DNA from: an uncultured Gammaproteobacteria bacterium
GTDB taxonomy: Bacteria > Patescibacteriota > Microgenomatia > CAYQLK01
Length of the DNA stretch: 64,000 bases
Direction: 5' to 3'
NCBI GenBank assembly: GCA_964404855.1
Contig: CAYOLO010000001.1
Coordinates: forward strand, 158,245 to 222,244
Position numbers and translations under genes: made by a program
The notes under the pieces: generated by a model
What the model was told of the DNA's origin: nothing
What the model saw: the letters and a program-made list of their open reading frames with translations, nothing else
Database searches by the model: none
Shown here: positions 1 through 64,000 of the stretch, one piece after another
Position numbering within the stretch: position 1 is the first letter of the stretch
Layout of the letters: each line of letters starts with the position of its first letter

Positions 1-2
1 CG

Positions 3-935
3 GTTGCCCAAAGTCCAGGAAGTGTTTATAACCCATTTTTTATATACGGAGGGGTCGGCGTAGGAAAAACACATTTAATGCAGGCTGTGGCTAATGGAAT
101 ACTAGAAAGGGATTCGAGTGTGCGGGTTATCTATACAACTTGCGAAAAATTTACAAATGAGTTTATTGAATCTATTTCTTCAAAGAATTCTAAAAACTTT
201 CGTGAGAAGTTTCGCAGGAACGACATACTTATGATTGATGATATTCAATTTTTAAGCGGGAAGGAATCCACACAAGAAGAGTTTTTTCACACCTTTAATG
301 AATTGTATGGAGGAGGAAAACAAATAATTATGACCTCTGATAGACACCCTTCGTCTTTGGGGAAAATAGAGGATAGATTGGTTTCAAGATTCTTGGGTGG
401 TCTCACGGTTGATATTGGCAATCCTGACTTTGAAATGCGGGTGGCAATAATTAACCAAAAGATTAAAGCCAAGAATTTAGATTTGACTCCAGAGATTGTG
501 GATATCATCGCATCAAAAGTGGATAAAAACACAAGAGAGCTAGAAGGTGTGTTGACAGGTATTATTTCATTAGCATCACTACGAGGCCAGGCGATTGATG
601 TGGATATCGTTAAAAAATTCTTTGGAATTCAAAGTGAAACAAGAAGAACTAAACCTATTACACCAAGAAGAGTAATTTCGGTTGTTGGTAACAAAACTAA
701 GGTTTCAACTGGCGATATTTTAGGTAAAAATAGACAAAAAGAACTAGTAACAGCCAGACAAATAGTCATGTATCTACTTCGGGAAGAATATAAATTTTCT
801 TTGGTTTCTATAGGGGATTCGTTGGGTGGAAGAGACCATACAACTGTAATGCATGGCGTTGAAAAGATTAAAACTGATATTAAAACCAATATTAATCTTC
901 GAGAGTTGGTGTTAGAAATAAATAATTCCTTATAA
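3..935 (+). CDS. dnaA: Chromosomal replication initiator DnaA (5'-truncated by window edge; AAA+ domain with Walker A, plus C-terminal DNA-binding domain IV)
   Basis: Frame +3 from position 3 reads VAQSPGSVYNPFFIYGGVGVGKTHLMQAVANGI (DnaA P-loop GGVGxGKTHL). C-terminal ...TARQIVMYLLRE...SLVSIGDSLGGRDHTTVMHG is the DnaA domain IV helix-turn-helix signature. The ORF track starts at an internal Met at 78, but the frame is open from the window edge. Confidence 0.93.
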   Translation, partial: VAQSPGSVYNPFFIYGGVGVGKTHLMQAVANGILERDSSVRVIYTTCEKFTNEFIESISSKNSKNFREKFRRNDILMIDDIQFLSGKESTQEEFFHTFNELYGGGKQIIMTSDRHPSSLGKIEDRLVSRFLGGLTVDIGNPDFEMRVAIINQKIKAKNLDLTPEIVDIIASKVDKNTRELEGVLTGIISLASLRGQAIDVDIVKKFFGIQSETRRTKPITPRRVISVVGNKTKVSTGDILGKNRQKELVTARQIVMYLLREEYKFSLVSIGDSLGGRDHTTVMHGVEKIKTDIKTNINLRELVLEINNSL

Positions 936-1180
936 GAGTTGTACACAACCAAGTATGTTTTATCCACAACTTTATCCACAAACAAAGAATATTTTTACAG
1001 ACAAAACAAACCCAAAAATGAACCTACTCTTATGGGTTATAATATGAAAATTGCTTATTCTAATAACGAAATGTTAATTCTCGACAATATTTTTGAGGCT
1101 AAGTCTGGCTTGGAATTACACATATCTACAGAGTATATTACTGTGATTACTTGTTTAAAATAAAAAAATAAATAAAAGAG
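936..1180. promoter_or_regulatory. Putative oriC / DnaA-box cluster in the dnaA–dnaN intergenic region
   Basis: Two perfect consensus DnaA boxes TTATCCACA at 960–968 and 972–980, plus a related TGTACACAA at 939–947. They are followed by AT-rich runs (gttataatatgaaaattgcttattctaataacg; ttgtttaaaataaaaaaataaataaaag) typical of a DNA-unwinding element. The ORF-track entry 939–1163 lies entirely in this region and is probably not a gene. Confidence 0.55.
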
Positions 1181-2308
1181 ATGGCACAAACAAAAATCGG
1201 TTTTTCAGTTAAACAAGAAGAGTTTAATCAAGCTTTACAACTTGTTTTGAGAGCTGTTAGTTCAAAGATAACTTTGCCGATTCTTAGTAATTTTTTAATT
1301 GAGGTTGAGACAAATAAAATAATTGTTTCTTCAACTAACCTAGATGTTGCTATTTCTGTTTATTTACCAGCTACGAATACAGAACCAGGAAAAATTGCTG
1401 TTCCAGGTAAGATTCTTAATGATTTGGTTTCGACATTAAATCCTGGAGATTTAAGGTTAGAAGTAATTGATGGTGTTGGATCATTATCTTCTGGAAAATT
1501 TGCCGCTAAAATCAATACTGCTCCAGTTGATGATTACCCAGTCATACCATCTGAATCTGGTGAGGCTAGAGTCAGTATTCCAGCAAAAATATTATCTCTA
1601 GCAATTAATCGGGTCGAATTTGCGGCTGCTTTGGATGAGTCAAGGCCAATTCTGGCTGGGGTTTTGTTTGATTTAAACGAAAAAGGACTTGAGCTGGTGG
1701 CAACTGATGGTTACAGACTTTCTTATGCAAAATTTGAACGAGAATTTAAAACCCCAATAAAAATCGTTGTTCCAGCAAAAACCTTACAAGAGGTTTCTAA
1801 AATTGCGCCAATTGGAGACGAAATTGGAATTTGGTTATCAGAAAATGATAAGCAAGTCGTTTTTCGAACCGGAAACGTAAAAATAGTTTCGAGAATAATT
1901 GAGGGTGAATACCCAAATTGGAGAAAAATAGTTCCCGACAGTTTTAATACTAAAATGTTAATTAACAAAGATGAGTTTGCGAGAGCCTTAACTCAGGCTG
2001 CAGTTTTTGCGAAAGAATCAGGGAATGTGGTGAAGTTAAGTTTGGGAGAGGGATTAGGGTTGGTTGTATCATCGGTTTCTAGAGAGCTTGGCGAGGAAAA
2101 AAACGAAATTGAGGGAGAGATGGCAGGGCCATCTGGTGAGATAGCTTTTAATTGGAGATATTTGAATGATTTTTTGGGTGTGTGTGAGTCGGATAAATTT
2201 TATTTAGAAATGCTAGAAAGTTTAAAGCCTGGCAAGTTTACTTTGGAGAAGAACGAATCTGGGGTTGAGTTTATGCATATTATTATGCCTGTGAGGCTGC
2301 AAGAGTAA
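1181..2308 (+). CDS. dnaN: DNA polymerase III beta sliding clamp
   Basis: 375 aa. N-terminus MAQTKIGFSVKQEEFNQALQLVLRAVSSKITLPILSNFLIEV, three-domain length and position immediately after dnaA are all typical of DnaN. Confidence 0.93.
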   Translation: MAQTKIGFSVKQEEFNQALQLVLRAVSSKITLPILSNFLIEVETNKIIVSSTNLDVAISVYLPATNTEPGKIAVPGKILNDLVSTLNPGDLRLEVIDGVGSLSSGKFAAKINTAPVDDYPVIPSESGEARVSIPAKILSLAINRVEFAAALDESRPILAGVLFDLNEKGLELVATDGYRLSYAKFEREFKTPIKIVVPAKTLQEVSKIAPIGDEIGIWLSENDKQVVFRTGNVKIVSRIIEGEYPNWRKIVPDSFNTKMLINKDEFARALTQAAVFAKESGNVVKLSLGEGLGLVVSSVSRELGEEKNEIEGEMAGPSGEIAFNWRYLNDFLGVCESDKFYLEMLESLKPGKFTLEKNESGVEFMHIIMPVRLQE

Positions 2309-2338
2309 GGTTTTGTTTTACTAGCCAATTAAAGCTTT

Positions 2339-2647
2339 ATGGCGGGATTTGAAAAGGTTGATAGTCTAATTAGGCAGTTTAGGTTTAATAGTGTCGAAAA
2401 GCAGGCATTGGGGGCCCTACAAGTAGTTTCTAAGAGTCAATTAGTTGTAGACAAGTGGGCAAATAATAAATATAAGGGGATATTTAAAATTCGGGTTGTA
2501 TTATTCAAAGATAAGACGTTGACGCTTGGGGTGGAAAACGGTATGTATGCAGTTCTAGTACGAAAAGATATTAAAGGATTAAAAACCCAGATAAATAGAA
2601 TATTAGGTGTAGGTTTGGTTAAGGAAATTAGAGTTAGGGTTATTTGA
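2339..2647 (+). CDS. DUF721/DciA-like small protein (candidate helicase-loader antecedent)
   Basis: 102 aa basic protein directly downstream of dnaN. The C-terminal pattern ...IFKIRVVLFKDKTLTLGVENGMYAVLVRKDIKGLKTQINRILG resembles the DUF721 family that commonly sits in dnaA-dnaN-recF/gyrB neighbourhoods. Confidence 0.45.
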   Translation: MAGFEKVDSLIRQFRFNSVEKQALGALQVVSKSQLVVDKWANNKYKGIFKIRVVLFKDKTLTLGVENGMYAVLVRKDIKGLKTQINRILGVGLVKEIRVRVI

Positions 2648-2655
2648 GTTGGAAA

Positions 2656-3681
2656 TCAGTTAACTACAGCTTCGACTGCGAGTTGAATTAGGTACGATTG
2701 TCCATCGTTAGATAGTGCGTTACCTGTAAAGATATAAAAAGGGTAAATTGTTTCAGGATTTTTGGTGGTTGGGTGAAAATAGGCTATTTCTACAGAGTTG
2801 ATTGATATGGTTTTGTAATTAGTAACATAATAAGCCTCTTCATCGGTTTTTGTGCCTAATATTTTTTTGATTTGAGTGATTGTTGATTGGTTGTTTAATA
2901 GTTTATTGACTGCCTGTTGTGAAGAGATAAAAACGATTTTTTCTTTGGTTTGATAAGTGGGGTTAACCAAAGCAAAACTAGTAATATTTCCAGATGTGTC
3001 AAGGGAAATTGTGCCAACTGACAGGTTCGGAGTGCGGTCGGTGGATATAGGGATGTTGTTTATTTTATTTAGAATATAAAAAGTGACCGTGTCGGCAGAA
3101 TTATAGTCAGTAATTGGCTGATCGTTTTGGTTGGTTGATAAATAAAACTCAGGCTCAGAGAGTGTGTGGTTTGGGTTCGGTGAAAGAGTAGCAAGAGCGG
3201 TTTTTGCGTTATTTATAATATTTTCGATTGGTATTCTTTGGGGGGAAGAGATTTGGGGGCTGCGGTAAGTTATTGTTAAATCGTCAATTGTAAGTGTGCG
3301 GTTTTGATCAACAAAGACCTTTCTAGTGCCAAGGTCCGTTAATAACTCTCTAAAATTTTGCGAGTCAAAATTAAAAAAGCTAGATATTTTGCTTGTGTCT
3401 TGAGGGGTTTTTGTGATGTTAGCACTGAAAATATTTTCAGGTGCTACAAATGCTGAAATTTGTTCTCCAATTTGATATTTTTGCGGCTTGTTAGCGAAAG
3501 GATCATTGTCAGGTTGAGAATTTTTTGGGATAGATGTCTCTTGTGGTGTGATTGGCGGGGTTTCTTTTTGAGAAGGATTGAGAACTAGATACAGAAGAAT
3601 AAAAAGTAAAATAAAGCCAGCAAAAAAGAAGAATATCCAGTATTTTCCAAACTTGGTTTTAAGGTCTGTAAGTGTCATTGT
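2656..3681 (-). CDS. Membrane-anchored Pro/Thr/Gln-rich extracytoplasmic protein (hypothetical; last gene of the T4SS-like operon)
   Basis: N-terminal TM helix (YWIFFFFAGFILLFILLYLVL) followed by a low-complexity P/T/Q-rich linker and a ~250-aa domain. Start chosen at internal Met (MTLTDLK) so that it abuts the stop of the upstream gene at 3684; the track start 3702 would overlap by 19 nt. Confidence 0.5.
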   Translation of the reverse strand, partial: TMTLTDLKTKFGKYWIFFFFAGFILLFILLYLVLNPSQKETPPITPQETSIPKNSQPDNDPFANKPQKYQIGEQISAFVAPENIFSANITKTPQDTSKISSFFNFDSQNFRELLTDLGTRKVFVDQNRTLTIDDLTITYRSPQISSPQRIPIENIINNAKTALATLSPNPNHTLSEPEFYLSTNQNDQPITDYNSADTVTFYILNKINNIPISTDRTPNLSVGTISLDTSGNITSFALVNPTYQTKEKIVFISSQQAVNKLLNNQSTITQIKKILGTKTDEEAYYVTNYKTISINSVEIAYFHPTTKNPETIYPFYIFTGNALSNDGQSYLIQLAVEAVVN

Positions 3682-3683
3682 TT

Positions 3684-6600
3684 TTAGTTTACTCCTGCAC
3701 AACTTCCTGCACAGGCACGAACATCGACTGGTATGTAGGGTGGCTCCATTCGAAGCCCGCGAAATTCATAGTGAAGGTGGGTGCCACGAATATCGGGAGG
3801 CAGAATATATCCAGTATATCCTTCGTAGCCGATTACTTGGCCTTTTGTAACAACTGTTCCCACTTCGATTCCGCTACCAAATGAGTCTAGATGGCCATAG
3901 ATAGCTTGAAACGCTACACCATTACAGGTGCCGCTGAGAATAACTGTCAGTCCGGTTCTACCTGTGATTGGGTGGCTGGCATTAGGATCGGAATATTTGT
4001 ATTGAACAATTCCGTTAAAACTAGCCAATAAACTGTCGGTGTAAAAAGTGCCAATGTCGATGGCTTCTAGTGATTGGTGCGAGATATTTGCCCCTGGACC
4101 TTGGGTGACACTGCCTGATCCGGCGACTGGCCAGCCGGATGGACAATCTCCAGCGGGAGTGCCAATAAACACACTTGAAAGGTCGTTGGCTGTAGAAGAT
4201 ACTGAGTTACTAAACCCTCCGCTTGGGAGTGGAGATGGAGTTATTAGTGGGTCGAAGGATTTAAAATTTATAGAGAATTTATTACTAATGCTGGAGTCCT
4301 CGAAGATGGTTTCGTTGGGAATATTTAGACTGTAGTTAATATTGGTTGACTGATTAGGGTTTAGTGTGGCTGGACAAGTAATAGTTGGTGGTGTAAGCGA
4401 GCGGACTGTGCCGTTTTTGGTGGTGTGGGTGATTGTGTCTGAACAAACTATGTCGTAAACGGGTTGGTTGCCGGCGGTAATACTCACAGAATAGGTAATT
4501 GTTTGTGGAAGGTCAGAGTTTTCTAAATTAATGGTTTTGGCTGGTCCGAGTGATTTATTAGGAGCACTGACCAGTTTTTGGATTTGAATATAGGCGTTGC
4601 CAGATTCGCCTTCGGTGGCATCGCCAGGTAAGACAATTTGCTCTGGAAGGCTGGGGTTGGTAAATAATGCTGAGGAAACCGTGTTGTAGCTTAGTACCGA
4701 AAAAGCTGTGACCCCCCCGAGCGTAGCAGCGGGAATAAGAACCGCAGGACTAGTTGCAACTGTGACGGCAGTACTGGCACCACTACTTAATAATCCTCCA
4801 AGGCTGGATAGTCCTCCACCAATAAGACCAACGGCGCCACTGCCTACCCCACCTAAAAACGAGGCAGTTGCACTTAAAGCACCCCAAGCAGAGGCGATCC
4901 AACCGATTGGTGCGGTAACTACTCCCCATAATTTGGGTAAACTAAGGAGTACGTTGTCGACGAATGCTGCGTAAGGCGGAAAATGACTATATAGCCAAAC
5001 TGAAGCTGTGCCTCCCAAAAAACCACCAATTAGGGCGCCGATTGGTCCTCCAAGCATAAAACCAATTGCTGCACCAACCGCAAAACCGATGATAAATGCA
5101 GCAATTTGGGTTAGTAGCCAAAGGAACAATAAATAAGCCAAAAATGCGAGCATGGCGGCAATATAGGCAATTTTTTTCTTGTATTTGAGTATTAAAGCTA
5201 GGGCAATTTGTGCAACTAATGATGTGCCGCCTGTGGCTGCACCAAGTGCAGCGGAAAGTCCAACTTTGGCTGCGACTTTACCTGCACCTTTTTTAGCAAA
5301 ACCTTTGAGTTTACCTTTGGCGCGACTAGCGGAGAATTTTTGTGAAAAATTAAAATATGATTTTTTGGGAATGAAATTAGTTGATCTAGTGATAGTTTGT
5401 CCGGCAGAACTTTGTGAGTAGTAAGATCTTGAAAAACCACCCATTCTCCAGACTGAGCGCTTGTTTGGATTTTGAAACTGAGGAATTTGTTCGTAAAGTT
5501 CTAATTCATCAGAGTAGTTTTTGAGAAGAATTGCTTCGCCAGCTGAAACAGAGCCTCTGCCTTTTAGTTCTTTGGTGCTACGGCTAAGAAAAGACTGTCT
5601 TTGGGGTGAGGGTTGAAGAGTTTCGGTTAAAAAATCCTCATACCCTTCCTTTTGTCTCTTGGGGTTTTCCATTAGTGATGCAAAAGCGTGATTTTGCGCT
5701 GCTTCAGCTTCAGCTGGTGCAACCGCTTGTTGGCCTTGAGCATAGATATTGATAGGTTGGAGGATTTCTCTACTTATGGTGTCTGTAACAAAACGGGGAG
5801 CGGCTTGGGTTAGAAGAGTTTTGTCTTCAAGTTTGCCGTCTAGGTGTTTAAGTAGGGAGTTAAAACTTTGTTCTTGAGCATCGTTTAGATTTTGAAGAAA
5901 CCTTTCTGGTTGGAGTGGAATATTTTTTTCAAAATCATCTGTAGTTGTGTCAAGAACCCTTTGAGCAATATTGGGCAAAAAAACTTGCTGGATTGCCGCA
6001 GAAACAACAAGTTTGTTTTGGGAAGTGTTGGTGCTGGGGTTGATTTTTAAGGCAGTACTAACCGCGTTGTCGATAATTTCTGTGTGGGTGGTTGGTGCTG
6101 ATTTAGGATCGGTTAGGGTATTAATTAATAAAACTTGTGAGGCAACATTTGCTTGTGAGATTGCTGGGAAGTTGGCCTCTGAAGATTGGTCAACAGCCAC
6201 TAAAAACTCTTCAGACTTAACAAGGTTGCTCGCTTGTTTGGCTGTCTCTGGTTCTTTGGCTACTGCCTCATAAATTTCTGATGCAATGACTGGTGACAAT
6301 TCTTGATAATCTGCGGTGTGGGTAGAATAAACAATATTAGAAGCAACCGCATCTGATATTTTACCTACAAGTCTTTCTTGGTTGGCGGCATCTATTTTGG
6401 TTTTAAAAATTGTGGCGGAAATTTCTGGTGAGAGAATTATTTGTTTAATCGAGGTAGCGACTTCTTTGTGGGTGAGATTAACTGTGTCTTCTAGTTTTTT
6501 AACAGTAGCTGCTTTTTTTGTTTTAGCTTCGTTTGAATATGGTTTTTCTATTGTTGAACTTGAGGAGGGAGAAACTGGAAGTGTGATTGTTGGTTGCGGG

Positions 6601-7181
6601 GATTTTGAGGTTGGGGTGATGGGTTGCTGTATTGGTTGAGGAGAACTTGGCAGATTAAGGCTGGCTTCTGGTTCGGTTTGGGAGGGAGTATTGATTTTAA
6701 TGGTTTTTGGTAACTCTATTGCAGGAGGAAGATTTTCGGCGGCTTTTTCCTGACGAATTTTTTGTATTACAGCGTCAACTTCTTCGATTGTGGCGAGGCC
6801 GCTTGTAGGTAATTTGGCTTGGTCTTTGTTAGTTTTGGAAATAATTGGTATGGCGGCCAAATTTGAGATTTCGAGTTCTTTGAGATCATTTTCAATAAGT
6901 GAGGAAAAAATTTGTCTAAGAACAAGAATGTTTTGACCAATATCGGCAATTTTGTATTGGTCGGCAATATTTTGAATTGAAATTAATGTTTGTTCGTAGT
7001 TGGCACCTGGAAAGAGGTCTAAAAATTTTTTATTGAACTCCTCTTCGGTTGGGAATCTTGGGGGAAGGTTTTTGGTAGCAGATTTTTCAAAAAAATCTAA
7101 AGTCCAGTCTGCCAACCGAAACTGTAGTAATTGATCTAAAGCATTTTGGGGTTTGGTGGTTGTTTCGGGTGTAGTTGGCAT
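3684..7181 (-). CDS. Large polytopic membrane protein with C-terminal M23 (LytM) peptidoglycan endopeptidase domain; T4SS-associated cell-wall hydrolase candidate (functional analogue of VirB1/PrgK/TcpG)
   Basis: 1165 aa. Residues ~550–720 form at least six hydrophobic Gly/Ala-rich helices. The extreme C-terminus ...VVTKGQVIGYEGYTGYILPPDIRGTHLHYEFRGLRMEPPYIP carries the M23 family HxH zinc-binding motif with preceding GYTG. An N-terminal ~540-aa helical domain is Pro-rich. Sits between VirB4 and the operon end. Confidence 0.65.
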   Translation of the reverse strand: MPTTPETTTKPQNALDQLLQFRLADWTLDFFEKSATKNLPPRFPTEEEFNKKFLDLFPGANYEQTLISIQNIADQYKIADIGQNILVLRQIFSSLIENDLKELEISNLAAIPIISKTNKDQAKLPTSGLATIEEVDAVIQKIRQEKAAENLPPAIELPKTIKINTPSQTEPEASLNLPSSPQPIQQPITPTSKSPQPTITLPVSPSSSSTIEKPYSNEAKTKKAATVKKLEDTVNLTHKEVATSIKQIILSPEISATIFKTKIDAANQERLVGKISDAVASNIVYSTHTADYQELSPVIASEIYEAVAKEPETAKQASNLVKSEEFLVAVDQSSEANFPAISQANVASQVLLINTLTDPKSAPTTHTEIIDNAVSTALKINPSTNTSQNKLVVSAAIQQVFLPNIAQRVLDTTTDDFEKNIPLQPERFLQNLNDAQEQSFNSLLKHLDGKLEDKTLLTQAAPRFVTDTISREILQPINIYAQGQQAVAPAEAEAAQNHAFASLMENPKRQKEGYEDFLTETLQPSPQRQSFLSRSTKELKGRGSVSAGEAILLKNYSDELELYEQIPQFQNPNKRSVWRMGGFSRSYYSQSSAGQTITRSTNFIPKKSYFNFSQKFSASRAKGKLKGFAKKGAGKVAAKVGLSAALGAATGGTSLVAQIALALILKYKKKIAYIAAMLAFLAYLLFLWLLTQIAAFIIGFAVGAAIGFMLGGPIGALIGGFLGGTASVWLYSHFPPYAAFVDNVLLSLPKLWGVVTAPIGWIASAWGALSATASFLGGVGSGAVGLIGGGLSSLGGLLSSGASTAVTVATSPAVLIPAATLGGVTAFSVLSYNTVSSALFTNPSLPEQIVLPGDATEGESGNAYIQIQKLVSAPNKSLGPAKTINLENSDLPQTITYSVSITAGNQPVYDIVCSDTITHTTKNGTVRSLTPPTITCPATLNPNQSTNINYSLNIPNETIFEDSSISNKFSINFKSFDPLITPSPLPSGGFSNSVSSTANDLSSVFIGTPAGDCPSGWPVAGSGSVTQGPGANISHQSLEAIDIGTFYTDSLLASFNGIVQYKYSDPNASHPITGRTGLTVILSGTCNGVAFQAIYGHLDSFGSGIEVGTVVTKGQVIGYEGYTGYILPPDIRGTHLHYEFRGLRMEPPYIPVDVRACAGSCAGVN

Positions 7182-7243
7182 GTTACTTAGCTAATCATAA
7201 TTCTTATAGTGCTAAATGAGCCATTGTGGAGCACTTTTTTGGT

Positions 7244-9106
7244 TTAAATGATTTCTTGCGAAGCAGATGAAAGTGGCACGTTTGAGGTGTTAGAATCTTG
7301 GTTTTGGGCAGCAGCAGCATTTTGCATTTCTAAAACCTCCTTAGGATTACTGGTGACAAGTTGATGTTCTTCTGGTGAGCCAACCACAAGCATTGCCACG
7401 TGTGAACTTCCTGCAAAAAACAACCCCTCACCGACATTTGCAGCTAGAAGTAAGTGTTTTTCTCCATCTGAGAGATAAAATACCTCGGCAAGCTTGTCGA
7501 TAGCTGCTGCAGACTGTTTAAGGAGGATTTGAATACTTGAGTTGGTCACGATAGCCTTGCCATATTCTGTGCCCAAGAAGTCCTCGACATCCTGAGTAAT
7601 CGTGGTTAATCCTAGATAATATTTACGAGCACGTTTGGCGATTGAGTACATAAACGTAGCAGAATCAGGATATTGCATCATATACCAAGCCTCATCGACT
7701 ATAAGTATGCGCTTTTTGAGGTCTCTTTTAACACGAGTCCATATAAAGTCGAGAATAATATACATAGCTATTGGGCGCAGTTCGGCTTCAAGGTTTTTGA
7801 TACTAAAAACTGTAAATGTGTTGTGAATATCTAGATTGGAGTATTGGTCGAATATTCCAACTAAAGAACCTTTGACAAACTTTTCGATTCTTTCAGCAAG
7901 GGTTTTGGCTTGAGGTTCTTCCATGCCAATTAAAGCCTTATATAAATCTTCCATTAATGGTGGTTGAAGTGTTTGGGTTTGTGGATCGGCAGTAATGCCC
8001 TTATTTTTGTAAGCAAGTACTAAAGCACGGTCGAGAATTGCATCTTCTGTGGCGGAAAGTTGTCCCATAATGACTCTGAAAAGTCCGTGAAGCGAGAGGA
8101 TTTTGAGATTTAACTCGTTTTCTCCTTCTTCATAGACACCAGAAAGATCGAAAGGGTTAATTTTTGTTTCTGAGTTGAAGTCGAAGCTAATATATTCTCC
8201 ACCTATGGCGGTACAGAGATTTTTGTACTCTTCTTCTGGATCAATAATAATAACTTCGGTGCCAAACATTAGATATCTTAGGGCTTCAAGCTTGGTCATA
8301 TAGGATTTACCGCCTCCGGACTTAGCAAAAACGACGGTATTGGCATTTTCGAGTGAAAATCTGTCAAAGATGATTAGTGATCCGTTGTGTCTATTAATGC
8401 CATACATAATTCCCTCGTTGCTGGTTAAGGAGCTTGATGTGAAAGGAAAAGTTGTGGCTAAAGACGTAGTATCCATGTTTCTGGTAACGAGAAGCTTGTC
8501 GTGGCCGTATGGGAGAGTGGTTTTGAAACCGTCTTCTTGTTGAAGAGTGGCGTGTTTAGAAATAACTAGAATGGAACCAAGCAGACTTTCAACTTGTTTG
8601 GTGATATTGACTAGCTCCTCTTTTGATTCGGCAGGAATAGTGATATAGAGCCCGAACTGAAAAAACTTTTCGGCACCTTTGGCTAGATCTTGTTGAAAGT
8701 TGCGTGCGTCATCTAGGGTAACTTCAAGACTAGGATCAATAACTTTGCCGCGTTGAATATCGGTAGAAATAGTTGCCTCCATTTCTCCAATTTTGCGTTT
8801 CATGTCTTGAAGCACTGCTTGAGCGTCAACTGGATAATGGAACATTGAGATTTCGAGCGTGTGATTAAAATTAATAAGAGGTGAAAGCCAGTTGGCTCCG
8901 ACATACCTGGGGTAGCCAATTACAAAAAGTGTTTTAAAGTAAGTCTCGCCGATTTTTATAAAATCGAAATCGACCTCAATTGCTGGAGGGGCAATGATAT
9001 CTCTAACCGAAACTGTGCCTTGGGCCACTGCTTTGGCTTGAGCAGATACGAGCTGTGGAGCGTTTTGAGGGCTTTGATTAGGGTCTTTTTTGCCAAATAG
9101 TTTCAT
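7244..9106 (-). CDS. virB4: Type IV secretion ATPase VirB4/TrbE/CagE family
   Basis: 620 aa. Walker A FAKSGGGKSYMTKL, Walker B RILIVDEAWYMMQ, and an N-terminal VirB4 domain pattern (DIIAPPAIEVDFDFIKIGETYFKTLFVIGYPRYVGANWLSPL). Start overlaps the upstream gene stop (ATGA at 9103–9106), suggesting translational coupling. Confidence 0.9.
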   Translation of the reverse strand: MKLFGKKDPNQSPQNAPQLVSAQAKAVAQGTVSVRDIIAPPAIEVDFDFIKIGETYFKTLFVIGYPRYVGANWLSPLINFNHTLEISMFHYPVDAQAVLQDMKRKIGEMEATISTDIQRGKVIDPSLEVTLDDARNFQQDLAKGAEKFFQFGLYITIPAESKEELVNITKQVESLLGSILVISKHATLQQEDGFKTTLPYGHDKLLVTRNMDTTSLATTFPFTSSSLTSNEGIMYGINRHNGSLIIFDRFSLENANTVVFAKSGGGKSYMTKLEALRYLMFGTEVIIIDPEEEYKNLCTAIGGEYISFDFNSETKINPFDLSGVYEEGENELNLKILSLHGLFRVIMGQLSATEDAILDRALVLAYKNKGITADPQTQTLQPPLMEDLYKALIGMEEPQAKTLAERIEKFVKGSLVGIFDQYSNLDIHNTFTVFSIKNLEAELRPIAMYIILDFIWTRVKRDLKKRILIVDEAWYMMQYPDSATFMYSIAKRARKYYLGLTTITQDVEDFLGTEYGKAIVTNSSIQILLKQSAAAIDKLAEVFYLSDGEKHLLLAANVGEGLFFAGSSHVAMLVVGSPEEHQLVTSNPKEVLEMQNAAAAQNQDSNTSNVPLSSASQEII

Positions 9107-10206
9107 GATTGTCCTCCGTTTCCTGATGGTGATTTTAGGGCATTTAGAGCCTTTAAGATATCTGGATCAATAGTATTACTGTTGGTTAAGTCGTCACTGC
9201 TGTTCGGTTGTGGTGCCATTGTTGTTGGTTGAGGTTGGGGTGTGTTAATTACCGATGGAATAGTGGGAATTTGTGAGGCTGGTTCTGGAATAGGAGAGGT
9301 TTGGGGGGTAACCACAGATGCCGCTGTTTGATTGAGAGGATTGGCAGCTATGGGGGGTGCTTGAACCGCAGGGTTAGGGGCGTAGATGGTTTGTTGTGGT
9401 CCAGCGGGTGGAGCAGGTTGAGGCTGTGGGGTATATAAGGGTTGGGTTTGGGCAGTTTGAGGCTCGACAGGCTGTGGTTCTGGTTGAACTGGAGAGGCAA
9501 TTGAGGTTGTTGCTTGGTTTTCTTCAACAATCGGAGCTGAGACTGCTGGCGAAACGATGGGTGATGTGTATGAGCCTGCTGATTCAATTATTTTTTGCAA
9601 TCCAACCTCACTAGGGTTGTAGATGTCAAAATAAAGCTCGATTAGTTCTTGTGTGGTCAATTGTTTTGATTTGATACCAATACGGCCGAATTGTTGAACA
9701 AGATGGTCACGTTTGGGGTAGAGACTTGTTTTGACCATGTCAATAAAACCTTGAGTGTGGGTATTGTCCTTTTGAATATTGCCAAGGGCGGCACCTTTGA
9801 CACCCAACTCGAGCGGATTAAATGGAATAACCACGTAGAATTTTTTTTCTAGAACGTTGTTTTGTTGAACAACGGTTTGAATAAATTGTCGATATTGAAA
9901 AATCTGCCTTTTGATGTCCGGGTTGGCTTGATGGGTTTCTGCTTGAGTGATTAATTGCAGGTAGTTACTGAGGTCAATTTTTTTACTACGAACAACGATT
10001 TGAATAGTGAAATTTAAGGAGTTGAGAAGTCCAGCGTACGAGTAAATAATTGAGTCCTGTTCGTCGACAGAGAGAAGTTCGAAATTAATAGCGGCAGTTT
10101 GAATAATAATCGTGGCCGAATTGTCTTTGAGGATTACAACATCATCACGGATATCGCTGATTTCTAGGTGTTCTTGAGTTGATGATTTAATCGGGGCAGA
10201 TTTCAT
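9103..10206 (-). CDS. Hypothetical T4SS-associated protein: N-terminal ~200-aa domain resembling a VirB4 N-terminal domain (no ATPase motifs) fused to a Pro/Gln-rich low-complexity tail
   Basis: N-terminus ISDIRDDVVILKDNSATIIIQTAAINFELLSVDEQDSIIYSYAGLLNSL resembles VirB4/TraC N-domain patterns (dG..a.lev.g.nf.l.s.eEq...f...LnsL). C-terminal ~130 aa is PQPEPQPVEPQ...-type low complexity. No Walker motifs. Confidence 0.4.
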   Translation of the reverse strand: MKSAPIKSSTQEHLEISDIRDDVVILKDNSATIIIQTAAINFELLSVDEQDSIIYSYAGLLNSLNFTIQIVVRSKKIDLSNYLQLITQAETHQANPDIKRQIFQYRQFIQTVVQQNNVLEKKFYVVIPFNPLELGVKGAALGNIQKDNTHTQGFIDMVKTSLYPKRDHLVQQFGRIGIKSKQLTTQELIELYFDIYNPSEVGLQKIIESAGSYTSPIVSPAVSAPIVEENQATTSIASPVQPEPQPVEPQTAQTQPLYTPQPQPAPPAGPQQTIYAPNPAVQAPPIAANPLNQTAASVVTPQTSPIPEPASQIPTIPSVINTPQPQPTTMAPQPNSSDDLTNSNTIDPDILKALNALKSPSGNGGQS

Positions 10207-10207
10207 C

Positions 10208-12241
10208 TTAATTTTGTAAGTTTTTAGCAGTTATTGCGAAAGGATCAAGAAGCTGACCTTTGGCTTCGAAGGCAATTGTATCAAAGTTTAAGCCGTCAAA
10301 ATCGGTTTGAATTGTGTATTTTCCGTTAGCTAAGGGAGTAACAGATATAAATTGCCCAAGACCGTTGGTTTTAAAAGCACGAACTGGCTTGCCAGAAGTA
10401 TCAAATACGGAAATTAGTGCACCTTGAACTAGTTCTCCATTACTGTTGTAAACAATGCCATTGGGTGTGTTGGGGTGTTCAGATAGGTTGATTTTTATTT
10501 CTGCTTTTGGAGCTGCTTTGGCCTGAGTGGATTGATAATTAAATGGCTGCACGACACCGCCGTGTTTTTGGTCGCGATTTTCATTTGGTTCAGCTTTGGT
10601 TGGTTGAGCTGTTTGGTGACTATCACTAGTGGTAGGTTTGTTGAGGTTAGGACTAGGTGGAGGGGCAAAGTCCTTAGAATCTTTTTCGGAAATTTTTCCA
10701 GCTTTAATTGGTTCAAAATCTTTAACTTTTTTGATTTCCTCTATGGCAATTCCACCAGCAATACTACCCATTTGGATGGGTTTTTGTGGCTGTGGTTCGG
10801 GGTTTTCGAAGCGTTTTTTGAGTTCTTTGCTGATATCAAATTGTCTTTCGCCCAAGATTGGCAACCTACCCTTGGAGAAGTCGGGTGGGCGGGTTTTGAG
10901 TTTGCGAATACGAGTATCGCCTATTCCCTGCATGAATTGGATTTGATTACCAGGGATGGCGATAACATTGCCTCCAAAATTAATATCGGAGGCAATTTGT
11001 GCAGCAATTGAAGTTTGGCTGTTTACGGTTGAAAAATTACTGGATGGTAGAGGTGAGACGACTGTTTTTTTGCCAACATTGGGAAGTAAATGTTTTTGGA
11101 ACATGTCGGGGGTTGAGGTGTTAAACCCGCCATTTTCTGCAAGACTTTTGTTTTTCTTAAAATCTTCCCATGCTGTAGAGAATTTTTCCTGCTCCTTTTG
11201 AATACTGGCTTGTTGGCGGAGAATTTCTTGTTCCTTGGCTTTTATTTCTGCCTCAATTTGTTGTTGAGAGCGTAATATTTCGTCTAGTTCAGCAAGTTTT
11301 TGTTTGGACTCTTCAGTTGGGGCTGTAGGTTGATTCTGGGGAGTTTTCAGGTTGACTGAGGCCTCTGGTGTTAGTGGTAGGACCTTAATTTCACGATTAG
11401 GGTTAAGGTTTGCGGGGGTAGAATAAGCATCTGGGCCTTTGTTAATTAATGAAACTTCTGGAGTTTGGCTTTGTGGGTTGGTTAGTTTTTGACTAAGCAG
11501 GTTGAGCTTCTTTTGTTTTTCTTCCTCGAGTTTTATTTTAGAAGTTTCTAAGGCTTTTTGTTTTTCGATTAAAGCTAATTCTTGAGCTTTGATTTCTTCC
11601 TCTTTAGCTTTAAGTTCGGCTGGTTTGGGAGCAGCCTGAGTGGTTGTTCTGATGTTTTGGATTGGTTGTTGATACGGAGAGAAAGGATTTTGATTAATGC
11701 CTTGGTTTTGGGGAGGAGGGGCGTTGGTGGCCTTGACTGTTGATTCGAGGCTAGCGATTTGAGCTAAGAATTGACTTTCTTTTTGGTCAAAAGGGTTAAC
11801 TATTGATGAATGTGACTGTCTGGCAAGCAGTGTTTGAAGTTCTGATCTGCTGATTCTAGCTGGCATTACTGAGGAAGAAACCTGCTGAATGGGGGCAGAT
11901 TTGAGGAAATTAGCTTCTAGAAAATAAGGTACGTGGTTATCCTTGATCCAAATTCTTTGGGTGGGTCTAGTGATAGAGCGGAAAAAAGCAACAATCCACT
12001 TGTCTAATGGTCTTCCCTGTAAAGGAACTGCAGCAAAAACAATTCCAAGTAAAACAAATAGTCCTCCGACAATATATGAAAATGTTTTGGGAAGAGGGGA
12101 AAAATAAAAAACGGCGCCAATTATTCCACCTATTGCGACATAGATAAACTGGCGGATTGTAAATGGTCCGAAGAGTTTGAACTCAAACGTGGTAATGTTT
12201 TGCGGTACTGCATGCTCTTCCATAGCTATTTTGCCTGCCAA
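10208..12241 (-). CDS. PrgI/VirB3-like membrane protein fused to long coiled-coil and C-terminal beta-sandwich (carboxypeptidase-regulatory/Big-like) domain
   Basis: N-terminus AVPQNITTFEFKLFGPFTIRQFIYVAIGGIIGAVFYFSPLP... matches the PrgI-family signature (vPkdL..fk.k.ffgLT.RQ + two TM helices). A coiled coil follows (AELKAKEEEIKAQELALIEKQKALETSKIKLEEEKQKK). C-terminus GIVYNSNGELVQGALISVFDTSGKPVRAFKTNGLGQFISVTPLANGKYTIQTDFDGLNFD looks like a CarboxypepD_reg-type fold. First gene of the minus-strand operon. Confidence 0.5.
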   Translation of the reverse strand: MAGKIAMEEHAVPQNITTFEFKLFGPFTIRQFIYVAIGGIIGAVFYFSPLPKTFSYIVGGLFVLLGIVFAAVPLQGRPLDKWIVAFFRSITRPTQRIWIKDNHVPYFLEANFLKSAPIQQVSSSVMPARISRSELQTLLARQSHSSIVNPFDQKESQFLAQIASLESTVKATNAPPPQNQGINQNPFSPYQQPIQNIRTTTQAAPKPAELKAKEEEIKAQELALIEKQKALETSKIKLEEEKQKKLNLLSQKLTNPQSQTPEVSLINKGPDAYSTPANLNPNREIKVLPLTPEASVNLKTPQNQPTAPTEESKQKLAELDEILRSQQQIEAEIKAKEQEILRQQASIQKEQEKFSTAWEDFKKNKSLAENGGFNTSTPDMFQKHLLPNVGKKTVVSPLPSSNFSTVNSQTSIAAQIASDINFGGNVIAIPGNQIQFMQGIGDTRIRKLKTRPPDFSKGRLPILGERQFDISKELKKRFENPEPQPQKPIQMGSIAGGIAIEEIKKVKDFEPIKAGKISEKDSKDFAPPPSPNLNKPTTSDSHQTAQPTKAEPNENRDQKHGGVVQPFNYQSTQAKAAPKAEIKINLSEHPNTPNGIVYNSNGELVQGALISVFDTSGKPVRAFKTNGLGQFISVTPLANGKYTIQTDFDGLNFDTIAFEAKGQLLDPFAITAKNLQN

Positions 12242-12471
12242 AATGGGAAAATTAACTATAAAAAAGGCAGGAACTCTTATTGATTTTGGATTGTAGCAGA
12301 AAAAAATATAGGTTGCAGTGAAAAAAGTTGCGTGAAATTTTTGAAGCTAAATTCTAAATAATATTGTCGGCTAAATATTGTGATGTTAATTAGTTAATTA
12401 CAAAATCTAATTAAATAACTATGGGACTGTTTATTAAGGCTAAAAATGATATAATGGGGTATAGTTAAATT
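12242..12471. promoter_or_regulatory. AT-rich divergent promoter region between the T4SS-like operon (minus) and the 12472 gene (plus)
   Basis: 230-bp AT-rich intergenic region. gatataatgg (TATAAT) sits ~18 nt upstream of the ATG at 12472. Several TTGAxx-like -35 candidates on both strands. Confidence 0.4.
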
Positions 12472-14742
12472 ATGCCAGATAACGAGAAACACATTATTAG
12501 TTTAGAAGAGCAGGCAAGGGTTGAGGATCAGCCTTTGGCGAGCACTCAGGCTGAGGCACAACTATTTAGTGCTATTGATAGGGCTATGGGGGTTGAGAGT
12601 CAGACTAGGGATGAGCAGGTAACTCAGGAAGCGGATGAAAGTCATCGAACACAAATTGAATATATACGAGAATTAAACTCAATTGAGCTTGAGTTGAGAA
12701 ATGCTGATCCTTCAGTTAGAAGTATGCTTGAGGCGAGACGGGATGAATTAAAGGCCGAGCTTGAGTCGATGGTAGCTACTGAAAAAGAAAAAGAGCGTTA
12801 TCTTGATGCGGGCTTAAGGTTGTTTACAAGGTTGCAGACGCAAAAGGATGCGGTGCTGGCTAACTTGAAGGCTTTTAGAGGTTTGACTCCAAATAGAAAC
12901 GAGCTGATGAATCCATTGAATGCGTTTGTTGATAAGGTTGAGAGCTTAAGAAAAGAAGGAGATCCAAACACACCAGAGCGTAGAGAGGGCGAACTTAAAG
13001 CGGCTGCTTTGGAATTTGAACTTAGGAAAGCCAGGGAAGAAGTTTTGGCTGCGATTGAAAACTATAACCCCGTCGAATCACTTAAGTTAAATGCTTTAAC
13101 TGAGCTTGAGTTGGCTGAAGATCAGAGAGTGGCAAGGGATAATCCACAAATAAGAGAATTGTTAAAAATTTTAAATGACCCAGAATTAAGCGGAAAGTTT
13201 GGCAAACAAGTTGAAGCCTTTAGGGATGAATATAATGCCTTGGTAAGGATTCATAATTTTGCGGTAGCTGGTAAGGGTAAGGGGGCAGTTGAAATAACGG
13301 CCGCTTTGGGCGAGCTTGATCAGGCCGCATTAGTTGAGTTGTTTGAAGCTGAAGGCTTAAGGCAGGATATTATTGATGCTTATATTGCCGATAGGAGAGT
13401 TTTTGATGAGTTGAACACAGCGGTATTGGATCAAAAAGAAGCTGAAGCTTTATTAGAAGAGAGAACAGTATTGGGCAACAATAAGCGTACTTTTAAAAGA
13501 GCTGAAGTTCCAGATCCTAGGGATCCAACTAAAATGATTGATTTAGAAACTCTTTATCGTACGACTAGTGACGAGGATCAAAAAAAGGCGTTAATAGCAG
13601 CTAATCAGCCTTTACTGACCGAGGGTTATAAACAAAAGAAGGCATGGGAAGCTAAATATGTTGATAGTGTTTTGAGAGATGAATTTTTTTCTCCTTCAGC
13701 GCTTGCGAATTTTAGGTCGAGCGAACGCGTACCAGCTTCAGTTACAGTTTCTGAGCTTCAAAAACTAATTGAAGCAAGTTATGCATATAAGTCAAGGAAG
13801 ATTGTTTTGGGGCAAGAAATGGATAATATGATTGGTTTCCTTGAGACTACAATTGCGCCCATGGTTGTTGAGCCTATTAGGGTAATTCCAACTGAACCAC
13901 TAAAAAATGGTGACACAACTGGATATATCTTTGCGGGCAAATATAAGGATAATATTTTGGTTAAAACTAGATACCCACAAGATGTGTTGGAGGCTGGAGG
14001 AAAGATAAATGGGAAAGTTTTGAATATAACAGGCCCAATCTTTGATAAGGGATTCTATAAATATGGGGATCCTGGGTTTAAGCTAATGACGGAAACCTTT
14101 GGTATGGAAAAACCGACTGATCCGGAAAAAGCTACAGATGTGACTGATTGGTTAGAAAGATTTAAGACTGTCGATGCGCTGAGTCAAATTCGTAATAATC
14201 CAGAAGTGGTGAATAAACTTAAAGATGATGTTTATAAGGATGCGGCAGCAGCTCAAGCGAACGAAATGTACGATAAGTTTGAGGCTTTTCAGAGGGAACC
14301 GAATGAAGAATCAGCAAAAGCTTTGATGGCAAGTTATTTTTCTAAAACGCCTGAAGATAGGCGTAATTTCAACATGCAGGTAATTGAGGCACTACTTAGA
14401 TATAAGATGAAAATTAATGGGATTTATGCCTTTAGTGACAATAATGAGAGACAGAATTGGGGAGCAAGAAGAATTGAAGATTATATTGGCAAAGCTAGAG
14501 AAGCTGGGTTAATTGGCACGAGAGAAGAGAGGGAATTAAAAAGAAGAGTTTTTAAGGGTAAAGAAATTAAATTGGGCCGTGTCAAAATTGCCACAATTCC
14601 AGCACTTGGAAAAAAAGCAGAGATGGTTGGTGCTTGGACTAAAGAAGTTTTTGGCCCTAAGAACTTAAAAAATACGGCTTTTAGCTGGGCTAAGACTTTG
14701 TATAAAGAGAGCGTTGACCAGATTAGGTCTGATTTGAAATAG
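12472..14742 (+). CDS. Large soluble, highly charged coiled-coil protein (hypothetical; candidate T4SS substrate/accessory)
   Basis: 756 aa with no TM segment and no nucleotide-binding motif. N-terminal two-thirds rich in heptad-like E/K/R/L repeats. Transcribed divergently from the T4SS-like operon. Confidence 0.55.
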   Translation: MPDNEKHIISLEEQARVEDQPLASTQAEAQLFSAIDRAMGVESQTRDEQVTQEADESHRTQIEYIRELNSIELELRNADPSVRSMLEARRDELKAELESMVATEKEKERYLDAGLRLFTRLQTQKDAVLANLKAFRGLTPNRNELMNPLNAFVDKVESLRKEGDPNTPERREGELKAAALEFELRKAREEVLAAIENYNPVESLKLNALTELELAEDQRVARDNPQIRELLKILNDPELSGKFGKQVEAFRDEYNALVRIHNFAVAGKGKGAVEITAALGELDQAALVELFEAEGLRQDIIDAYIADRRVFDELNTAVLDQKEAEALLEERTVLGNNKRTFKRAEVPDPRDPTKMIDLETLYRTTSDEDQKKALIAANQPLLTEGYKQKKAWEAKYVDSVLRDEFFSPSALANFRSSERVPASVTVSELQKLIEASYAYKSRKIVLGQEMDNMIGFLETTIAPMVVEPIRVIPTEPLKNGDTTGYIFAGKYKDNILVKTRYPQDVLEAGGKINGKVLNITGPIFDKGFYKYGDPGFKLMTETFGMEKPTDPEKATDVTDWLERFKTVDALSQIRNNPEVVNKLKDDVYKDAAAAQANEMYDKFEAFQREPNEESAKALMASYFSKTPEDRRNFNMQVIEALLRYKMKINGIYAFSDNNERQNWGARRIEDYIGKAREAGLIGTREERELKRRVFKGKEIKLGRVKIATIPALGKKAEMVGAWTKEVFGPKNLKNTAFSWAKTLYKESVDQIRSDLK

Positions 14743-14757
14743 TTTTCCGATTAAAAT

Positions 14758-16467
14758 TTACGGTCTTCTGCGACTGAATGGGTTAGCTGATCTTTGGGCT
14801 TGTGTTGAAGCTTGTTGAGGTGTGGTTGACGGACCAGCAGGTCCAGGTCTGCCTGGTGTAATTGGTGAAGATGCACCTGGGGTACTTGAAAGCCTATCAT
14901 ATCTTCTTTGTGAACTCCAAGGATTAAATGTGTTACTTAGTTTTTCGCCAGCAAAATCACTAGTTCTAGCTTTGGCTCTGGTGGCTGCACCATTAAATGG
15001 TTGTCTAGCCATACCTAATCCTGCGCCTGCAACAGCGCCAGCCGCACCACCAATTGTTCCACCAATTCCGCCACCTTTGACTTTGAATGAATCCTGAGCG
15101 ATTTTGGCTGCGGATGGTACGCCTAATAGAATGCCAATACCAATTAAAGACTTAAGAGCGTTAGCACCTTCTTCATTAGTAAACCCACCGAGAAGCGGAG
15201 CATTCCACCCCTCACCTTCAGTAATCGTAGCTTCACCAGAGGTAATCCTGTCTTTGCCCACACCCATAAAATAGGCAGCAAAGATAATCATAAGTATGGT
15301 GATTACAAAAGTGGCAAGTTGGGCGGCAATATTTCGAATCCAAGGACCAAAGCCCGGCATGCCTGGAATAACGCCGATTCCAATCATAAGGGGACCAAAA
15401 ATTGTGTAAAAGAATACTTTGACGTAGGCCATAAGTAGCATAAAAAATATGCGGAATGTGGCTACAAGCATCATAATTCCAATCACGGCAACGGCTAGAG
15501 CAGAAAGGATACTTGAGCTGAATTTTTCGATCAAGTCAGGCAAGCCAAAGTTATCGATTGCACCAGCTATAATATCGTCGCTGCTGTGGAATATGCCTGA
15601 AATATTTTCAAGGAATAATTCTTTAAGCATAAATGTGAAAACGTTGTTTTCGTAATAGATTCCATTGGAATTAGGTTGGGCTACGCTTTCGCTCGAGAGA
15701 ATTTGAATCATAACGGCGATAAAAAAGTTCATTAGATCAATCATTAGTCCGACGATTGCATAGGAGAAGGTAACGAGGATTAAACTAATTACTATTTTTG
15801 GTAATACCGCTTGGACTGAAGCAACAGAGCTTGAACTTAGTCTCTGGCGGAAAATAATCATAAAACCAATGACAATAAAAAAGATGACATAGAGAAGAAG
15901 TGTGAGGTTGCGGAAGGTGGTCCATAAGGCTTGGGTTGGTTTGAGCGCGTCGTAGCCTGTTTGAGCAGCTAAAGTTTCGCCGGTAATTTTTGATTTAAGA
16001 TCGGCAAGATATTGCACACCCGAAGCCGGTTCTTCAGTGTAAAGCATAGCGATGCTTTTCATTAAAAATGGCACTGCGGCTCCGGTTCGACAATTGGTTC
16101 CACCACCACTTATACATTCGAGTTCTGCTTCGGTTGATGGAAGGCCAGTTATTTGGCGGTTGATACCAAAAGCCAGATTGTCCATAAGGCCTAGGTTGAA
16201 TTTTTGAAGATTCACGTCGTCTTCGTCGAGAGCGTTTTTGTACTGACAAATTGATTGTTGATATGGTTGGACAGTATCGCCTATACCAGGATGGGGATTA
16301 GAAATACCAACAGGACTGCCAGCTGGAGGAGGGGGAGAGCCAGCGGCTTCTTCCTCACACCCAAACGGATCTTCGGCTTGAGCAAGAACAGGCGACGAAT
16401 TAAAGCTAAAAAAAATTGAGAAAAGGCTGAATATTATAAAAATTGGCAGAACGATCTTAAGACGCAT
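14758..16467 (-). CDS. VirB6/TrbL-like polytopic inner-membrane T4SS channel protein
   Basis: 569 aa. Signal peptide (MRLKIVLPIFIIFSLFSIFFSFNSSPVLAQA), ~130-aa Cys-containing extracytoplasmic domain, at least 6 TM helices, then a Gly/Pro-rich C-terminal tail (GGGIGGTIGGAAGAVAGAG...PGRPGPAGPSTTPQQ). This is the architecture typical of TrbL/VirB6. Confidence 0.6.
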   Translation of the reverse strand: MRLKIVLPIFIIFSLFSIFFSFNSSPVLAQAEDPFGCEEEAAGSPPPPAGSPVGISNPHPGIGDTVQPYQQSICQYKNALDEDDVNLQKFNLGLMDNLAFGINRQITGLPSTEAELECISGGGTNCRTGAAVPFLMKSIAMLYTEEPASGVQYLADLKSKITGETLAAQTGYDALKPTQALWTTFRNLTLLLYVIFFIVIGFMIIFRQRLSSSSVASVQAVLPKIVISLILVTFSYAIVGLMIDLMNFFIAVMIQILSSESVAQPNSNGIYYENNVFTFMLKELFLENISGIFHSSDDIIAGAIDNFGLPDLIEKFSSSILSALAVAVIGIMMLVATFRIFFMLLMAYVKVFFYTIFGPLMIGIGVIPGMPGFGPWIRNIAAQLATFVITILMIIFAAYFMGVGKDRITSGEATITEGEGWNAPLLGGFTNEEGANALKSLIGIGILLGVPSAAKIAQDSFKVKGGGIGGTIGGAAGAVAGAGLGMARQPFNGAATRAKARTSDFAGEKLSNTFNPWSSQRRYDRLSSTPGASSPITPGRPGPAGPSTTPQQASTQAQRSANPFSRRRP

Positions 16468-16519
16468 TGGTAGGCAAGTTATAGCTTATTTTAATCTTAG
16501 TTTAGGTATATTTGCAAAG

Positions 16520-17737
16520 TTATTCTTTTCTGACTTCGATATCTTTTGGGGTAATAGTGCGTAATATTATTTCTTTGGCGGTTTGAACGCTACCTAGGTA
16601 GCCTGCCCAAACTTGATTGGACTGACCAAAACCTTTAAGTCTGGTCGACGCGGTGTCAGAAAATTCTCCTGTATTGTTTTTATTCCAAAAATCACCTGGG
16701 CCAAATAATCGTAAACTGCCGGATTTTTTGCGTGCTAGTGATTTCCATACCGAGTCAACATAGGGAATTCGAGAAGAGAGGAGTGAGCCGTTTTTGGTGT
16801 ACTGGACGGAGTCGGCTGCTGTTCCAGAGGCGTTGTAGAGAATAATATATTCTTCGCCTGGACCTTCTCTGCCTTCTGGTTTGGCTGGTTCGGGATTAAA
16901 ATCTATTGATTCTTTGATCGTATCTTGCTGAAGGGTAACTTGCTGAAGTATTTGAGATAATGCGGCAAGGCGGGCGACTGAAGGAACACCTAGTAATAAA
17001 TCACGGCCAGGAACACATGTTTCTGATTCATCTTCACTGTCTGATGTGGAGGAGATACAGCCTCTGGATGTCCAGTTTGTAACTAGAGGAAATTTAGCCC
17101 AATATCTTCCCCAGGTTTCTGACCAGACTTTGGCTGATACACCACCTTGAAGTCCGGGTGGAAGAGGTTTGCCCCAAGCGTCGTAAAGGTCCTTTACTGT
17201 ACGGTAGTGCTGTCCGCAGTAGTCACCATATTCGGCAGCAGCCTCTTCGAGTTTAGTGGTGCCTGATTTGGATAATTGATAGACGGTTTCAATATATGTC
17301 TGGCGAAGTTTGTCGATATTATTTTTGGGCAAGATTTTGATTAAGGGACCATTAAAGTTGTTAAGTTCGTTGTTGTTAAGTTTGGAGATGTCTGTTTTGC
17401 GGTGAGAGTCAGTTTGGAATTTGCCCTCCAGATAATTAGCCATTGATCTGACAAAGGGCAGAACGGGTTTATTAACCACTGCAGAAACTCCTGAAGCATT
17501 GACAATTGCTCTAGATGGCTGATATTCACTCTCGGTTTTGCCCTCTAGTTCATTCCATGTTGGCGGGGTGTAAGTTGGATTGGTCCCGTTTGGTGGTTCT
17601 GGTTGATCACAGATTTTAGGCAGAGTGTATTGAGCAAATGAGTACGGTGAAAAAAAAGAAACGATTAGTGTAAATATGAGAAAAAAAGAAAGTCCAAGTG
17701 CTGGTTTTTGGACTAGGGCAAGTTTTTTCATTAACAA
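16520..17737 (-). CDS. Secreted protein (signal peptide), hypothetical; possible VirB5-like minor pilin/adhesin by position
   Basis: 405 aa with cleavable signal peptide ...FSPYSFAQ and several Cys. Lies between the VirB6-like gene and the pilin array. No recognisable catalytic motif. Confidence 0.5.
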   Translation of the reverse strand: MLMKKLALVQKPALGLSFFLIFTLIVSFFSPYSFAQYTLPKICDQPEPPNGTNPTYTPPTWNELEGKTESEYQPSRAIVNASGVSAVVNKPVLPFVRSMANYLEGKFQTDSHRKTDISKLNNNELNNFNGPLIKILPKNNIDKLRQTYIETVYQLSKSGTTKLEEAAAEYGDYCGQHYRTVKDLYDAWGKPLPPGLQGGVSAKVWSETWGRYWAKFPLVTNWTSRGCISSTSDSEDESETCVPGRDLLLGVPSVARLAALSQILQQVTLQQDTIKESIDFNPEPAKPEGREGPGEEYIILYNASGTAADSVQYTKNGSLLSSRIPYVDSVWKSLARKKSGSLRLFGPGDFWNKNNTGEFSDTASTRLKGFGQSNQVWAGYLGSVQTAKEIILRTITPKDIEVRKE

Positions 17738-17745
17738 AACTTAGC

Positions 17746-18150
17746 TTAACACTGTGTATTTTCCGGTGTGTAGTCGAGTAGATTGATTCCCGTAACGAGT
17801 TCTAGGGATTTAAAGATAGCGTAAATAAGTAACAACACAACTACTCCGATTAGGGCGGTCATTATTGCACTCCTAGCTGAGGCTGCGCCTTGCGGATTGC
17901 CGAAGGAAAATATGTATTTGTAGCCTGCGTAGATAAGCATGACAAAAAACCCAATTCCAGCTGCGGGGGCGATAATTTTTATGGCTTTGGCGATAATATC
18001 AATTAGGTCGCAAAGCTGAGAAGGTTCTTCGCTTCCTCCACCAATTGGACCTGGACCGCCTCCAGCGGCCGCAAACACTCCCTGATTAAGGGCTAAAAAT
18101 AAAATTGAATAAAATAAAGAAATTGCGAGAGATTTTTTGTTCATTGTCAC
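17746..18150 (-). CDS. VirB2/TrbC-like pilin paralog 6
   Basis: 134 aa. Signal peptide, then two hydrophobic helices separated by the motif ...SFGNPQGAASARSAIMTALIGVVVLLL shared with the five upstream paralogs. Confidence 0.6.
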   Translation of the reverse strand: MTMNKKSLAISLFYSILFLALNQGVFAAAGGGPGPIGGGSEEPSQLCDLIDIIAKAIKIIAPAAGIGFFVMLIYAGYKYIFSFGNPQGAASARSAIMTALIGVVVLLLIYAIFKSLELVTGINLLDYTPENTQC

Positions 18151-18259
18151 TAGTTAATTAAATAATACCAGTTAATCAAATTGTAAATCCAAACAATATC
18201 GACCTGGAAAGTATTTAGTACTCCAGGTCGATATTGGAAGAAACTTTTTCCTAATCTTT

Positions 18260-18634
18260 TTACAGAGTTGGAATAGTGAAGTTGTCTCCAGTAATAATGC
18301 TGACTCCAAGAATGGTTTGGACAAGCATAATTAAGGCTAAGGCCAAAACTACAACCACCAACCCAACGAGTGCGTGAATTACTTGATTTCTGGCGGCTGC
18401 AACTTTTCCTGGGTCACCACTGGAAAGAATCCATTTGATACCACCAATTAATAGCCAGATAAAAGCAATAAGGAATGCAGCAAAAATAATCATTTGAATC
18501 ACAAAGCTGAGGATTGCTCCTGGTTCAGCTACGTTGACATTGTATGGATTAAGCTGAATTTCGTCTGCAAACGCTGCTGTAGAACTAGCAATAGTCCCGA
18601 CAACTGAGGATGATACGGCAATTAACTTTTTTAT
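18260..18634 (-). CDS. VirB2/TrbC-like pilin paralog 5 (N-terminus extended beyond the annotated ATG; non-canonical start)
   Basis: Track ORF 18260–18502 starts MIQMIIFAAF. The same frame stays open upstream to a TGA at 18641–18643 and encodes a textbook signal peptide IKKLIAVSSSVVGTIASSTAAFA|DE. A strong SD AAGGGGGTGA (revcomp of 18641–18650) lies 6 nt upstream of an ATA codon at 18632–18634. No ATG/GTG/TTG is available before the signal peptide. Confidence 0.5.
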   Translation of the reverse strand: MKKLIAVSSSVVGTIASSTAAFADEIQLNPYNVNVAEPGAILSFVIQMIIFAAFLIAFIWLLIGGIKWILSSGDPGKVAAARNQVIHALVGLVVVVLALALIMLVQTILGVSIITGDNFTIPTL

Positions 18635-18660
18635 AACGACTCACCCCCTTTCAAGGTTTT

Positions 18661-19107
18661 TTAGAACGGAAGTTCTGGACTAGTAATAGAGCCTGCGTTT
18701 AGGCTAAAGATGTTTTCAACAAGAGTCAAAATAGAAAAAGCTAGGATAATTACAATAAGGCCAATTATTGCGTAGGTGATTTTTTTCTGAGCGGCAGCGG
18801 TTTTTGCTGGCTCACCATTACTGGTAATGTAACTGATACCTGCGAGTAGTAGCCAAATAAAAGCCATAACAAAACCTGCAAACATTAGGATTTTTATGGC
18901 GAATGTAATGATTTTTCCAACATCAGAAGCTTCGGTTGGAATACCGGCTGGAGGGCAGATTTCCCCTAGAGGATTTTGGTCAGTACCTTGAGATCCTGTT
19001 GAACAAGCAGCAATTACATTGGCTGCAGAAATAGCTAGCATTATTAATATTCCTGGAAAAACAAAAATTGCTTGTTTGAATGTAGATTTTATGTGAAAAA
19101 GCGACAT
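18661..19107 (-). CDS. VirB2/TrbC-like pilin paralog 4
   Basis: 148 aa. Signal peptide (ILIMLAISAANVIAACS) and conserved core FIWLLLAGISYITSNGEPAKTAAAQKKITYAIIGLIVIILAF. Confidence 0.6.
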   Translation of the reverse strand: MSLFHIKSTFKQAIFVFPGILIMLAISAANVIAACSTGSQGTDQNPLGEICPPAGIPTEASDVGKIITFAIKILMFAGFVMAFIWLLLAGISYITSNGEPAKTAAAQKKITYAIIGLIVIILAFSILTLVENIFSLNAGSITSPELPF

Positions 19108-19108
19108 T

Positions 19109-19441
19109 TTAAAGATTGGGATTATTAATAAATAGTGCCTGTACTGTATACATTATCACAAAAGTTAGAATCAAAAGGATCATACCGATGACTGCATATG
19201 TGATTGAATTTTTTGCAGCTGCAGTCTTATTTGGATCACCACCAGAGGTAATAAATTTGATACCCCCGAGGATTAAAAAAATGACGGTAAAAATTGCACC
19301 AAGGCCAAATATAATCGATAAGAAAATAGTACCAATGTCGCCAACTGATTGAAAGTTTTCTGCGGGTTGGAACTCTTCGTTAATGTTGAGCCCCAGAAGG
19401 GGTAAGGAGCTTAGTGGTAATAATATTTTTTTAGGTGACAT
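19109..19441 (-). CDS. VirB2/TrbC-like pilin paralog 3
   Basis: Core FLILGGIKFITSGGDPNKTAAAKNSITYAVIGMILLILTF. Start taken at internal Met MSPKKILLPL (19441), which overlaps the upstream stop by 11 nt instead of 38 nt. Confidence 0.55.
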   Translation of the reverse strand: MSPKKILLPLSSLPLLGLNINEEFQPAENFQSVGDIGTIFLSIIFGLGAIFTVIFLILGGIKFITSGGDPNKTAAAKNSITYAVIGMILLILTFVIMYTVQALFINNPNL

Positions 19442-19763
19442 AAACGTTAAGAATTGATTGTGAAACAAATGCGGTTAATGCCCAAGCTATGGAAATAATA
19501 ACCAGGCCGATTACAGCATTAATTATCATAGATTTACCTCCCGCAACGCTGGCTGGATTGCCTCCGCTTAAAATTATTCGAAATGCGCCGATTGCTATAA
19601 GAATTATTGATACTAAAAAGGCAAAAGGAAAAACAAAATAAACCATTGCGTTACTAATAAATCCACCAACAGAGCTGGCTGAGCCACTGTTAAATTCAGT
19701 AATAGGATTACCGACACCTGATTCTCCGAGTCGGATTGCGATGTTTTTTGTTTCGCTTAACAT
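19431..19763 (-). CDS. VirB2/TrbC-like pilin paralog 2
   Basis: Core ILIAIGAFRIILSGGNPASVAGGKSMIINAVIGLVIISIAW. The start ATG shares its A with the TAA of the upstream gene (TAATG overlap at 19763). Confidence 0.55.
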   Translation of the reverse strand: MLSETKNIAIRLGESGVGNPITEFNSGSASSVGGFISNAMVYFVFPFAFLVSIILIAIGAFRIILSGGNPASVAGGKSMIINAVIGLVIISIAWALTAFVSQSILNVYVT

Positions 19764-20362
19764 TATGGTGTGTATATGTCGCTTGTAGCTTCTATGCCTG
19801 GAAGATTAAGAATATTAGCGCCAATTATTTCAAGAATAGTTACAGCAAAAACAATAAACAACAGACCAGAGATTGCCGAAATTATCATCTCTCGACCTGC
19901 GTTAATACCGCTTGGATTGCCAGCAGAAGTAACAATTTTAACTGCACCGAAGCCGGCGAGTATAAAAGCCACAACCGCTGCAATTGATATTGAGACGGTT
20001 AGGATTGTTGTAACAGTACTACCACCACTATCGCCTGTATCAAATTCTAGAACTCCTCCAATTGAACAGGTTGGGCTACATGGAATAGATGAGTCTCCAC
20101 CAGTGCCCCCACTACTATTTTCGCCAGATCCTACGCCTGCTCCGCCAGCTAATGCTGTTTCACATGAAGATTGGGAGTTGTAGTGTGGAAGGTCGCCTCC
20201 AAAAGTCGCAGAAATACAAGAAATTGTTCCACCAACGTTTCGAATAAACCAGTAGGTAGCAGCGTTGGTGGAATTTGTTGGCAGGAATGAGATAAGTACG
20301 AAATTAAATACTAAAAATAGTGATAATAAAAATGTTTTTAGGGCGAGATTGATTTTGGGCAT
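19763..20362 (-). CDS. VirB2/TrbC-like pilin paralog 1 with extended Gly/Ser/Cys-rich N-terminal extracellular region
   Basis: 199 aa. Signal peptide (FLLSLFLVFNFVLISFLPTNSTNA), four Cys, then core ILAGFGAVKIVTSAGNPSGINAGREMIISAISGLLFIVFAV. Confidence 0.55.
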   Translation of the reverse strand: MPKINLALKTFLLSLFLVFNFVLISFLPTNSTNAATYWFIRNVGGTISCISATFGGDLPHYNSQSSCETALAGGAGVGSGENSSGGTGGDSSIPCSPTCSIGGVLEFDTGDSGGSTVTTILTVSISIAAVVAFILAGFGAVKIVTSAGNPSGINAGREMIISAISGLLFIVFAVTILEIIGANILNLPGIEATSDIYTP

Positions 20363-20380
20363 AGAAGGTATAATCTAACA

Positions 20381-22117
20381 ATGACAAAGTTGCCTGCCTA
20401 TCGTCAAGTTTTATCCCACGCCTCGAGGCTATTTCTTATAAGTCTAGTTGTTGTGGTGCAGATTATTACCTTATCAGTTGGAAATAATGCGATTGCTCTT
20501 GATTTGAATAACAGCGATGAGATTGCTAAGGAAATTGAAAAATTAAGTAAAGACTTAAAGGCGAGTCAAGATGCCACAGTGCCTCTTGAGCAAAAGCTTA
20601 AGAGCTTGACTGGTCAAATAACTTCTATTCAGACAAAAATAAATAAATACACGAATGATATTGATTTGGCAGAGAAGCAAATCAAGCAAAAAGAAGCTGA
20701 TTTAGAAAAGCAGAAAAAAATATTAGCTGCGACAGTAAGAAGTTATTACATTCGAACTTTTGTGGATACTCCGCTTTTGACGCTACTTTCTTCTGATAGC
20801 GCTACGGATGTGACAAGAGAACTGACTTTTCGTAGCAAAACAACAGATAGGGATAAGAATTTAATAATGACAATTACTGCTGATATTACAGGACTTAAAC
20901 AGGACAAAGAAGATTTGGCTAAAGAGAAAACTAAACTGGCTGGACTTCAGACTTCGTTGAATAAAGAGGCTGATTTTTACAAAAAAGAAGTGACTGGTGC
21001 AAAAGAATTCCAAAATAGTCTTACAGGTCAAATTGCCACATTAACTGCTCGACAGAATGAAATTATTGCCAGCAAGAGTGGGTCTTTTAGCGCAAGTGTA
21101 GGCGAAGTGCCTTTAACGGATGATCCAAACGCGGGGATAAATTTTAACCCAGGATTTTCGCCGGCATTCGCAGTTTTTTCTTTTGGTGGATTTACTCATA
21201 GGAAGGGCATGAGCCAATATGGTGCCAAAGCAAGAGCTGAAGCTGGACAGGATTATAAAGCAATTTTGAGCAAATATTATGGAAAGGAACCAACGAATAA
21301 AGATACTGGTGGAAACATTAAAGTAATAGGACATGGAGAAATGGACTTCGAAACTAAATATCTTTATGGTATTGGTGAAATGTCGTCTAGTTGGCCAAAA
21401 GAAGCTTTAAAGGCACAGGCAGTAGCCGCAAGAACGTATGCAATGGGGTTTAAATCTATAGGTAAAGAGATTGACGTAGGAACAAATAATCAAGTTTTTA
21501 TTAAGTCTAAGTCAGATAATCCTCCTTCAGCTTGGAAGCAGGCCGTTGATGACACTAAAGGACAAATATTGGAAAATATTCAAACATCTGAATATTCATC
21601 GACTTCAGGGGGTTATTTAACGACTTCTGGTTGGGATACAGTTTGTGGAAACCAAGAGTGTTGGCCTTCCCAGGCATATGAAAAAATAGCTAACAGTCCG
21701 TTTTTTTATGTTGGTTGGTATACAGAAGATATAAGTAAAAACTCTGATAAGTGTGGAAGAAGTCATCCATGGTTAACAAATGAAGAATTTGCTGATATTT
21801 TGAATGGATATCTATTGACGAAAAATGGGCACACTGATGCTAGCAGAGTTACTCCAATAACGATCTCTTGTTGGGGGGGCAATCCTTTATCTATTGGAGA
21901 GGTTAGGGATAGGGCAAATCAATATGGGGGTGCATATACCTCTATAAGTTCTGTGTCAGTTTCTTATTCTGGAAATGGCACTACTGGCAGTGTGACAATT
22001 AACTCTAATCGAGGCACAGAATCGATATCTGGAGACGAATTCAAAAAAGCTTTTAATGTTAGAGCACCAGGTTGGATTTCGATTCGAACGCCACTATTTA
22101 ATATAGAGAAAAAATAG
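20381..22117 (+). CDS. SpoIID/LytB-domain protein with N-terminal coiled coil (cell-wall amidase enhancer / lytic transglycosylase-like)
   Basis: 578 aa. N-terminal TM, then ~200 aa of coiled coil. YLYGIGEMSSSWPKEALKAQAVAARTYA matches the SpoIID/LytB signature (E...SWP.EALKAQAVAARTYA). Confidence 0.7.
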   Translation: MTKLPAYRQVLSHASRLFLISLVVVVQIITLSVGNNAIALDLNNSDEIAKEIEKLSKDLKASQDATVPLEQKLKSLTGQITSIQTKINKYTNDIDLAEKQIKQKEADLEKQKKILAATVRSYYIRTFVDTPLLTLLSSDSATDVTRELTFRSKTTDRDKNLIMTITADITGLKQDKEDLAKEKTKLAGLQTSLNKEADFYKKEVTGAKEFQNSLTGQIATLTARQNEIIASKSGSFSASVGEVPLTDDPNAGINFNPGFSPAFAVFSFGGFTHRKGMSQYGAKARAEAGQDYKAILSKYYGKEPTNKDTGGNIKVIGHGEMDFETKYLYGIGEMSSSWPKEALKAQAVAARTYAMGFKSIGKEIDVGTNNQVFIKSKSDNPPSAWKQAVDDTKGQILENIQTSEYSSTSGGYLTTSGWDTVCGNQECWPSQAYEKIANSPFFYVGWYTEDISKNSDKCGRSHPWLTNEEFADILNGYLLTKNGHTDASRVTPITISCWGGNPLSIGEVRDRANQYGGAYTSISSVSVSYSGNGTTGSVTINSNRGTESISGDEFKKAFNVRAPGWISIRTPLFNIEKK

Positions 22118-22161
22118 TTTTCAATAATTAATTAATAGTTTGGGGTAGAATTATTTCAATA

Positions 22162-22728
22162 ATGTTTAATTCTTATTTTGAAAATCCTTCGGGAATATCT
22201 TTTGAAGGACAAGAGCCCGGAGAGAAGGTCATATTGTTTTTACGACAGCATTTTGTGGTTTTGATTAGTTGGTTTGTAGTGGTTATCTTGATGTCTTTGG
22301 TACCGTTTGTGTTTTTTGGACTCGTTTCTTTTTTTGAGGTGGATATTACGACAGTTATTTCTGGACCTTATTGGATAGTGGCAACATTGTTGTGGTTTTT
22401 GATAACTTTTGGGGTGTTGTTTGAAAAATTAGTCAGTTGGTTTAATAACACCTATATTTTGACGAACGAAAGAATAATTGATGTGGACTTTCACAACTTA
22501 TTATCAAAAAAGGTGTCTTATGCACACCTAGACAATATTGAGGATGTTTCTCAAGCTGTAGGGGGTATTGCAAGACTATTTTTTGATTATGGTCATGTGC
22601 ATATTCAGACCGCAGCCGAACAGAGAGAGTTTGATTTTCACTCTGTTCCACAGCCGGCCAAGGTATCACTAGCGATACAAAAGGAAGCTAGGTTAGAAAA
22701 AGCCGAACCAGATGGAGTAATTCAGTAA
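22162..22728 (+). CDS. Membrane protein with two TM helices and a C-terminal bacterial PH-like (YdbS/YdbT-type) domain, hypothetical
   Basis: 188 aa. Two adjacent hydrophobic helices followed by ~90 aa soluble domain (YILTNERIIDVDFHNLLSKKVSYAHLDNIEDV...). Confidence 0.4.
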   Translation: MFNSYFENPSGISFEGQEPGEKVILFLRQHFVVLISWFVVVILMSLVPFVFFGLVSFFEVDITTVISGPYWIVATLLWFLITFGVLFEKLVSWFNNTYILTNERIIDVDFHNLLSKKVSYAHLDNIEDVSQAVGGIARLFFDYGHVHIQTAAEQREFDFHSVPQPAKVSLAIQKEARLEKAEPDGVIQ

Positions 22729-22730
22729 TT

Positions 22731-22970
22731 ATGGATATATTTTTTAGTGGGGGATTATTCAGTTTTGAAACGATTTTTAAAGCCTTTTTGGTTTTAGGGT
22801 CGGTTTTTTATCTAGTTTTTTCACTGCTTGTACTAAAGCAAGTTAATGTGACAAATCGGACTGTTCAAAACAATGAGGGTGGAACATTTAAGTTTATTTC
22901 AATATTAAATATTGGTGCTTCGGCGGCTGTACTATTATTGATTCTCGGTCTTATTTTTACTAACGCTTAG
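22731..22970 (+). CDS. Small two-TM membrane protein, hypothetical
   Basis: 79 aa with two hydrophobic helices. Starts 3 nt after the stop of the previous gene. Confidence 0.4.
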   Translation: MDIFFSGGLFSFETIFKAFLVLGSVFYLVFSLLVLKQVNVTNRTVQNNEGGTFKFISILNIGASAAVLLLILGLIFTNA

Positions 22971-22991
22971 CCTTATTTTGGACCTGTAATG

Positions 22992-23020
22992 TTGAGTTTT
23001 ATGCCTAATTGTGGTATAAT
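22992..23020 (+). promoter_or_regulatory. Sigma70-type promoter of ssrA (TTGAGT – 17 nt – TGgTATAAT)
   Basis: TTGAGT at 22992–22997 and extended -10 TGgTATAAT ending at 23020, with 17-nt spacing. Sits 10 nt upstream of the mature tmRNA 5' end. Confidence 0.6.
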
Positions 23021-23030
23021 GCGTTCTATT

Positions 23031-23483
23031 GGGGATGTATTGCCTCGACGAAATAGCTCGTTAAAAACTGCAAGCCGAGTGATTCTAAATAACTCGCAAA
23101 ATATTTTTAGAAAAAATAACTGTCAGCAAAATTTCTGACAAAGTAAACGGTTCTCTTGCAGGATTGTTTGCTCCTCGTCCGTCTGCTTACGCTTTTGCCT
23201 AAGTTAGGCCGATAAGGACTTTAAATGGTTTTTCTCCAACGGAACTATTTAGGGTACAACTTAGTTGGAGTCAAAGCGCTCATTTGCTAATTATTGGGTA
23301 TGCGGAAAGATATTATTAATATCTCTTAATAAAGATATTTATAATTTAAATTAGATAGTTTTGACCTCTAACTTGTTAGTGAGACTAAGGGCTCAGAATG
23401 ATTTTTATAAACACTAACTACGCTTGTAGAAGTTTTTGTCGGAATATTATCGGACGCGGGTTCATAGCCCGCCATCTCCACCA
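23031..23483 (+). ncRNA. ssrA: tmRNA (SsrA), standard one-piece form
   Basis: 5' end GGGGATGTATTGCCTCGACG is close to the canonical GGGGCUGAUUCUGGAUUCGACG. 3' end GGACGCGGGTTCATAGCCCGCCATCTCCACCA gives a T-arm and an acceptor strand pairing with the 5' GGGGATG, with a G3:U70 pair and encoded CCA. An internal open frame ends ...NGSLAGLFAPRPSAYAFA-TAA (stop at 23200–23202), consistent with a tag peptide of the ...AYAxA class. smpB is encoded 2.7 kb downstream. Confidence 0.85.
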
Positions 23484-23504
23484 AAATATTTTAGATATTT
23501 ATCT

Positions 23505-23537
23505 AAACAAAAGGCTGCTCGAAATGAGCGGCTTTTT
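23505..23537 (+). terminator. Rho-independent terminator downstream of ssrA
   Basis: GGCTGCTC-GAAAT-GAGCGGC hairpin (7 bp, one G·U) followed by TTTTTTT. Confidence 0.55.
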
Positions 23538-23550
23538 TTGTGTGAACTTT

Positions 23551-24228
23551 ATGTTTTTGTCCTTAACTGATTTTTTATTTCCCAAAAAATGTCTTGGCTG
23601 TTCTCGAAACGGCAGTTATTTTTGCCAAAGGTGCATTGGTAAACAGGAACAATATGGTGACCAGAAGTGTATAAAATGCCAGCGGTCAAGCTTGGACGGT
23701 TTAACTCATCCAAAGTGTAAATCGGTCTACTTACCTGAAGGAGTTTTTGTTATGTATCGGTATAAAAATATCCTGAAAAAGTTAGTTAGAGATATTAAAT
23801 TTCGCAGATTAAAATCTTTGGATAATGAGTTAACTCAACTTTACGCTAATTTGGACGAAAGACTTGTTGACTATTGGTTAAAAAATCAGTTTGTTGTTAC
23901 AAGTGTGCCGATTTCTAGGAGTAAATTAAATAAAAGAGGATTTAATCAGGCGGAATTACTAGCTAAAAAGTTTGCAAGTATAAATGATTTGGAATATCAG
24001 GATTTTTTAAGTCGAAAACGAGATACAAAAGCACAATTTGGATTAAACAGAAAAGAAAGGTTTCAAAATATTGCTAATTCATTTACTTTGAAAAAAAAGT
24101 TTAAGAAAGACACTAATTTGTTACTAATTGATGATGTTATAACGACAGGTGTGACGGCAATTGAGTGCGTTAAGGTCTTAAAAAGAAGCAGGGCGGGCAA
24201 GGTTTGGGTTTTGGTCTTAGCTGGATAA
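23551..24228 (+). CDS. comFC: ComFC-like phosphoribosyltransferase-fold protein (competence protein ComF family)
   Basis: N-terminal double zinc-ribbon (LFPKKCLGCSRNGSYFCQRCIG...KCIKCQRSS) and C-terminal PRTase motif LLLIDDVITTGVTAIECVKVLK. The track ORF starts at 23398 inside the tmRNA. Start reassigned to Met 23551 (or 23524, which lies in the terminator loop). Confidence 0.7.
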   Translation: MFLSLTDFLFPKKCLGCSRNGSYFCQRCIGKQEQYGDQKCIKCQRSSLDGLTHPKCKSVYLPEGVFVMYRYKNILKKLVRDIKFRRLKSLDNELTQLYANLDERLVDYWLKNQFVVTSVPISRSKLNKRGFNQAELLAKKFASINDLEYQDFLSRKRDTKAQFGLNRKERFQNIANSFTLKKKFKKDTNLLLIDDVITTGVTAIECVKVLKRSRAGKVWVLVLAG

Positions 24229-24245
24229 ATTTATTTTTACCCTTT

Positions 24246-26159
24246 TTAAATCTTGAGTGCGAGAATGTTGTTTTGTGTGAGAAGGTAAATAGTTTGATCT
24301 TTCTCTGAAACGGCAATATCTAAAACATTTGCGATTTGCGGGTCTTGATATTGCAGTCTGTAACCTCCTGTTTTGCCAAAGGCGATTACGCGTGAATTGT
24401 CGGGATCAAGAATATAAACAATGTCGGTCGATTCTGCATCAGAGTAAATTTTGGCTTTTGAACCGATTTTTTTGTCTAGTCCTGAGGTTGGAAAACTAGT
24501 ACCAGAGTCTGGTAAAAAGTTGTAAACATTTTCTGAGCCTGTGAGAATCCAAATGGAGCCGTCGATACTCATATCGATTCCATCACTGATGTCTCTTGAG
24601 ACACTATCCTTAATGTAGTTGGTTTTGGCCGAGAATGAACTTTCGGTTGGAGTATATTTCCAAACTTGATTATTGCCGTTGTCGAGCACATAAACATTAC
24701 CACCAAATGACGCAATTGATCCAACTCCGTTCCAGTTTTGGTCTTTGGGGTCGATGACAATTTCGGTTTTATTATCGCCAGCTACTGACCTGACGACTCC
24801 AATAGAGTCTTTGTAGGCAAAGGTTCGGCCGAGTGAACCTGCAACGAACTCAGCACCCTTAACTGATTCTCCACCACCAACAATTTCGGTGCTTTTGCGG
24901 TCAATGTTTATTTGATAAAGAGAACCGTTCTGGTTGTCTAGAACATTTAGTACTCTGCCATCAAGGTCGAGACTATATCCAGTAGCTGTGGTTTTGATAA
25001 GGTCGAGTTTGATGAATTCAGTAATGATGGCATCTTTAACATTTAGAGTTTGAGAAATGCTTTCTTGAATTTTTGTCAGTAATATTTTGGCTGATTCGTT
25101 ATTTGGGGTAAGAGCTAGGATATTATTGACTTTGTTTTGGGCAGAAACAAGCTTGTTGCGAGCAAGTGGAGGATTGGAAACTACTAATGGGAGGGCTTGT
25201 TGATATTCTGTTTGAGCTTCAATTAATAGTTCTTGGCTTTGAAGATTTTTGGATTCTTGAGTCACACCAGTAAAGGCTAAAAATAATCGAGCTGAAAGGG
25301 CAAAAATAAAAATTACAGTCAGCAGGCCGTATGTTTTTTTGGCTTTTCTGGGATCACTAAAAATATTACTTAGATTTGGTTTTTTGACTCTGGCGCGAAA
25401 TTGAGCATTTTCGACTGAAGTTGGTATTGCTTTTTCAGCCAACTCTTCTTCATCAATCTGATGTGGGGTAAGTATGTTTTGATTAACATTTTCAAGATTA
25501 TCGTAGGTAATTTTTTGTTCATTTTGGACTGCTGGGAGAGTAATAATTTTACAAATACCAATAGTGGTGTTGGCAAGGATTTCAAGATCAACTTCTTTTC
25601 TTAAGTGAGCTTGGATGGTATCTGTGTCATTAAGATCTTGGTGTTTAAGGGCGTTTTTGAGAACAGGATGATAGTTGCTAGTTAAAATAATCGTATCGTT
25701 TTCTTGCCAGATACCAGAGGCGGTTCGGATGATATGGGTTTGTGCTTCTGATTCTGCGTCGGGTAGGGGTGCATTTTGAACGATAGGAGCAAAAACAGAA
25801 TGTCTTTTTAAATAAACTTGACCCAAACCTTTGGTAAGAGCGTAAATAGTTTGGTCAATGACTGCAACTAGGCTTGAATTGGGGTTATCAATAATTGAAA
25901 GTCCGTCAGAAAATGCTGTTTTTAAGGCCTCTAGGTTGCCAAGAGCGATATTGGTTTTAAAAGAATTAATGATTGTTTCAAAAGTTTGAGCTGATTTTTC
26001 TCCTAGATTTTCTAATTCTGTAGAGGAGGAGAAGGAGAAGATTAAAAAAGCAGGTTGTCCGTTGTGTAGTTCTACCTCTCGAAATACGACATCGCCGTAA
26101 TTTGGCTTTTCGTCACCAGATATCTTGATTGTGTTGGTTATGACCGAAATGTTTTTCAC
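24246..26159 (-). CDS. Single-pass membrane protein with cytoplasmic N-terminal domain and extracytoplasmic C-terminal beta-propeller-like repeats, hypothetical
   Basis: 637 aa. One TM (LLTVIFIFALSARLFLAFTGV) at ~aa 280. C-terminal 250 aa shows repeated ...G.VYVLD / IWIL / VYILD beta-strand blades (NHL/YVTN-like). Confidence 0.45.
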   Translation of the reverse strand: MKNISVITNTIKISGDEKPNYGDVVFREVELHNGQPAFLIFSFSSSTELENLGEKSAQTFETIINSFKTNIALGNLEALKTAFSDGLSIIDNPNSSLVAVIDQTIYALTKGLGQVYLKRHSVFAPIVQNAPLPDAESEAQTHIIRTASGIWQENDTIILTSNYHPVLKNALKHQDLNDTDTIQAHLRKEVDLEILANTTIGICKIITLPAVQNEQKITYDNLENVNQNILTPHQIDEEELAEKAIPTSVENAQFRARVKKPNLSNIFSDPRKAKKTYGLLTVIFIFALSARLFLAFTGVTQESKNLQSQELLIEAQTEYQQALPLVVSNPPLARNKLVSAQNKVNNILALTPNNESAKILLTKIQESISQTLNVKDAIITEFIKLDLIKTTATGYSLDLDGRVLNVLDNQNGSLYQINIDRKSTEIVGGGESVKGAEFVAGSLGRTFAYKDSIGVVRSVAGDNKTEIVIDPKDQNWNGVGSIASFGGNVYVLDNGNNQVWKYTPTESSFSAKTNYIKDSVSRDISDGIDMSIDGSIWILTGSENVYNFLPDSGTSFPTSGLDKKIGSKAKIYSDAESTDIVYILDPDNSRVIAFGKTGGYRLQYQDPQIANVLDIAVSEKDQTIYLLTQNNILALKI

Positions 26160-26194
26160 TATTTATCAGGGCAGGTTAATAAAAATATTACTGT

Positions 26195-26632
26195 TTATAT
26201 TTTAGACCGTAATGACTTAGCAATGTCGCGGTCCATTGCTGCTTTTTTCAAAGTTGCTCTTTTGTCGGCTAGTTTTTTTGGTTTGGCGAGAGCGATTTGC
26301 ACTTTGACGAGATTGTTTTTGAAATAAACGGAAAGAGGAATAATCGAAATACTTTTTTGGGTGTTGTGTTGGGTAAGGTAAAGAATTTCTTTTTTGTGCA
26401 TTAGTAGTTTGCGGTCGCGGTCAGGGCTAATATTTAATTGAGAACCTTGAAAAGGGGGAATATGGCAGTTAATTAAATAGAGTCCGTCGTCTAGAGTTTT
26501 GACAAAGCTTTCTTGAAGATTACACCTTCCAAGACGAAGTGATTTGACCTCAGAGCCCGCAAGAGCGATACCCGCTTCAAAGGTTTCGAGGATAAAATAA
26601 TCATGATAGGCTTTGCGGTTTGCAATACGCAT
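26195..26632 (-). CDS. smpB: SsrA-binding protein SmpB
   Basis: 145 aa. IANRKAYHDYFILETFEAGIALAGSEVKSLR and ...PDRDRKLLMHKKEI...LSVYFKNNLVKVQIALAKPKKLADKR match SmpB essentially throughout. Confidence 0.9.
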   Translation of the reverse strand: MRIANRKAYHDYFILETFEAGIALAGSEVKSLRLGRCNLQESFVKTLDDGLYLINCHIPPFQGSQLNISPDRDRKLLMHKKEILYLTQHNTQKSISIIPLSVYFKNNLVKVQIALAKPKKLADKRATLKKAAMDRDIAKSLRSKI

Positions 26633-26665
26633 AGCTAATATTTTACCTGATAATCAATTGGAAAA

Positions 26666-27109
26666 TTATTTTTTGAGCTCGTAGCTGGTTTTGTTGGCAA
26701 ATTCGTTGCCATTTCTGTCTAGCTGTCTGAGCGTGTTTTCGTTGACTTGAAGATAATATTTGGAAAGTTCCGAATCCTCGGGTTCGATTTGAAAAAGAGT
26801 TTTACCGTCTTTATCAATTTTTATAAATTTACCTTGACTAGAAAGAGGACTTGTTTGATTAACATATGTTTCGTTGGCGAAATATTTGACTGGCTCATTG
26901 GTTTGTGGGTCAAAATATAGAGTGAGGACTGTCTCGATACCTGCACAATCGGTACAAGGAAGAGTGCCGTAAAATGGTCCAACTTCAGTTAGTTTGGGAG
27001 TAGGGGTTGGGGTTGTTGTTTCAGTAGTGGTTTTGGAACTAGTTGGATTGCACCCGGAAACAAAAACTAAACCAAGAATAAGACAAAAGGTTAAATATTT
27101 AAATTTCAT
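26666..27109 (-). CDS. Lipoprotein with NlpE N-terminal (copper-sensing CutF-like) domain
   Basis: Start reassigned to MKFKYLTFCLILGLVFVSGC (lipobox VSGC). YGTLPCTDCAGIETVLTLYFD matches the NlpE_N motif (Y.G.LPCADC.GIeT.L.L). Confidence 0.65.
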   Translation of the reverse strand: MKFKYLTFCLILGLVFVSGCNPTSSKTTTETTTPTPTPKLTEVGPFYGTLPCTDCAGIETVLTLYFDPQTNEPVKYFANETYVNQTSPLSSQGKFIKIDKDGKTLFQIEPEDSELSKYYLQVNENTLRQLDRNGNEFANKTSYELKK

Positions 27110-27164
27110 TTCAAAACCAATTATATTAGAAATAATAATAAAAATTAAAAAGAATGTAGGATTT

Positions 27165-27944
27165 TTAACGATTACGTTCGTTTTTGACAAAAAGAAAAGT
27201 TCCAATTACAAGAAAAATTAAACCAGCTCCTAATACAACAGAGAGGTTAATTAGCGGATTAAAGAGTACGGTTTTGGAATATTCTGGATTGCCCAGATAA
27301 TAGACGCTTCTAAGTAGGTCGACAGCGTAGGTCATCGGTGAAAGTCGAGAGGCAATTAATATTGGCAAAGGAAGATTGGAAATAGGATTAAAAACACCAG
27401 CCAGAAAGAATTGGGGAAAAAGAATAAAAGGAAATATTTGATTAGCTGCTCTTTGATTACTTAGGCTAGACATAACCATAACACCAAAAGCTCCACCAAA
27501 AAATGAGACTGCGAAGACAAATGGGATAAGTCTAATAAGGGCGGGAATGTCGAGCGGGATGCCCATAATAAAACCAAAAACTAAAACGCCAACAATCTGA
27601 ACCATAGAAATTAATGTTTCGCCAAGTATTTTGCCAAGCAGAATGGAGTAGCGGGAGATTGGCGCAATAAACATTTCTTGGGCGAAGTCGTTTTGTCTGT
27701 CTTCGACTAGAGAAATAATTCCTGAAGCTGTTGACTGAAAAAGAGTTTGGGCAATTACGCCAATAAAAACAAAAACCAAGAAATTAAATCCAAGATTGTC
27801 GCCAAGATTTGACTGTAAGCTGGTACCAAGGACGCCAATAAAAATAACTGGGAAGATAAGACTAGCTAATATCCTCGGACGGTCGCGAAATAGCTTGGAG
27901 ACATCTCTAAAAGCAATGGTAATAATGGCGTTAAGATTGTGCAT
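27165..27944 (-). CDS. ABC-2 family transporter permease
   Basis: 259 aa, six TM helices. N-terminus AIITIAFRDVSKLFRDRPRILASLIFPVIFIGVLG is typical of ABC-2 exporters. Translationally coupled to the upstream ATPase (14-nt overlap). Confidence 0.8.
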   Translation of the reverse strand: MHNLNAIITIAFRDVSKLFRDRPRILASLIFPVIFIGVLGTSLQSNLGDNLGFNFLVFVFIGVIAQTLFQSTASGIISLVEDRQNDFAQEMFIAPISRYSILLGKILGETLISMVQIVGVLVFGFIMGIPLDIPALIRLIPFVFAVSFFGGAFGVMVMSSLSNQRAANQIFPFILFPQFFLAGVFNPISNLPLPILIASRLSPMTYAVDLLRSVYYLGNPEYSKTVLFNPLINLSVVLGAGLIFLVIGTFLFVKNERNR

Positions 27945-28893
27945 TTTTGGTAATTATTTCTACATAAGCATCCTCGAGTGATGGGTTGTGAATGTCTAGA
28001 AAAGTAAGAGGAGTTTTGATTTTTTGGATTATTTCCTGACCAGTTGATTGATTATTAATTAAGATTTTTACTGGTCCAGCTCCTTCAAATTTGATTTTGT
28101 GACTAGTTAATTCCCTGGTTAGTTTAGTGCGATCTTTGGAGTCAAGAGTAATGTATTTTTTGATTAATGATTCTTTTATTTCAACTGGTGTTCCTTTGGT
28201 AGTGATTTTGCCTTGATCAATAATGCATATAAAGTCAGAATTTTCTGCTTCTTCTAGATAGTGGGTTGTTAAAAAAATAGTGATATCTTCTTTTTTGCGG
28301 ATATCTTGGAGATATTTCCAGAGATTTTGGCGGCTGACTGGATCAAGGCCAGTGGTTGGTTCGTCAAGAAAGAGTACTTTTGGTTGATGCATTAGTGACC
28401 TAATGATTTCGAGTTTGCGTTTCATTCCACCAGAGAGAGTTTTGACTGGTTTATTGATGTCTTTTTCTAGTCCAACGACTTTGGCAAGCTTGGTAACTCT
28501 TTTTTTGTACTCACTTGGCATTAGTGAATATGTAGGCATAAATGTGTAGAGGTTGTAGAGGCTGGCGTGGAAGCGGATGTTTTCTTCAGCGGTTAAGTTA
28601 AGGTCGAGAGATGGATTTTGAAAAATAACTCCGATTTGTTGACGAACTTTTTCTGGGTGCTTTTCGACATCAAAACCAGCAATAGTTACAACTCCCTCTG
28701 TTTTGGAAAGAATAGTTGTAAGGATTGAGATTGCGGTTGTTTTGCCGGCACCGTTGGGTCCGAGGAGCGAAAAGAACGAACCTTCATCAACATAAAATGA
28801 AATATTGTCAACAGCGTTTGTTTTAGCCTTCTTATATTTTTTGACTAGGTTTTTGACCTCAATTATGTGATTAATCTCTTTTTTTGTTTTCAT
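27931..28893 (-). CDS. ABC transporter ATP-binding protein (partner of ABC-2 permease)
   Basis: Walker A LLGPNGAGKTT, signature LSGGMKRKLEI, Walker B VLFLDEPTTGLD. Start moved to Met 28893 (MKTKKEINHIIEVKNL), because the track N-terminus (to 28971) is an antisense read-through of the tRNA-Ser gene. Confidence 0.88.
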   Translation of the reverse strand: MKTKKEINHIIEVKNLVKKYKKAKTNAVDNISFYVDEGSFFSLLGPNGAGKTTAISILTTILSKTEGVVTIAGFDVEKHPEKVRQQIGVIFQNPSLDLNLTAEENIRFHASLYNLYTFMPTYSLMPSEYKKRVTKLAKVVGLEKDINKPVKTLSGGMKRKLEIIRSLMHQPKVLFLDEPTTGLDPVSRQNLWKYLQDIRKKEDITIFLTTHYLEEAENSDFICIIDQGKITTKGTPVEIKESLIKKYITLDSKDRTKLTRELTSHKIKFEGAGPVKILINNQSTGQEIIQKIKTPLTFLDIHNPSLEDAYVEIITKNAQS

Positions 28894-28902
28894 TATTGTT
28901 TC

Positions 28903-28992
28903 TGGCGGAGAGAGGGGGATTCGAACCCCCGATACGCTTACGCGTAAACCTGCTTTCCAAGCAAGCGCCATAGGCCTCTAGGCGACCTCTCC
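28903..28992 (-). tRNA. tRNA-Ser (anticodon GGA), class II long variable arm, CCA encoded
   Basis: Revcomp GGAGAGGTCGCCTAGAGGCCTATGGCGCTTGCTTGGAAAGCAGGTTTACGCGTAAGCGTATCGGGGGTTCGAATCCCCCTCTCTCCGCCA. Acceptor 7 bp, anticodon stem CTTGC/GCAGG with loop TTGGAAA, long variable arm, T-loop TTCGAAT. Confidence 0.85.
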
Positions 28993-29065
28993 AAGTGTGG
29001 TATTTTAGCAGAGGCTAATGCAAACCTGAACCACCAGATAAAATTGAGCTGATATAATCTAATTT

Positions 29066-29677
29066 ATGCCCACCAAGTCCAAGCCAAAAACAAAAAAAGG
29101 CGACCAACTACTCAAAAAAGCATTTAGTATTCCCGATTATCAAAATTTAGACAGGAACCTGACCAAAGAAGAAATCTTAGCTCTCAAATCCGATGTCATA
29201 AAAAGTAAATCTTTACTTAGTTGGCGAGCATATTCTCGTGTCTACAAAAAGCGGACAAAAATGTATTACATAAATATCGCAATAATCGTATTTTTGCTTG
29301 GCCTAATAGCTATAACGATTCAAGAGCCAATTGTTGCGATGCTGATTCTTTCACTGGGATTTGTAGCTTATGTTTTGGCATATATTGAACCTCCAATTGT
29401 GGAGAATAGAATTACAAGATTAGGAATAGTTAATGGGGGTAGTGCTTTCTTGTGGGCTGAGTTAGGTAGTTTTTGGTTTTCCCAAAGAAATAAACAGACA
29501 ATTCTTAATATCACTCAAAACAAACTCAGGCCTGCGCTAGTTATGATTATTGAAGATAAAGAGAGGCAAAAAATAATTAATATTTTGTCAGAACAATTAG
29601 AGTATCGAAGAGACTATAAAGGTTTTATTGTCGATAAAATGGCAGATACGCTTGTTGAAAAAGTTCCTTTAGAGTAA
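29066..29677 (+). CDS. Two-TM membrane protein, hypothetical
   Basis: 203 aa. TATAAT-like box gatataatc ~10 nt upstream. Hydrophobic helices at aa ~68–105. Confidence 0.45.
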   Translation: MPTKSKPKTKKGDQLLKKAFSIPDYQNLDRNLTKEEILALKSDVIKSKSLLSWRAYSRVYKKRTKMYYINIAIIVFLLGLIAITIQEPIVAMLILSLGFVAYVLAYIEPPIVENRITRLGIVNGGSAFLWAELGSFWFSQRNKQTILNITQNKLRPALVMIIEDKERQKIINILSEQLEYRRDYKGFIVDKMADTLVEKVPLE

Positions 29678-29788
29678 AATTCCCCTCGTTCTTTTGGAAT
29701 CAAGCGCTCGTAGCTCAGTTTAGGAAATCAGCAGAATAAATTCCCTGATATCCACTGAACTACAAACGGTCAAAATTAAAATTTGTTC

Positions 29789-29861
29789 GCGCTCGTAGCT
29801 CAGTGGATAGAGTATCAGATTGCGGATCTGAGGGTCGCAGGTTCGAATCCTGCCGGGCGCA
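29789..29861 (+). tRNA. tRNA-Arg (anticodon GCG), CCA not encoded
   Basis: GCGCTCG-TA-GCTC-AGTGGATA-GAGT-A-TCAGA-TTGCGGA-TCTGA-GGGTC-GCAGG-TTCGAAT-CCTGC-CGGGCGC-A. Perfect 5-bp anticodon stem, loop TTGCGGA (U33, G34-C35-G36). Confidence 0.75.
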
Positions 29862-29948
29862 CACAGTTTAATACAACAGGAGGGGTCGCATAAGAACCTC
29901 AAGTTAAAACTTGAGAACCTTGCTCGACTCTTTCAACGGAATAAATAA

Positions 29949-30038
29949 GGAGGGGTCGCATAGTGGACTAGTGCGGTCGTCTTGAAAACGACTAAGGGTT
30001 TACGCCCTTCGAGAGTTCGAATCTCTCCCCCTCCGCCA
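29949..30038 (+). tRNA. tRNA-Ser (anticodon TGA), CCA encoded; attachment site of the downstream integrated element
   Basis: GGAGGGGTCGCATAGTGGACTAGTGCGGTCGTCTTGAAAACGACTAAGGGTTTACGCCCTTCGAGAGTTCGAATCTCTCCCCCTCCGCCA. Anticodon stem GTCGT/ACGAC, loop CTTGAAA, long variable arm. Confidence 0.85.
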
Positions 30039-31535
30039 AGTTTTACATTCAGCGAAATTGAAAGATGTTGCCTCGGCGCAAAGCGCCTCGGCATGGTATT
30101 TTTCCGCTATTTTGAAGGCATTTTTGAAATCCAAAACCAAAGTGCGGTCGGCAATGCGGAAGTTCGAACCAATCTTTTTGAGAAAATCCCGAATCCTTTC
30201 GGGATTTTCTTGTTGAGCGTATTTTTCGGCTTGGTTGGCGTCTTTTAGAAAGGCAATGGCAAGTTCGAACCGATTATTGCTCTTTCGCCCAAAAGCATGG
30301 ATTTTTTCTTCCAAATCTTTTTTAGCGAGAATGAGCTTGTACTTTTTAGCGGTATATTCCGCTTGCGACAAATTGCCGTCCAGTTGTAAATCAAGCAAGC
30401 GATCAAGTTTTGTTTCTATCTCTACAAGCTCATTTCTCGCTTTTTGGGCGAAAGAGCTTTCCGCTTGGGCAATTTTAATTTTTTCGTTTTCGAAAAAATT
30501 GATTGATGCGTTTGCCCAAGCGGAAGACAAAGAAACTTTTTTGATTTCTTCTTTTATTTGAAAAGTGATGGCGTCCTCTCTCGCATACCTTTGCGAACAA
30601 GGATTTTTCCGTTTGGTACATCGCAAATAATTATGCCCTTTTTGCGTTTCGGTGGTAATGAAACAGCCACACTCTCCGCAACGGAAAAATCCTCTATACA
30701 CATAAGGTTTGAGTTTTGGCGATTTCGGTTTGCTTTTGTTCGCCATCACTTCTTGGCATAAATCAAAAAGTTTCTTTGTGATAATCGGTTCGTGCTTTCC
30801 GTCATACAATTCGCCGTTGTACTCAATCATTCCATAATAGATTTTGTTTTTCAGCATATACTGATAATTTGAGACGGAAAGCATTTTGCCTTTCTTGCCA
30901 ACCAAGCCCAAGGAATTGATAATCTTTCGGATTTGAGCGAGGGGGTATTCGCCAGTTGCGTACATTTCAAAAGCCCGCTTGATATATTTTGCTTTTTCTT
31001 TGTCCACGGCAATACAGCGGGCGTTTTTGTCGTTTATATAGCCCAATGGCGCCCAAGCGGGCCATATTCCATTTCGCAATTTCTGGCGAATACCCCTCTT
31101 TATATTTTCCGAAAGATTATCCACATAATATTTTGATTGCCCAAAAGCAATGGACAACATAAATTTTCCCTGCGGTGTCGGATCAAACCAAAAAGTTGGA
31201 AATTTTAGCGTGGTAATTTTTCCAGTATCCACCAAGTAAATTATTCGTCCGCCGTCTATGGAATTACGAGCAAGGCGGTCAGGGTGCCACGCTAAAATTC
31301 CTTCGGCTTCATTTTTCTCTATGCTTGCCACCATTTCGTTAAAAATCTCTCTGCCCGGCTCTTTGGCGGTTTTGCTTTCCACAAATTCACTGACGATATT
31401 TAATCCTTCCTTTTTGGCATATTCTCGCAATTCAAACATTTGTGCCTCAATACTCAAAACCTGCCTTTCGGGTTCGTCCGTGGATTTACGGGCATAGAGA
31501 AAAATCTTTTTGGTTTGTAAATTTATGTTGTCCAT
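30000..31535 (-). CDS. Large serine recombinase (resolvase/invertase catalytic domain + recombinase domain + zinc ribbon + coiled coil)
   Basis: 511 aa. N-terminal catalytic motif IFLYARKSTDEPERQVLSIEAQ (YxRxST...Q with nucleophile Ser). Zinc ribbon CGECGCF...CTKRK, then C-terminal coiled coil. Last 13 codons overlap the 3' end of tRNA-Ser(TGA) on the opposite strand. Confidence 0.85.
   Translation of the reverse strand: MDNINLQTKKIFLYARKSTDEPERQVLSIEAQMFELREYAKKEGLNIVSEFVESKTAKEPGREIFNEMVASIEKNEAEGILAWHPDRLARNSIDGGRIIYLVDTGKITTLKFPTFWFDPTPQGKFMLSIAFGQSKYYVDNLSENIKRGIRQKLRNGIWPAWAPLGYINDKNARCIAVDKEKAKYIKRAFEMYATGEYPLAQIRKIINSLGLVGKKGKMLSVSNYQYMLKNKIYYGMIEYNGELYDGKHEPIITKKLFDLCQEVMANKSKPKSPKLKPYVYRGFFRCGECGCFITTETQKGHNYLRCTKRKNPCSQRYAREDAITFQIKEEIKKVSLSSAWANASINFFENEKIKIAQAESSFAQKARNELVEIETKLDRLLDLQLDGNLSQAEYTAKKYKLILAKKDLEEKIHAFGRKSNNRFELAIAFLKDANQAEKYAQQENPERIRDFLKKIGSNFRIADRTLVLDFKNAFKIAEKYHAEALCAEATSFNFAECKTWRRGRDSNSRRA
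30033..30228. repeat. IR-1a: inverted-repeat copy overlapping the recombinase 3' coding end (partner 31568–31783)
   Basis: Revcomp of 30039–30170 is identical to 31648–31783. Further shared blocks (aaaagattggttcg; gaaaaatacgctcaac) extend it to ~30228. Contains hairpin aaaatcccgaa-tcct-ttcgggatttt (30183–30208). Confidence 0.8.
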
Positions 31536-31567
31536 ATTGTTTTGAAATTAGTTTTTGGGCAATCAAA

Positions 31568-31783
31568 GAAAAATACGCTCAACCTTTCGCCAAAGGCGAA
31601 AGAAAAAAGATTGGTTCGCAAAATTTCATTTTGCCAGAGCTTCGCTCTGCGAACTTCCGCATTGCCGACCGCACTTTGGTTTTGGATTTCAAAAATGCCT
31701 TCAAAATAGCGGAAAAATACCATGCCGAGGCGCTTTGCGCCGAGGCAACATCTTTCAATTTCGCTGAATGTAAAACTTGGCGG
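31568..31783. repeat. IR-1b: inverted copy of the recombinase 3' end located just upstream of the recombinase start
   Basis: Encodes in the + frame ...NFRIADRTLVLDFKNAFKIAEKYHAEALCAEATSFNFAECKTWR, identical to the recombinase C-terminus. Carries a 33-nt insertion (31615–31647). A different hairpin ctttcgcc-aaa-ggcgaaag sits at the position of the IR-1a hairpin. Confidence 0.8.
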
Positions 31784-32120
31784 TGTTTTTTGGACGAAGT
31801 TCGAACATTTTTTGAGCAAAACCCCCAATAAGGAAGCCAGCCCCGCCGTCGCTCGGAAACCTCGCCACCCCGCAAAAAAGTTTTCTTCACATTTTTTGAT
31901 TTGCGCGCGCCGGATTTTTTCTTCTAAAAGGAAAAGAAAACTTTTTTGCGGGGTTCTGCTCTTAACGAGCAGGACGGCGGAGCTGTCCGCTTTTTGTATT
32001 CGCTCGGGCGTGGCGGAATTCCCCCCAAACCCCCCTTCCGCCACGCCCTCGCGGGGACGATTCTTTTTTTCGGCGGAATTTGAGGCTGTATTTTGCAAAG
32101 CAAAATGCGCCACCAAAAGG
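31778..32120. repeat. IR-2a: GC-rich palindrome-dense repeat (inverted partner 37643–37985)
   Basis: ~310 nt essentially identical to the revcomp of 37674–37985. Contains an 18-bp perfect inverted repeat CCCCGCAAAAAAGTTTTC (31868–31885) / GAAAACTTTTTTGCGGGG (31936–31953). Also a 13-bp perfect inverted repeat GGGCGTGGCGGAA (32006–32018) / TTCCGCCACGCCC (32036–32048). Long ORFs on both strands are artefacts of GC-rich palindromes. Confidence 0.8.
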
Positions 32121-32280
32121 GATGTTGCACTTGACCCACCCAACCCATTCGCGGGCAACGTTAAGGAACTCCCTAAAGATTCATTTACAAAATTGTTTAA
32201 ATTAGTTATCATTATAGTATCAAGAAAGAAACCTTTATATTATATTCTATATACTATAATGTTATATAATTAGAAAAGAT

Positions 32281-32484
32281 ATGTCAAATAATAAAATTGC
32301 TGAAAACTTAAAGAAACTACGGGCTAAAAAAGGGCTTTCCCTTGAGAAAATAGCTCGCCTTGCCGATTTATCCCTTAACACTATTGTTAAGGTTGAAAAC
32401 GGAGTAAATACAAACCCAACAATTGAAACACTAACTAAGATCGCCAAGGCGCTTGAGGTTGGCGTTGATGATTTAATAAAGTAA
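32281..32484 (+). CDS. XRE-family HTH regulator; probable R-M controller (C) protein
   Basis: 67 aa: KLRAKKGLSLEKIARLADLSLNTIVKVENGVNTNPTIETLTKIAKALEV is a canonical XRE helix-turn-helix. Size and position directly upstream of a DNA methyltransferase match C proteins. Confidence 0.65.
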   Translation: MSNNKIAENLKKLRAKKGLSLEKIARLADLSLNTIVKVENGVNTNPTIETLTKIAKALEVGVDDLIK

Positions 32485-32486
32485 TT

Positions 32487-33269
32487 ATGCCAATTTTTAA
32501 TGATTTAAATTTAGATAGTTGGAAAGAATCAGAAATTTTAACTGATAGCCTTTGGATTATTCCCGAAAGAGATAAAACAGGAAAACATAATGGCTTTTAT
32601 CACGGCAATTTTATTCCGCAAATTCCACACCAGTTGATTTTGAGATATACAAAGAAAAATGAAATTGTTTTTGATCCATTTTTAGGAAGTGGGACAACCG
32701 CCTATGAAGCGGAAAGTCTAAACAGAAATTTTATCGGCGTAGATATCCAAAAAAAGCTTGTTGATTATGTCGGTAAAAATATTGAGCCAAAAAATAATTT
32801 CTCTGATTTGATTGTTGGCGATAGCACAAAAATTGAAACTTTTGAAAAAGTAAAAGAAGTTTTAAAAAATCACAAAAAGAAAAATATTCAATTGGCAATT
32901 TTGCACCCGCCATATGCCGACATAATTAAATTTAGTGATTTAAAAGATGATTTATCAAATGCCAAATCTCTAAAAGAATTTTTAGGGAAATTTGCAGAGG
33001 TTTTAAAAAATACAATTGATATTTTAGAAAATGGTAGATATTTAGCAATTGTCATCGGCGATAAATACACAGCTGGCAAATGGATACCTTTGGGATTTTA
33101 TTGTATGAATGAAGCGCAAAAATTAGGATTGACACTAAAAAGTATTATAATTAAGAATATGGCGGGCAATCGCGCCAAACAAAACAAAGAAAGGATTTGG
33201 CGATACAGGGCGCTTTCAAGCGATTATTATATTTTTAAACACGAATATATTTTAATTTTCAAAAAATAA
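32487..33269 (+). CDS. DNA methyltransferase, beta-class N6-adenine/N4-cytosine (motif I before motif IV)
   Basis: FDPFLGSGTTAYEAESLNRNFIGVDI (AdoMet motif I, ParB-Mtase/N6_N4_Mtase type) and ILHPPYADII (motif IV (D/S)PPY). Confidence 0.8.
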   Translation: MPIFNDLNLDSWKESEILTDSLWIIPERDKTGKHNGFYHGNFIPQIPHQLILRYTKKNEIVFDPFLGSGTTAYEAESLNRNFIGVDIQKKLVDYVGKNIEPKNNFSDLIVGDSTKIETFEKVKEVLKNHKKKNIQLAILHPPYADIIKFSDLKDDLSNAKSLKEFLGKFAEVLKNTIDILENGRYLAIVIGDKYTAGKWIPLGFYCMNEAQKLGLTLKSIIIKNMAGNRAKQNKERIWRYRALSSDYYIFKHEYILIFKK

Positions 33270-33271
33270 TT

Positions 33272-34171
33272 ATGGAATACATAAAATCAAAATTATCAGA
33301 CGATTTAGCGCGAAAAATTATCGGTAGTCAAGAAAAAGCAACCGAGTATTTGTTGCGATTAAACGAGATTAAGCCAATACATGCCTTAAAATTCAAAACC
33401 ATTAGCCGTGGACAAAATGCGGGTAAAAAAGTTTTAGTTTTAGAAACAAAGGAACTTTGGAAAGCCGTTGTTGATAGCTGGGATTATGAGGAAAGCAAAA
33501 AGATAATCAGAGATATTTTCAAACAGACCGAAAAATACAAAAGCGGAAAAGAAGCTGACAATGCAATGGATGTGCTTATCAAAGAATGGCAATCGTTGAA
33601 ATTGGGCGATATTGCATGGCCATTTTCGCAGGGCGCTTTTGACGAGTTTGTGCAACGAGTAAATTCTGAAAAAGAAAACGGATTTGTTAAAGATGAAAAA
33701 GTGAAAGTCGCTGCGGTAAAATATAGGCGAATAAAAGAAATAAACACTGTTAGGAATGATTTTATAGAAACATTGATTTTTGAAAAAAATAACAATATTT
33801 TGCCGACATTAAATCATAGACGAGGTGTTGATTTTTTTATCAATGGAGTTTCTTTTGATCAAAAAGTCGCAAAAAGTCCGACAAATGAATTTAAAAGGCA
33901 CTTTAAAGATGAGTGGCGAGAAGTGGCAATCAAAAAACCTGAACTTGTCGCAGAATATCTCTACAAATTCCAAGACGAAGGCAGATTTGGGGCAGACCCG
34001 AGATTATTGGTTGTTTATATTGATGAAGATGTTTCAATTGATAAAATAAGAGAGATAATAAACAAAACCGACTTAAATAATCCGGTTGAAATCAATTTCA
34101 CTTACAAACATAAAAATCTTGGTGAGAAAAATTATAAAGTGCCTTGTTTTGTAATCTTATTGCATAACTAA
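33272..34171 (+). CDS. Putative Type II restriction endonuclease (inferred from position between two MTases; candidate PD-(D/E)XK core)
   Basis: 299 aa, no MTase motifs. Candidate catalytic core ...RRGVDFFINGVSFDQKV (D...DQK). Assignment is contextual. Confidence 0.35.
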   Translation: MEYIKSKLSDDLARKIIGSQEKATEYLLRLNEIKPIHALKFKTISRGQNAGKKVLVLETKELWKAVVDSWDYEESKKIIRDIFKQTEKYKSGKEADNAMDVLIKEWQSLKLGDIAWPFSQGAFDEFVQRVNSEKENGFVKDEKVKVAAVKYRRIKEINTVRNDFIETLIFEKNNNILPTLNHRRGVDFFINGVSFDQKVAKSPTNEFKRHFKDEWREVAIKKPELVAEYLYKFQDEGRFGADPRLLVVYIDEDVSIDKIREIINKTDLNNPVEINFTYKHKNLGEKNYKVPCFVILLHN

Positions 34172-34175
34172 AATT

Positions 34176-35249
34176 ATGAATTATATCGGCAGTAAATTAT
34201 CATTATTGGAATTTTTAGAAGAATCAATTAATAAAGTAGTTGATAAAAACTGCGATACTTTTTGTGATTTATTTGCGGGAACTGGAATTGTTGGAAGTTA
34301 TTTTAAAAGAAAGGGTTATAAAATAATCGCTAATGATATTCAATATTACAGCTATGTTTTAAATAGGCACTATATAGGAAATCACAAAGAATTAAATTTT
34401 GCAAAACTAACAAAAGAAATCCCCAATTTAAAAAGTATTGATGTAAAAAATAGGAAAAATTTTGTTTGCAATTATTTATCAGATTTAAAAGGTGTAAAAG
34501 GATTTATTTATAAAAATTATTGTCTTGGAGGATCAAAAGATCAGACAGAACCACGACAATATTTTTCCGATGAAAACGGAATGCGTTGCGATGCTATCCG
34601 TCAAAAAATTGAAAACTGGAAAGAGCAAAGTTTAATTTCTAATGACGAATATTATTTTTTGATTACAAGTTTAGTTGAGTCAATTGATAAATACGCAAAT
34701 ACGGCTTCCGTATATGGTGCTTTTCTGAAAAAACTAAAAAAGACAGCTCAAAATAATTTAATTTTAAAACCCGCTGAATTGATAATAAACGACCAAGACC
34801 ACGAAGTTTTTAACGAAGATATAAATAAAGTAGCAGGAAAAATTAAAGGCGATATTTTGTATTTAGATCCACCATATAATCAAAGACAATACGCGACAAA
34901 TTATCATATGCTTGAAACTATCGCAAAATATGATAATCCTGAAATTCATGGAAAAACTGGTTTGCGCGAATATCAAAATCAAAAGTCCCTTTATTGTTCA
35001 AGGACACAAGTAAAAAAAGCATTTAAGGATTTGATTTTGAAAGCAAAAGCAAAATATATCTTTTTAAGCTATAACAACGAGGGTTTAATGACTTTAGGCG
35101 ATATTCAAGAAATAATGAGCTTACGGGGCAAATACGGTAATTTTACGAAAGAATATAATCGTTTTAAGGCGGATAAGTCAGAAAACAGAAACTATACTGC
35201 GAATAAAACTGTTGAGTATTTGCATTATGTAGTTTGTGAAAAAGCATAA
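34176..35249 (+). CDS. Dam-family (D12 class, alpha-type) N6-adenine DNA methyltransferase
   Basis: N-terminal NYIGSKLSLLEFL...FCDLFAGTGIVG (D12-class motif X/I) and DILYLDPPYNQRQYATNYH (motif IV DPPY). Confidence 0.8.
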   Translation: MNYIGSKLSLLEFLEESINKVVDKNCDTFCDLFAGTGIVGSYFKRKGYKIIANDIQYYSYVLNRHYIGNHKELNFAKLTKEIPNLKSIDVKNRKNFVCNYLSDLKGVKGFIYKNYCLGGSKDQTEPRQYFSDENGMRCDAIRQKIENWKEQSLISNDEYYFLITSLVESIDKYANTASVYGAFLKKLKKTAQNNLILKPAELIINDQDHEVFNEDINKVAGKIKGDILYLDPPYNQRQYATNYHMLETIAKYDNPEIHGKTGLREYQNQKSLYCSRTQVKKAFKDLILKAKAKYIFLSYNNEGLMTLGDIQEIMSLRGKYGNFTKEYNRFKADKSENRNYTANKTVEYLHYVVCEKA

Positions 35250-35266
35250 ACTATAAGCTATGAAAT

Positions 35267-37642
35267 ATGAAAATCCGAAAAATACAAACTATAAAAAATT
35301 ACAAATCCTTTTCGGATTTTTCTTGGGATAAATTTTGTAAAAATTGTTCCAATAACGAACAAACACTCTCTAATTACAATGTAATCTTTGGAGAAAATGG
35401 CTCTGGGAAGTCATCAATTTGTGATATTCTGAAAAATCTTTCGCAAATTCAAAATTTTCCAAACACTTCACCCGATCTCGCGGAAATAGAAATAAAAAAT
35501 GGAAGTAATCAAGTTTATAAATTTGAAAATGGAAGTTGGACACCAAACCAGTTAAATAAAAATTCCTTTTTATTTTTTGATGTCGATTTTATTAGTGCCA
35601 ATGTTCACACGCATGGCGAACGGTCAAATCAACAAGGCAGACATTCACAAAATTCAGGGAAAATGATTATTGATTTAGACGATAAGGCAAATCAGCTAAA
35701 AATCGTTGTAAAAGAAAAGAAAGAGGAATCGGATAATTTTGACAAAATTAATGCCGATATTTTAAACAAAAATTTTACCGATAAAGACAAAGAGCTTTCC
35801 GCTATTTACAAAGATAAAAGCGAACAAGAAATAAAGGATGAAATTTCAAAAAAACAGGAAGAAGCCAAAAAAATTGAGTTGGATTTATCAGCATTACAAA
35901 AGATAAACAAAAAATATTCGGAAATAAGTCAGTTACCCATTATCAATCAGCTTTCTTTCTCTTCTTCAATATCCACAAAAGAAATCTACTCGGAATTAGT
36001 TTTGAGACAGTTAAAGGAAAAAGCGCAAGATCAGGCGGACGAAAAAATAAAAGCACATTTTGAAAAACACAAAAGATTTATTGAGACAGCCAAGGATCAA
36101 ATACCGAAGGATTATCAAAAATCCGATTGTCCGTTGTGTATGCAACCCCTCGCTAATGCTTCAAAATTTATTGAATATTATAGGATTGCTTTTGATCAAA
36201 CATATGAAAACGAGAAAAGAAAATTTTTAACGGACATACAGAATTTAAAAAGTGAATTGGAAACCTTAAAATCCTCAATAAGTCTTTTACCGACAAAAGT
36301 GCTTGGAATTTTTAATTCTTTAGAAAAAATCAAAACTGATTTTGAAATTCAGGATATTTATAAACTCGAAGAAAAAACGGAATATACCGAAAAATTTAGT
36401 AAAATTTCTATCGCTCAAATAGACGAGCTTATTTTGAATTTAGAAGCGCTGAAAAGTATTGAGCGAAAAGAAATAAAACTTTCAGAAACTTATGACAAAA
36501 TAACAGACGGAGTGAAAGAAATAGCAAGTAAAATTAATGATTTTAATAAAATAATTGACGACAAAAACAAGGTCATTTCTGCGTTCAAGGGTAAATATTC
36601 TGATCAAAATAAAATTACTAACGAAATTCAGGAAAAAACTAAAAATCAAGCAGAGCTTCAAGAAACAACCCAGTTTTTAATAAATGACAAAATTCAGTCA
36701 ATCAAAAATCAAAACGCGGCGGTTCTAAAACAAAAAGCTTTGGCTGAAGTATTGAAAAAAGCTCAAGAAGATTTGAAAAATCATCTCGCCAATAGCATAC
36801 CAGAAAGCGTTATTATAAAAATGATTGATATTTTAGGAAAGTTTAATTTAAGTTTTACGCTTGAACATATCAAACCAGCACCAAACACGAAGGACTATTC
36901 TTTTTCATTTAAAATTAAAGATCAAAAAGGGCATGAGAGAGATTTTAAAGATGGGCTTTCAGAGGGCGAGCGACAGTTGATTTCCTTGGCTTTTTTCTTT
37001 TCTATCAATGAAAGTTTGTTGGACAAATCAAATATAGTTTTGATTTTTGATGACCCAATAACCAGTTTAGATTCGCCAAATTTGAAAATACTTGCCGACT
37101 TGATTCACGAAAAAACACAGGAATTTTCGCAAGTAATTATTTTTACTCATCACCCTTTATTTTATAAATATGTGGCTAAATGCGAAAATCCTAATCCGTG
37201 CAAATTTGGCGTTTTGAAAAATCATGACGCTTTTGGTGGTAGTTTTATTTTCTTTGATCCCGGATTTGATTTAACGGCAGAAATGCAAAAGTGCAATGAG
37301 GAAATAAAACAGAACGCACAAAGCGGAAATTTAAAACCCGAAGAAATTGCCTTGAAATACGGACAACTTTTGCGTCTTGCCGTTGAAAAATTTATCAAGC
37401 ACGAATTATTGATGTGGAATAAAGAAAGTAATTTTGAAAAAGAAATAATAGCAAATTTATCAAAAAGCAAAAGTAAAATTCAAAAACTAGATGACAGTGA
37501 TTTGGAAATAATGACAAACATTCATAAATACTGCAATCATTCAAACCTTTTACATGCGGATAAAGAAAATCCGTCGGCACTTTCGGAACTGATGACACAT
37601 ATTGATAAATTTGTTATTATTCAAGATAAGGTAAATCTGTAA
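35267..37642 (+). CDS. RloC-like protein: Rad50/SMC-type split ABC ATPase with coiled-coil CxxC zinc hook and C-terminal candidate anticodon-nuclease domain
   Basis: 791 aa. Walker A GENGSGKSSICDIL near the N-terminus. ~450 aa of coiled coil with central hook DYQKSDCPLCMQPL. Signature/Q-like SEGERQLISLAFFF, Walker B/D-loop VLIFDDPITSLD, H-loop IIFTHH. C-terminal ~150 aa contains R-x3-E (RLAVE) followed by His-containing segment HKYCNHSNLLH, reminiscent of the PrrC/RloC nuclease triad. Confidence 0.5.
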   Translation: MKIRKIQTIKNYKSFSDFSWDKFCKNCSNNEQTLSNYNVIFGENGSGKSSICDILKNLSQIQNFPNTSPDLAEIEIKNGSNQVYKFENGSWTPNQLNKNSFLFFDVDFISANVHTHGERSNQQGRHSQNSGKMIIDLDDKANQLKIVVKEKKEESDNFDKINADILNKNFTDKDKELSAIYKDKSEQEIKDEISKKQEEAKKIELDLSALQKINKKYSEISQLPIINQLSFSSSISTKEIYSELVLRQLKEKAQDQADEKIKAHFEKHKRFIETAKDQIPKDYQKSDCPLCMQPLANASKFIEYYRIAFDQTYENEKRKFLTDIQNLKSELETLKSSISLLPTKVLGIFNSLEKIKTDFEIQDIYKLEEKTEYTEKFSKISIAQIDELILNLEALKSIERKEIKLSETYDKITDGVKEIASKINDFNKIIDDKNKVISAFKGKYSDQNKITNEIQEKTKNQAELQETTQFLINDKIQSIKNQNAAVLKQKALAEVLKKAQEDLKNHLANSIPESVIIKMIDILGKFNLSFTLEHIKPAPNTKDYSFSFKIKDQKGHERDFKDGLSEGERQLISLAFFFSINESLLDKSNIVLIFDDPITSLDSPNLKILADLIHEKTQEFSQVIIFTHHPLFYKYVAKCENPNPCKFGVLKNHDAFGGSFIFFDPGFDLTAEMQKCNEEIKQNAQSGNLKPEEIALKYGQLLRLAVEKFIKHELLMWNKESNFEKEIIANLSKSKSKIQKLDDSDLEIMTNIHKYCNHSNLLHADKENPSALSELMTHIDKFVIIQDKVNL

Positions 37643-37985
37643 ATTTTTGGTGGCGCGCCAGTTTTCAACTGGCACAGCCTCAAATTCCGCCGAAAAAAAG
37701 AATCGTCCCCGCGAGGGCGTGGCGGAAGGGGGGTTTGGGGGGAATTCCGCCACGCCCGAGCGAATACAAAAAGCGGACAGCTCCGCCGTCCTGCTCGTTA
37801 AGAGCAGAACCCCGCAAAAAAGTTTTCTTTTCCTTTTAGAAGAAAAAATCCGGCGCGCGCAAATCAAAAAATGTGAAGAAAACTTTTTTGCGGGGTGGCG
37901 AGGTTTCCGAGCGACGGCGGGGCTGGCTTCCTTATTGGGGGTTTTGCTCAAAAAATGTTCGAACTTCGTCCAAAAAACACCGCCA
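37643..37985. repeat. IR-2b: GC-rich palindrome-dense repeat (inverted partner of 31778–32120), ending in CCGCCA
   Basis: See IR-2a. Contains the same 18-bp and 13-bp perfect internal palindromes in mirrored order. Ends ...CCAAAAAACACCGCCA|GGG at 37985. Confidence 0.8.
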
Positions 37986-38096
37986 GGGTTTTTGTTCGGT
38001 GTACAATTAATTTGTTATGTATTTTGGGCAAAAAGTAGTTGGATTTAATCAATTTTCATTTAATAAATTTTTAATAGAGGGGCGGTGAGTAGGTAA

Positions 38097-38519
38097 ATGT
38101 TTGCAACAGAAATAAACTATTTAGCAATGGTTGTAGCAGGTCTTGCGACTTATGCAATTGGAGCGTTGTGGTACTCACCTGTTCTTTTTATGAACGAATG
38201 GATGAAGGTAGCTGGCTTGGATAAAAAGAAAAATGCCAAAGTTGCTCAATCGCAGATGGTTCGAATGTACACTTTAGGGTTAATAGCTAATATGATCGCC
38301 GCTTTTGTTTTGGCAAGACTATTGGTCTGGACTAGAGCAGGGGATGATTTGGTTGGAGCTCTAAAAATCGGCGGTTGGTTGTGGCTCGGTTTTATAGCTG
38401 TTTGGATGATTAACAGCTGGTTGTACGAAAGCAAGCCAATTAAGTATTTTGTAATTAATTCTGGTTATGCCCTAGTAACTGTTCTTGTTGGAGCTGCGAT
38501 TCTTACGCTCTGGAGATAA
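38097..38519 (+). CDS. Small 3–4-TM membrane protein, hypothetical (DUF1761-like?)
   Basis: 140 aa. GALWYSPVLFMNEWMK motif and four hydrophobic helices. Confidence 0.4.
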   Translation: MFATEINYLAMVVAGLATYAIGALWYSPVLFMNEWMKVAGLDKKKNAKVAQSQMVRMYTLGLIANMIAAFVLARLLVWTRAGDDLVGALKIGGWLWLGFIAVWMINSWLYESKPIKYFVINSGYALVTVLVGAAILTLWR

Positions 38520-38530
38520 GTTAGTTAAAA

Positions 38531-38566
38531 AAAGACAGGCAATGTTTTTGGTCAGCCTGTCTTTTT
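38531..38566. terminator. Bidirectional rho-independent terminator between convergent genes
   Basis: AAAAAAA-GACAGGC-aatgtttttggtc-AGCCTGTC-TTTTTGG: perfect 7–8 bp stem flanked by A-run and T-run. Confidence 0.6.
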
Positions 38567-39214
38567 GGTGTTTTGGCTAGTTTTTTGGACAATGAACCAG
38601 AGCCAGTTATTATTGTTGGTTTCGGAGGAGGTGAAATCGATTACAGAGAAGCCGTTTCTGGTTAAAATTTCAGTAAATTCCTCCTTAGCGTAAAAAGAAA
38701 AAAATCTGCTGAAGGTTTTGTTTTGGTCAGTAACTCTTGATTTTTCGACTTCTTGAACCTGTTCGCCTTTACCTTCTTTGAGGCTGATAAAACCAATCCC
38801 GTTAACTTTTATATATTTGTTTATTTGAGTTAAGGCGAGTTCGATTTTGTTTTTTGGAACATGTAGTAAAACGGCGCTTGCCCAGAACCCATCGAATTCT
38901 GTGCCTCGTGGGAAGCTGAGGTCGTAGACACTAAATGGAAAAAATTTCGAGTTGGGGAGGGATTTTTGACACATTTGAATAAAGGATTTAGTGATATCGG
39001 TGCCTGTGTAATCGTATCCTTCGTTAATTAATCTTTTGGCATCATGACCATTTCCACATCCTATTTCTAAAATGTTACCTTTGGATAAATATTTTTTAAA
39101 AAACTTAATTTCGTCATCCTGAAAAGTCAGATTAGTAGTTGGTTTGTGCCAACTGTCAGCATTCTGTTCGTAGTATTCGACGGTTAGTTTTTCTTTGTTG
39201 GTAAGTTTTTGCAT
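38552..39214 (-). CDS. Class I SAM-dependent methyltransferase
   Basis: 220 aa. Motif I ILEIGCGNGHDAKRL and motif II-like region. Small-molecule/RNA MTase fold. Confidence 0.75.
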   Translation of the reverse strand: MQKLTNKEKLTVEYYEQNADSWHKPTTNLTFQDDEIKFFKKYLSKGNILEIGCGNGHDAKRLINEGYDYTGTDITKSFIQMCQKSLPNSKFFPFSVYDLSFPRGTEFDGFWASAVLLHVPKNKIELALTQINKYIKVNGIGFISLKEGKGEQVQEVEKSRVTDQNKTFSRFFSFYAKEEFTEILTRNGFSVIDFTSSETNNNNWLWFIVQKTSQNTKKTG

Positions 39215-39232
39215 AAAAGTAAATAATAAATC

Positions 39233-39324
39233 TGGCGGAGGGGGAGAGATTCGAACTCTCGGAAAGGAAAAATCCCTTCAGCAGTTTTCGAAACTGCCGC
39301 ACTAGTCCACTATGCGACCCCTCC
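39233..39324 (-). tRNA. tRNA-Ser (anticodon CGA), CCA encoded
   Basis: Revcomp GGAGGGGTCGCATAGTGGACTAGTGCGGCAGTTTCGAAAACTGCTGAAGGGATTTTTCCTTTCCGAGAGTTCGAATCTCTCCCCCTCCGCCA. Acceptor, D and T arms identical to tRNA-Ser(TGA) at 29949. Anticodon stem GCAGT/ACTGC, loop TTCGAAA. Confidence 0.85.
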
Positions 39325-39455
39325 ACTGCTCCAAGGACAAACCATTGGTTTTTCCTTGGTATTTCTTTTCCTAAATTGGAAAACTTGTACTGGCAGAGCC
39401 AGACACAAGTCGAATTATAATAGTTTTTATGATTGTTGGTTTTGTCTGGTAATTA

Positions 39456-40226
39456 TTAAAGAGTAGAAAATTGCAGGCGGAGGAATTTTTCCCTGAAATC
39501 TTGCGAGTGAGCAAAAAGCAGCCTGACCTTTTGAGTGGAGTAACTGATTTGAGCTTTGGTGACATTGTTAATTTGCTGACCATCGGCCATAAAAGCAACT
39601 GGGCGTCTTTCTGTGTCGAGGGCTGTTAGTGTTACTACCGAGTTGTGTGATAACTGGGCACTGCGCCAGTTGTGAAAAAGCGCTGGACAGATACCTGTGA
39701 GAACCAAATGGCGACTATCGATTGGTAAAATTTTGCCACCAGCTGAGGCGTTGTAAGAGGTTGAGCCGGCAGGAGTTGCGACAATGGCACCATCGCAGAC
39801 TAGTTTTTCAAATCTGATTTTGTCATTGACAGCTATTTCTATTCGGCAAGTTTGAGGTGTAGCTCGTTCGAAATAAAAATCATTAAAGGCTAAGGTGGTG
39901 CGAAGTTTTTTGTTACTACTAAACAGTTCGGCTTTCAGCAGACGGTTTTCGACGGTGTCAAATTCGCCGCTGATTATTTCATCAACAACATCTTCTTTGG
40001 CTTCGTTAAGCAAAAATCCTAGATGACCAAAGTTAAAACCGACGAATGGAATGTGGAGTGGATAATATTTTTTAATAGCAGTAAGCATTGTGCCGTCGCC
40101 GCCGAGCACAAGAATAAAATCAGCTTTTTGGTCTGGTTCGACTATTTCGAGCTTGCTTTTTATTTTTTTAATCAATACTGAAGAGGCGGGTAAACCTTGT
40201 CGGGAAACAAGTATGGCTTTTAGCAT
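39456..40226 (-). CDS. nadK: NAD(+) kinase
   Basis: 256 aa. FILVLGGDGTML (GGDG motif) and DGAIVATPAGSTSYNASAGGKILP (NAD kinase DG..TP.GSTAYS.SAGGP motif). Confidence 0.9.
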   Translation of the reverse strand: MLKAILVSRQGLPASSVLIKKIKSKLEIVEPDQKADFILVLGGDGTMLTAIKKYYPLHIPFVGFNFGHLGFLLNEAKEDVVDEIISGEFDTVENRLLKAELFSSNKKLRTTLAFNDFYFERATPQTCRIEIAVNDKIRFEKLVCDGAIVATPAGSTSYNASAGGKILPIDSRHLVLTGICPALFHNWRSAQLSHNSVVTLTALDTERRPVAFMADGQQINNVTKAQISYSTQKVRLLFAHSQDFREKFLRLQFSTL

Positions 40227-40306
40227 ATGGATATTTTAGTACGAAATTAAGAAAAAAGCCGACTTACACTCTTATTTGGAAGTCGGCTTTTGTTGTTGAT
40301 GTTGAA

Positions 40307-40798
40307 CTACTTGAGCGCGGTAAGCGTTTTGACAGCTTCGCGCATGGCGACGTCGAGGTAGATGGAGATGTTGGGATCACCGTCGTGGGCGGTTCCTGGG
40401 CACGGAATGTTGAGCCATTCTTCCCAGCGAATGTAGCAGCCTTGTTTGGCAGAATCTGCTCCGTATTGGGCGAAAAGGAAGTGTGTTGCATCTTCCTCGC
40501 TCATTTCTGGAGTTGTGACGCCGAACGCCGCACGGAGGTCATCACTGGTGAGGATTGTTCGTCCGGTGGTTTTGGCACGAGGGGATTGGATGACTTCCCA
40601 GTCCACGAACCATCGGTCAGTGCTAAGCTCGTCAGTCTGGCTGACGGTGAGTTTGGCCGCACTTCCCAGGATGACGAGCAGTCGTTTGGCTGCGTCGAAA
40701 CTTTTGACGTGCATTTTGAACCCGTGATGGTGGAACCACACAGGACGACCCATCCTTAGTTCAGGTTGGGTTCTGGTCATGGTTGAGGTTTGTGACAA
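40307..40798 (-). CDS. Hypothetical protein in a locally GC-rich segment
   Basis: 163 aa, no TM. Coding region ~55% GC versus ~38–42% elsewhere. No motif recognised. Confidence 0.35.
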   Translation of the reverse strand: MSQTSTMTRTQPELRMGRPVWFHHHGFKMHVKSFDAAKRLLVILGSAAKLTVSQTDELSTDRWFVDWEVIQSPRAKTTGRTILTSDDLRAAFGVTTPEMSEEDATHFLFAQYGADSAKQGCYIRWEEWLNIPCPGTAHDGDPNISIYLDVAMREAVKTLTALK

Positions 40799-40901
40799 GC
40801 GTGACCGCCTTTGTCTGGTAGTTTTAGGGGTGCTGTTAGAGTGCGAGGCGGAGAATACACTTATTTTGAAGCTATGTCAATTGTTAATTAACCTATAATA
40901 T

Positions 40902-41360
40902 TTGATTTTTGAGGCTAAATTTGATATAATTAGGGTTGGTAGCACTTTTGACAGGGAGCTTATTGGTTTGAGTAGTGACAGTTTGATCCAGTTCGGTGTT
41001 TTGGATGTGGCTCACAGTGACCCAAGCAGGACGCTGTGTGAATGCAATCTTAACGATTGCTCGGTTCAAATCATCGATGTCGAGGTGGAGATTCCGCTTG
41101 CGAACCACTACCACAAACTCAAAGATGAGACGTTTGTTCTCGTCGAGGGAGGTGGAGTGTTCTACGGTGTGGCTGTTGACGAGTACGGCAATAGGCTGGG
41201 AGAAGTCCAAGCCAGGCAGCTACTTGAAGGCGCTGTCATCAAGGTTCCGGCTTTTTTCGCTCACACTTTCATCCTTAGGTCTGGCAGTCGGCTGGTTTGC
41301 TTTTCGAGTAAGCCGTTCAACCCAGAAAACACAGATTTGCATCCACTTCAGCTTGTCTGA
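40902..41360 (+). CDS. Cupin-fold protein, WxcM/FdtA C-terminal-domain-like (sugar ketoisomerase-type), hypothetical
   Basis: 152 aa. ...ANHYHKLKDETFVLVEGGGVFYGV... resembles the His-containing beta-strand motifs of WxcM-like cupins. Weak. Confidence 0.3.
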   Translation: MIFEAKFDIIRVGSTFDRELIGLSSDSLIQFGVLDVAHSDPSRTLCECNLNDCSVQIIDVEVEIPLANHYHKLKDETFVLVEGGGVFYGVAVDEYGNRLGEVQARQLLEGAVIKVPAFFAHTFILRSGSRLVCFSSKPFNPENTDLHPLQLV

Positions 41361-41411
41361 AGAAGTGTGTGCAAAAGTCCTTTGCCCTCGATTAATTTCG
41401 GGGGCATTTTT

Positions 41412-41882
41412 TTAGTTAAGAAATTTAATAGCAAGATTGAGTAGACTAGCGAACGATACCCAAGCGATATATGGGTAAAGAAGACGAGAGGCGAGAGGAG
41501 AAAAAGGAGCGAATTTTTTGATAGTTAGAAAGATAGTTATCCAGAGAATGAGTATCTCAAATAAAGCAAACAGCGGAGATTTTAGTCCAAAGAAAATAAT
41601 GGACCAGAGTGTGTTAAGTACAAGTTGAGTTGCAAAAATAGTGATTGGTACTCTCTTGTCTTTTTTGGTTTTTGCGACCAGAACTAAATACAGTGATACG
41701 CCCATTAGGATGTAGAGTGTTGTCCAGACTGGGGCAAAAATCCAGTTCGGTGGATTGAAGAATGGCTTGTTAAGGGTTGAATACCAGGTGGGGATTGACG
41801 AAGCGGTGAAGAAGGAGCCGATACCGCCAGCAGAAAGGGAAACTAGTATTGAGAATGTAAGTTTTGGCAGGTTTAATTTCAT
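41412..41882 (-). CDS. tspO: TspO/MBR family tryptophan-rich sensory protein
   Basis: IPTWYSTLNKPFFNPPNWIFAPVWTTLYILMGVSLYLV matches the TspO signature (WY..L.KP.f.PP.w.F.PvWt.LY.lMG.). Five TM helices. Start taken at MKLNLPKL. Confidence 0.8.
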   Translation of the reverse strand: MKLNLPKLTFSILVSLSAGGIGSFFTASSIPTWYSTLNKPFFNPPNWIFAPVWTTLYILMGVSLYLVLVAKTKKDKRVPITIFATQLVLNTLWSIIFFGLKSPLFALFEILILWITIFLTIKKFAPFSPLASRLLYPYIAWVSFASLLNLAIKFLN

Positions 41883-42079
41883 TTTTTTATTTGACTGTCC
41901 TGGTTGCAAGAAATCTGGCGGAGAGGGAGGGATTGGATTTTTAGTCCATTTACCTCAAAACTCGTAATTTATTTATAAAATTTTAACAAATTACTCGTTT
42001 TTCGTTACCGAACCCTTGTGGTGGTTCAAAACAACCTACCCTCATATTTTTCATTACTGCCAACGCAGTTACGAAAAAT

Positions 42080-42172
<93 letters not shown>

Positions 42173-42200
42173 CAGAGCTTGTATATTCTACCTGACTGGC

Positions 42201-42620
42201 GTGAAGAGTAAAAGCGATTTGTTTGATAGAATAATTATTATGAAAATATCAGCTGTTGGAGTAAGTAGTCGTGATATGCAAAAAAGTGTAGAGTTTTATT
42301 CTCTACTGGGGTTTGATTTTAGTGGAGTTGATTTGACTGAAGCTCATGTTGAGCCAGTAACACCAGAAGGTTCGGCCAGACTGATGATTGATAGTAATCA
42401 GATGATTAAGGATATTTTTGGTGAAGAGCCCGTACAAGGCAATCATTCGACTTTTGCAATTGAATATTCAAGTGTAGAAGAGCTAAATAGTGTTGCGGAT
42501 AAGTTAACAAAGGCAGGTTTTGTGTTCAAAAAAGAACCTTGGGATGCGTTTTGGGGGCAGAGATATGCAATTATTGCTGACCCAGACGGATGCTTGGTTG
42601 ATTTGTACGCAAGGCTATAG
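42201..42620 (+). CDS. VOC (glyoxalase/bleomycin-resistance/dioxygenase) family protein
   Basis: 139 aa (GTG start at 42201 or ATG at 42240). Two beta-alpha-beta-beta-beta modules: ISAVGVSSRDMQKSVEFYSLLGF... and ...AGFVFKKEPWDAFWGQRYAIIADPDGCLVDLY. Confidence 0.65.
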   Translation: MKSKSDLFDRIIIMKISAVGVSSRDMQKSVEFYSLLGFDFSGVDLTEAHVEPVTPEGSARLMIDSNQMIKDIFGEEPVQGNHSTFAIEYSSVEELNSVADKLTKAGFVFKKEPWDAFWGQRYAIIADPDGCLVDLYARL

Positions 42621-42622
42621 AG

Positions 42623-43024
42623 ATGGAATATTTAATTAAATATTTGGCTATTTTAATCCCCTTAGGGTTAATAGATTTGGTGTGGCTTAGCTTAACTTCA
42701 AAGAGTTTTTATGGGAAAAATATTGGCCATTTAATGGCTGAAAAAGCAGATTTGGTACCTGCAGTTGTTTTTTATTTACTGTATTCACTTGGAATACTTG
42801 TATTAGTAGTTAGTCCAAGTTTGGGAAATGGGTCGGGATTATTTAAGGTTTTTGTTTTGGGTGCATTGTTGGGATTTGTGGCTTATGCGACTTATGATCT
42901 TACTAATCAAGCTACGCTTAAAAACTGGCCACTAGTTGTGACAGTTGTAGATTTGGTTTGGGGGTCAATATTGAGCGGTAGTGTGTCTGTTTTTGCGGTT
43001 TGGGTGTTAAAAATATGGCGGTAG
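42623..43024 (+). CDS. Small 4-TM membrane protein (DUF2177-like), hypothetical
   Basis: 133 aa. Four hydrophobic helices. Stop of the previous gene overlaps its start region. Confidence 0.4.
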   Translation: MEYLIKYLAILIPLGLIDLVWLSLTSKSFYGKNIGHLMAEKADLVPAVVFYLLYSLGILVLVVSPSLGNGSGLFKVFVLGALLGFVAYATYDLTNQATLKNWPLVVTVVDLVWGSILSGSVSVFAVWVLKIWR

Positions 43025-43082
43025 TTGTTAGAATTGAGGGATAGTTGGGTGGGTATTGGAGGAGGGTAAAAAGGTTTAATAA

Positions 43083-43601
43083 ATGAGCGAAATAATAATT
43101 CTTGTTGACGAAAACGATAACCAAGTAGGCACTGGTGAAAAAATGGAAGTTCATCGCGCGGGCAAATTGCACCGAGCTTTTAGTGTGTTTGTTTTTAATA
43201 GTCGTAATGAGATGTTGTTGCAGAGAAGGGCACTGACGAAATATCACTCGGGAGGGTTGTGGACCAATACTTGTTGTAGTCATCCAAGACCAGAAGAAAA
43301 AACAATGGACGGTGCTAAAAGAAGATTAATGGAAGAAATGGGGTTTGTGTGTGAACTTAAAGAAGTCGACTCTTTTGTTTATAAAACAGAGTTTGAAGGA
43401 TTGTTTGAACACGAATTTGACCATGTTTTGATTGGTAAGTACGAGGGTGATATTAAAGAGAACAAGGATGAGGTCGAAGAGTGGAAATGGATAGGTTTGA
43501 ATGAATTATATATTGATATAAAAAATAATCCAGATAAGTACACTTCGTGGTTTAAGATAGCTTTGGAGAGACTTAATTTCCTAGAACTTTTAGTTAAATA
43601 A
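43083..43601 (+). CDS. idi: Isopentenyl-diphosphate delta-isomerase, type 1 (Nudix fold)
   Basis: 172 aa. IILVDENDNQVGTGEKMEVHRAGKLHRAFSVFVFNSRNEMLLQRRALTKYHSGGLWTNTCCSHPRPEE...RRLMEEMGF matches IDI-1 including the catalytic Cys and the Nudix-like box. Confidence 0.85.
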   Translation: MSEIIILVDENDNQVGTGEKMEVHRAGKLHRAFSVFVFNSRNEMLLQRRALTKYHSGGLWTNTCCSHPRPEEKTMDGAKRRLMEEMGFVCELKEVDSFVYKTEFEGLFEHEFDHVLIGKYEGDIKENKDEVEEWKWIGLNELYIDIKNNPDKYTSWFKIALERLNFLELLVK

Positions 43602-44028
43602 TTTCATATTTGGAGTAATAAAGGTCGATAGTTGTTTTTATAGTTACTCGCCAAAATTTTTCCAAAAACTGCCTCCGACATTTTTGTCATCAATTTGGCT
43701 ACGTCCTGCGTTAAGAATGAATTAAATATTCATTCTCTCGTCGAGACATGAAAACCTGAAACTAAAAGGCAAGAAAAAGCCCGCTTGGAAACCAAGCGGG
43801 CTAGGGGTTGACGGCTCGAAGCCGAGAAAGAGGTGTTTGTGGCCTGAAGTCCAAGCTTAACGGATAGGTCCGTTGGCTAGAGCGAGAGCTTGGTTAAAAG
43901 CGACTGAAACACAGTTTCTCTGGTTTGAGCCAGGATGTGGAGACGAATTTCTTCGACATGGGGAGGTTGAGGTGCAAGCGAGCGCGCGTGAGCGCTAACC
44001 CTCCCTCAGGCGGACGGTCGAGGACGTC

Positions 44029-44988
44029 TTAGATCTGCAGGGCAAAGGCGGCCGGTTTGGGCTGCCAAAGCTGATGCATCGAACTCGAAGGGGAGCCGCG
44101 GGCGATGTTGCGGCCGTGTTCGGTGTTCGTGTTGCGGAGGAGTTCGGATTCGCCGGGGGTCGCTGCTGCGTTGTTGCGATGAACGGTGAAGACTGTGCCG
44201 GCGACGATCGGTGCGATGAGCGGATACGCGGATCCTGCTCCAAAGCGCTTGAGCGACGAAATCATGGCCGTTCCGGCTGAGGCGATGGCCCTTCGGAAAT
44301 ACGAGTTCGAGGTTCTGACGGCGCCGACGAATGTGATGAAGGCGGCGTGTAGTCGACCGAAGATCGCGCTGGTGACAGGATGCGTCTTGCGCGGGCTCGT
44401 CGTGGTGTTTTCGGCGGACAGCGTGTCGATGGCCTTGGCCACATGCGATGCACGTTTAAGGCCGAATCGTTTGCTTATCCCCGTGTCGTCGTCAAGTGAT
44501 GCCGAGTTGAAGAATGTGGTGCCGGCAAAACTTCGAGAACCCCTCGAGGTATGACGATGACCCATTTCTTGCCGTCGGATGTACCGAGGACTGGCGTTTT
44601 CAACGAGCGGGCCCATGTTGGCTACTCGCAGAAGGACCACGAAAGCGACCGTGACGGCGACGAATGCCCAGAGCTCCACAGGTCGGGACTGAGCGGTGGT
44701 GTTGCCGATGGTCGAGGCGACGGAGTCGGTGATGCCGAAGAAGACGTTCGCGACGTCGGTGACCGCACTGGTTGTGCTGCCGCGTATGTCGGGAAGGTTC
44801 GTATTCGGAGTCGAGAGGTCGTTGGTCGAAGGCGAGATTGCCTGCGAATCGACGGGCTCAGACAGGCTGGCTGCCGAAGCGCTCGACCATTCAGTCGCGA
44901 GCGTTACGAAGACGGCGAAGGCAGCGATGATGGCGATGAGCCACGCGATGCGTTTTCCGCCGACCGTTTGGGTAATTTCCCTGCTCAA
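44029..44988 (-). CDS. Hypothetical membrane protein encoded in an anomalously GC-rich (~60%) island
   Basis: 319 aa, longest ORF of an island (≈43780–45010) where all six frames are open. Two predicted TM helices (IAWLIAIIAAFAVFVTLA; LWAFVAVTVAFVVLL). No family recognised. Coding status uncertain. Confidence 0.3.
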   Translation of the reverse strand: MSREITQTVGGKRIAWLIAIIAAFAVFVTLATEWSSASAASLSEPVDSQAISPSTNDLSTPNTNLPDIRGSTTSAVTDVANVFFGITDSVASTIGNTTAQSRPVELWAFVAVTVAFVVLLRVANMGPLVENASPRYIRRQEMGHRHTSRGSRSFAGTTFFNSASLDDDTGISKRFGLKRASHVAKAIDTLSAENTTTSPRKTHPVTSAIFGRLHAAFITFVGAVRTSNSYFRRAIASAGTAMISSLKRFGAGSAYPLIAPIVAGTVFTVHRNNAAATPGESELLRNTNTEHGRNIARGSPSSSMHQLWQPKPAAFALQI

Positions 44989-45325
44989 TAGACTGGTCCT
45001 CCTTTTGTGAGGGAGTCTAGTTTTTAGACTTAAACCCTAATGTTTCAAGGGTCCAAGTCGTGTTGGTTGAAAATGAAAACTGGTCGGAACAAGTATCAGG
45101 TCTTTGTGGCTACCCTAAGATAGAGTAGTCCGAAATTCCTCCTTTTAATTGGAAAGGTACGACACTTTTCACTGGCTGTGAAATTGATGTCTAGCTAAAT
45201 TGTACACCCCGAATGCAAGTTTTTGGACTACTGTAATAAGATTGGTTGAAAAAGAAAGGATGTAAATACTCAAAATGGCTTCGTTTTTGGGTATTTTATG
45301 GTAATAGTGTGATATATTCCTAGTC

Positions 45326-47161
45326 ATGATTGACCAAGTTGATCAAGTAAAAGATAGGTCGGATATTGCTGAAATTATTGGCGGTTATGTACAGCTAAAA
45401 AGTGCAGGACGAAACATGAAAGGATTATGTCCGTTTCATGGCGAAAAAACACCGTCGTTTATGGTCAACCCCGAAAGAGGTACTTGGAAGTGTTTTGGTT
45501 GTGGGGAAGGTGGGGATGTTTTTACCTTTTTGGAAAAAATTGAAGGTCTAGATTTTGCGGAGGCTTTGGAAAAACTGGCTAAAAGAGCAGGGATTGTTTT
45601 AGAAAAAAAATTCAACGGACAAAAAGACAAACAGAAAGAGACATTGCTGGCTATTAATGAAGCGGCTAAGGATTTTTATCACAAAATTTTGCTTACACAT
45701 CCTGTTGCTCAAAAGTCTCGTGAATATCTTAAAGATAGAGGGTTAAAGGTCGACGATATTAAGACTTTTGAACTAGGTTATGCGCCTAATTCTTGGGATT
45801 CTTTATTCAATATGCTGGTCAAAAAAGGATTTAGTCAAGCAGATATTGCCATGTCGGGACTGGTAATAAGTAAAGACAGAGGTGGATTTTATGACAGGTT
45901 TAGAGGAAGAGTGATGTTTCCGATAAGAGATATTGCGGAAAGATTGGTTGGGTTTTCAGGGCGAACAATGATGAATGATCCAAAGGAAGCAAAGTATGTG
46001 AATACCCCAGAGACACCGATGTTTAGTAAGAGGAATTTGTTATACGGAATACATTTGTCTCGGCAGTTCGTGACCAAAGAAAATAGTGTGATTTTGGTCG
46101 AAGGGCAATTTGATATGGTTTCTTCGTTCCTGGCCGGAACAAAAAATGTCGTGGCTACAGGTGGTACGGCACTAACTGATGGGCAGTTGAGGGTGATAAA
46201 ACGATTAACTGAGAATGTTTTGATTTGTTTTGATTCTGATTCGGCTGGTGACGCTGCTTCTAGACGAGGTATTGAGATGGCAGAAAATGCAGGACTGGTT
46301 GTTAAGGTGGTAACTCTGGTTGGAGTTAAAGACCCTGATGAAATGGTAAGAACTAATTTGGCTGGATGGAAGGAAGCGATTAAAAATGCTCAAGGAGTGT
46401 ATGACTATTACATCGACTGGGCGTTTCGTAGTTATGACAGGACAACTAGCGAAGGTAAAAGAAAAATCGGTCAGGAATTGATGCCTGTTTTGACTGGGAT
46501 TAGTGATGAAATTGTTAAAAATCACTATGTGAAGATTGTGGCCGACAGGCTTGATACAACCGAAGATGTAATTATGCGAAGTATGAGTCAGGTTAAATCT
46601 AAGTCATTAGACTCTTTAACAGATTTTTCTAAGGTTGATGATTTGGCTAATAAAAAAATTGATGATGATATTGTTAATCACAAAGCAGGGCTCGAGGAAT
46701 ATTTTTTGGCACATTTATTACAGATTGGTGATTATTCCTGTGAGCTATCGATATGGCCAGAGGTAGGAGATATTAATGACACGGAGTTAAAACAAATATA
46801 TCAGGCATTAATTGAATATGAGCCATTTAGAAGTGCGGGGAAGTTTAAAAAAGTTGAAGACAAAAATGAATATTTTAATCAGTCGAGGTTTATTAGCAAC
46901 TTACCAGAAGAATTGGTTATTAGGGCGGACAAATTGTGTTTACTGGACTTATCAGAGGTGATTGATGAGCCTCATGCGTTTGGTAATTCGCTTGAAAAAT
47001 CAGCAATTAAGCTTTGTACGCTTGCATTAAAAACAAATTTGGATACAATAACACGACAGTTAAAAGAACTGGATGCTTCGGGTGGGGTGAAAGACCTAGC
47101 CATTCAAAGCCGGAAGTTTGCCAGATTATCTAAAAAACTAAGGTCAATGCAGAAAAGTTAA
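45326..47161 (+). CDS. dnaG: DNA primase
   Basis: 611 aa. CHC2 zinc finger CPFHGEKTPSFMVNPERGTWKCFGCGEGGDVFTFL and TOPRIM (ILVEGQFDMVS...DSDSAGDAA). Confidence 0.93.
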   Translation: MIDQVDQVKDRSDIAEIIGGYVQLKSAGRNMKGLCPFHGEKTPSFMVNPERGTWKCFGCGEGGDVFTFLEKIEGLDFAEALEKLAKRAGIVLEKKFNGQKDKQKETLLAINEAAKDFYHKILLTHPVAQKSREYLKDRGLKVDDIKTFELGYAPNSWDSLFNMLVKKGFSQADIAMSGLVISKDRGGFYDRFRGRVMFPIRDIAERLVGFSGRTMMNDPKEAKYVNTPETPMFSKRNLLYGIHLSRQFVTKENSVILVEGQFDMVSSFLAGTKNVVATGGTALTDGQLRVIKRLTENVLICFDSDSAGDAASRRGIEMAENAGLVVKVVTLVGVKDPDEMVRTNLAGWKEAIKNAQGVYDYYIDWAFRSYDRTTSEGKRKIGQELMPVLTGISDEIVKNHYVKIVADRLDTTEDVIMRSMSQVKSKSLDSLTDFSKVDDLANKKIDDDIVNHKAGLEEYFLAHLLQIGDYSCELSIWPEVGDINDTELKQIYQALIEYEPFRSAGKFKKVEDKNEYFNQSRFISNLPEELVIRADKLCLLDLSEVIDEPHAFGNSLEKSAIKLCTLALKTNLDTITRQLKELDASGGVKDLAIQSRKFARLSKKLRSMQKS

Positions 47162-47164
47162 ATT

Positions 47165-48373
47165 ATGCCGAAAATTTCCAAAACCACAGAAAAAAAAGCT
47201 CCAAAAACAAAAAAAGAAACAAAAGTTAAAGAAAAGCCAGTCAAAGTTTTAGCTGAGAAGAAAGTTAAAGAGCCAAAAGCTCTAAAGCCGGTTAAAATTC
47301 CGCGGACTGCTGCAGAAGAAAAACTGAAGTTGCAGATTCGTAAGTTGGTTAAAAAAGGTAAAGACAATGGGTATGTTACCCAGGACGAGATTTTTAAGGT
47401 TTTTGATAAACCAGAAGACCATATTAAAGATCTTGATCAGTTGTATGCCAAACTAATTGATTTGGGGGTAGATGTTTTTGACACCATAGAAAAAACAGAG
47501 GGTTCTGAAGAAAAATCAGACGAGGTGGTTGTATCTGAGGATTTGGGAGTATCTGATCCAGTTAGAATGTATTTGAGAGAAATCGGAAAAGTCCCACTAC
47601 TTAAATATGAAGAAGAAATTGAGCTTGCTAAAGCGATTGAGGCTGGTTCTGCCGCGGCTAAGCAAAAGTTAATTTCGTCTAATTTAAGACTAGTTGTTTC
47701 AATTGCTAAGAAATATGTTAATCGCGGACTAAGCCTATTAGACCTTATTGAAGAAGGGAATATTGGACTTATGAGAGCGGTTGATAAATTCGATTACAAA
47801 AGAGGATTTAAGTTTTCGACTTATGCCACTTGGTGGATTAGGCAGGCCATAACTAGAGCTATAGCTGACCAAGCTAGGACGATTCGTATTCCTGTACACA
47901 TGGTGGAAACGATCAATAAATACGGTCGTGTTAGTCGACGATTGATGCAGGATTTGGGTCGTGAGGCAACAGCTGAAGAGATAGCCAGAGAAATGGAAAT
48001 CGAAGTCGAAAAAGTAAGAGAGATTATCAAAGTCAGCCAAGAGCCAACTAGTTTGGAAAAACCTGTTGGAGAGGAAGAAGACTCGAGACTTGGGGACTTT
48101 ATTCCTGACGAGACAGCTTCGCCTGATCAGCAAGCATCAGCAGCGTTACTTAAAGAACATATTAGTGAAGTGTTTTCGACGCTGACTCCAAGAGAAGCTA
48201 AGGTTTTGGAGTATCGATTTGGTCTTGAGGACGGGAAACAGAGAACTTTAGAAGAAGTAGGTAAGGAGTTTGGAGTTACGCGTGAAAGAATTAGGCAAAT
48301 TGAAGCTAAGGCTATTAGAAAACTGAGACATCCGTCGCGGGCTAAGAAACTTCGCGACTATGCGGAGTTTTAG
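47165..48373 (+). CDS. rpoD: RNA polymerase primary sigma factor (sigma-70/SigA)
   Basis: 402 aa. Region 2 ([54 protein letters not shown]), region 3, region 4.2 ([30 protein letters not shown]). Classic dnaG-rpoD linkage. Confidence 0.93.
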
Positions 48374-48750
48374 ACGTATTTAGTTTTTTAGGGTTTTCTT
48401 TTCAAGAAACAAGGTTTTAAATTAATTTTAAAAATAATTTTTTATATTTCCTTCTTCACTTTTTGCTGAGTGGCGTAAGAATAAAACTCGGCCACTCATC
48501 AAGGTGAATTTTCTGACTTAGAAAAAGACTGTTTGTTTATTAGTTTTTTAAATAAAGGAATATCCGAAAATTCAAACCCGTTCAGAAGAAAATATGGGAT
48601 AAGAGAAGAAAAAAAAAGGTCAACAAAAGGAAAGTTTGGAATAAGGAATTTGGGCGAGAACATTAGTTTTAGGTTTCCAAACGCAGGCTTGTAGCTCAAA
48701 CTGACTGAGTAATGAGTTGACCGAAATTACGAAAGAATTTGAGCGAAAAC

Positions 48751-48987
48751 CTACTTTTCGGAGTTGAGGAGTTCTTGGGTTGGGTCGGTGATATTAATTG
48801 AGTTGAGTTCGCTATCCAAATCAGTTGGTTCGGTCGAGTTGGTTAGGGTGGGTTCAGTTGTTGGTTGTGTGACTTGACTAGAGTTGTCGGTAGAATTTTC
48901 CGTTGTAGTTTGTGTAGATTTGGTTGAGCATGCGGAGATAATTGCGGATGTAATAATTAGTGCGGTTAAAAGTTTTTTATTTTTCAT
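48751..48987 (-). CDS. Small lipoprotein, Thr/Ser-rich, hypothetical
   Basis: 78 aa. Lipobox AIISAC, followed by T/S/Q/E-rich low complexity. Confidence 0.4.
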   Translation of the reverse strand: MKNKKLLTALIITSAIISACSTKSTQTTTENSTDNSSQVTQPTTEPTLTNSTEPTDLDSELNSINITDPTQELLNSEK

Positions 48988-49649
48988 TACTGGTTTTTTG
49001 ATTTTTCAGTGTCATCTTTTTGAGTAGGTTCAGAGATTTTTTTGGCTTCATTGATAGCACTTCTTAGATTTTTTTGAGTTTCGACAAGTTTTTGGTGAGT
49101 ACTTCTTATTGATTCTTTAAGTTTAGGGAATTCTGTAGTGATATTGTCTTTGTCTATACCGCTTAGTATGTCGGTGGAGGTAGTAATGTTAATTAGCACT
49201 TCGGCTAATGAGTTTTGGGCTTTTGTTAGTTCTGCCTGAGCGCTACTGATATCTTTGCCGGCTGATTCTAGTTCTGTTAGTTTGGTTTGGATTCGGGTTA
49301 ATACATTGTTTAAATGGTCGGCGTGTTTGGTTTGGCGCTCAATTATTTGTTTGGCTACCTCAGTGCGTTTTTGTTGAAATTGAAGTCTAATTTCTTCTTT
49401 TTTTTCTTCAATATCAGCTTTTATTTCTTGTCGTTTTTCTTCGATTGAGGATTTAATTTCTTGTTTTTTTTCTAAAATATTTGATTTGATATTGAGACGT
49501 TTTGGCTGAACTTCGTGTTCTTCTGTTTCTTGAGAGCTAGTATTGGAAGTTGTTGGTTCGTGGTCTGCAAGCGCCACACTGGGCGAAAGTAATGAGGAAA
49601 TAGTAACGGCTGAAACAATAAGTTGTTTAAGCATATTTTGATTATACAA
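48987..49649 (-). CDS. Secreted coiled-coil protein, hypothetical
   Basis: 220 aa. Signal peptide ...LLSPSVALA|DHE, then E/K-rich heptad repeats (KQEIKSSIEEKRQEIKADIEEKKEEIRLQFQQKR). Confidence 0.5.
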   Translation of the reverse strand: MYNQNMLKQLIVSAVTISSLLSPSVALADHEPTTSNTSSQETEEHEVQPKRLNIKSNILEKKQEIKSSIEEKRQEIKADIEEKKEEIRLQFQQKRTEVAKQIIERQTKHADHLNNVLTRIQTKLTELESAGKDISSAQAELTKAQNSLAEVLINITTSTDILSGIDKDNITTEFPKLKESIRSTHQKLVETQKNLRSAINEAKKISEPTQKDDTEKSKNQ

Positions 49650-49729
49650 TTTTGTTTGGAAAAATGGCGTTTTGCAAAAGGATGTGAGAATGGTAAAATC
49701 TTGAAGCTAATTATCGTAATTAGTAATAG

Positions 49730-49804
49730 TCCTCGATAGCTCAACGGTAGAGCGCCCGCCTGTTAAGCGGTAGGTTCTAGGTTCGAATCCTAGTCGAGGA
49801 GCCA
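49730..49804 (+). tRNA. tRNA-Asn (anticodon GTT), CCA encoded
   Basis: TCCTCGATAGCTCAACGGTAGAGCGCCCGCCTGTTAAGCGGTAGGTTCTAGGTTCGAATCCTAGTCGAGGAGCCA. Anticodon loop CTGTTAA (U33, GTT, A37). T-loop TTCGAAT. Confidence 0.8.
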
Positions 49805-49823
49805 AAGTTGATAAAATAAGTCT

Positions 49824-50132
49824 ATGCTTAAAAAACCTTTTGTTTATGCTTTTGGCGCTTCAGGTTATATAGTTCTGGTTGGGATTTTTATTAACTTTGT
49901 ATCACATACCCAGAATAATAAGCCCGATACTTTTCTTGCTCCGATTACATTTTTGTCATTACTTACTTTGTCTGTTGCAGTAATGGCGTTTTTCTTTTTT
50001 TACCAACCCCTTCAGTTTTTTATTGATGGGAAGAAAAAGCAGGCAACAAGTTTTTTTGTTCAAACTCTAGTTATTTTTGCAGGAATTACTGTTGCAATTT
50101 TGGTTTTACTTTTTTCAGGCTTAATTAGGTAA
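49824..50132 (+). CDS. Three-TM membrane protein, hypothetical
   Basis: 102 aa, three hydrophobic helices. Confidence 0.4.
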   Translation: MLKKPFVYAFGASGYIVLVGIFINFVSHTQNNKPDTFLAPITFLSLLTLSVAVMAFFFFYQPLQFFIDGKKKQATSFFVQTLVIFAGITVAILVLLFSGLIR

Positions 50133-50222
50133 TAAAAAATTATTAGTTTAGATAGTGTTGAGTTAATAATCTTAGATATTTAATTTATTTCTTAGCAATA
50201 AAGTCTTTGTATAATTGTAGAT

Positions 50223-50702
50223 ATGAGCAGAGTTTTTGGGTTAATAGTTTTGCTTGGAATGGTTTTTGTTATTGGTGCGTGTGACCCAGCACAGGAACCG
50301 CCACCTGTTTCACGTGTAATTGATGGGTCAACTAGTTCTGCGCAAATAGTAAATGAAAGTGGCGTTAATTTGACGGCAAATTTTGAAATAGAAGCGGGAG
50401 GAATAAAACGAAATTTTAGTCGAGGAATGTACATGAATTTGTCGAAAGATGTTTATATTGAGAGCCCAGAATCAAGTAATGTAGTACATGTGAGAAAAGA
50501 GGGGGTAACTTGGAATGATTTTTTTAAGACCTTGCCAATGAGTTTGACAAAAGATTGTTTGATTACTGGTACTAAAGAAGAGTTTTGCTCTAATGAGACA
50601 AAAAAATTAAAGTTTTTTGTAAATGATTTGGAAAACCCAGATGCTTTGGGTGAAGTTATTAAGCAAGATGATAAATTGAGAGTAGTATATGGAGAAGAGT
50701 AA
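50223..50702 (+). CDS. Lipoprotein, hypothetical
   Basis: 159 aa. Signal peptide with lipobox VIGAC. Confidence 0.45.
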   Translation: MSRVFGLIVLLGMVFVIGACDPAQEPPPVSRVIDGSTSSAQIVNESGVNLTANFEIEAGGIKRNFSRGMYMNLSKDVYIESPESSNVVHVRKEGVTWNDFFKTLPMSLTKDCLITGTKEEFCSNETKKLKFFVNDLENPDALGEVIKQDDKLRVVYGEE

Positions 50703-50705
50703 AAA

Positions 50706-51458
50706 ATGAAGTACTTAATTGCGGTTGCGTTGGTTTTAATATTAGGCTTGGGAGGGTTTTTTCTTTGGAAATCTTTAAGCTCTGGTTCAGATATTAATAA
50801 AACGAGCGAAAAAAGTTCTACTTCTGACACAAAAGAAGTGAAGTTTTTGAATCCTAAAAAAAGTGCGCATTATGAGTCAAATACTCCTGCACATGGCGAA
50901 ATACTAGCCGGAACACCAATAGAGGTTGTTATTAATTTTAATTTTGATTTGGCTAACCTGTCCGAAATTAAAATAATTAAAGATAACGCGGAATATGGAG
51001 AGGGTGAAACATCAATCGATAACAACAAACTTACTATGCGTAGAGCAGTGAAGAATGATTTAGCTGATGGGGTTTATACAGTGGAGTATAAGGCTTGCTG
51101 GCCAGATGGAAGTTGTCATGATGGTAGTTTTCAGTTTGCTATTGATAAGGATCTTTCTGGTCTTTTTGAAGATCAAACTACCAAGAATGAGGTCGTGGTT
51201 AAGTTGTCATCAATTCGGTTTATGCCTCAAAATTTGAAAATAAGTGCTGGTTCTACTGTAAAGTGGATAAATGATGAGATAGTTGAGCATTATGTGAATA
51301 CTGATTCGCATCCAGCACATACTTACTTTTTGTCTCAAAATTCTAAGCTATTAAAAAATGGTGACGAGTTCGAACAGGTCTTTAGTGAGCCCGGCATATA
51401 TCCATATCATTGTTCGGCTCATGCCCAGACAATGAAAGGGTCGATATTAGTTATTTAG
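50706..51458 (+). CDS. Copper-binding fusion protein: CopC-like N-terminal domain + C-terminal cupredoxin (plastocyanin/azurin-like type-1 Cu site)
   Basis: N-terminal TM/signal, then HYESNTPAHGEILAGTPIEVVINFNFDL (CopC-like beta-sandwich starting with His). C-terminus ...EHYVNTDSHPAHTY...YPYHCSAHAQTMKGSILV gives the H...C..H..M blue-copper ligand set. Confidence 0.65.
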   Translation: MKYLIAVALVLILGLGGFFLWKSLSSGSDINKTSEKSSTSDTKEVKFLNPKKSAHYESNTPAHGEILAGTPIEVVINFNFDLANLSEIKIIKDNAEYGEGETSIDNNKLTMRRAVKNDLADGVYTVEYKACWPDGSCHDGSFQFAIDKDLSGLFEDQTTKNEVVVKLSSIRFMPQNLKISAGSTVKWINDEIVEHYVNTDSHPAHTYFLSQNSKLLKNGDEFEQVFSEPGIYPYHCSAHAQTMKGSILVI

Positions 51459-51473
51459 ACCAAGGTAATTGAT

Positions 51474-51800
51474 ATGGTAGAAAAAGAAGAAATTTGGGAT
51501 AAGTCGGGAAAAATTTTGCCAAAAAAAATTAATAATTTGAATCCTTCCGATGACGAAGTTTGGGAAGGGGAAGAGGCGGGTGCAAAGTTTATATTGACTC
51601 GTGATATTATGCCTGTTAATCCAGCAATGAGGACAATATATTCCTTGTCGGTATCAGGTGATTTGGACGGGCAAATCAAAGTGGTTGGTGATTTTGTTGA
51701 TGCTTTTGGAAAACCTGTGTGGAGGGAGCAAGCGGTGGAGATAGAAGGAGGCGAAATTGTTGTTTGGAACGGCGATAAAGTTGATCAAAAAAGAAAATAG
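51474..51800 (+). CDS. Hypothetical small soluble protein
   Basis: 108 aa. Start codon overlaps the 3' end region of the cupredoxin gene. Confidence 0.35.
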   Translation: MVEKEEIWDKSGKILPKKINNLNPSDDEVWEGEEAGAKFILTRDIMPVNPAMRTIYSLSVSGDLDGQIKVVGDFVDAFGKPVWREQAVEIEGGEIVVWNGDKVDQKRK

Positions 51801-51877
51801 TTTGCTTTTATTTCCATAATTTTCGATGTAGTATTGAGGTGTTAAGGAAACTTAAACGATTGGGGGTGAATGAATAG

Positions 51878-52081
51878 ATGAAAATGTTACATATGGTTGC
51901 ATTTGTACTTACAATAGTAGGAGCGGTTAACTGGGGTTTGGTGGGATTATTGGAATTCAATCTTGTTACAGCAGTTGTGGGCTCAATATCTGGTGCAGAA
52001 AAAATTATATATATTCTTGTTGGAGCTTCAGCAGTATATTTGTTGGTTACCCACAAGAAATATTGTACAGTTTGTAAGTAG
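51878..52081 (+). CDS. DUF378 family small membrane protein
   Basis: 67 aa. VAFVLTIVGAVNWGLVGLLEFNLVTAVVGSISGAEKIIYILVGASAVYLLV matches the DUF378 pattern (iGalNWGLvG...nlV..l.G......Y.lVGlsAv). Confidence 0.7.
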   Translation: MKMLHMVAFVLTIVGAVNWGLVGLLEFNLVTAVVGSISGAEKIIYILVGASAVYLLVTHKKYCTVCK

Positions 52082-52143
52082 GGACAAGACAGGTTTTTAA
52101 GGTTAATTAATTGTTAGACACTTAGTTGTGTTATGTTTTTTGT

Positions 52144-52671
52144 TTAATTTCCGCCGTTAATACCAAAAAGAATAGTGGATAAGTCAATATTGGCAAAATG
52201 CAGGTACCATTCATTCCAAAGTTTGTATGCAATTACAATAATCCAGATTATTTTCCAGTGTTTGAGGTATGTGGAGTATGCTTTTTTTTCGGATTTTTGT
52301 TTGAAAATTATTAATACATAAATAAGAAGTAGGGGCTCAAGGAGGTTTTGAAAATAAAAGAAAAATATTTCGTTTCTGGTTATAAAAAATAGTATTTGTC
52401 CAACTAGTCTGTAAACAAATAATACTAATACAGTTTTTTTGATTTGCCATCGCCATGCCAAAATTAGCATGAATATGTACGAGATTAGATCGGCTGATTT
52501 GTCGATGGTTTGATATAAATTGTCTGATAGTCCTAAGCTTTGTAGAAGGTCCCCGTCGATGATATCGAGTAAGTAATTACCCCATAAACCAAAGAGTGGA
52601 AAAACGAGCATAGATGCAGGAATAGCGAGTTTGAGAAAGATAATAAATATTTGGATTGGTGTAAAAATCAT
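52144..52671 (-). CDS. Polytopic membrane protein, hypothetical
   Basis: 175 aa, 4–5 TM helices. LDIIDGDLLQSLGLSDN weakly recalls CDP-alcohol phosphatidyltransferase D..DG motifs but is incomplete. Confidence 0.4.
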   Translation of the reverse strand: MIFTPIQIFIIFLKLAIPASMLVFPLFGLWGNYLLDIIDGDLLQSLGLSDNLYQTIDKSADLISYIFMLILAWRWQIKKTVLVLFVYRLVGQILFFITRNEIFFFYFQNLLEPLLLIYVLIIFKQKSEKKAYSTYLKHWKIIWIIVIAYKLWNEWYLHFANIDLSTILFGINGGN

Positions 52672-52679
52672 AGCTCTTT

Positions 52680-53711
52680 TTATTCAAAGGCCAGGTCTCG
52701 AATAGTGTTGTCGGATGATTGAGGGTCATTTGAGGCATAAATGGTTTTGATTCTTTCATAAACAATTTCGGAAATTTTACTTATTTGTTCCGACTGCTCA
52801 TTAAAGTCGTTACCTTTTGTCATAACGCAGAGAGAATAGGGATGGTTAGGAAAATAAATAATGCCACAGTCGTGGAGTTGTTTGAGGTTAGATCTTGAAC
52901 TTGTTCTTTCTCCAAACTTGTGGGCAACCCTGATGTCGTTTGGGATTGGTTTTCTGAGAGCTAATTTGAAATCGGATTTGGTAAGAATTCCTAAGGCTTT
53001 AGAACTAAGTTCGTCATTGAGATAGGTTGAGTTATAGAGAATTCGAAAAAAGGATGAGTAGGCACGTACGGTCATAAATTCCGCATCTGGGTTGTTTTCG
53101 GGCACATTGATACCAAGGTCAATATATGTTTGATTGGATATTGCCGGATCAAGATGTTGTTTGAGAAGGTAAGTTGCCTCATTATCGGAGTGAATAATCA
53201 TATATTCAATTAATTGTTCAATCGTATATTCATTGCCGATTTGTATATATTCTCTTGCAGTATAGAATTCGTGCTGGTTGAGGTTCATTGATTCGGTGTA
53301 AGCAAGTTTTGTATTGAGAAAGTTGGGATCCTTTTCTGCCTGTTTGAAATACGCCATCATCAGAGGGACTTTGAATAAACTTGCAGGTGAGAATGTAAGA
53401 TCTGAGTGAATGCCAAAAGATGTGCCGCCGTAGTTTAACTCTCTAAAGAAAATTCCGACTGGGGTGTGATCTGTGTGTTCATCATTCTTTGAGAGTAGGG
53501 CTTTTAAGTCTTGCTCAAGTAGTCCGATTTTTGGATCTGGTTTTTCTATTTCGAGATCAAAACCGTGGATTGGATTAATTAACTCTGAATCAATTATTTC
53601 TAGGGAAGTTTGAGGGGTATTGATTTGATTGGTTTTGGGCAAGAATTGACTGCCAACGAAAAGACCTATACCTGTGCAGGTAATTGCTAAAGCTATGCAG
53701 AAAATTTTCAT
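52680..53711 (-). CDS. Class A beta-lactamase-like serine hydrolase (secreted)
   Basis: 343 aa. Signal/TM anchor. SxxK motif (FSPASLFKV), SDN motif (IIHSDNEATY) and KxG-like (HKFGERT) in the right order and spacing for class A beta-lactamase/PBP-like folds. Confidence 0.65.
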   Translation of the reverse strand: MKIFCIALAITCTGIGLFVGSQFLPKTNQINTPQTSLEIIDSELINPIHGFDLEIEKPDPKIGLLEQDLKALLSKNDEHTDHTPVGIFFRELNYGGTSFGIHSDLTFSPASLFKVPLMMAYFKQAEKDPNFLNTKLAYTESMNLNQHEFYTAREYIQIGNEYTIEQLIEYMIIHSDNEATYLLKQHLDPAISNQTYIDLGINVPENNPDAEFMTVRAYSSFFRILYNSTYLNDELSSKALGILTKSDFKLALRKPIPNDIRVAHKFGERTSSRSNLKQLHDCGIIYFPNHPYSLCVMTKGNDFNEQSEQISKISEIVYERIKTIYASNDPQSSDNTIRDLAFE

Positions 53712-53760
53712 TCTTTGTTTATGGTTGAGATTATACCTTTAAATTGGTAACAATTTTTAT

Positions 53761-55227
53761 TTAAATTTCAGATATTTGACCTACGAGTTCTGGCGACCAG
53801 TGGCGGACTAATCCTTCAGGCATAATTACCGCCTTATCTGGTTTTAATTCGGTAATAAATTCTTCGGTGTGGCTGACGATGAGCATTGATCCTTTGTAAG
53901 CTTTAATGGCTTCGAGAATGACTTTTTGTGAAACAACATCGAGATAAGTTGTTGGTTCATCCAGAATTAGTAGATTGTTGTTACTTAGCATAATTAAAGC
54001 GATTGATAATCTGGTTTTTTCTCCTCCAGATAGAGTGGATATTTTTTGGTGAATTTTGTTGCCTGTAAACATAAATTTGGCTAAAAATGGACGGACAAAC
54101 AACTCTGATTGCCCGCTAATTTCTGATGCAGTCTGAGATAAGGTTTTGGAAAAATCAAAAGTTTCGAATTCTTGAGAATAGTAGCCGATTTGCAGATTCT
54201 CATCTTTTGTAATAATCCCTGAGTCGGGCTCAGTGATACCAGTAAGGATTTTGATAATTGTGCTTTTGCCTGCACCGTTTGGACCTATTAAAGCTATTCG
54301 TTCACCTCTTATTATTGACAGAGAAAAATCTGAAAGAATTGCTTTGTCGTTATATGATTTAAAAATATTTTTGATGCTAATAGGGATTTCTCCAACTTTG
54401 GAAGGAGTGGGTAGGTTGATTTTTATTTTTTGTACTTCTTTTGGTAGTTCTGGCAAGGCATCTTCAAGGCGTTCAATACGCTTGGCTAGAATGCTTTTTT
54501 TGCGTGAGTATTGATCATAGAGTGTAAGGCTTTTTTTGAGTTTTTTGATGTGTTTTTGTTCAGCTTCTACACTTCTTTTTAAGAGTTCCTCATTTTGTTG
54601 TTTGGTTAGTAAGTATTTTGAGTAGTTACCTTTGTACTCCTCAATTATTTTGAATTGGGAGTTAATAAAGATTATTTTGTCGATGTATTTGTCCAATAAT
54701 TCCAAGTCGTGAGAAATCATAAGCAGGGTTTTGGGATAGTTAGCTAGGAAATTCATTACCCATTTTTTGCCTTTTTGATCCAAAAAGTTTGTTGGCTCAT
54801 CAAGAAGTAGTGTGTCAGGTTTGGCTAGTAGGGCTTTTGCTAATGCAAGTTTAGTTTTTTGACCACCTGATAAGTTTTGTGGAGATTGGTCAAGTTTTAA
54901 GTTTTCTAGTTCGAGCCCAAAAAGGATTTTTGAAAGTTCATGATCTGGATGAGCGTTCGTTGGGTCGATATAGTTTCTGATTGTTCGACTTGTTTCTAAT
55001 TGAATATCGGTTTTGACCTCTTGGGGCACATAACCGAGTGTGCCAGAGATAATCAGTTTGCCTTCGGTTGGTTCGATTTCGCCAATAATGGCCTTAAAAA
55101 GTGTTGATTTGCCACTACCGTTAGGCCCGACTACGCCAGCCTTAATATTATTGCCAACAAAGAAGTTAACATTTTCATAAAGATTACCAAATTGATGTCC
55201 TAGAGTTAGATTTTCAGCTTTGATCAT
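53761..55227 (-). CDS. ABC-F family ATPase (two tandem ABC domains, no TM)
   Basis: 488 aa. Walker A VVGPNGSGKSTL and LIGPNGAGKSTI, two signature motifs (LSGGQKTKLALA; LSGGEKTRLSIA), two Walker B (LLLDEPTN; LILDEPTT). Confidence 0.8.
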   Translation of the reverse strand: MIKAENLTLGHQFGNLYENVNFFVGNNIKAGVVGPNGSGKSTLFKAIIGEIEPTEGKLIISGTLGYVPQEVKTDIQLETSRTIRNYIDPTNAHPDHELSKILFGLELENLKLDQSPQNLSGGQKTKLALAKALLAKPDTLLLDEPTNFLDQKGKKWVMNFLANYPKTLLMISHDLELLDKYIDKIIFINSQFKIIEEYKGNYSKYLLTKQQNEELLKRSVEAEQKHIKKLKKSLTLYDQYSRKKSILAKRIERLEDALPELPKEVQKIKINLPTPSKVGEIPISIKNIFKSYNDKAILSDFSLSIIRGERIALIGPNGAGKSTIIKILTGITEPDSGIITKDENLQIGYYSQEFETFDFSKTLSQTASEISGQSELFVRPFLAKFMFTGNKIHQKISTLSGGEKTRLSIALIMLSNNNLLILDEPTTYLDVVSQKVILEAIKAYKGSMLIVSHTEEFITELKPDKAVIMPEGLVRHWSPELVGQISEI

Positions 55228-55368
55228 AGGTTAGTGTGCGGCTATTATCTATCTGTTTAATCTAAAACACAAAAATTTGAAGGACAAGTCTTTATGTTTT
55301 TGTTGTTGATTAAACTTGTAAGGAAAATCAAATGGAATTATAGTTAAGTATGAATTATATGAAGGGAG

Positions 55369-55761
55369 GTGAGTGTGTTGAATCCTAAACAATTTTTGAT
55401 GCTCGGAGGAGTTGTGCTTGTTTTATTAGGTGTGGCTGGAATGTTTGTTTTGGGCCCATCAGTAGAGTCAAGTATGCTTGGCGAGAAATTTTTTCTGACT
55501 GAGGGTGAGAATATTGCTCACTTGGTTTTGGGAGCTGTTGCTCTTGGGGCGTATTTTACAATCAAGAGTGCAAAACTACTTAGATTATTGACTGCTGTTG
55601 TTGGGGTAGTTGCAGTAATTGCGGTAATTTGGGGGCTAGTTAGTATGGGTAAACCTAATCCAAATATTGGTGTAGCTAATCTTGAAAATCCTGCTGACAA
55701 TATCCTGCATGCATTGGTTGCAGTCTGGGCATTTGTAACAGTGTTTAAAAAATCTGCATAA
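55369..55761 (+). CDS. Four-TM membrane protein, hypothetical
   Basis: 130 aa, hydrophobic helices throughout. Confidence 0.4.
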   Translation: MSVLNPKQFLMLGGVVLVLLGVAGMFVLGPSVESSMLGEKFFLTEGENIAHLVLGAVALGAYFTIKSAKLLRLLTAVVGVVAVIAVIWGLVSMGKPNPNIGVANLENPADNILHALVAVWAFVTVFKKSA

Positions 55762-55850
55762 AACAGAAATGGTTTTTTGGATTTTAGAAACTTTTGTGCG
55801 GGTGACCGTAAATGTTTTGGTGGAATTTTTAGTATTGCTAAAATAGACTG

Positions 55851-56912
55851 ATGAAGAAAATTTTGGTTGTGTTTGCGGTTTTTTTGTTTGTGATTGGAAT
55901 ACTGTTATCTAAATACCAAAAAAACCAGATTACTGATTGGGGGAATACAGAGGAATTTTTGATTAAAAATCACAGCGAATGCGAATCAACAAAACAGAGG
56001 CGTGACTATATTAATTGTATGGTTGCAAAAAGTAAGGATTTTGTGGGGGTGCGGGGAGTTGGCGAGTTGGTAAGTGCCGCACAAAGGATAAGTAATGGCA
56101 AGAAGGTTGATCTTGTCGGCAGTATTAATTGTCACGATATGATGCATTCATTGGGAAAAGCTGCGGGGTTGTACATGAAATCATTTGACGAGGCGATAAC
56201 AGAATGTTTGCCATTTTGTGGAGGTGGCTGTTTCCATGGAGTTTTGGAGGGGAAATATTCGTCGAACCCCGACATGAAGAAGTTTGTGTCGGAAGCTTGT
56301 TTGTTTACAAAAGATATTAAAAAATCAGAAGCGCATTGTTATCATGGGCTTGGTCATGCCGTTGCGGTACAGCTAGGCGACATCGATGATGCTTTTAAGT
56401 ATTGTGATTATGTAATTGAGGAGGGAAGACTTTGGTGTGGGTCGGGGGCGTTTATGGAATTGTATTCTGGAGATGGGTTTGATTTAGGAAAAATACCAGA
56501 GAATGTTCCAGAGTGGTGTAGAGCTTTCGAAGGTGTTTATGCTGAGGTTTGTTGGTTGTCTGCGGGATATTTTCGAACTGGAAATGGTTATTTAAAATCA
56601 ATTGGGATTAATACAGCCTCGCCTGAAAATGAGGCTATTTATAATTGTAATAGTGCACCAACAGATGATCTTAAATCTGGTTGTATATATACATTTGGAG
56701 ACAATATTTACAATATTGCAAAAGAAGATCATAAAAAAATAAATGAGATATGTATGCGATTTGATAGTGGCCTAGTTGGCTGGTGTTTAAAAGGAGCGGC
56801 GCACAGTGCAAAAAGAAATCATCCGAGCGAAAATCTACATGTAGAGTTGTGTGAAACAAATGATGACCTGCGAATACAAAATGAATGTAAGAGCGAATTT
56901 TTGACTAATTAA
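55851..56912 (+). CDS. Cys/His-rich membrane-anchored extracytoplasmic protein, paralog A of a tandem triplet (uncharacterised family)
   Basis: 353 aa. N-terminal TM anchor. Conserved blocks shared with the two downstream paralogs: INCHDMMHSLGKAAG, CGGGCFHGVLEGK, CYHGLGHAVA, GAFMELYSG, EAIYNCNSAP. More than 14 Cys. Confidence 0.6.
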   Translation: MKKILVVFAVFLFVIGILLSKYQKNQITDWGNTEEFLIKNHSECESTKQRRDYINCMVAKSKDFVGVRGVGELVSAAQRISNGKKVDLVGSINCHDMMHSLGKAAGLYMKSFDEAITECLPFCGGGCFHGVLEGKYSSNPDMKKFVSEACLFTKDIKKSEAHCYHGLGHAVAVQLGDIDDAFKYCDYVIEEGRLWCGSGAFMELYSGDGFDLGKIPENVPEWCRAFEGVYAEVCWLSAGYFRTGNGYLKSIGINTASPENEAIYNCNSAPTDDLKSGCIYTFGDNIYNIAKEDHKKINEICMRFDSGLVGWCLKGAAHSAKRNHPSENLHVELCETNDDLRIQNECKSEFLTN

Positions 56913-56915
56913 ATA

Positions 56916-58064
56916 GTGAGACATAAATTGTTTATTTTATCTTTGGTGTTTTTTTGTTTTGGGTTATTGCTAGCGCAATTTGGAATAGTTTTTGATCGTG
57001 CACAAGTCAATCGGGATGATGCAATTACTTCTGTGTCTGAGTCGCAAAATAAATGTTTAAAAACTGGTGAGAGATACAAATATTTGTCTTGTATGACGGA
57101 ATACTTGCGGCCTATTGTTAGAAAATATGGAGTAAAGACGGTAATTGCAGATGTAAAAAAATCGCTTTTATTTAACGATGGTAAGGTTTGGTTTGGTGAG
57201 GGTGGGGACGAGAGGCGAACATGCCATGAGCTGATGCATGCAATAGGCAGGAGTGCGGGGAAATATTCAAATGATGTTAAAAAAGAAATATTAGAATGCG
57301 ATCCAGTTTGTGGAGTAGGTTGTTATCACGGAATTATGGAAAGCATGTTGGATAGAACAGGATCGAATTTTATTTCTGTGGTGAAAGGGTTTTGTAGTGG
57401 GTCGTTTGGAAATAATAACCCAGAAAGCAAAGCTTGTTTTCATGGCTTGGGACATTCAATAGCTAATTATAGATTTAATGAGATCGAGGCTTTGAAGGTT
57501 TGCGATATGGTTGACCCATCTGGTCAGTCTGATTGTGCTAAGGGAGTGTTTATGGAGCTTTACCATGTGACTGGTTTACATAGTCCATTAGAAATTCCTT
57601 TAGATAAAGAAGCTTGGTGTAGTAGTCAAAGTAAAAAATATCAGGATGTTTGTTGGCAACTTGCTGGAGGGTTTTATGGTGCGGTAAGAAAAAATGATGT
57701 GTTGGCGAGTAAGGGTATTGTAATAGATAGCTACGAAGATGAGGCAATTTATTACTGTTCTATTGCTCCGGAAGTAGGGTTAAAGGCTCAGTGTTATGAG
57801 CTGATGGGGCTTAATTTGTATAACCTTATAAAAAATCATTTTGATAGTACAGGTCATAATTGGGATGAATTGTCGAGAGTTTGTCATCAAGCGATTGGGT
57901 TTGTTGATGATTGTATTCGCGGTTCGATTACAGGTATGTTTGAGTCCGATCCGGCTGGTAAGGAAGGGGAAAAGATTTGTGGATTACTAGATATATCTAA
58001 GGAGTACGATATTTGTGTGACTAGTGTGGTTGAAAGGAGGCAGAGGTTTGAAAAAAATATTTAA
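56916..58064 (+). CDS. Cys/His-rich membrane-anchored protein, paralog B
   Basis: 382 aa. RTCHELMHAIGRSAG, CGVGCYHGIMESM, CFHGLGHSIA, GVFMELYHV, EAIYYCSIAP. Confidence 0.6.
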   Translation: MRHKLFILSLVFFCFGLLLAQFGIVFDRAQVNRDDAITSVSESQNKCLKTGERYKYLSCMTEYLRPIVRKYGVKTVIADVKKSLLFNDGKVWFGEGGDERRTCHELMHAIGRSAGKYSNDVKKEILECDPVCGVGCYHGIMESMLDRTGSNFISVVKGFCSGSFGNNNPESKACFHGLGHSIANYRFNEIEALKVCDMVDPSGQSDCAKGVFMELYHVTGLHSPLEIPLDKEAWCSSQSKKYQDVCWQLAGGFYGAVRKNDVLASKGIVIDSYEDEAIYYCSIAPEVGLKAQCYELMGLNLYNLIKNHFDSTGHNWDELSRVCHQAIGFVDDCIRGSITGMFESDPAGKEGEKICGLLDISKEYDICVTSVVERRQRFEKNI

Positions 58065-58077
58065 TTTAAAGAAAAAT

Positions 58078-59142
58078 ATGCGATTTTTTTTCATATTTGG
58101 ATTTGTGATTATTTTTGTGGTGGGAGTATTGGTTTCGAATATTTTTCTCGCTGATCAGAAGATTTCCGCATATGACGGCTTATCTCAATCTCATACGAAA
58201 TGTTTTGAATTTAGACCGAGATCAAAATATTTGGAATGTATGAGAGTTACTTTGGAAAAAACCATAAGACAAAATTCAGCAGTCGATATGGTTTTGGCTG
58301 GAGGCAAGATAGACAAAGTAAGAAATGTTAGTTTTGACAGGGAAATAAATTGTCATGTCATGATGCATAGTGTCGGAAGGGCATTATCTGAATATAAAAA
58401 AGATTTTGGTGAAGTTGTCTCTTCTTGCCAGCCTTTGTGTGGTGCAGGATGTTATCACGGTATTATGGAGGGGAAATATAAGGTGCAGCAAGATATTGCT
58501 GACACGATGAATACAGCATGTGAGGGGTTGTTTCAAAAGGGAGATTTATTGGCAAATAATTGTTTCCATGGTTTGGGTCATGCGATTGCAATTAAAAACT
58601 GGGATTTGGATAAAAGTTTAAAGGATTGTGAGATTGTGAGTGTTAACGGTCGAAAAGAATGCGGGGCGGGGGTTTTTATGGAATTATTTTCTAGATCTGA
58701 AGCTCAATTGATGCCACTGCCTGCCGATGTGCCAGGTTGGTGTAATGGTTTTGAAAAAATTTATAGTGAGTCTTGTTGGATATTTGCGGCAAATATTAGA
58801 GGTGAAAAAAACATGTTTTTAGAGTCATTGGGGATAGACACTTCAATACCAGAAAATGAGCCGATTTATAATTGTTCTAAATCACCGGAGGATTTTAAAA
58901 AAGAGTGTTTTAAGATGTTGGGTTACACATTGTATGACGCAAAAAATAAAGTTGGCAAAGAAATAGTTAAAGTTTGTGAGAGTTTGGGTGGAGTAAGTAG
59001 TGAAATGTGTATTTCTGGTGTGGTTGAGAGAGATCTTGAGGAGATAAAATTTCAAGCTGGAATTGGAGCGTGTGATTATATTTATGGAAACAAATTAAGA
59101 GAATTTTGCGTTGATAAGTATAAAAATCCTGTTATTAATTAA
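58078..59142 (+). CDS. Cys/His-rich membrane-anchored protein, paralog C
   Basis: Start reassigned to MRFFFIFGFVIIF (58078). The track start 58024 overlaps paralog B. INCHVMMHSVGRALS, CGAGCYHGIMEGK, CFHGLGHAIA, GVFMELFSR, EPIYNCSKSP. Confidence 0.6.
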   Translation: MRFFFIFGFVIIFVVGVLVSNIFLADQKISAYDGLSQSHTKCFEFRPRSKYLECMRVTLEKTIRQNSAVDMVLAGGKIDKVRNVSFDREINCHVMMHSVGRALSEYKKDFGEVVSSCQPLCGAGCYHGIMEGKYKVQQDIADTMNTACEGLFQKGDLLANNCFHGLGHAIAIKNWDLDKSLKDCEIVSVNGRKECGAGVFMELFSRSEAQLMPLPADVPGWCNGFEKIYSESCWIFAANIRGEKNMFLESLGIDTSIPENEPIYNCSKSPEDFKKECFKMLGYTLYDAKNKVGKEIVKVCESLGGVSSEMCISGVVERDLEEIKFQAGIGACDYIYGNKLREFCVDKYKNPVIN

Positions 59143-59193
59143 AAAAACTCCCCTTAGTAAAAAGGGGAGTTTTTGGTTTTTTTTAAAAAAGAG

Positions 59194-59859
59194 TTACTTC
59201 TTTTTAAGTCCTAATGCTACAGCGGTAAATGAAGCAATTAATGCAATTCCTGCCATAAGCTGACTGACGTTGTCAGAACTTGAACTCTGAGGTAGTGCAA
59301 CAGTGCTGGTGGTTCCAGTCAAATCGTTAACGATTTTGGTTTCTGAATATGGGCCAACAGCATGTTCTTCCTCTTTGTGTTCGCCGCTAGAGCCTTTTTT
59401 TGCTTCTTCGGCTTTTTTTAGCTCCTCTGGGCTTTGGTCCCAAGCAACAATAACTCCATTGGAGTATGTTTGATAGGCTTTCCACTGAACAGATGTTTCT
59501 TCAGCAGGGGACTTGGCGCTAAAAGAAAATTCGTCGCGTTGTCCAACTGGAATTGAGCCGCCTGACCAAATGATTTCGGAAACTTTTTCTGTGTCACCAA
59601 CCTTTACGGTTTTGGTCGAAACCGTCCAGCCTGGTTTAACATTTGGCATAACTGACACCATCTTTTCGGGGATTACTATTCTTAAACCTGTAGTTGGGAT
59701 GTCTTTTTCATTAGGTACACCAGCTGTGAAGGTTTGGTACGCAGCCACTCCAACCTGTGCAGGTTTAACTGTGACGTGCGCTAGTGTGTATGGCGAAAGA
59801 GCGCTTGTAATTGCAGCCATGGTCAAAACCAAGGCTGAGGTGGTAATAGTTTTTTTCAT
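59194..59859 (-). CDS. YcnI-like (DUF1775) copper-binding protein with C-terminal TM anchor
   Basis: Signal peptide ...YTLA|HVTVKP. Mature N-terminal His (His-brace position), then QTFTAGVPNEKDIPTTGLRIVIP and KPGWTV blocks typical of DUF1775/YcnI. C-terminal hydrophobic anchor. Confidence 0.7.
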   Translation of the reverse strand: MKKTITTSALVLTMAAITSALSPYTLAHVTVKPAQVGVAAYQTFTAGVPNEKDIPTTGLRIVIPEKMVSVMPNVKPGWTVSTKTVKVGDTEKVSEIIWSGGSIPVGQRDEFSFSAKSPAEETSVQWKAYQTYSNGVIVAWDQSPEELKKAEEAKKGSSGEHKEEEHAVGPYSETKIVNDLTGTTSTVALPQSSSSDNVSQLMAGIALIASFTAVALGLKKK

Positions 59860-59961
59860 TTTTTAATATTTACTTATAGTTTGACTAATTAATGCTTTAA
59901 AAAAGCTTAAGAATTAAGACTTTAGTTAACAACTAAAGATTTTTTTTGTTGGGATGAGTTT

Positions 59962-60783
59962 TTAACTTATTGGTGGGGCTCGAGATGCGAAGATAAAGAG
60001 AAATTCAATTTTTGTTTGACTGGGAAGTAGATTATTAAAAGTAGAGTAAATGTTTTGGCTGATTATTGTCGCGTCGGAATTTGTTGTTTCTGAAGAGGCA
60101 ATAAAACAACAAGGATGGTCTGCGTGGTTGCCTATCATTAGATGGTCTGAGCTAAAGTGAACAGAGGCGTAGATTAGGGGAGTAAGTAAGCTAAATCCTA
60201 AGATAAGTGCAATTATTTTCTGAGGTTTTTTTGGGAGTTTTTTGTTCCTGCCTCGTCGGTCGAGAAACAAGATGATGGCAAATACCACCACAGCTATAAA
60301 TGCAGTTAAGTAATGAAAAAAATGTATATCTGAAGGGTTATTGTTGGTTGACTGATTTGAGTTTTGTTCTCGAGTGATTCGTAAGGTGTGGTTAATTTCG
60401 AAGGATTGGAAAGACTCGGGAGTTTTGGGTGTGCCTGTAATTTTAATAGTGTAAACATTTTTTTCTGGGAAGGTAAATTGAAATGCTGGGGCGTTAATAT
60501 CATTGGTTAAGGAAGTGGTAAATAAATCTTCGGTGTGTAGTTCAATACCATTTTTGAGAATAGTAATTTTACAAATACAATCTGCTGGATTGAATTTGTT
60601 CTCTTTGTCTTTGAATTCGAAATAAAAATTGGCTGGACTTCCAACTGGTGGATCATCGTCTGGAGCCACATGAAGTGTGGTTCCAATCGAGCCACTAGTA
60701 AGCAGGACGTGAGCAGATACTGGTTGAGTAAGTGAAAAAAAAGTGATTGAGCTGATGACTAGAGTTAGTATTGCTTTAATCAT
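59962..60783 (-). CDS. Secreted/anchored protein with mature N-terminal His and Cys/His-rich C-terminal tail, hypothetical metal-binding
   Basis: Signal peptide ...QPVSA|HVLLTS. Beta-rich domain, TM anchor (FIAVVVFAIILFL), tail HFSSDHLMIGNHADHPCCF. Start overlaps the stop of the upstream ferric-reductase-like gene (ATGA). Confidence 0.45.
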   Translation of the reverse strand: MIKAILTLVISSITFFSLTQPVSAHVLLTSGSIGTTLHVAPDDDPPVGSPANFYFEFKDKENKFNPADCICKITILKNGIELHTEDLFTTSLTNDINAPAFQFTFPEKNVYTIKITGTPKTPESFQSFEINHTLRITREQNSNQSTNNNPSDIHFFHYLTAFIAVVVFAIILFLDRRGRNKKLPKKPQKIIALILGFSLLTPLIYASVHFSSDHLMIGNHADHPCCFIASSETTNSDATIISQNIYSTFNNLLPSQTKIEFLFIFASRAPPIS

Positions 60784-62345
60784 TTGACCTCGATGGTGTA
60801 ATTGCTAACTAATATAATGCCAGAGTGATTGAATTGTCCAAATATTCGATATGTTCCTGGCTTTACTGGGCCATAAATACCAATTGGTAAAAACTCTACA
60901 ATCGGACCGCCGTTTTGATCGGGGGAGGGAGCTGTTAAATTTGCGGGATGAACATGATAATATTCATATGATTTTTGGTTAATCATTACTAAATGACCAA
61001 AAGAACCAAGATAAGGTTTGAGATTGGTGATAGGTTGACCTGTTTTAGAGGATTTTATTTCAAACTTGAGTGCAATTTTGCCGAGTGATAGTTCTTTTGC
61101 GGTAAGTGGAGATGAGCTAGTTACATTGATTAAATAATCCCCAAATGTTTTAGCTAAGTTATTGTCTATTGGTTGAGAGGCTATTTCGTTGTTTGGATTA
61201 CTGCCGACTGGAAGAGTAAATGCAAATTGCTGTTCGATTGCTCCAAGTGGTTGAAAGTCGATATAAACACGGTAGGTGTTCTCTTTAGGAAATTGAGTAG
61301 TAATTGTAAAAGTGTTCCCGTTTTGTTCTGGGTGGATATGGTCAAAGTAGTTTAAGGTAGAGTCAACAATAATAAGGTGGGAAATTTTTTCGTTAATAAT
61401 TTGAAAAACAGAGGCTGGTTCGCCGTTACTAGCATCGTTTACTGTAAAGGTTAAGTTTTTGGTAAGAGGGTCTTTGGTGTTAGTTGTATCAAGTTTGACT
61501 GAATAACGCCTATTTCTATCACCATTAAGTCCTGGAATTTTTGAGTTGGTAGTTATGGTTGATGGTGAACCGTTTAGAGCTTGTTCGGCGAGTTTTTGGT
61601 GTTCGGCGTGGATGCCTAATGATGGTCCAATTCCAGCTGGGGCGAAGGAAAAATAGCTAGTTATACTAACAAGGGCAACAATGATTGTAAAAGTGATGCC
61701 AAACTTGGGTTGAGTAAAGTGTGTAAATTTTTGAGTTAAATATTTGTCTAGTCGATAAGCTTCCAGAAGTAAGAGAATAGTAACAAGAGCAATTGTGATT
61801 TGGGGAATAAATTCGTAGAGGTTTGAATAGTGAGTTCCAAGCATAAGAGCATGAATCAAAATAGCAATTCCTGCTAAATAAACCGTTCTGTGAAGCATTT
61901 TCCATCTCTTGTTACCGAGCTTGTCTATTATCTTGTCAAATGAAGTTAGTGTCATAATCAAAAGAACAATTAAACCAAAAAAACTGAGGCCTAGGGCGAT
62001 TAAATATTTTGAACTTAAAAATCCCAAACCTTGAAATCCTTGCAGTTGAAGAAAAAACGCTATATTTGCGTGAAGAAAAGCAAACCAAAAAGCCGACACT
62101 CCGAGTGCGCGTCTGGCCAGAATGTAAGTTGGTCTAAATGAAAGATTGGGAAAGACACTAAAAAGAGGACTGGCAATAATGGCTAAATAAAGATAAAGAA
62201 TAGCAAGTAGGGCGTAAATCTGTGTCAACCTGATAGTCGTGAGGTTGTCTGAATAGTTAAGGTTCGCAAAGATGTAGACTAATCCTGATAGAGCAACTGA
62301 ACTGACTAGGACAAAATATCGAATTTTGGTTATTACTAGACGCAT
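60780..62345 (-). CDS. Ferric-reductase-like (MsrQ/YedZ-type) transmembrane domain protein with large C-terminal extracytoplasmic domain
   Basis: 521 aa. Six TM helices with conserved His pairs in helices (WFAFLHANIAFFLQ; LHRTVYLAGIAILIHAL) as in heme-b-binding ferric reductase domains. ~270-aa C-terminal beta-rich domain. Confidence 0.45.
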   Translation of the reverse strand: MRLVITKIRYFVLVSSVALSGLVYIFANLNYSDNLTTIRLTQIYALLAILYLYLAIIASPLFSVFPNLSFRPTYILARRALGVSAFWFAFLHANIAFFLQLQGFQGLGFLSSKYLIALGLSFFGLIVLLIMTLTSFDKIIDKLGNKRWKMLHRTVYLAGIAILIHALMLGTHYSNLYEFIPQITIALVTILLLLEAYRLDKYLTQKFTHFTQPKFGITFTIIVALVSITSYFSFAPAGIGPSLGIHAEHQKLAEQALNGSPSTITTNSKIPGLNGDRNRRYSVKLDTTNTKDPLTKNLTFTVNDASNGEPASVFQIINEKISHLIIVDSTLNYFDHIHPEQNGNTFTITTQFPKENTYRVYIDFQPLGAIEQQFAFTLPVGSNPNNEIASQPIDNNLAKTFGDYLINVTSSSPLTAKELSLGKIALKFEIKSSKTGQPITNLKPYLGSFGHLVMINQKSYEYYHVHPANLTAPSPDQNGGPIVEFLPIGIYGPVKPGTYRIFGQFNHSGIILVSNYTIEVK

Positions 62346-62527
62346 TTTTTTGGTTAGTGGCGTTTTTTTCTATAAATAAAAACGCTTATGGTAAGTACTA
62401 GCAAAACAGGAATAATGTATAAAAAGGAATTGATTGTGGGTGAGGCGTTGAAGTTAGTATTTACTGGTACTTCTGGTTCGCCTGGTTGGATATTAGATAT
62501 TTCTAACTTGCCCTCATTTTCAAAAAT

Positions 62528-63211
62528 TTAGAGGCCTGCATAGCTTGTATAGCCATTTGAGTCCGTGACTTTTAGGGTAACACCGTGAATAATGTTTTCG
62601 TCGGCAAATTTGTGGATTGGACTAGCTTCATTTGATACTTGTTCGTCGTCGAAGTCCCAAGAGTAGCTAGTAACCTGGGTGGTTGGGTCGGTGGTAACTT
62701 CTGAGATATATTTGATTGGTTTGTTGGGTTTATTATTGTCTGTTTCGACGCTGAGATTTATTTTTGGCAGTTTATAACTTGAGTCTGCAACTATATTAAT
62801 TCCGAGAGTGTTGAGTGGTTGAAAATCAGCCTGATCTGGACCTTTGACTTCAAGTAGGGAGAAATATGTTTTGGGTTCTGTAAAAGTGTGGGAGATTAGA
62901 CTGCCCGTTTCGTAATTGTCTTTATCTTGGTCGAACTTCCACCTGAACTGCGATTTTTTGAATATGTCTTCTGGAATTTGAAGAAATTTTTGAATGACCT
63001 CAAATTTAATTGGTTGGCCAGCTAAAAATGTTTCTGCAGAGTTGTCCTGCGGAATATCGAGCCTCCCTGAATAGTTGTTAAATTGATTGACAAGTGTAGG
63101 TTTGTCGTTGATGTTAATAAATGGAATGCCGCCGATGTGAGCTTGAGTGTTGGGAATATTATTAAAAAGTAAGAAGAGAAAACCAAAGGTAATAATTAGT
63201 CTACGAATCAT
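62528..63211 (-). CDS. Secreted protein, hypothetical
   Basis: 227 aa. Signal peptide ...NIPNTQA|HIGG (mature N-terminal His again). Confidence 0.45.
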   Translation of the reverse strand: MIRRLIITFGFLFLLFNNIPNTQAHIGGIPFININDKPTLVNQFNNYSGRLDIPQDNSAETFLAGQPIKFEVIQKFLQIPEDIFKKSQFRWKFDQDKDNYETGSLISHTFTEPKTYFSLLEVKGPDQADFQPLNTLGINIVADSSYKLPKINLSVETDNNKPNKPIKYISEVTTDPTTQVTSYSWDFDDEQVSNEASPIHKFADENIIHGVTLKVTDSNGYTSYAGL

Positions 63212-63255
63212 ATGTAGGTATTATATTGTTACATTGGTGTTAGGTCAAAGAAATT

Positions 63256-63903
63256 TTGAGCTTTAGTAAAATCGTAACAATGAAGGTTTTTTTGTATTTG
63301 TATATTGGAATTGTTGTAACAATACTAGCGGTTACTGTTTTTCTTGCAGCTCGACTACCTGAAGATGATTTGACACATATTCATGCTAATTTTGGTGTTT
63401 TTGTTGATGCTCAAAAACTAGATTTTTCTGGTGAAAAATATATGCATACTAAACCTTGTTTTTCTGACTATCACACGCAAAAGCATTTTGGAGACAGGGT
63501 TCATTTGCATGACGGTATCGGTGATGTTGCGCATATACATGACTCTGGAGTGGTTTGGGGGGATTTGATGCTATATTTGGATATAAAAACTACGATTAAT
63601 GGAATTGAGTTTGGTGAAAAATTATACCCTCTCGATAGGCAGAACAAGCTAAGTTATTACATTAATGGGAATAGTGTAAACAATTTTGAATTAACAGAAA
63701 TTAATAATAACGATTCATTAATTATTGTTTTGGGTAACGAAAATTTAGACAATCTTACAGTTGGTAAAGAAAAGTTTAATCAGTTAAGTGCACAACTGTC
63801 TAATAGAAGTGAAGAGTTAAATGGTTTATCGCTGGCTGAGGCGTGTGGGGGAGGGTACAAAATGAGTTTTTGGGAGAAGGTTGCTAAGGTTTGGGGATTT
63901 TAG
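63256..63903 (+). CDS. N-terminally anchored His-rich extracytoplasmic protein, hypothetical metal-binding
   Basis: 215 aa. TM anchor, then THIHANFG...YHTQKHFGDRVHLHDGIGDVAHIHDSG, with 10 His in 60 residues. Confidence 0.45.
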   Translation: MSFSKIVTMKVFLYLYIGIVVTILAVTVFLAARLPEDDLTHIHANFGVFVDAQKLDFSGEKYMHTKPCFSDYHTQKHFGDRVHLHDGIGDVAHIHDSGVVWGDLMLYLDIKTTINGIEFGEKLYPLDRQNKLSYYINGNSVNNFELTEINNNDSLIIVLGNENLDNLTVGKEKFNQLSAQLSNRSEELNGLSLAEACGGGYKMSFWEKVAKVWGF

Positions 63904-64000
63904 AGACTAACTTTGTAGATTAAAAATATTGGAGTACCTTCTTTGTCGTTAATTGTATGGATGTGAGTTTTGTCAACCGTGATTGAGGAATCTTCAACTG

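Follow-up and report, generated by a model that had tools for sequence, protein, structure and literature searches.

Small islands for which large serine recombinases (LSRs) use the 3' end of a single conserved housekeeping gene as insertion site are known from the staphylococcal and enterococcal cassette chromosomes (SCC) and their Ccr recombinases. SCC elements use rlmH (orfX) as target, are bounded by short direct repeats, often carry restriction-modification or defence cargo and occur in tandem or composite arrays as well as in the form of recombinase-less cassettes. Tycheposons leave partial tRNA copies at their far end and often carry replication genes. In the passages covered, the preprint on tycheposons, which were described in Prochlorococcus, presents them as small modular cargo islands at tRNA genes that are enriched in defence or adaptive cargo, of which a minority uses LSRs and nearly all use tyrosine recombinases, and reports no modules bounded by inverted repeats (bioRxiv 10.1101/2020.12.28.424599). 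The integrases LI/A118, phiC31, Bxb1, TP901-1 and TnpX share the LSR order of a resolvase domain, a recombinase domain and a zinc ribbon with a coiled coil, and for the LI integrase it has been described that the motif for the zinc-ribbon domain is shifted by 5 bp between attB and attP (PMC3783163). In mycobacteriophage BPs, attP lies inside the repressor gene, so that integration swaps the C-terminus of the encoded protein (PMC4557955).

Here, we describe an island of about 8 kb beside a tRNA-Ser gene in a window of 64,000 nt, which is the whole stretch of DNA that was analysed. In line with the original prediction, the data support an integrated mobile element at the 3' end of tRNA-Ser that is driven by an LSR, and we regard this mobility as real. 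We propose that positions 30033-37985 probably represent one integrated copy of a two-module island family, which is carried by a distinct LSR clade. A full-text literature search retrieved no description of such a two-module inverted-repeat architecture, which is hence undescribed in the literature covered.

A recombinase module and a cargo module within separate inverted repeats

The island is composed of an R module, the LSR gene within the inverted repeat IR-A, and a K module, the cargo within the inverted repeat IR-B (Table 1). The IR-B arms span 312 nt including the core and are 100% identical over the 306 nt beyond it, and the IR-A and IR-B pairs meet exactly at the hexamer CCGCCA. That this hexamer recurs at three junctions and that the repeat arms are GC-rich had both been predicted and was confirmed here, with GC contents of 0.47-0.53 for the arms versus 0.25-0.40 for the cassette and the flanks. 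The hexamer alone, for which a chance origin had been considered, is uninformative: 39 copies are found in the window versus 15.6 expected, of which each of the four tRNA-Ser genes of the window contributes one as its 3' end, with two more in a hairpin in each B arm. The signal that lies far beyond chance is the two abutting long inverted-repeat pairs, and the repeated short core does mark real att-type junctions, in the order tRNA/A (attL-like), inverted B/A (attP-type) and B/host trailer (attR-like).

Table 1. Features of the island and of its target gene, in window positions.
Feature	Position	Strand	Remarks
tRNA-Ser(tga)	29949..30038	+	target gene; terminal CCGCCA = first IR-A bases; ARAGORN, Rfam
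Junction S1, tRNA/A, attL-like	30033..30038	+	minimal core CCGC 30033-30036; following CA from element
IR-A, tRNA-side arm	30033..30166	.	134 nt, 100% complementary to 31650-31783
LSR gene, 511 aa	30000..31535	-	Pfam PF00239, PF07508, PF13408
Unique leader 'u', upstream of LSR gene	31536..31649	-	90-96% conserved in relatives
IR-A, cassette-side arm	31650..31783	.	inverted copy of LSR 3' coding end
Junction S2, B/A on minus strand	31778..31783	-	complete attP-type site, inverted inside element
IR-B, recombinase-side arm (B')	31778..32089	.	outer ~40 nt = conserved P-type arm; TTCGAA 22 nt from core
Latent frame, WRCFLDEVRTFFEQNPQ and stop	31778..31831	+	conserved native LSR C-terminus; separate from gene in this arrangement
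Terminator-like hairpin, pointing into cassette	31972..31988	+	consensus match only
Cassette leader	32090..32280	+	32090-32176 conserved in relatives with other cargo
Promoter-like site in cassette leader	32184-32212
HTH_3 control (C) protein, 67 aa	32281..32484	+
N6_N4-class DNA methyltransferase, 260 aa	32487..33269	+
299-aa protein, candidate restriction endonuclease by position only	33272..34171	+
D12-class (Dam-like) DNA methyltransferase, 357 aa	34176..35249	+
AAA_13 ATPase, 791 aa	35267..37642	+	best match PADLOC candidate defence family PDC-S06
IR-B, distal arm (B)	37674..37985	.	second latent tail frame at 37985-37932 (-)
Terminator-like hairpin, mirror copy	37775-37791	-	consensus match only
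Junction S3, B/host trailer, attR-like	37980..37985	+	CA = displaced original tRNA end

The tRNA-side arm of IR-A serves two reading directions. Its minus strand encodes the last ~43 residues of the LSR ahead of W-R codons at the core, and its plus strand provides the tRNA with a trailer in which a hairpin precedes a T run. Owing to their internally palindromic sequence, the arms form strong folds on either strand (z = -3.5 and -4.5). An Rfam search of the whole window returned nothing in the GC-rich arms, and a conserved non-coding RNA is unlikely to reside there, since family-wide conservation is limited to the outer ~40 nt. We also rejected a 229-aa ORF across B'-A' (31523-32212, minus strand) as a GC-driven chance ORF; it lacks a Pfam match and is not called in all relatives.

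The LSR gene overlaps the tRNA gene by 39 nt, as had been noted from the sequence, and its product contains the Resolvase (PF00239, E = 2e-20), Recombinase (PF07508, 1e-16) and Zn_ribbon_recom (PF13408, 5e-7) domains. The catalytic serine motif Y14-x-R16-K17-S18-T19 and the zinc-ribbon cysteines C286, C289, C306 and C313 are invariant in 30 homologues. Sequence matches in the PDB cover the catalytic domain only (3g13, 3bvp (TP901-1) and 2mhc (TnpX)), and an AlphaFold2 model of homologue P0034, which is 83% identical to the LSR of the window, predicts long helices at residues 338-385 and 391-441, as expected for the coiled coil inserted into the zinc-ribbon domain of LSRs. The best NCBIfam matches are CcrB, XisF and CcrA, all of which are far below threshold (CcrB 94 bits versus a cut-off of 900, CcrA 64 versus 700). 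In the suggested comparison with large serine integrases, the identity to the LSRs in phage and plasmid collections was 31% or less; homologues reach 96%. As only five relatives were found in viral contigs versus at least 590 in genomes, we ruled out that the element is served by a prophage integrase. No candidate for a recombination directionality factor was identified.

The cassette had been predicted to contain two methyltransferases and a restriction endonuclease under the control of a C protein. The HTH control protein (PADLOC control-protein match 4e-10) and the N6_N4 and D12 enzymes, which match type II methyltransferases in PADLOC (3e-98 and 8e-114), were confirmed, whereas the endonuclease label could not be established. 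The 299-aa ORF has no family match and its predicted structure (pLDDT 79) is without a nuclease fold; solely its conserved place between the two methyltransferases makes it a candidate restriction endonuclease. The methyltransferase/299-aa/methyltransferase block is also found without an LSR, and in about two thirds of the relatives the cassette begins with the HTH_3 control gene. RloC is a Rad50-like ATPase with a zinc hook and a C-terminal anticodon nuclease domain. The 791-aa protein, which had been proposed to be an RloC-like ATPase/nuclease, matches AAA_13, AAA_21 and SMC-type ATPases only, with PDC-S06 as best PADLOC family, and no RloC model was matched among the Pfam, PADLOC and NCBIfam profiles, so that this label could not be established either.

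Attachment sites and a recombinase tail encoded across the core

Comparison of the junctions narrows the crossover to the 4 nt CCGC, which form the core common to the relatives (acceptor positions 71-72, discriminator G73 and C74). A shared att core therefore exists as predicted, but it is shorter than the proposed 6 nt, as the CA that follows in the window is derived independently from the A arm of the element and from the CCA-encoding tRNA gene of the host. From CCGC onward, S1 and S2 have the same sequence, and S3 departs from S2 directly behind it; the halves of the junctions can be written as T/A for S1, B/A for S2 and B/C for S3. GC is the only dinucleotide common to all target subfamilies; it is palindromic and would not alone impose the strict polarity observed, and crossover mapping by dyad symmetry was inconsistent between subfamilies. 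The start of the motif TTCRRW is 17 nt away from the core in 34 of 41 tRNA arms and 22 nt away in 37 of 45 B arms. This 5-bp offset (TTCGAA in the window) agrees with the signature published for attP and attB of large serine integrases and is seen in the left arms only; the A arm is poorly conserved and could not be classed as P'-type. The right flanks of S3 are unrelated sequences, with a terminator-like hairpin of their own in at least one case (L019).

We propose that the LSR would insert a circular molecule composed of R and K by an attP x attB crossover within CCGC, at the discriminator/C74 of tRNA-Ser, and that the A arm would restore the CA end of the tRNA and add a hairpin and a T run behind it. 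For the middle junction, the better reading is that of an entire attP, kept inverted inside a single two-module element. Canonical LSRs can do without an intact attP inside the integrated element, and none is known to keep one; LSRs are also not known to recombine attP with attP. Against our best explanation, it can be argued that, with an active LSR, an intact attP would pose a hazard, as the same window contains three more tRNA-Ser genes with attB-like sites that are unoccupied. A neighbouring tRNA-Ser(cga) gene lies at 39233. The empty site of this host would read tRNA-Ser 3' end and then GGGTTTTTGTTCGG, and the joint of an excised circle would by itself have the same sequence as S2. Neither an excised circle nor an empty site was seen for this host; the search for the tRNA/trailer junction in metagenomes, a check that had been recommended, gave nothing for it, and exact-protein look-ups with the LSR and the ATPase yielded no sister assemblies.

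The last 15 amino acids of the native LSR are encoded on the far side of its own recombination site. Both B arms encode WRCFLDEVRTFFEQNPQ followed by a stop codon in frame, and this tail frame is open in 36 of 38 distinct S2 copies, with the third codon positions being the most variable. In the integrated LSR, the last 11 codons are antisense to the tRNA, and the protein ends in ...WRRGRDSNSRRA as opposed to the native ...WRCFLDEVRTFFEQNPQ; the tRNA-joined tail, which is set by the tRNA sequence, has the form RGRDSNPR.... The native tail is present at the actual end of the LSR in ~20 of 120 homologue clusters, and AlphaFold2 predicts a helix at residues 498-513, which spans the junction (pLDDT ~86). 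Since the core lies within the LSR reading frame, integration would swap the conserved, B-arm-encoded C-terminal helix for an antisense-tRNA peptide. The WRCFLDEVRTFFEQNPQ tail is translated only when the LSR gene adjoins a B arm. The native tail would be regained whenever the 3' end of the LSR gene meets a B arm, that is by excision (S1 x S3), in K-R-K arrays or when R is flipped onto S2. We also considered that the S2-side copy of the LSR C-terminus might encode a mini-protein of its own and rejected it: its start codon is not conserved and the open stretch varies from 32 to 154 codons.

One might speculate, although we consider it rather unlikely, that a self-contained switch is written into the attachment sites and acts on the activity or the directionality of the recombinase. 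In such a switch, the native enzyme (tail CFLDEVRTFFEQNP) would arise solely from the gene in its excised or B-joined state, given that the attP core interrupts the reading frame, the tRNA-set tail could lock or re-direct the enzyme without a separate directionality factor, and the internal inverted attP together with IR-A would constitute a reactivation device, in which a rare flip of R re-fuses the gene to the B' tail. The presence of the same arm at both ends of a module would permit cargo exchange in either orientation, like a natural recombinase-mediated cassette exchange. Engineered cassette exchange that works in both orientations, for instance MiMIC, likewise places a segment between two inverted attP sites. 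The island provides a natural case of an integrated element that retains an intact attP, and a recombinase C-terminus that is set by the adjoining site could matter for the directionality control of genome-engineering integrases.

Family survey and alternative explanations

We surveyed 84 loci, in which IR-A was scored where enough upstream sequence was available and IR-B where at least 8 kb were. We detected IR-A in 51 of the 59 loci that could be tested and IR-B in 23 of 34. In 66 of 73 loci, the 3' end of the LSR gene adjoins a tRNA gene (tRNA-Ser of all four anticodon classes in 52, tRNA-Gln in seven, tRNA-Glu in five, and tRNA-Asp and tRNA-Asn in one each). The same architecture is present in relatives down to 54% recombinase identity, mostly from Patescibacteria and Elusimicrobia. 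Cargo and tRNA-Ser isoacceptor vary from locus to locus; restriction-modification or defence genes make up most of the cargo, which also includes a Na/Ca exchanger, a sulfatase and RadC. Strict conservation of the region among distant relatives had been named as a finding that would speak against a mobile element; the architecture is indeed conserved, but at four tRNA-Ser isoacceptors and other tRNAs and in different hosts with different cargo, which argues for mobility. LSRs that are 91-96% identical occur in MAGs labelled Magasanikbacteria, Paceibacterota, Saccharibacteria, Andersenbacteria and Elusimicrobiota, pointing to horizontal transfer. The genomes of Patescibacteria are tiny, and few mobile elements have been recognised in them. 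Given the occurrence of relatives in at least 590 species-level genomes, the movement between classes and the prevalence of restriction-modification and defence cargo, the family may be a major route of defence-gene exchange in Patescibacteria. It also offers a large natural set of LSR, attP and attB (tRNA) triplets with a readable site logic.

The view of the cassette as a mobilised unit is supported: the cargo behaves as exchangeable, relatives hold other cargo between arms of the same kind, and recombinase and cargo modules also occur in alternating arrays. It had further been suggested that recombinase module and defence cassette form two distinct units, which inserted serially and independently at a tRNA-derived core and regenerated this core each time. 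Modules do assort combinatorially, with R modules of the same kind joined to different B types and cargo, and both R-K-R-K arrays and K-R-K arrays with different B types are seen in L053, L066 and L101. In addition, the hybrid locus L010 has A arms of two types, the R module of L084 is chimeric with an A arm of a different type on the tRNA side, and the methyltransferase block without an LSR mentioned above fits an independent cassette. However, insertion of a single module at one tRNA would give tRNA/B' or A'/trailer joints and free modules would carry palindromic A'/A or B/B' joints, none of which was found in 2.2 Mb of related loci. R without K is seen only between two convergent tRNA-Ser genes (L067) or, conversely, R is lost in metagenomic deletion scars in which the tRNA is followed by just an A stub. 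Moreover, conservative site-specific recombination cannot generate modules with the same arm at both ends, because each arm stays attached to its own segment, and such modules, whose arm pairs evolve in concert, therefore appear to be an ancestral and maintained feature. We consequently regard serial insertion as improbable.

A phase-variable switch, in which either the cassette or the recombinase gene is inverted by the recombinase to turn restriction-modification on or off, is in our view highly improbable. Long perfect inverted repeats surround both segments, R is flipped in L084 and L074, K is inverted in L019, and the same LSR with the same cargo has been recorded in both K orientations in different samples, although these records are short-read assemblies through repeats longer than k, some of which may be path errors. 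On the other hand, flipping K leaves its transcriptional context unchanged, as the invertible segment itself contains the promoter-like site together with the control gene and both arms have the same inward terminator-like hairpin; the change of expression upon inversion that defines invertons and shufflons is thus not expected for K. There is also a strong orientation bias: the HTH gene adjoins S2 in most loci, and R has its standard orientation at 66 of the 68 genome loci where a tRNA lies next to it and in all 16 informative metagenome contigs, 24 others ending inside the A arm. The junctions also show the attP/attB asymmetry of integrases, unlike the two equivalent sites of an invertase. 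Both serial insertion and phase variation are poorly supported as explanations. As a separate lead, inversion of R would change the recombinase tail only. That the inverted repeats and the middle junction result from repeats mis-joined during metagenome assembly has a negligible probability, for while relatives often lie where a contig ends and the arms are a frequent place of contig breaks, the same architecture with arm pairs that are 97-100% identical is seen in dozens of independent assemblies, including contigs of 0.4-1 Mb and the record of a complete 5.9-Mb chromosome, and IR-A falls below the maximum k-mer sizes in common use and assemblies run through it.

Comparison with known systems

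The two-module island resembles SCC in its LSR-driven insertion at a conserved 3' gene end, its restriction-modification or defence cargo, its composite arrays and the occurrence of cassettes without recombinase. Unlike SCC, it targets the 3' end of a tRNA gene and not rlmH, it has one recombinase gene, far below the Ccr family cut-offs, instead of ccrAB, and its sole direct repeat is the core of 4-6 nt. We know of no long inverted-repeat pairs, internal inverted attP or recombinase tail encoded across the site in SCC. With the large serine integrases of phages and ICEs, the island shares an attP-arm motif that lies 5 bp further from the centre than in attB, and hybrid attL and attR products. 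It differs from the elements of these integrases in its size of 8 kb without phage or conjugation genes, in a right half of attB that is not conserved and in the persistence of an intact attP in the integrated state. From tycheposons, which it otherwise resembles as a modular island at a tRNA gene, it is set apart by its serine recombinase and by a distal junction that repeats CCGCCA only and no tRNA segment.

The circle predicted for the island would be analogous to the yeast 2-micron plasmid with its FLP/FRT system, in which two long inverted repeats contain the recombination site and the recombinase gene lies in one unique segment; in contrast to 2-micron, no replication function is evident in the island. 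Similar to phage BPs, the attachment core is located inside a reading frame and the C-terminus of the encoded protein is exchanged on integration. Whereas in BPs the repressor is affected and the integrase is a tyrosine recombinase, in the island it is the recombinase's own gene that is split by the core, with spare tails present in both B arms.

Architecture of the island and its junctions

The sequence CCGCCA, which the original prediction had placed at every junction of a composite element at tRNA-Ser(TGA), is present at all three positions named. By itself the hexamer proves little, as the window contains 39 copies (15.6 expected), including the ends of all four tRNA-Ser genes and two copies in the hairpin of each repeat arm. 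The strong signal is that two inverted-repeat pairs meet at this hexamer, namely IR-A, whose A arms bound the large serine recombinase (LSR) segment R, and IR-B, whose B arms bound the cargo segment K (see table). The arms are GC-rich, as had been proposed (GC 0.47-0.53), and the recombinase expected to overlap the tRNA 3' end was found. The five-gene cassette following it had been described as a C-protein-controlled unit with two methyltransferases and a restriction enzyme; the control protein and both methyltransferases were recovered, but not the restriction enzyme label. The RloC-like label of the ATPase was not supported, as the protein matches no RloC model.

Features of the island and its surroundings (window coordinates unless a locus of a relative, L-number, is given)
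Feature	Location	Strand	Description
tRNA-Ser(tga)	29949-30038		target gene
LSR gene	30000-31535	minus	511 aa; all three LSR Pfam domains; 39-nt overlap with tRNA
IR-A	30033-30166 / 31650-31783		134 nt, 100% identical; encloses LSR gene
IR-B	31778-32089 / 37674-37985		306 nt identical outside core; encloses five-gene cassette
B-arm tail frames	31778-31831; 37985-37932	plus; minus	WRCFLDEVRTFFEQNP-type, in frame
Conserved leader	32090-32176; L084 11798-11885; L008, L011, L002		~90 nt
HTH control protein		plus	67 aa; cassette
N6_N4-class methyltransferase		plus	cassette
299-aa protein		plus	cassette; no family match; candidate nuclease
D12-class methyltransferase		plus	cassette
AAA_13 ATPase		plus	cassette; 791 aa; best PADLOC family PDC-S06
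Methyltransferase/299-aa/methyltransferase block	32487-35249; L102 9216-11972; L104 1612-4368		conserved operon
Unoccupied tRNA-Ser genes	28903, 39233, 42081		potential targets
23-nt direct repeat	41911-41933; 42076-42098	minus	ATCCCTCCCTCTCCGCCAGATTT; copies 165 nt apart
GC-rich stretch	40250-41300		GC 0.52-0.55 vs ~0.38
tmRNA gene	23031-23483		Rfam 105 bits; absent from ARAGORN output
A-stub scars without R	metagenome contigs L128, L147, L148, L154, L162, L164, L185		at tRNA-Ser genes

The methyltransferase block also occurs in other genomes without an accompanying LSR (L102, L104). The 299-aa protein it encodes shows 82-95% identity among widely differing taxa, including bacteria of several phyla and an Altiarchaeales MAG; family and fold comparison revealed neither an annotated function nor a recognisable fold. 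The leader, located just inside the recombinase-side B arm and upstream of the control gene, carries a GTTGC...GCAAC-type hairpin and is kept even with differing cargo.

Written in one orientation, the junctions read tRNA arm-core-A (S1), B-core-A (S2, inverted in the window) and B-core-host trailer (S3). Due to this composition, S1 and S3 resemble attL and attR and attP would be B-core-A, which makes S2 a putative complete attP copy, inverted, between R and K. Across relatives, S1 and S2 are identical from CCGC on, whereas S2 and S3 differ directly after it, and this comparison delimits a core of acceptor positions 71-72, the discriminator G73 and C74 (CAGC in the Gln clade). All six bases are common to the window junctions because the A arm starts with CA and the host tRNA gene encodes CCA. 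The core-proximal 40 nt of B are strongly conserved family-wide; A is conserved weakly and the trailer not at all. The distance from the core to the start of a TTCRRW motif is 17 nt in the tRNA arm (34/41) and 22 nt in the B arm (37/45), and the zinc-ribbon-domain motif of the LI integrase sites is displaced by the same 5 bp between attB and attP (PMC3783163). The shift supports assigning B to the P-type arms and the tRNA to the B-type arms.

Neither an excised circle nor an empty site was found for the window's host by metagenome junction search and exact-protein look-ups, and no candidate directionality factor was identified for the LSR. As an apparently intact attP persists near three unoccupied tRNA-Ser genes, the recombinase might be tightly repressed or present as an inactive integrated isoform. 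The four tRNA-Ser genes (gga, tga, cga, gct) lie with tRNA-Arg(gcg) within 13 kb (28903-42173), and comparable Ser/Arg clusters are found in the relatives L007, L013, L015 and L041. The 23-nt repeat, consisting of the tRNA-Ser(gct) 3' end and 5 nt of trailer, looks like an att scar that a lost or miniature element left at a second tRNA-Ser gene. The GC-rich stretch between tRNA-Ser(cga) and tRNA-Ser(gct) resembles neither arm type, and its ORFs have at most a weak Pfam match.

Module arrangement and orientation among relatives

Every R segment has A arms and every K segment B arms at both ends. An A arm is capped solely by a tRNA (or tRNA remnant) or a B arm, and a B arm solely by an A arm or an unrelated trailer. 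R can lie between two convergent tRNA-Ser genes (L067), and K-R-K and R-K-R-K arrays occur in which one R is flanked by different B types (L066, L101, L053). The original prediction had invoked serial site-specific insertions or a cassette system mobilised by the recombinase. The junctions expected if single modules inserted independently, that is tRNA-B', A'-trailer (primes denoting inverse sense) and palindromic A'-A or B-B', were not found in 2.2 Mb of loci. The prediction is partly supported: an element at tRNA-Ser with att-like junctions stands, serial insertion is poorly supported and no RloC match was seen. Conservative site-specific recombination never parts an arm from its own segment, so it cannot account for the like-armed segments, and the arm pairs probably derive from an ancestral duplication that is maintained. 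They appear to undergo concerted evolution, as arms are 97-100% identical within a locus but diverge between loci (A ~87%, B ~63%), even where the LSRs share at least 90% identity.

In the scars, the tRNA is followed by an A stub of 20-70 nt, and in L147 and L162 B' comes directly after this stub. The stub often stops where the hairpin and T run end, so that some tRNA-Ser genes seem to have kept their trailers and terminators from such islands. In the three-unit array of L053, the inter-unit spacers (1900-2081 and 5475-5653) are one repeated sequence of ~180 nt resembling a trailer plus degenerate tRNA 3' end, which is outside the reach of a simple integration model.

Of the 68 genome loci where a tRNA adjoins, 66 have R in the standard orientation, in which gene and tRNA converge, as do all 16 informative metagenome contigs; R is flipped in L084 and L074. 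In L084 (9776-12242), the R module is a recombinant: the A arm beside the tRNA and the 5' portion of the LSR gene belong to another sub-clade than the gene's 3' portion. The control gene adjoins S2 in most loci and lies at the far arm in L019. Identical LSR proteins accompany the same cargo in both orientations in different samples (P0097, L085/L089 vs L086-L091; P0060, L233 vs L234), as recorded in short-read assemblies across repeats longer than k; L085 can alternatively be read with R at the opposite end of K. Inversion is unlikely to act as an on/off switch of the cassette, because the promoter-like site lies inside the cassette and the inward-facing terminator-like hairpin is the same in both arms.

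A recombinase tail across the core

The LSR frame passes the core as TGG CGG (W-R), and the next 11 codons in the window are antisense tRNA. The majority of homologues likewise continue into the tRNA (WRRGRDSNPR...), and a second class, ~20 of 120 homologue clusters, ends WRCFLDEVRTFFEQNP..., exactly the tail that both window B arms encode. Of 38 distinct S2 copies, 36 have this frame open, with a stop after 17-22 codons; its third codon positions vary most (1.14 bits vs 0.81 and 0.70). In an AlphaFold2 model of a homologue with the B-arm tail, where zinc ribbon and coiled coil are present as expected, a helix (498-513, pLDDT ~86) runs across the junction. From the tail classes, open frame, codon variability and helix, we infer that the coding sequence for the native C-terminus extends across attP and that this terminus is lost upon integration. 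It would be regained after excision, in K-R-K arrays or by a flip of R onto S2.

Spread of the family and comparison with known systems

LSR homologues are very numerous, with up to 94% identity in the protein search and 96% in the locus search. Relatives are encoded in at least 590 species-level genomes, most of them MAGs of Patescibacteria and Elusimicrobia; only five were found on viral contigs, and none above 31% identity in curated phage or plasmid records. In a census of 84 loci, IR-A surrounds the LSR gene in 51 of the 59 with enough upstream sequence, and IR-B surrounds a 1.3-7.9 kb segment in 23 of the 34 that extend at least 8 kb upstream. In 66 of 73 loci, the 3' end of the LSR gene lies directly against a tRNA gene, in 52 cases tRNA-Ser of all four anticodon classes, and sub-clades are found at tRNA-Gln, Glu, Asp or Asn. 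Horizontal spread is indicated by LSRs 91-96% identical to that of the window in MAGs assigned to separate candidate phyla or classes, and at more than one isoacceptor. Cargo varies between loci, mainly comprising control proteins, methyltransferases, GmrSD/HNH, type I and SNF2-type genes, along with Na/Ca exchanger, sulfatase, RadC and LexA-like genes.

The protein shows the defining large serine recombinase features that were tested. A Ccr, XisF or phage-integrase orthologue was ruled out by family and sequence comparison, identity to phage and plasmid proteins being at most 31%. Full-text literature searches turned up no account of the island architecture. Similar to SCC-type elements and tycheposons, it is a cargo island at the 3' end of a conserved gene, but it differs from both in that its modules are bounded by inverted repeats, an inverted attP is retained and the recombinase tail is split, and also in its host range.

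Follow-up and report, generated by a model that had tools for sequence, protein, structure and literature searches.

In the tail-fibre segments of Gin, Cin and Hin, in shufflons and in phase-variable hsdS genes, repeats inside coding ends exchange the C-terminus on inversion. The yeast 2-micron circle carries Flp/FRT in 599-bp inverted repeats, and the recombinase targets split the circle into isomer segments. In Mx8 the target is a tRNA gene and Int is a tyrosine recombinase; we know of no spare inverted gene end in Mx8. The SSV-type archaeal 'suicidal' integrases have their site inside the integrase reading frame, with integration disrupting the gene and excision rebuilding it (PMC7253208). 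Serine integrases were stated in 2014 as not known to target tRNA genes (PMC4383910); PMC3783163 describes for them a 5-bp motif shift between attB and attP, and gives attL x attP as a pair that canonical serine integrases do not recombine.

Here we analyse a 64,000-nt stretch of DNA (the window), in which an initial annotation had noted inverted repeats bracketing a recombinase gene and had proposed that inversion swaps its C-terminus. Our analysis suggests that the locus probably encodes an integrase that truncates itself and keeps a replacement for the lost end close by, carried by an island at a tRNA-Ser gene. Literature searches found no description of this architecture, and no published description of a self-truncating integrase with a spare inverted end was found.

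The island, its repeats and its att sites

The inverted repeat around the recombinase gene (IR1) belongs to a 7.95-kb integrative island, at about 30039-37985, at the 3' end of tRNA-Ser(tga). The features of the region are:

29949..30038, + strand: tRNA-Ser(tga), the integration target (ARAGORN, Rfam tRNA); the B half-site is made up of its T-arm plus acceptor end
30000..31535, - strand: large serine recombinase Int, prophage form, 511 aa (Pfam, AF2 model, invariant residues)
30033..30038, no strand: site 1 core CCGCCA, attL, junction of tRNA and arm A; the same hexamer stands at three junctions
30033..30166, no strand: IR1 arm A, the P' side of attL plus the last 44 codons of the Int body
30181..30210, no strand: hairpin within the integrase coding sequence, in the ENPERIRDF codons, 11-14 bp stem (inner part 30183-30208)
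31536..31649, - strand: region from arm B to the ATG, a diverged copy of the Int 3' region with hairpins HP1, HP2 and HP3
31584-31602: HP3, in the arm B-ATG region
31618-31634: HP2, in the arm B-ATG region
31635-31649: HP1, in the arm B-ATG region
31650..31783, no strand: IR1 arm B, the spare Int 3' end and P' side of site 2
31778..31831, + strand: site 2 core TGGCGG, then the native tail codons CFLDEVRTFFEQNPQ and stop (full-length homologues, codon-position variability, AF2 helix)
31772..32089, no strand: IR2 left arm, tail plus GC-rich hairpin spacer; the spacer is conserved in other loci
32281..37642, + strand: cargo (Pfam, PADLOC)
37674..37991, no strand: IR2 right arm, inverted spacer plus tail copy
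37932..37985, - strand: attR, third tail copy plus core CCGCCA, junction of P and host flank GGGTTTTTGTTCGG; right end of the island

The IR1 arms (30033-30166 and 31650-31783) were found as annotated, 134 nt each and 100% complementary, with a spacing of 1483 nt. An exact 64-nt piece of the arm has 2 copies in the window, against 0 in 100 shuffles, and past the perfect part there are two more matching blocks, of 30165-30179 with 31604-31618 (15 nt) and of 30212-30227 with 31568-31583 (16 nt). We could also reproduce the finer claims of the initial annotation: arm A makes up the 3' part of the coding sequence of the 511-aa integrase (30000-31535, reverse strand), 114 nt lie between arm B and the integrase ATG downstream of it, the 33-nt insertion in arm B lies at about 31619-31651, and the hairpin is swapped, with ctttcgcc-aaa-ggcgaaag (31584-31602) on the arm B side and aaaatcccgaa-tcct-ttcgggatttt (30183-30208) on the arm A side. 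The integrase segment is flanked by inverted repeats, as an inverton or shufflon is, and the geometry was read correctly: recombination between the arms would invert a 1.48-kb integrase segment, joining the gene body to the other tail.

Two features had been missed. The tRNA-Ser(tga) gene ends in CCGCCA, and these 6 nt are at the same time the last of arm A; a second inverted repeat (IR2, 31772-32089 and 37674-37991, 318 nt at 99% identity) begins where IR1 ends. Of the free-standing switch that had been implied, the repeat geometry holds but the context does not, as IR1 lies at the attL end of a tRNA-Ser island with three att-type sites.

The arms of IR2 bracket the cargo, which encodes a controller-like HTH protein, two type II DNA methyltransferases, a 299-aa ORF without an assigned function and an AAA_13 ATPase (PDC-S06-like); GC content falls to 0.28-0.31 over 34-37 kb. 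No replication genes were seen in the element and no directionality factor was identified in it. A search of IMG/VR for a phage origin returned just one distant relative, at 58% identity, and a phage origin was rejected on this search.

Since the integrase gene reads antisense into tRNA-Ser(tga), we assign arm A as attL of an integrated island. The core CCGCCA is common to all three att-type sites, and TGGCGG is invariant across 98 distinct tail DNAs. The attR cores in other loci read CCGCAA, CCGCAG, CCGCAT or CCGCCT, and from this comparison the crossover is placed within CCG(C), tRNA positions 71-74. Arm B together with the native tail that follows it reads as a complete inverted attP. In the tRNA the end of the GTTCGAA motif is 11 nt away from the core; in the tail it is 16 nt away. 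This agrees with the 5-bp attB/attP shift rule as given in PMC3783163; the distal motif is 5 bp nearer the centre in attB, a comparison of the left half-sites, which alone are clear, the host-side right half being unconserved. The four tRNA-Ser genes of the window all end in CTCCGCCA, and three of them are unoccupied. In 75 related loci, the 3' side of Int abuts or enters a tRNA gene, almost always tRNA-Ser (gct, cga, gga or tga).

The integrase, its two tails and the hairpins

Int has the domains of a large serine integrase: Pfam identifies Resolvase (PF00239, E = 2e-20), Recombinase (PF07508) and Zn_ribbon_recom (PF13408), so that a catalytic domain with its serine is followed by Recombinase, zinc ribbon and an inserted coiled coil. 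Y14, R16, the catalytic S18 and R62 are invariant among 57 homologues, as are all four zinc-ribbon cysteines (286, 289, 306 and 313) among homologues. The AF2 model of Int has coiled-coil helices at 338-385 and 391-441 and matches the structures of SPbeta-type, Bxb1, PhiC31 and LI integrases, with full-length Foldseek matches to the serine-integrase chains 9y66, 9dxh, 9iu2, 9rah and 4kis (E = 1e-18 to 1e-11).

Both tails read as originally claimed, with ...CKTWRRGRDSNSRRA present at the end of the gene and ...CKTWRCFLDEVRTFFEQNPQ in frame out of arm B. The second had been called an alternative tail; the fusion geometry behind that name stands, but the status of the two is reversed, as CFLDEVRTFFEQNPQ is the native C-terminus of the family and the present tail is antisense tRNA, the final 10 residues of Int (RGRDSNSRRA) being translated from it. 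Among homologues with 70-94% identity, what follows ...W-R is of two kinds: RxRDSNPR..., the antisense of the tRNA T-arm, and the conserved CFLxxVRTFFEQNPQ, the native tail carried by full-length homologues. Variability of the native tail by codon position is highest at the third, then the first, then the second, and entropies over codons 11-17 of 0.62/0.35/1.12 by codon position point to coding-type conservation. In the AF2 model the native tail is the last helix (498-513, pLDDT 83-90); with this tail Int would be 516 aa long. The exact protein that the flipped state of the window would encode was absent from 15 billion proteins.

The copy beside the gene was rejected as a small gene of its own: the upstream limit of its ORF varies between 50 and 158 codons, the gap at 31536-31649 has no conserved start codon for an independent ORF, and several loci have a broken frame.

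The initial annotation had argued that the hairpin itself is functional and had suggested looking for compensatory changes across homologous elements. The stems do covary. In the coding sequence, the stem is kept by compensatory substitutions that change the amino acids (ENPVAGRDF, GNPEQCRDF, GNFSEQKNF, GNLFEQKDF, ENHEQSRDF, GINEEKLHLF), and HP1, HP2 and HP3, whose folding was also shown, each have at least 6 different stem sequences in relatives, every one fully paired. When the upstream region is aligned with MAFFT, the hairpins fall one column out of register, and stems were therefore listed per sequence rather than by pair counts. These compensatory changes, in the coding stem and in the three upstream hairpins, suggest that the hairpins are probably functional in themselves. 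A terminator scan gave none at the hairpin positions, with overall counts at chance, and terminators were rejected; the known RNA families matched were tRNAs and one tmRNA, nothing else.

The arms might act at the RNA level. A transcript starting upstream of arm B would have a leader perfectly complementary to its own 3' coding end, and silencing of the integrase would come from the resulting 134-bp duplex or from antisense pairing. The conserved hairpins sit in this would-be leader, no promoter-like site was found between arm B and the ATG, and a leftward TTGACA-17-TAACAT lies past arm B, at 32287-32259. However, promoter scans are at chance (6 found versus 4.3 expected), selection for pairing would not require 100% identity or a fixed length, and the native tail and full attP in the spare copy would be left unexplained, which makes silencing of this kind improbable.

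Related loci and the orientation of the segment

The layout of IR1 and spare end recurs in more than 100 public loci, mostly of ultra-small CPR bacteria plus Elusimicrobia, and across CPR classes and Elusimicrobia it spans 61-97% Int identity. No fewer than 534 genome stretches match the element, and the protein cluster that includes the integrase of the window has 444 members. The second arm, whose absence from relatives was to have told against the initial annotation, is retained in them. In some 30 related loci, IR1 is 133-134 nt long with arms at least 97% identical, even at an Int identity of 61%; the two arms of a locus vary together, and some loci (L019, L024) have mosaic arms. The third tail copy has counterparts, at a distance of 1.6-5 kb from the spare tail, in L003, L010, L019, L020, L029, L031, L040, L041, L043 and L047. 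L005 was considered as a palindromic misassembly, which was rejected since the flanks past its two tRNAs differ.

This recurrence bears on two simpler readings. The spare copy could be the functionless, decaying remnant of a second inverted element, and indeed no start codon is conserved in the fragment, while L020, L029, L045, L047 and L082 have lost its open frame; we regard decay as very improbable, however, given an identical layout, a 134-nt length and an intact tail in more than 100 loci across CPR classes and Elusimicrobia, along with coding-type conservation of the tail and covarying hairpins. The 1.75-kb unit could also be an insertion sequence with the arms as terminal inverted repeats, as it is a lone recombinase gene between inverted repeats and many contigs of 1.8-2.9 kb hold just this gene; such short contigs arise because assembly breaks at repeats. 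The flanks are constant rather than random: one is almost always the 3' end of a tRNA-Ser gene, the other consists of tail, spacer and cargo. Target duplications are absent, and the island is bounded by a third site. On these grounds the insertion-sequence reading, scarcely credible in our estimate, was rejected.

Both orientations are present in public assemblies, as the initial annotation would have it, with the flipped loci coming from other hosts than the window. A census of 191 integrase copies found 49 like the window, 1 complete flipped locus (L135) and 3-4 partial ones, among which L038, L115 and L206 have a fragment arm on the tRNA; in 5 loci of the census, native tails stand on both sides (L025, L026, L082, L142 and L164). 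The orientation of L135 is not an assembler ambiguity, because its arms are just 86% identical. No same-host pairs in both orientations were found among 208 loci, and no flipped locus had a same-locus counterpart in the window orientation. L083 and L084, from two samples, share the same integrase and cargo at 100% identity, with the cargo inverted.

The 49:1 skew implies that flipping is rare, or that the flipped state may be reached only via integration through the spare attP; integration through this second attP could equally produce the flipped state. This opens another reading, in which orientation is fixed at integration: of two equivalent inverted attP sites, the one used would decide whether the integrase reads into the tRNA or away from it, and the spare would serve a circular stage with a 2-micron-like flip-flop, not a post-integration switch. 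The arms of L135, at 86% a poor substrate for homologous recombination, the loci with tails on both sides (L025, L026, L082, L142 and L164), and L083 and L084 as integrase-versus-cargo isomers all favour it. Two equal attP sites predict about 50:50, though, against the 49:1 seen. The search for a circular or excised form gave no contig with a direct terminal overlap, which speaks against a circular-stage role, and L082 is not a simple circle; the near-perfect arms in some 30 integrated loci show that arms recombine with each other. We hold fixation at integration to be possible, yet rather doubtful.

As for the agent of inversion, attL x attP is non-canonical according to PMC3783163, so the integrase itself is an unlikely invertase. 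We think that inversion of the integrase segment would occur by homologous recombination, and recombination between the arms would also explain their lasting identity.

Proposed mechanism and comparison with known systems

We propose, as the probable joint reading of these observations, a self-truncating integrase with a spare end. The crossover core (CCG in TGGCGG) lies inside the integrase's own reading frame, 15 codons ahead of the natural stop, so that integration splits the gene end and leaves the body plus arm A fused to antisense tRNA at attL. The natural tail comes to lie at attR (37932-37985), on the opposite edge of the island, and an inverted copy of the last 44 codons with the natural tail, the spare attP, stands 114 nt upstream of the integrase start. 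As in elements of the Mx8 or SSV kind, integration changes the Int reading frame, with the native tail found at attR and at site 2; Int is a serine recombinase, whereas that kind uses tyrosine recombinases.

Judging from the sequence, the prophage-form integrase, lacking the terminal helix, would be inactive or altered, and the island would then be stable despite an intact attP and three free tRNA-Ser targets. The native gene could be rebuilt by two routes, either by excision (attL x attR), which would need no inversion, or by flipping the 1.48 kb that the 134-nt arms enclose. Full-length native-tail Int proteins exist; excision itself we infer. In a circular form there would be two inverted repeats, each about 450 nt long and each with an attP. 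More tentatively, the integrase may rewrite its own C-terminal helix, giving an episomal and a prophage isoform, with the spare end as a reversible toggle of activity or directionality that needs no separate factor and a free circle that isomerises like 2-micron; we offer this as a possibility and would not call it the likely outcome. The sharp 134-nt boundary and the hairpins lie outside the best explanation.

The element is a very common mobile DNA of CPR/Patescibacteria, a group whose gene mobility is little understood, and it takes its defence cargo (restriction-modification, ATPase) from one distant lineage to another, with integrases that are 90-97% identical. Few integrases are known to cross their own attP, and the element extends this list by a serine recombinase; a conserved inverted spare gene end with an intact attP is a feature that we did not find described. 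If tail exchange controls activity or direction, this would be a new and compact control of serine integrases, enzymes that are widely used in genome engineering. That a serine integrase found in nature targets the conserved 3' end of tRNA-Ser is of practical interest by itself.

The putative circular form resembles the isomers of yeast 2-micron (compare L083 and L084). Flp, however, is a tyrosine recombinase and 2-micron replicates autonomously, while no replication genes are seen here and the circle is our inference. In the Gin, Cin and Hin systems, shufflons and hsdS, the recombinase flips another gene via short dedicated sites; here it is the recombinase's own gene that lies between att-site arms of 134 nt. 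With the PhiC31, Bxb1, A118/LI and SPbeta integrases, Int shares the domain set, catalytic serine, zinc ribbon and long coiled coil, and the att sites, like those of the PhiC31/Bxb1/LI/SPbeta type, have a motif shifted by 5 bp between host- and element-type half-sites. In phage-type serine integrases attP is not part of the gene; in the present element the integrase ORF itself contains the crossover, and the tRNA-Ser 3'-end target and the second inverted attP set the element further apart from them. Mx8 IntP/IntX likewise has attP within the integrase gene (Tojo et al. 1996, as cited in PMC4383910). The SSV-type integrases belong to the tyrosine recombinases, and their gene is broken up into two pseudogenes; in the present element the exchange affects only the last 15 codons, and the gene has a spare end beside it.

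Three attachment sites within one island

In the window, a gene for a large serine recombinase, referred to here as the integrase, lies between the two arms of a perfect 134-nt inverted repeat spaced 1483 nt apart. A 64-nt piece of the arm is present in exactly two copies, and in none in 100 shuffles. The protein carries Resolvase, Recombinase and zinc-ribbon domains; its AlphaFold model (57 homologues, mean pLDDT 82) is matched over its full length by solved serine-integrase complexes, and every feature that could be tested places the enzyme among the large serine recombinases. Inward of the arms, the similarity goes on in two shorter matching blocks of 15 nt and 16 nt, and between these we recovered the 33-nt insertion and different hairpin that the initial annotation had described for arm B.

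Features of the island and its surroundings (window coordinates)
28903-28992, minus strand, tRNA-Ser(gga), ending CTCCGCCA, unoccupied
29949-30038, tRNA-Ser(tga), 3' end CCGCCA
30000-31535, minus strand, large serine recombinase gene, 511 aa
30033-30166 and 31650-31783, arms A and B of the first inverted repeat
31772-32089 and 37674-37991, second inverted repeat (318 nt, 99% identity), beginning at the end of the first
bracketed by the second repeat (5.6 kb of cargo), controller-like HTH protein
bracketed by the second repeat, two type II methyltransferases
bracketed by the second repeat, 299-aa ORF without assigned function
bracketed by the second repeat, AAA_13 ATPase
tRNA/arm A junction, attL
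arm B/tail junction, complete attP, inverted
tail/host flank junction, attR
39233-39324, minus strand, tRNA-Ser(cga), ending CTCCGCCA, unoccupied
42081-42173, minus strand, tRNA-Ser(gct), ending CTCCGCCA, unoccupied

Arm A's outermost 6 nt coincide with the 3' end of tRNA-Ser(tga); the integrase ORF therefore enters the tRNA antisense, and its last residues, RGRDSNSRRA, are encoded by antisense tRNA. This overlap and the second repeat had been missed by the initial annotation. The second repeat is made up of the "alternative" tail, that is, the C-terminal codons leaving arm B, and a GC-rich hairpin spacer; its right copy terminates ...ACACCGCCA/GGGTTTTTGTTCGG. One core is common to the three sites, and the element extends from about 30039 to 37985. 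Joining attL and attR on paper restores the tRNA-Ser followed by the host flank, and also an integrase ending ...CKTWRCFLDEVRTFFEQNPQ. The crossover lies within the integrase reading frame.

The distance from the end of the GTTCGAA motif to CCGCCA is 11 nt in the tRNA and 16 nt in the tail, a half-site geometry that fits serine integrases, in which the zinc-ribbon-domain motif is 5 bp nearer the centre in attB than in attP (Rutherford et al., PMC3783163). Elsewhere the attR core reads CCGCAA, CCGCAG, CCGCAT, CCGCAC or CCGCCT. It follows that exchange takes place within CCG(C) and that the encoded CCA is contributed by the element. The right half-sites on the host side showed no conservation when the attR of other loci were compared.

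The spacer past the tail contains long GC-rich hairpins at 31867-31954 (29-nt stem) and 32001-32053 (18-nt stem), mirrored at 37809-37896 and conserved at 95-97% in two related loci (L004 and L036). Elsewhere in the window, a 16-nt exact copy (29704-29719; repeat family D7) of the tRNA-Arg(gcg) 5' end (29789-29804) precedes the true gene by 85 nt and may be the scar of another integration event. A ~1-kb block at 43960-45000 (60% GC, versus 38% for the genome) looks foreign; its 319-aa ORF (44029-44988, minus strand), flanked by a NUDIX gene and dnaG, has no Pfam match. A tmRNA gene at 23031-23483 (Rfam, 105 bits) is absent from the ARAGORN output.

The native tail and the conserved spare gene end

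Homologues at 70-94% identity split right after ...W-R into two tail classes: RxRDSNPR..., the antisense of a tRNA T-arm, with variable lengths and endings, and a class with the conserved ending CFL(I/D/N)(D/E)VRTFFEQNPQ. TGGCGG is unchanged in all 98 distinct tail DNAs, and variability decreases from third to first to second codon positions, the hallmark of a translated tail under selection. Because the peptide pattern used to gather these DNAs constrains part of codons 3-12, the free test is confined to codons 13-17. The AlphaFold model shows the tail as the final helix (498-513, pLDDT 83-90). Of the two tails, the "alternative" one is native.

Scans of GTDB species genomes and of metagenome contigs gave at least 80 and 120 related loci, respectively, mostly in Patescibacteria/CPR MAGs, with Elusimicrobia relatives at ~62% identity. 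Any tRNA-Ser isoacceptor can serve as target, and attR, the third tail copy, was found 1.6-5 kb off in at least 10 further loci. Among 191 integrase copies, the fragment (the inverted spare copy of the gene end that precedes the integrase start) runs into the tail in 119 and into a tRNA in 5, and the integrase 3' side into a tRNA in 75 and the native tail in 15. The spare inverted end is conserved and the architecture is a family trait.

Layouts where both sides are readable (fragment side, integrase 3' side)
tail, tRNA (as in the window): 49
tRNA, tail (flipped): 1 (L135)
native tail on both: 5 (L025, L026, L082, L142, L164)
tRNA-Ser on both: 1 (L005)

In L038, L115 and L206 the fragment arm is also on a tRNA, and the contigs end inside the integrase. 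The integrase segment of L005 (5667-7589) lies between identical, mutually inverted tRNA-Ser(gga) genes; its outer flanks differ, ruling out a palindromic misassembly, and a rearrangement involving two tRNA-Ser sites may have produced it. The native-tailed integrase segment of L082 has a different cargo module on either side, and in L025 a second tail type (CAFENIRTDF) brackets a 4.2-kb module; the modules seem to be shuffled. The two ends of the L133, L139 and L164 contigs are mutually inverted across 1.5-2 kb, and the cargo has an integrase cassette at either end; this is either an assembly artefact caused by repeats or a genuine double structure. By the integrase 3' end of L097, L106 and L141 the tRNA called is tRNA-Asp(gtc) or tRNA-Trp(cca), which may represent off-target integration or an ARAGORN miscall.

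Compensatory changes, which the initial annotation had suggested looking for, were found in two sets of hairpins. A stem within the integrase coding sequence (30181-30210) is retained in relatives through paired, protein-altering changes (GAA/TTC to GTC/GAC; CCCG/CGGG to CACG/CGTG; exchange of the whole stem in GNFSEQKNF, GNLFEQKDF and GINEEKLHLF) and is absent from the Elusimicrobia relatives. The fragment bears three hairpins ahead of the integrase start; for each, six or more stem sequences occur among the loci, and every one is paired. By itself, the window's hairpin copy has an unexceptional folding energy (z = -1.5). Canonical terminators and known RNA families were ruled out. Three loci (L012, L030, L046) share an identical 39-nt insertion (ACCCCAGGGCACTCTCTCTTGCTTCGCAATTCACCTTGT) between fragment and integrase start.

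Exchange between the arms and orientation

In ~30 loci, including relatives at just 61-75% integrase identity, the integrase-flanking repeat measures 133-134 nt at 97% identity or more. Arm sequence varies from element to element yet co-varies within one element, and some arms are mosaic (L019 is alike in the inner 98 nt, L024 in the outer part); this shows that the arms recombine with each other.

The initial annotation had suggested looking for both orientations in reads or population data. Both do exist among public loci; among the related loci we found no opposite pair at a single host locus. Short-read assemblers can in principle cross a perfect repeat in either direction; the flipped locus L135 is safe from this ambiguity because its contig spans 543 kb and its two arms share just 86% identity. 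In two loci from two samples, L083 and L084, the integrase is 100% identical across 1983 nt and the cargo 100% identical across 3091 nt, with the cargo inverted from a breakpoint ~206 nt past the integrase stop; these loci represent two isomeric forms of a single element. We found no circular contig, and the window's own flipped-state protein is absent from the protein collection.

Within 12 kb of the intact attP there are three tRNA-Ser genes that end in CTCCGCCA and are free, and attP x attB is the reaction that serine integrases carry out unaided (PMC3783163). Because these coexist, we infer that loss of the terminal helix switches off or changes the integrase. The prophage would regain its native gene, and so excise, through inversion between the arms, for which homologous recombination is the probable route. 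The main rival explanation holds that orientation is fixed during integration by the choice between the two attP sites. The 49:1 skew could reflect a short-lived flipped state or a preference for the integrase-proximal attP.

Comparison with known systems

In the literature searched, we found no description of a serine integrase with a tRNA target combined with a spare inverted gene end with intact attP and a double inverted-repeat layout. Mx8 and SSV-type elements use tyrosine recombinases, whereas the island uses a serine recombinase. The likeness is that its integrase crosses its own attP, as in SSV-type elements (PMC7253208) and in Mx8 (PMC4383910).

Follow-up and report, generated by a model that had tools for sequence, protein, structure and literature searches.

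A double inverted repeat around a recombinase gene and a defence cassette, probably the duplicated attachment-site flanks of a large serine recombinase element in tRNA-Ser

Elements moved by large serine integrases (phiC31, Bxb1, A118/LI, SPbeta SprA, SCCmec Ccr and Tn4451 TnpX) have a three-domain recombinase, hybrid junctions at a very short shared core, an adjoining conserved host gene and a half-site motif lying 5 bp farther out in attP than in attB, features that recur at the locus described here. In SSV1-type integrases attP lies inside the integrase gene; integration alters the recombinase frame and the native gene exists only when the element is excised. Further partial likenesses are found in the yeast 2-micron plasmid and the chloroplast inverted repeats, with long identical arms, two flippable segments and concerted evolution; in integron attC sites and IS200/IS605 ends, where the shape of hairpins is conserved rather than their sequence; and in Tn3/gamma-delta res, a serine-recombinase site between the recombinase gene and a divergent gene.

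The present locus lies in the window, that is, the whole stretch of 64,000 nt that was analysed, in which two 312-nt inverted repeats (the Q arms) bracket a defence cassette. In our reading the Q arms are the duplicated attachment-site flanks of a tRNA-Ser-inserted large serine recombinase element of ~7.9 kb (about 30039-37985), and we put the probability of this at about 0.72. The features of the locus are as follows.

29949-30038, + strand: tRNA-Ser(tga), proposed integration target (ARAGORN, Rfam)
30000-31535, - strand: large serine recombinase gene, 511 aa (Pfam, NCBIfam)
30033-30166, - strand: arm A, final 134 nt of the recombinase frame as far as the core, the element's half of the left junction (100% inverted repeat, alignment)
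31584-31649, + strand: inner edge of A', with three covarying hairpins (hp1 31584-31602, hp2 31618-31634, hp3 31635-31649)
31650-31783, + strand: arm A', perfect inverted copy of arm A, no gene body attached
31778-31783, + strand: internal crossover core TGGCGG, site s2 (alignment)
31778-32089, + strand: arm Q-in (IR-2a), with tail codons (31784-31831), long hairpin (31867-31954), terminator-like hairpin (31972-31988) and 13-bp hairpin (32006-32048) (repeat search, gapped alignment)
32090-32118, + strand: "head" hairpin ATTTTGCAAAGCAAAAT, then GCGCCACCAAAA
32119-32280, no strand: conserved C-rich leader and AT-rich spacer
32281-37642, + strand: cargo block (Pfam, PADLOC, NCBIfam)
32281-32484, + strand: HTH control protein
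32487-33269, + strand: N4/N6 methyltransferase
33272-34171, + strand: 299-aa protein, candidate nuclease
34176-35249, + strand: Dam-like methyltransferase
35267-37642, + strand: AAA_13 / PDC-S06 ATPase
37645-37673, - strand: "tail" hairpin GCCAGTTGAAAACTGGC (37657-37673), then GCGCCACCAAAA (37645-37656)
37674-37985, - strand: arm Q-out (IR-2b), element-side half of the right junction
37986-38096, + strand: host flank expected directly after tRNA-Ser in an empty site
38097-38519: DUF1761 gene, after the host flank

The raw repeat search called the arms as 31772-32089 and 37674-37991 (318 nt, 99%). Gapped alignment confined both mismatches to a chance extension, and from 31778 (TGGCGG) to 32089 (GGCTGT) all 312 nt (100%) match the reverse complement of 37674-37985, which confirms the near-identical inverted arms of more than 300 nt proposed in the initial annotation, coordinates included. 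A perfect repeat of this length within 64 kb cannot have arisen by chance. Within the window the Q arm occurs in just these two copies, and the other GC-rich islands there were rejected as extra copies on comparison. The two shorter perfect repeats described earlier are both present in the arm, namely an 18-bp repeat with CCCCGCAAAAAAGTTTTC (31868-31885) and GAAAACTTTTTTGCGGGG (31936-31953) as its pairing halves, 50 nt apart, and a 13-bp repeat in which GGGCGTGGCGGAA (32006-32018) pairs with TTCCGCCACGCCC (32036-32048). So is the replacement of one inner-edge palindrome, ATTTTGCAAAGCAAAAT (32090-32106), by another, GCCAGTTGAAAACTGGC (37657-37673, minus strand), after which identity resumes at GCGCCACCAAAA (32107-32118 and 37645-37656); the second palindrome had been placed approximately, 3 nt away from its true position.

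The repeats are genuine, but they do not stand alone, although the initial annotation had viewed them by themselves. A second perfect inverted repeat (30033-30166 and 31650-31783, 134 nt, 100%) brackets the recombinase gene and abuts the first, overlapping it by the 6 nt of the core TGGCGG. Since the two repeats meet at this common core, 31650-32089 can be read as an intact, inverted internal copy of the attP that the element ends would give on joining. Three sites in the window, the two hybrid sites that bound the element and the internal one, have TGGCGG in common: s1, the left crossover core, where CCGCCA (30033-30038) forms the final 6 nt of tRNA-Ser(tga); s2, the internal core; and s3, the CCGCCA core of Q-out at 37980-37985. 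With three sites sharing a core, the P repeat (134 nt) brackets the recombinase and the Q repeat (312 nt) the defence cargo.

In the proposed mechanism, the 3' end of tRNA-Ser(tga) would have been the site at which the large serine recombinase integrated the element. Site s1 would then join the tRNA to the recombinase 3' end (the P arm), s3 would join the Q arm to the DNA downstream of the tRNA, and s2 (31650-32089) would join P to Q as an intact putative attP, inverted and internal to the element. The attP half-site would take up about the first 25 nt of Q past the core, so that the attP-like site at s2 would consist of A', the core and the first ~25 nt of Q. Recombination of s1 with s3 would circularise the element. 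Gene conversion or recombination of the arms may keep the internal copy identical; this copy might provide a reserve of both an active attP and the gene's native 3' end, and the identical arms would allow inversion of the cargo module and exchange between elements.

The recombinase carries the Pfam domains Resolvase (PF00239), Recombinase (PF07508) and Zn_ribbon_recom (PF13408), with E = 2e-20 to 5e-7, and matches CcrB and XisF weakly in NCBIfam. Its likeness to phages and solved structures is distant only, with identity below 29% to the phage integrases of the collection searched. The terminal 10 codons of its gene are read from the tRNA-Ser antisense strand, while the native C-terminal tail, CFLDEVRTFFEQNPQ and stop, is encoded by 31784-31831, the first 51 nt of the Q repeat being coding; codons 9-14 of this tail vary mostly in the third position (summed entropy 3.1 / 2.8 / 6.7). 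The initial annotation had dismissed the two-strand reading frames here as artefacts, which is wrong for this conserved tail. The first 16 codons of Q, which make up the tail, overlap the proposed attP half-site. The native tail would be used only when the recombinase is joined to Q, for example in an excised circle; the remainder of Q is a hairpin-rich 3' region. A small protein encoded by A' was also considered and rejected, since in 7 of 27 copies the frame upstream stays open for no more than 0-55 nt.

Both the Q half-site and the T-arm of the tRNA carry TTCGAAC, which in Q lies 5 bp farther from the core (16 nt from GGCGG there, against 11 nt in the half-site of the tRNA; the shift is seen in one half-site only). 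The same spacing is kept in a ~62%-identical Elusimicrobia branch. In the Listeria integrase, the zinc-ribbon motif lies 5 bp nearer the centre in attB than in attP (PMC3783163), and the spacing difference seen here, for the one half-site, matches that shift.

The layout tRNA-Ser / A-rec-A'.Q-cargo-Q' / flank was found at 20 further loci whose upstream sequence is long enough; these were assembled with different programs, belong to different phylum-level lineages and always lie beside a tRNA-Ser. All four tRNA-Ser isoacceptors are among the targets, and the species matched number more than 534. Within a locus the arms mostly share 97-100% identity, compared with about 81% (median) for A and 88-98% for Q between loci, and the recombinase is 90-97% identical across class-level lineages. 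Across 21 loci the crossover core is GCGG in most, and CGG only in L035. At most loci with readable junctions the recombinase runs into the tRNA and the upstream copy is P/Q. The flanks of s3 are diverse and mostly terminator-like hairpins, which supports the model because such hairpins are expected just downstream of a tRNA gene. At L008, L041 and L015 the internal site has recombined or been converted with a tRNA. Hundreds of candidate-phyla-radiation bacteria show the double-repeat layout, with varied anti-phage genes and with hairpin shape kept over sequence.

The cargo varies from locus to locus and consists mostly of restriction or defence genes; at L046 it is inverted. In the window, the 299-aa frame had no matches in Pfam, PADLOC or NCBIfam. 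Long perfect inverted repeats around a varying cargo would also suit the terminal inverted repeats of an autonomous foldback, MITE-like or composite transposon carrying the defence cassette, and derivatives without the recombinase are known (L136, L173). These derivatives, however, still have the two cores together with 21 nt of P-arm sequence and hence are deletions. The Q arm always starts at the recombinase core, in ~126 scorable starts on 120 metagenome contigs (a tally of sites and not of contigs, several contigs having two Q copies) as well as in the fetched loci, and its neighbour is either the recombinase 3' end or a terminator-like flank. Neither the arms nor the identifiable cargo genes include a transposase, and target-site duplications beyond the core are absent, as are tRNA/Q and Q'/Q joints. 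The further copies anticipated by the initial annotation do exist on many metagenome contigs, but only at the att junctions of the element; the MITE-like family that it had raised as a question is not borne out as a free-standing one, since arms elsewhere always sit at the recombinase core and the marks of a MITE, dispersed copies independent of an autonomous element together with target-site duplications, were not found. We consider a transposon of this kind very unlikely. The lack of tRNA/Q and Q'/Q joints, together with the deletion origin of the recombinase-less copies, also speaks against a scheme of two modules that excise independently through palindromic joints, for which the GC crossover would have to be non-polar.

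Some observations fit the serine recombinase element less well. Serine integrases need only about 50 bp, so perfect identity over 134 + 312 nt is not required by the model. Two equivalent attP sites in the circle should make both integration orientations common, whereas one dominates among the readable junctions and, separately, in the Q-anchored census described below, and the complete tRNA duplicated at 100% identity in L008 is impossible for conservative recombination; both count against the model. The predicted empty-site 23-mer (tRNA 3' end plus flank) had no match in the metagenome contigs, neither an excised circle nor an inversion isomer was seen directly, and no recombination directionality factor was identified for the element.

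A close look at the hairpins shows that the region folds better than 100 of 100 shuffles (z = -5.4 as DNA and -4.6 as RNA). The conservation of structure over sequence suggested earlier is borne out by strong covariation of the three hairpins at the A' inner edge, and compensatory changes are also seen in the long hairpin and the 13-bp hairpin within the Q arms. The compensatory swap of the inner palindromes turns out to be a family-wide rule, with head and tail types marking opposite inner ends in many genomes and the head type on the cargo-start side in 13 other loci. Stem pairs are 93.5% Watson-Crick (G-T 11 versus A-C 10 of 897 cells), and loops are mostly 3 nt, with GAA, TTC and AAA triloops. 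Stems that are nearly pure Watson-Crick and free of G-U strand bias favour a DNA-level feature over a small RNA, and the comparative data lean towards folded or palindromic DNA rather than RNA read from a single strand. In the element, the hairpins may work at the DNA level as cruciforms or in single strands.

The alternative that the GC-rich arms are structured RNA, either a small RNA, as also proposed earlier, or a leader or 3' UTR of the recombinase mRNA, would have the hairpins kept for termination, stability or antisense control via the 134-nt self-complementarity. The structure does covary strongly, with fold z-scores of -4.6 to -5.4, a terminator-like hairpin and T-run follow the native stop codon, and a promoter-like site at 32287-32259 on the minus strand (with a divergent one at 32184-32212 on the plus strand, both consensus matches only) would put the entire region in the recombinase leader. 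However, G-T and A-C pairs are equally and very rare, which is unusual under selection on one strand, the loops are mostly 3 nt, and the first 51 nt of the repeat are protein-coding. No Rfam family matches the repeats at the gathering score; at the E-value threshold only sub-threshold microRNA-precursor models appeared, on the long hairpin. An RNA role for the arms thus seems unlikely.

The same strand-symmetric, purely Watson-Crick covariation, the triloops and the position-specific head and tail hairpins flanking the cargo would be compatible with recombination sites read as folded single-stranded DNA, the analogy with attC and IS200/IS605 ends drawn in the initial annotation. This analogy fails on the enzymes, with no matching integrase or transposase in the Pfam, PADLOC and NCBIfam results: neither an integron integrase (IntI) nor a HUH transposase is among the annotated genes of the element, and the sole recombinase identified, the large serine enzyme, works on duplex DNA. 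The stems are perfect and lack the extrahelical bases that define attC, and long perfect inverted repeats are present, whereas IS200/IS605 elements have a Y1 HUH transposase, imperfect hairpins in subterminal position and no terminal inverted repeats. The cargo boundaries lie beyond the hairpins, no shared cleavage motif was seen, and we regard such sites as highly improbable.

An inverted chimera, or integrated and circular forms collapsed together in assembly, might be suspected because the repeat, at 140 nt, is exactly as long as the k-1 overlap for MEGAHIT's largest k-mer, 141, and many homologue contigs end at it. The architecture nevertheless recurs in more than 20 independent assemblies from various assemblers, including a 1.06-Mb contig, the two Q copies differ in their family-conserved inner hairpins and flanks, and the A' copy has covarying hairpins of its own, so that an artefact is hardly credible. 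The coincidence of repeat and overlap, unresolvable at k = 141, does make native-tail homologues unreliable as a sign of circles or flipped forms, of which a Q-anchored census of 51 junctions gives only 1-2; there, 49 are P/Q preceded by the A' hairpins and 2 were scored as recombinase-linked, L084 being real and L182 an A' copy without hp2-3.

A more far-reaching proposal, which we hold to be doubtful, is that the double inverted repeat is a working device rather than a leftover, a tail store combined with an invertible, exchangeable cassette. On integration the recombinase would lose its conserved native tail, which the internal copy would preserve along with an active attP, and recombination of the 134-nt arms would restore the native form. 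Through the identical Q arms, with head and tail DNA hairpins as markers, the defence cargo could be inverted and exchanged, and hairpin blocks in both orientations would fit entry into new hosts as whichever single strand is taken up, for instance in natural transformation. If this is right, the element would represent a cassette platform of a new class, driven by a recombinase and dispersing immunity genes among candidate-phyla-radiation bacteria.

On the preferred reading of a tRNA-Ser-inserted serine recombinase element, a very widespread mobile element is defined in candidate-phyla-radiation bacteria, for which few have been described so far, and it would carry restriction-modification and other defence genes between them. 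Genome engineering could be interested in the ready putative attP/attB pair of this so far uncharacterised serine integrase, since attB would be a tRNA-Ser 3' end in which one half-site may vary freely. The internal inverted attP and the covarying head and tail DNA hairpins are strongly conserved and unpredicted by current serine-integrase models, and the repeat architecture explains why metagenome assemblies break at these loci.

Literature searches did not find the internal inverted attP layout or the present element family described. Compared with the known serine-integrase elements, attP here lies within the final codons of the recombinase gene, a single attB half-site (the tRNA) is conserved, and a second intact attP is present, inverted and internal, with identical flanks of 134 + 312 nt. 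As in SSV1, the native recombinase gene would exist only in the excised form, although the SSV1 enzyme is a tyrosine recombinase whose gene is split in two, whereas here only the final 15 codons are exchanged and the element retains a second copy of the 3' end. In the 2-micron plasmid Flp acts at a site in each repeat, while attP x attP recombination is not normal for serine integrases and a single orientation dominates here. In contrast to those of attC and IS200/IS605, the hairpins are perfect and would be accessory to a duplex att site rather than the crossover point. Lastly, Tn3/gamma-delta res has three short sub-sites for a small resolvase, and by analogy with it the present site, lying between divergent genes, may double as an operator.

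The long inverted arms (Q arms) that the initial annotation had recorded as near-identical are real: the repeat tool places them at 31772-32089 / 37674-37991 (318 nt, 99%), and by gapped alignment the 312 nt from 31778 (TGGCGG) to 32089 (GGCTGT) match 37674-37985, read as its reverse complement, at every position, the sole mismatches falling in a chance extension beyond them. Also present as annotated are the 18-bp perfect repeat with its 50-nt spacer (31868-31885 / 31936-31953), the 13-bp perfect repeat (32006-32018 / 32036-32048), the pair of unlike 17-nt palindromes found at the arms' inner boundaries (32090-32106 and, on the minus strand, 37657-37673) and the 12-nt identity GCGCCACCAAAA resuming after them. 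A whole-window repeat scan revealed another inverted repeat, likewise perfect (30033-30166 / 31650-31783, 134 nt, 100%; arm A, also called P, and its inverted copy A'), which encloses the gene of a 511-aa large serine recombinase. Its right arm shares exactly 6 nt, TGGCGG, with the left Q arm, its left arm terminates in CCGCCA, the final 6 nt of a tRNA-Ser(tga), and the far end of the 312-nt repeat is also CCGCCA (37980-37985); together these define three sites, s1 to s3, with a single core.

Features of the element in the window
29949-30038, tRNA-Ser(tga), last 6 nt CCGCCA
30000-31535, minus strand, large serine recombinase gene, 511 aa, with Resolvase, Recombinase and zinc ribbon domains
s1, tRNA joined to the recombinase 3' end (arm P)
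31650-32089, s2, P joined to Q
s3, Q joined to the host flank
Between the Q arms, cargo: HTH control protein
Between the Q arms, cargo: two DNA methyltransferases
Between the Q arms, cargo: 299-aa protein of no assigned function
Between the Q arms, cargo: AAA_13 / PDC-S06 ATPase

Site s2 is the exact product expected from joining both element ends, yet it lies inverted within the element. Across loci the three sites have only GCGG in common (CGG in one locus), which corresponds to the acceptor-stem end, the discriminator base and the first C of CCA. The s3 flanks are mutually unrelated and typically contain terminator-like hairpins, as expected directly after a tRNA gene. In the half-site contributed by the tRNA, TTCGAAC starts 11 nt past GGCGG; in Q it starts 16 nt past, and both spacings recur in the Elusimicrobia branch. 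This matches the Listeria integrase, whose zinc-ribbon motif is displaced by 5 bp between attB and attP half-sites (PMC3783163). The 5-bp shift and the shared core identify s2 as the predicted attP and s1 and s3 as predicted hybrid sites. Comparison of the loci thus shows the arms to be the flanks of a putative serine-integrase attP, present in one split copy (s1 and s3) and in a second copy that is intact and inverted (s2). A 23-mer search of metagenome contigs for the predicted empty site gave no match. At one locus (L158:5603-5648) two Q half-sites overlap at TTCGAA to make a 46-bp palindrome, which has crossover cores at both ends and adjoins Q-like sequence from another recombinase family.

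Recombinase homologues number in the thousands, the best 120 having 60-94% identity and C-terminal lengths of ~500 to 580 aa. With one genome per species scanned, at least 534 relatives were confirmed among the 599 candidate stretches listed; their best 80 loci are mostly from Patescibacteria, and a branch at ~62% identity is mainly from Elusimicrobia. The arms occur in 20 other loci, counted among those with enough upstream DNA, in the same two-repeat layout: tRNA-Ser, A, recombinase, A' fused to Q, cargo, outer arm Q', flank. In these loci Q arms measure 155-420 nt and cargo 1.3-6.9 kb, while A arms stay at ~134 nt even in the distant branch. Arms within one locus are usually 97-100% identical; between loci, identity is 81% (median) for A arms and 88-98% for Q arms of the window's type. 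All four tRNA-Ser isoacceptors serve as integration targets, and cargo varies by locus but is mostly defence:
type I, II and III restriction-modification genes
GmrSD
OLD/PtuA-like ATPase
PbeA / type IV nuclease
HEC-05

The split attP with its inverted intact copy is, from this sequence comparison, a conserved trait of a large tRNA-Ser-targeting, defence-carrying element family. That the Q arms form an independent MITE or composite transposon we consider very improbable; the att-site reading accounts for the core-anchored position of the arms better than any rival. An assembly artefact is effectively excluded, since the same layout comes from differing projects and assemblers, including one contig of 1.06 Mb.

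Several neighbouring features were recorded. Another element may have left its scar at 41911-41951, where part of a tRNA-Ser 3' end is copied 165 nt ahead of the 3' end of the tRNA-Ser(gct) gene (42081-42173, minus strand). GC-rich stretches (0.50-0.62) at 40300-40800, 40950-41400 and 44000-45000, near a cluster of four tRNA-Ser genes, are not further repeat copies and appear to be protein-coding, of foreign composition. Elsewhere, a 70%-identical recombinase adjoins tRNA-Gln(ttg) rather than tRNA-Ser (L053:2514-2588), possibly after a switch of target; locus L028 (1921-2028 / 6057-6164) holds a second recombinase (6268-7719) of another subfamily (49% identity), the Q arm of one element abutting the P arm of the other with no tRNA between, in a nested or tandem array.

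The annotation had dismissed the two-strand open reading frames in the arms as artefacts. This fails for the first 16 codons of Q, which continue the recombinase frame (CFLDEVRTFFEQNPQ, then a stop) and vary as coding sequence: among 117 distinct sequences, codons past the ~25-bp half-site vary mainly at the third position (summed entropy 3.1 / 2.8 / 6.7), Asn being AAT 55 / AAC 51 and Pro occurring in all four codons. Such third-position variation indicates that some state of the element has the native tail translated. In the integrated state that dominates, the recombinase runs into the tRNA (tails such as RGRDSNPR), so the native tail must belong to a Q-joined form of the gene, most simply the excised circle. 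The A' copy has no conserved coding frame.

Structure-over-sequence conservation, claimed from the window, extends to the family. Three hairpins (hp1-hp3) lie at the inner edge of A' (31584-31649). In a plain 23-locus alignment, pairing cells make up 81%, against 67% when shuffled (0/500 shuffles reach 81%), with double changes at 15/21 pairs. A covariance model made from this alignment has one match upstream of every recombinase; over 71 distinct sequences 90.3% of cells pair (68% shuffled, 39-54% with slid partners) and 19/21 pairs show compensatory changes. The Q long hairpin and 13-bp hairpin show them at 20/61 predicted pairs, and other Q sequence types keep the same hairpin layout. The annotated hairpin "swap" proved to be a family-wide rule: the cargo-start arm carries a head type, ATTT(T/C)G(C/T)-NNN-GC(A/G)AAAT, in 14/21 loci, window included, and the cargo-end arm a tail type, GCCA..TGGC, in 13/14 of those (L001 lacks it), with several compensated variants; GCGCCRCC follows each type. 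Locus L046, one of the 14, has head and tail exchanged, which indicates that the cargo module is inverted there.

That the arms are attC- or IS200-like single-strand sites, as such hairpins might suggest, is very unlikely given their core-anchored position. A structured RNA is favoured by folding, in which the region beats all shuffles (z = -5.4 as DNA, -4.6 as RNA), and part of Q may be one. Against it, the 897 paired cells of full-length copies are 93.5% Watson-Crick (11 G-T, 10 A-C), loops are of 3 nt, there is no strand bias and Rfam has no match; for the arms as a whole we hold it unlikely. The few wobble pairs, lack of strand bias and short loops argue for a DNA-level palindrome or hairpin over an RNA under selection on a single strand. 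C-rich loops (CCCCCCAAACCCCCC and CCCACCCAACCC) are conserved at 32019-32035 and 32125-32150 and at the same positions in relatives; in several relatives the resulting G-tracts of the opposite strand could fold into a G-quadruplex. A perfect hairpin of 12 bp (GAAAATCCCGAA AGGA TTCGGGATTTTC) within the recombinase coding sequence (30182-30209) is homologous in position to hp1 and has compensated variants in relatives.

A recombinase running into the tRNA, with P-Q upstream, is the dominant arrangement, present in most loci with readable junctions. In a Q-anchored census 49 P-Q junctions are preceded by A' hairpins, against 2 scored as recombinase-joined, of which L182 is an A' copy without hp2-3 and L084 is real (tRNA, degenerate P remnant, recombinase with native tail, Q and HTH cargo, no repeat). 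No tRNA-Q or Q'-Q joints were found at ~126 scorable Q starts on 120 metagenome contigs; contig-derived isomer frequencies are unreliable because the 140-nt repeat is beyond the resolution of short-read assemblers. In L008, L041 and L015 the internal site is P joined to tRNA, which indicates that the internal attP has recombined or been converted in evolution. Two loci (L136, L173) keep tRNA, 21 nt of P and Q, a deletion of the recombinase module. In L008 two inverted complete tRNA-Ser(gga) genes, 100% identical (9669-9758 and 11498-11587), surround the recombinase module, and the P arms next to them carry unlike alleles in their core-proximal ~35 nt; duplication of a whole tRNA is beyond what conservative site-specific recombination can produce. 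Two or more alleles of this ~35-nt segment exist, with SFNFAECKTW and SYDFTKSENW as encoded peptides. A and A' are mismatched (74-86% identity) in L002, L008, L017 and L027, four of the loci examined, and this suggests that elements have undergone mosaic exchange.

Under the attP reading, excision by s1 x s3 would yield a circle that gives the recombinase back its native tail and terminator region (Q), and integration by this gene-linked attP would give the dominant form. Inter-arm recombination or gene conversion could uphold arm identity, the arms might permit cargo inversion (as in L046) and cargo exchange, and the internal attP could react with other tRNA-Ser genes. Possible roles of the internal copy and the hairpins are a switch restoring the native recombinase gene, or an operator-like one.

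The recombinase has <29% identity to phage integrases in the collection searched. In the literature searched we found no account of an internal inverted attP with long identical flanks, of an attP in a recombinase's last codons with a stored spare 3' end, or of position-specific covarying hairpins. Both the class of recombinase and the logic of its integration are already known.
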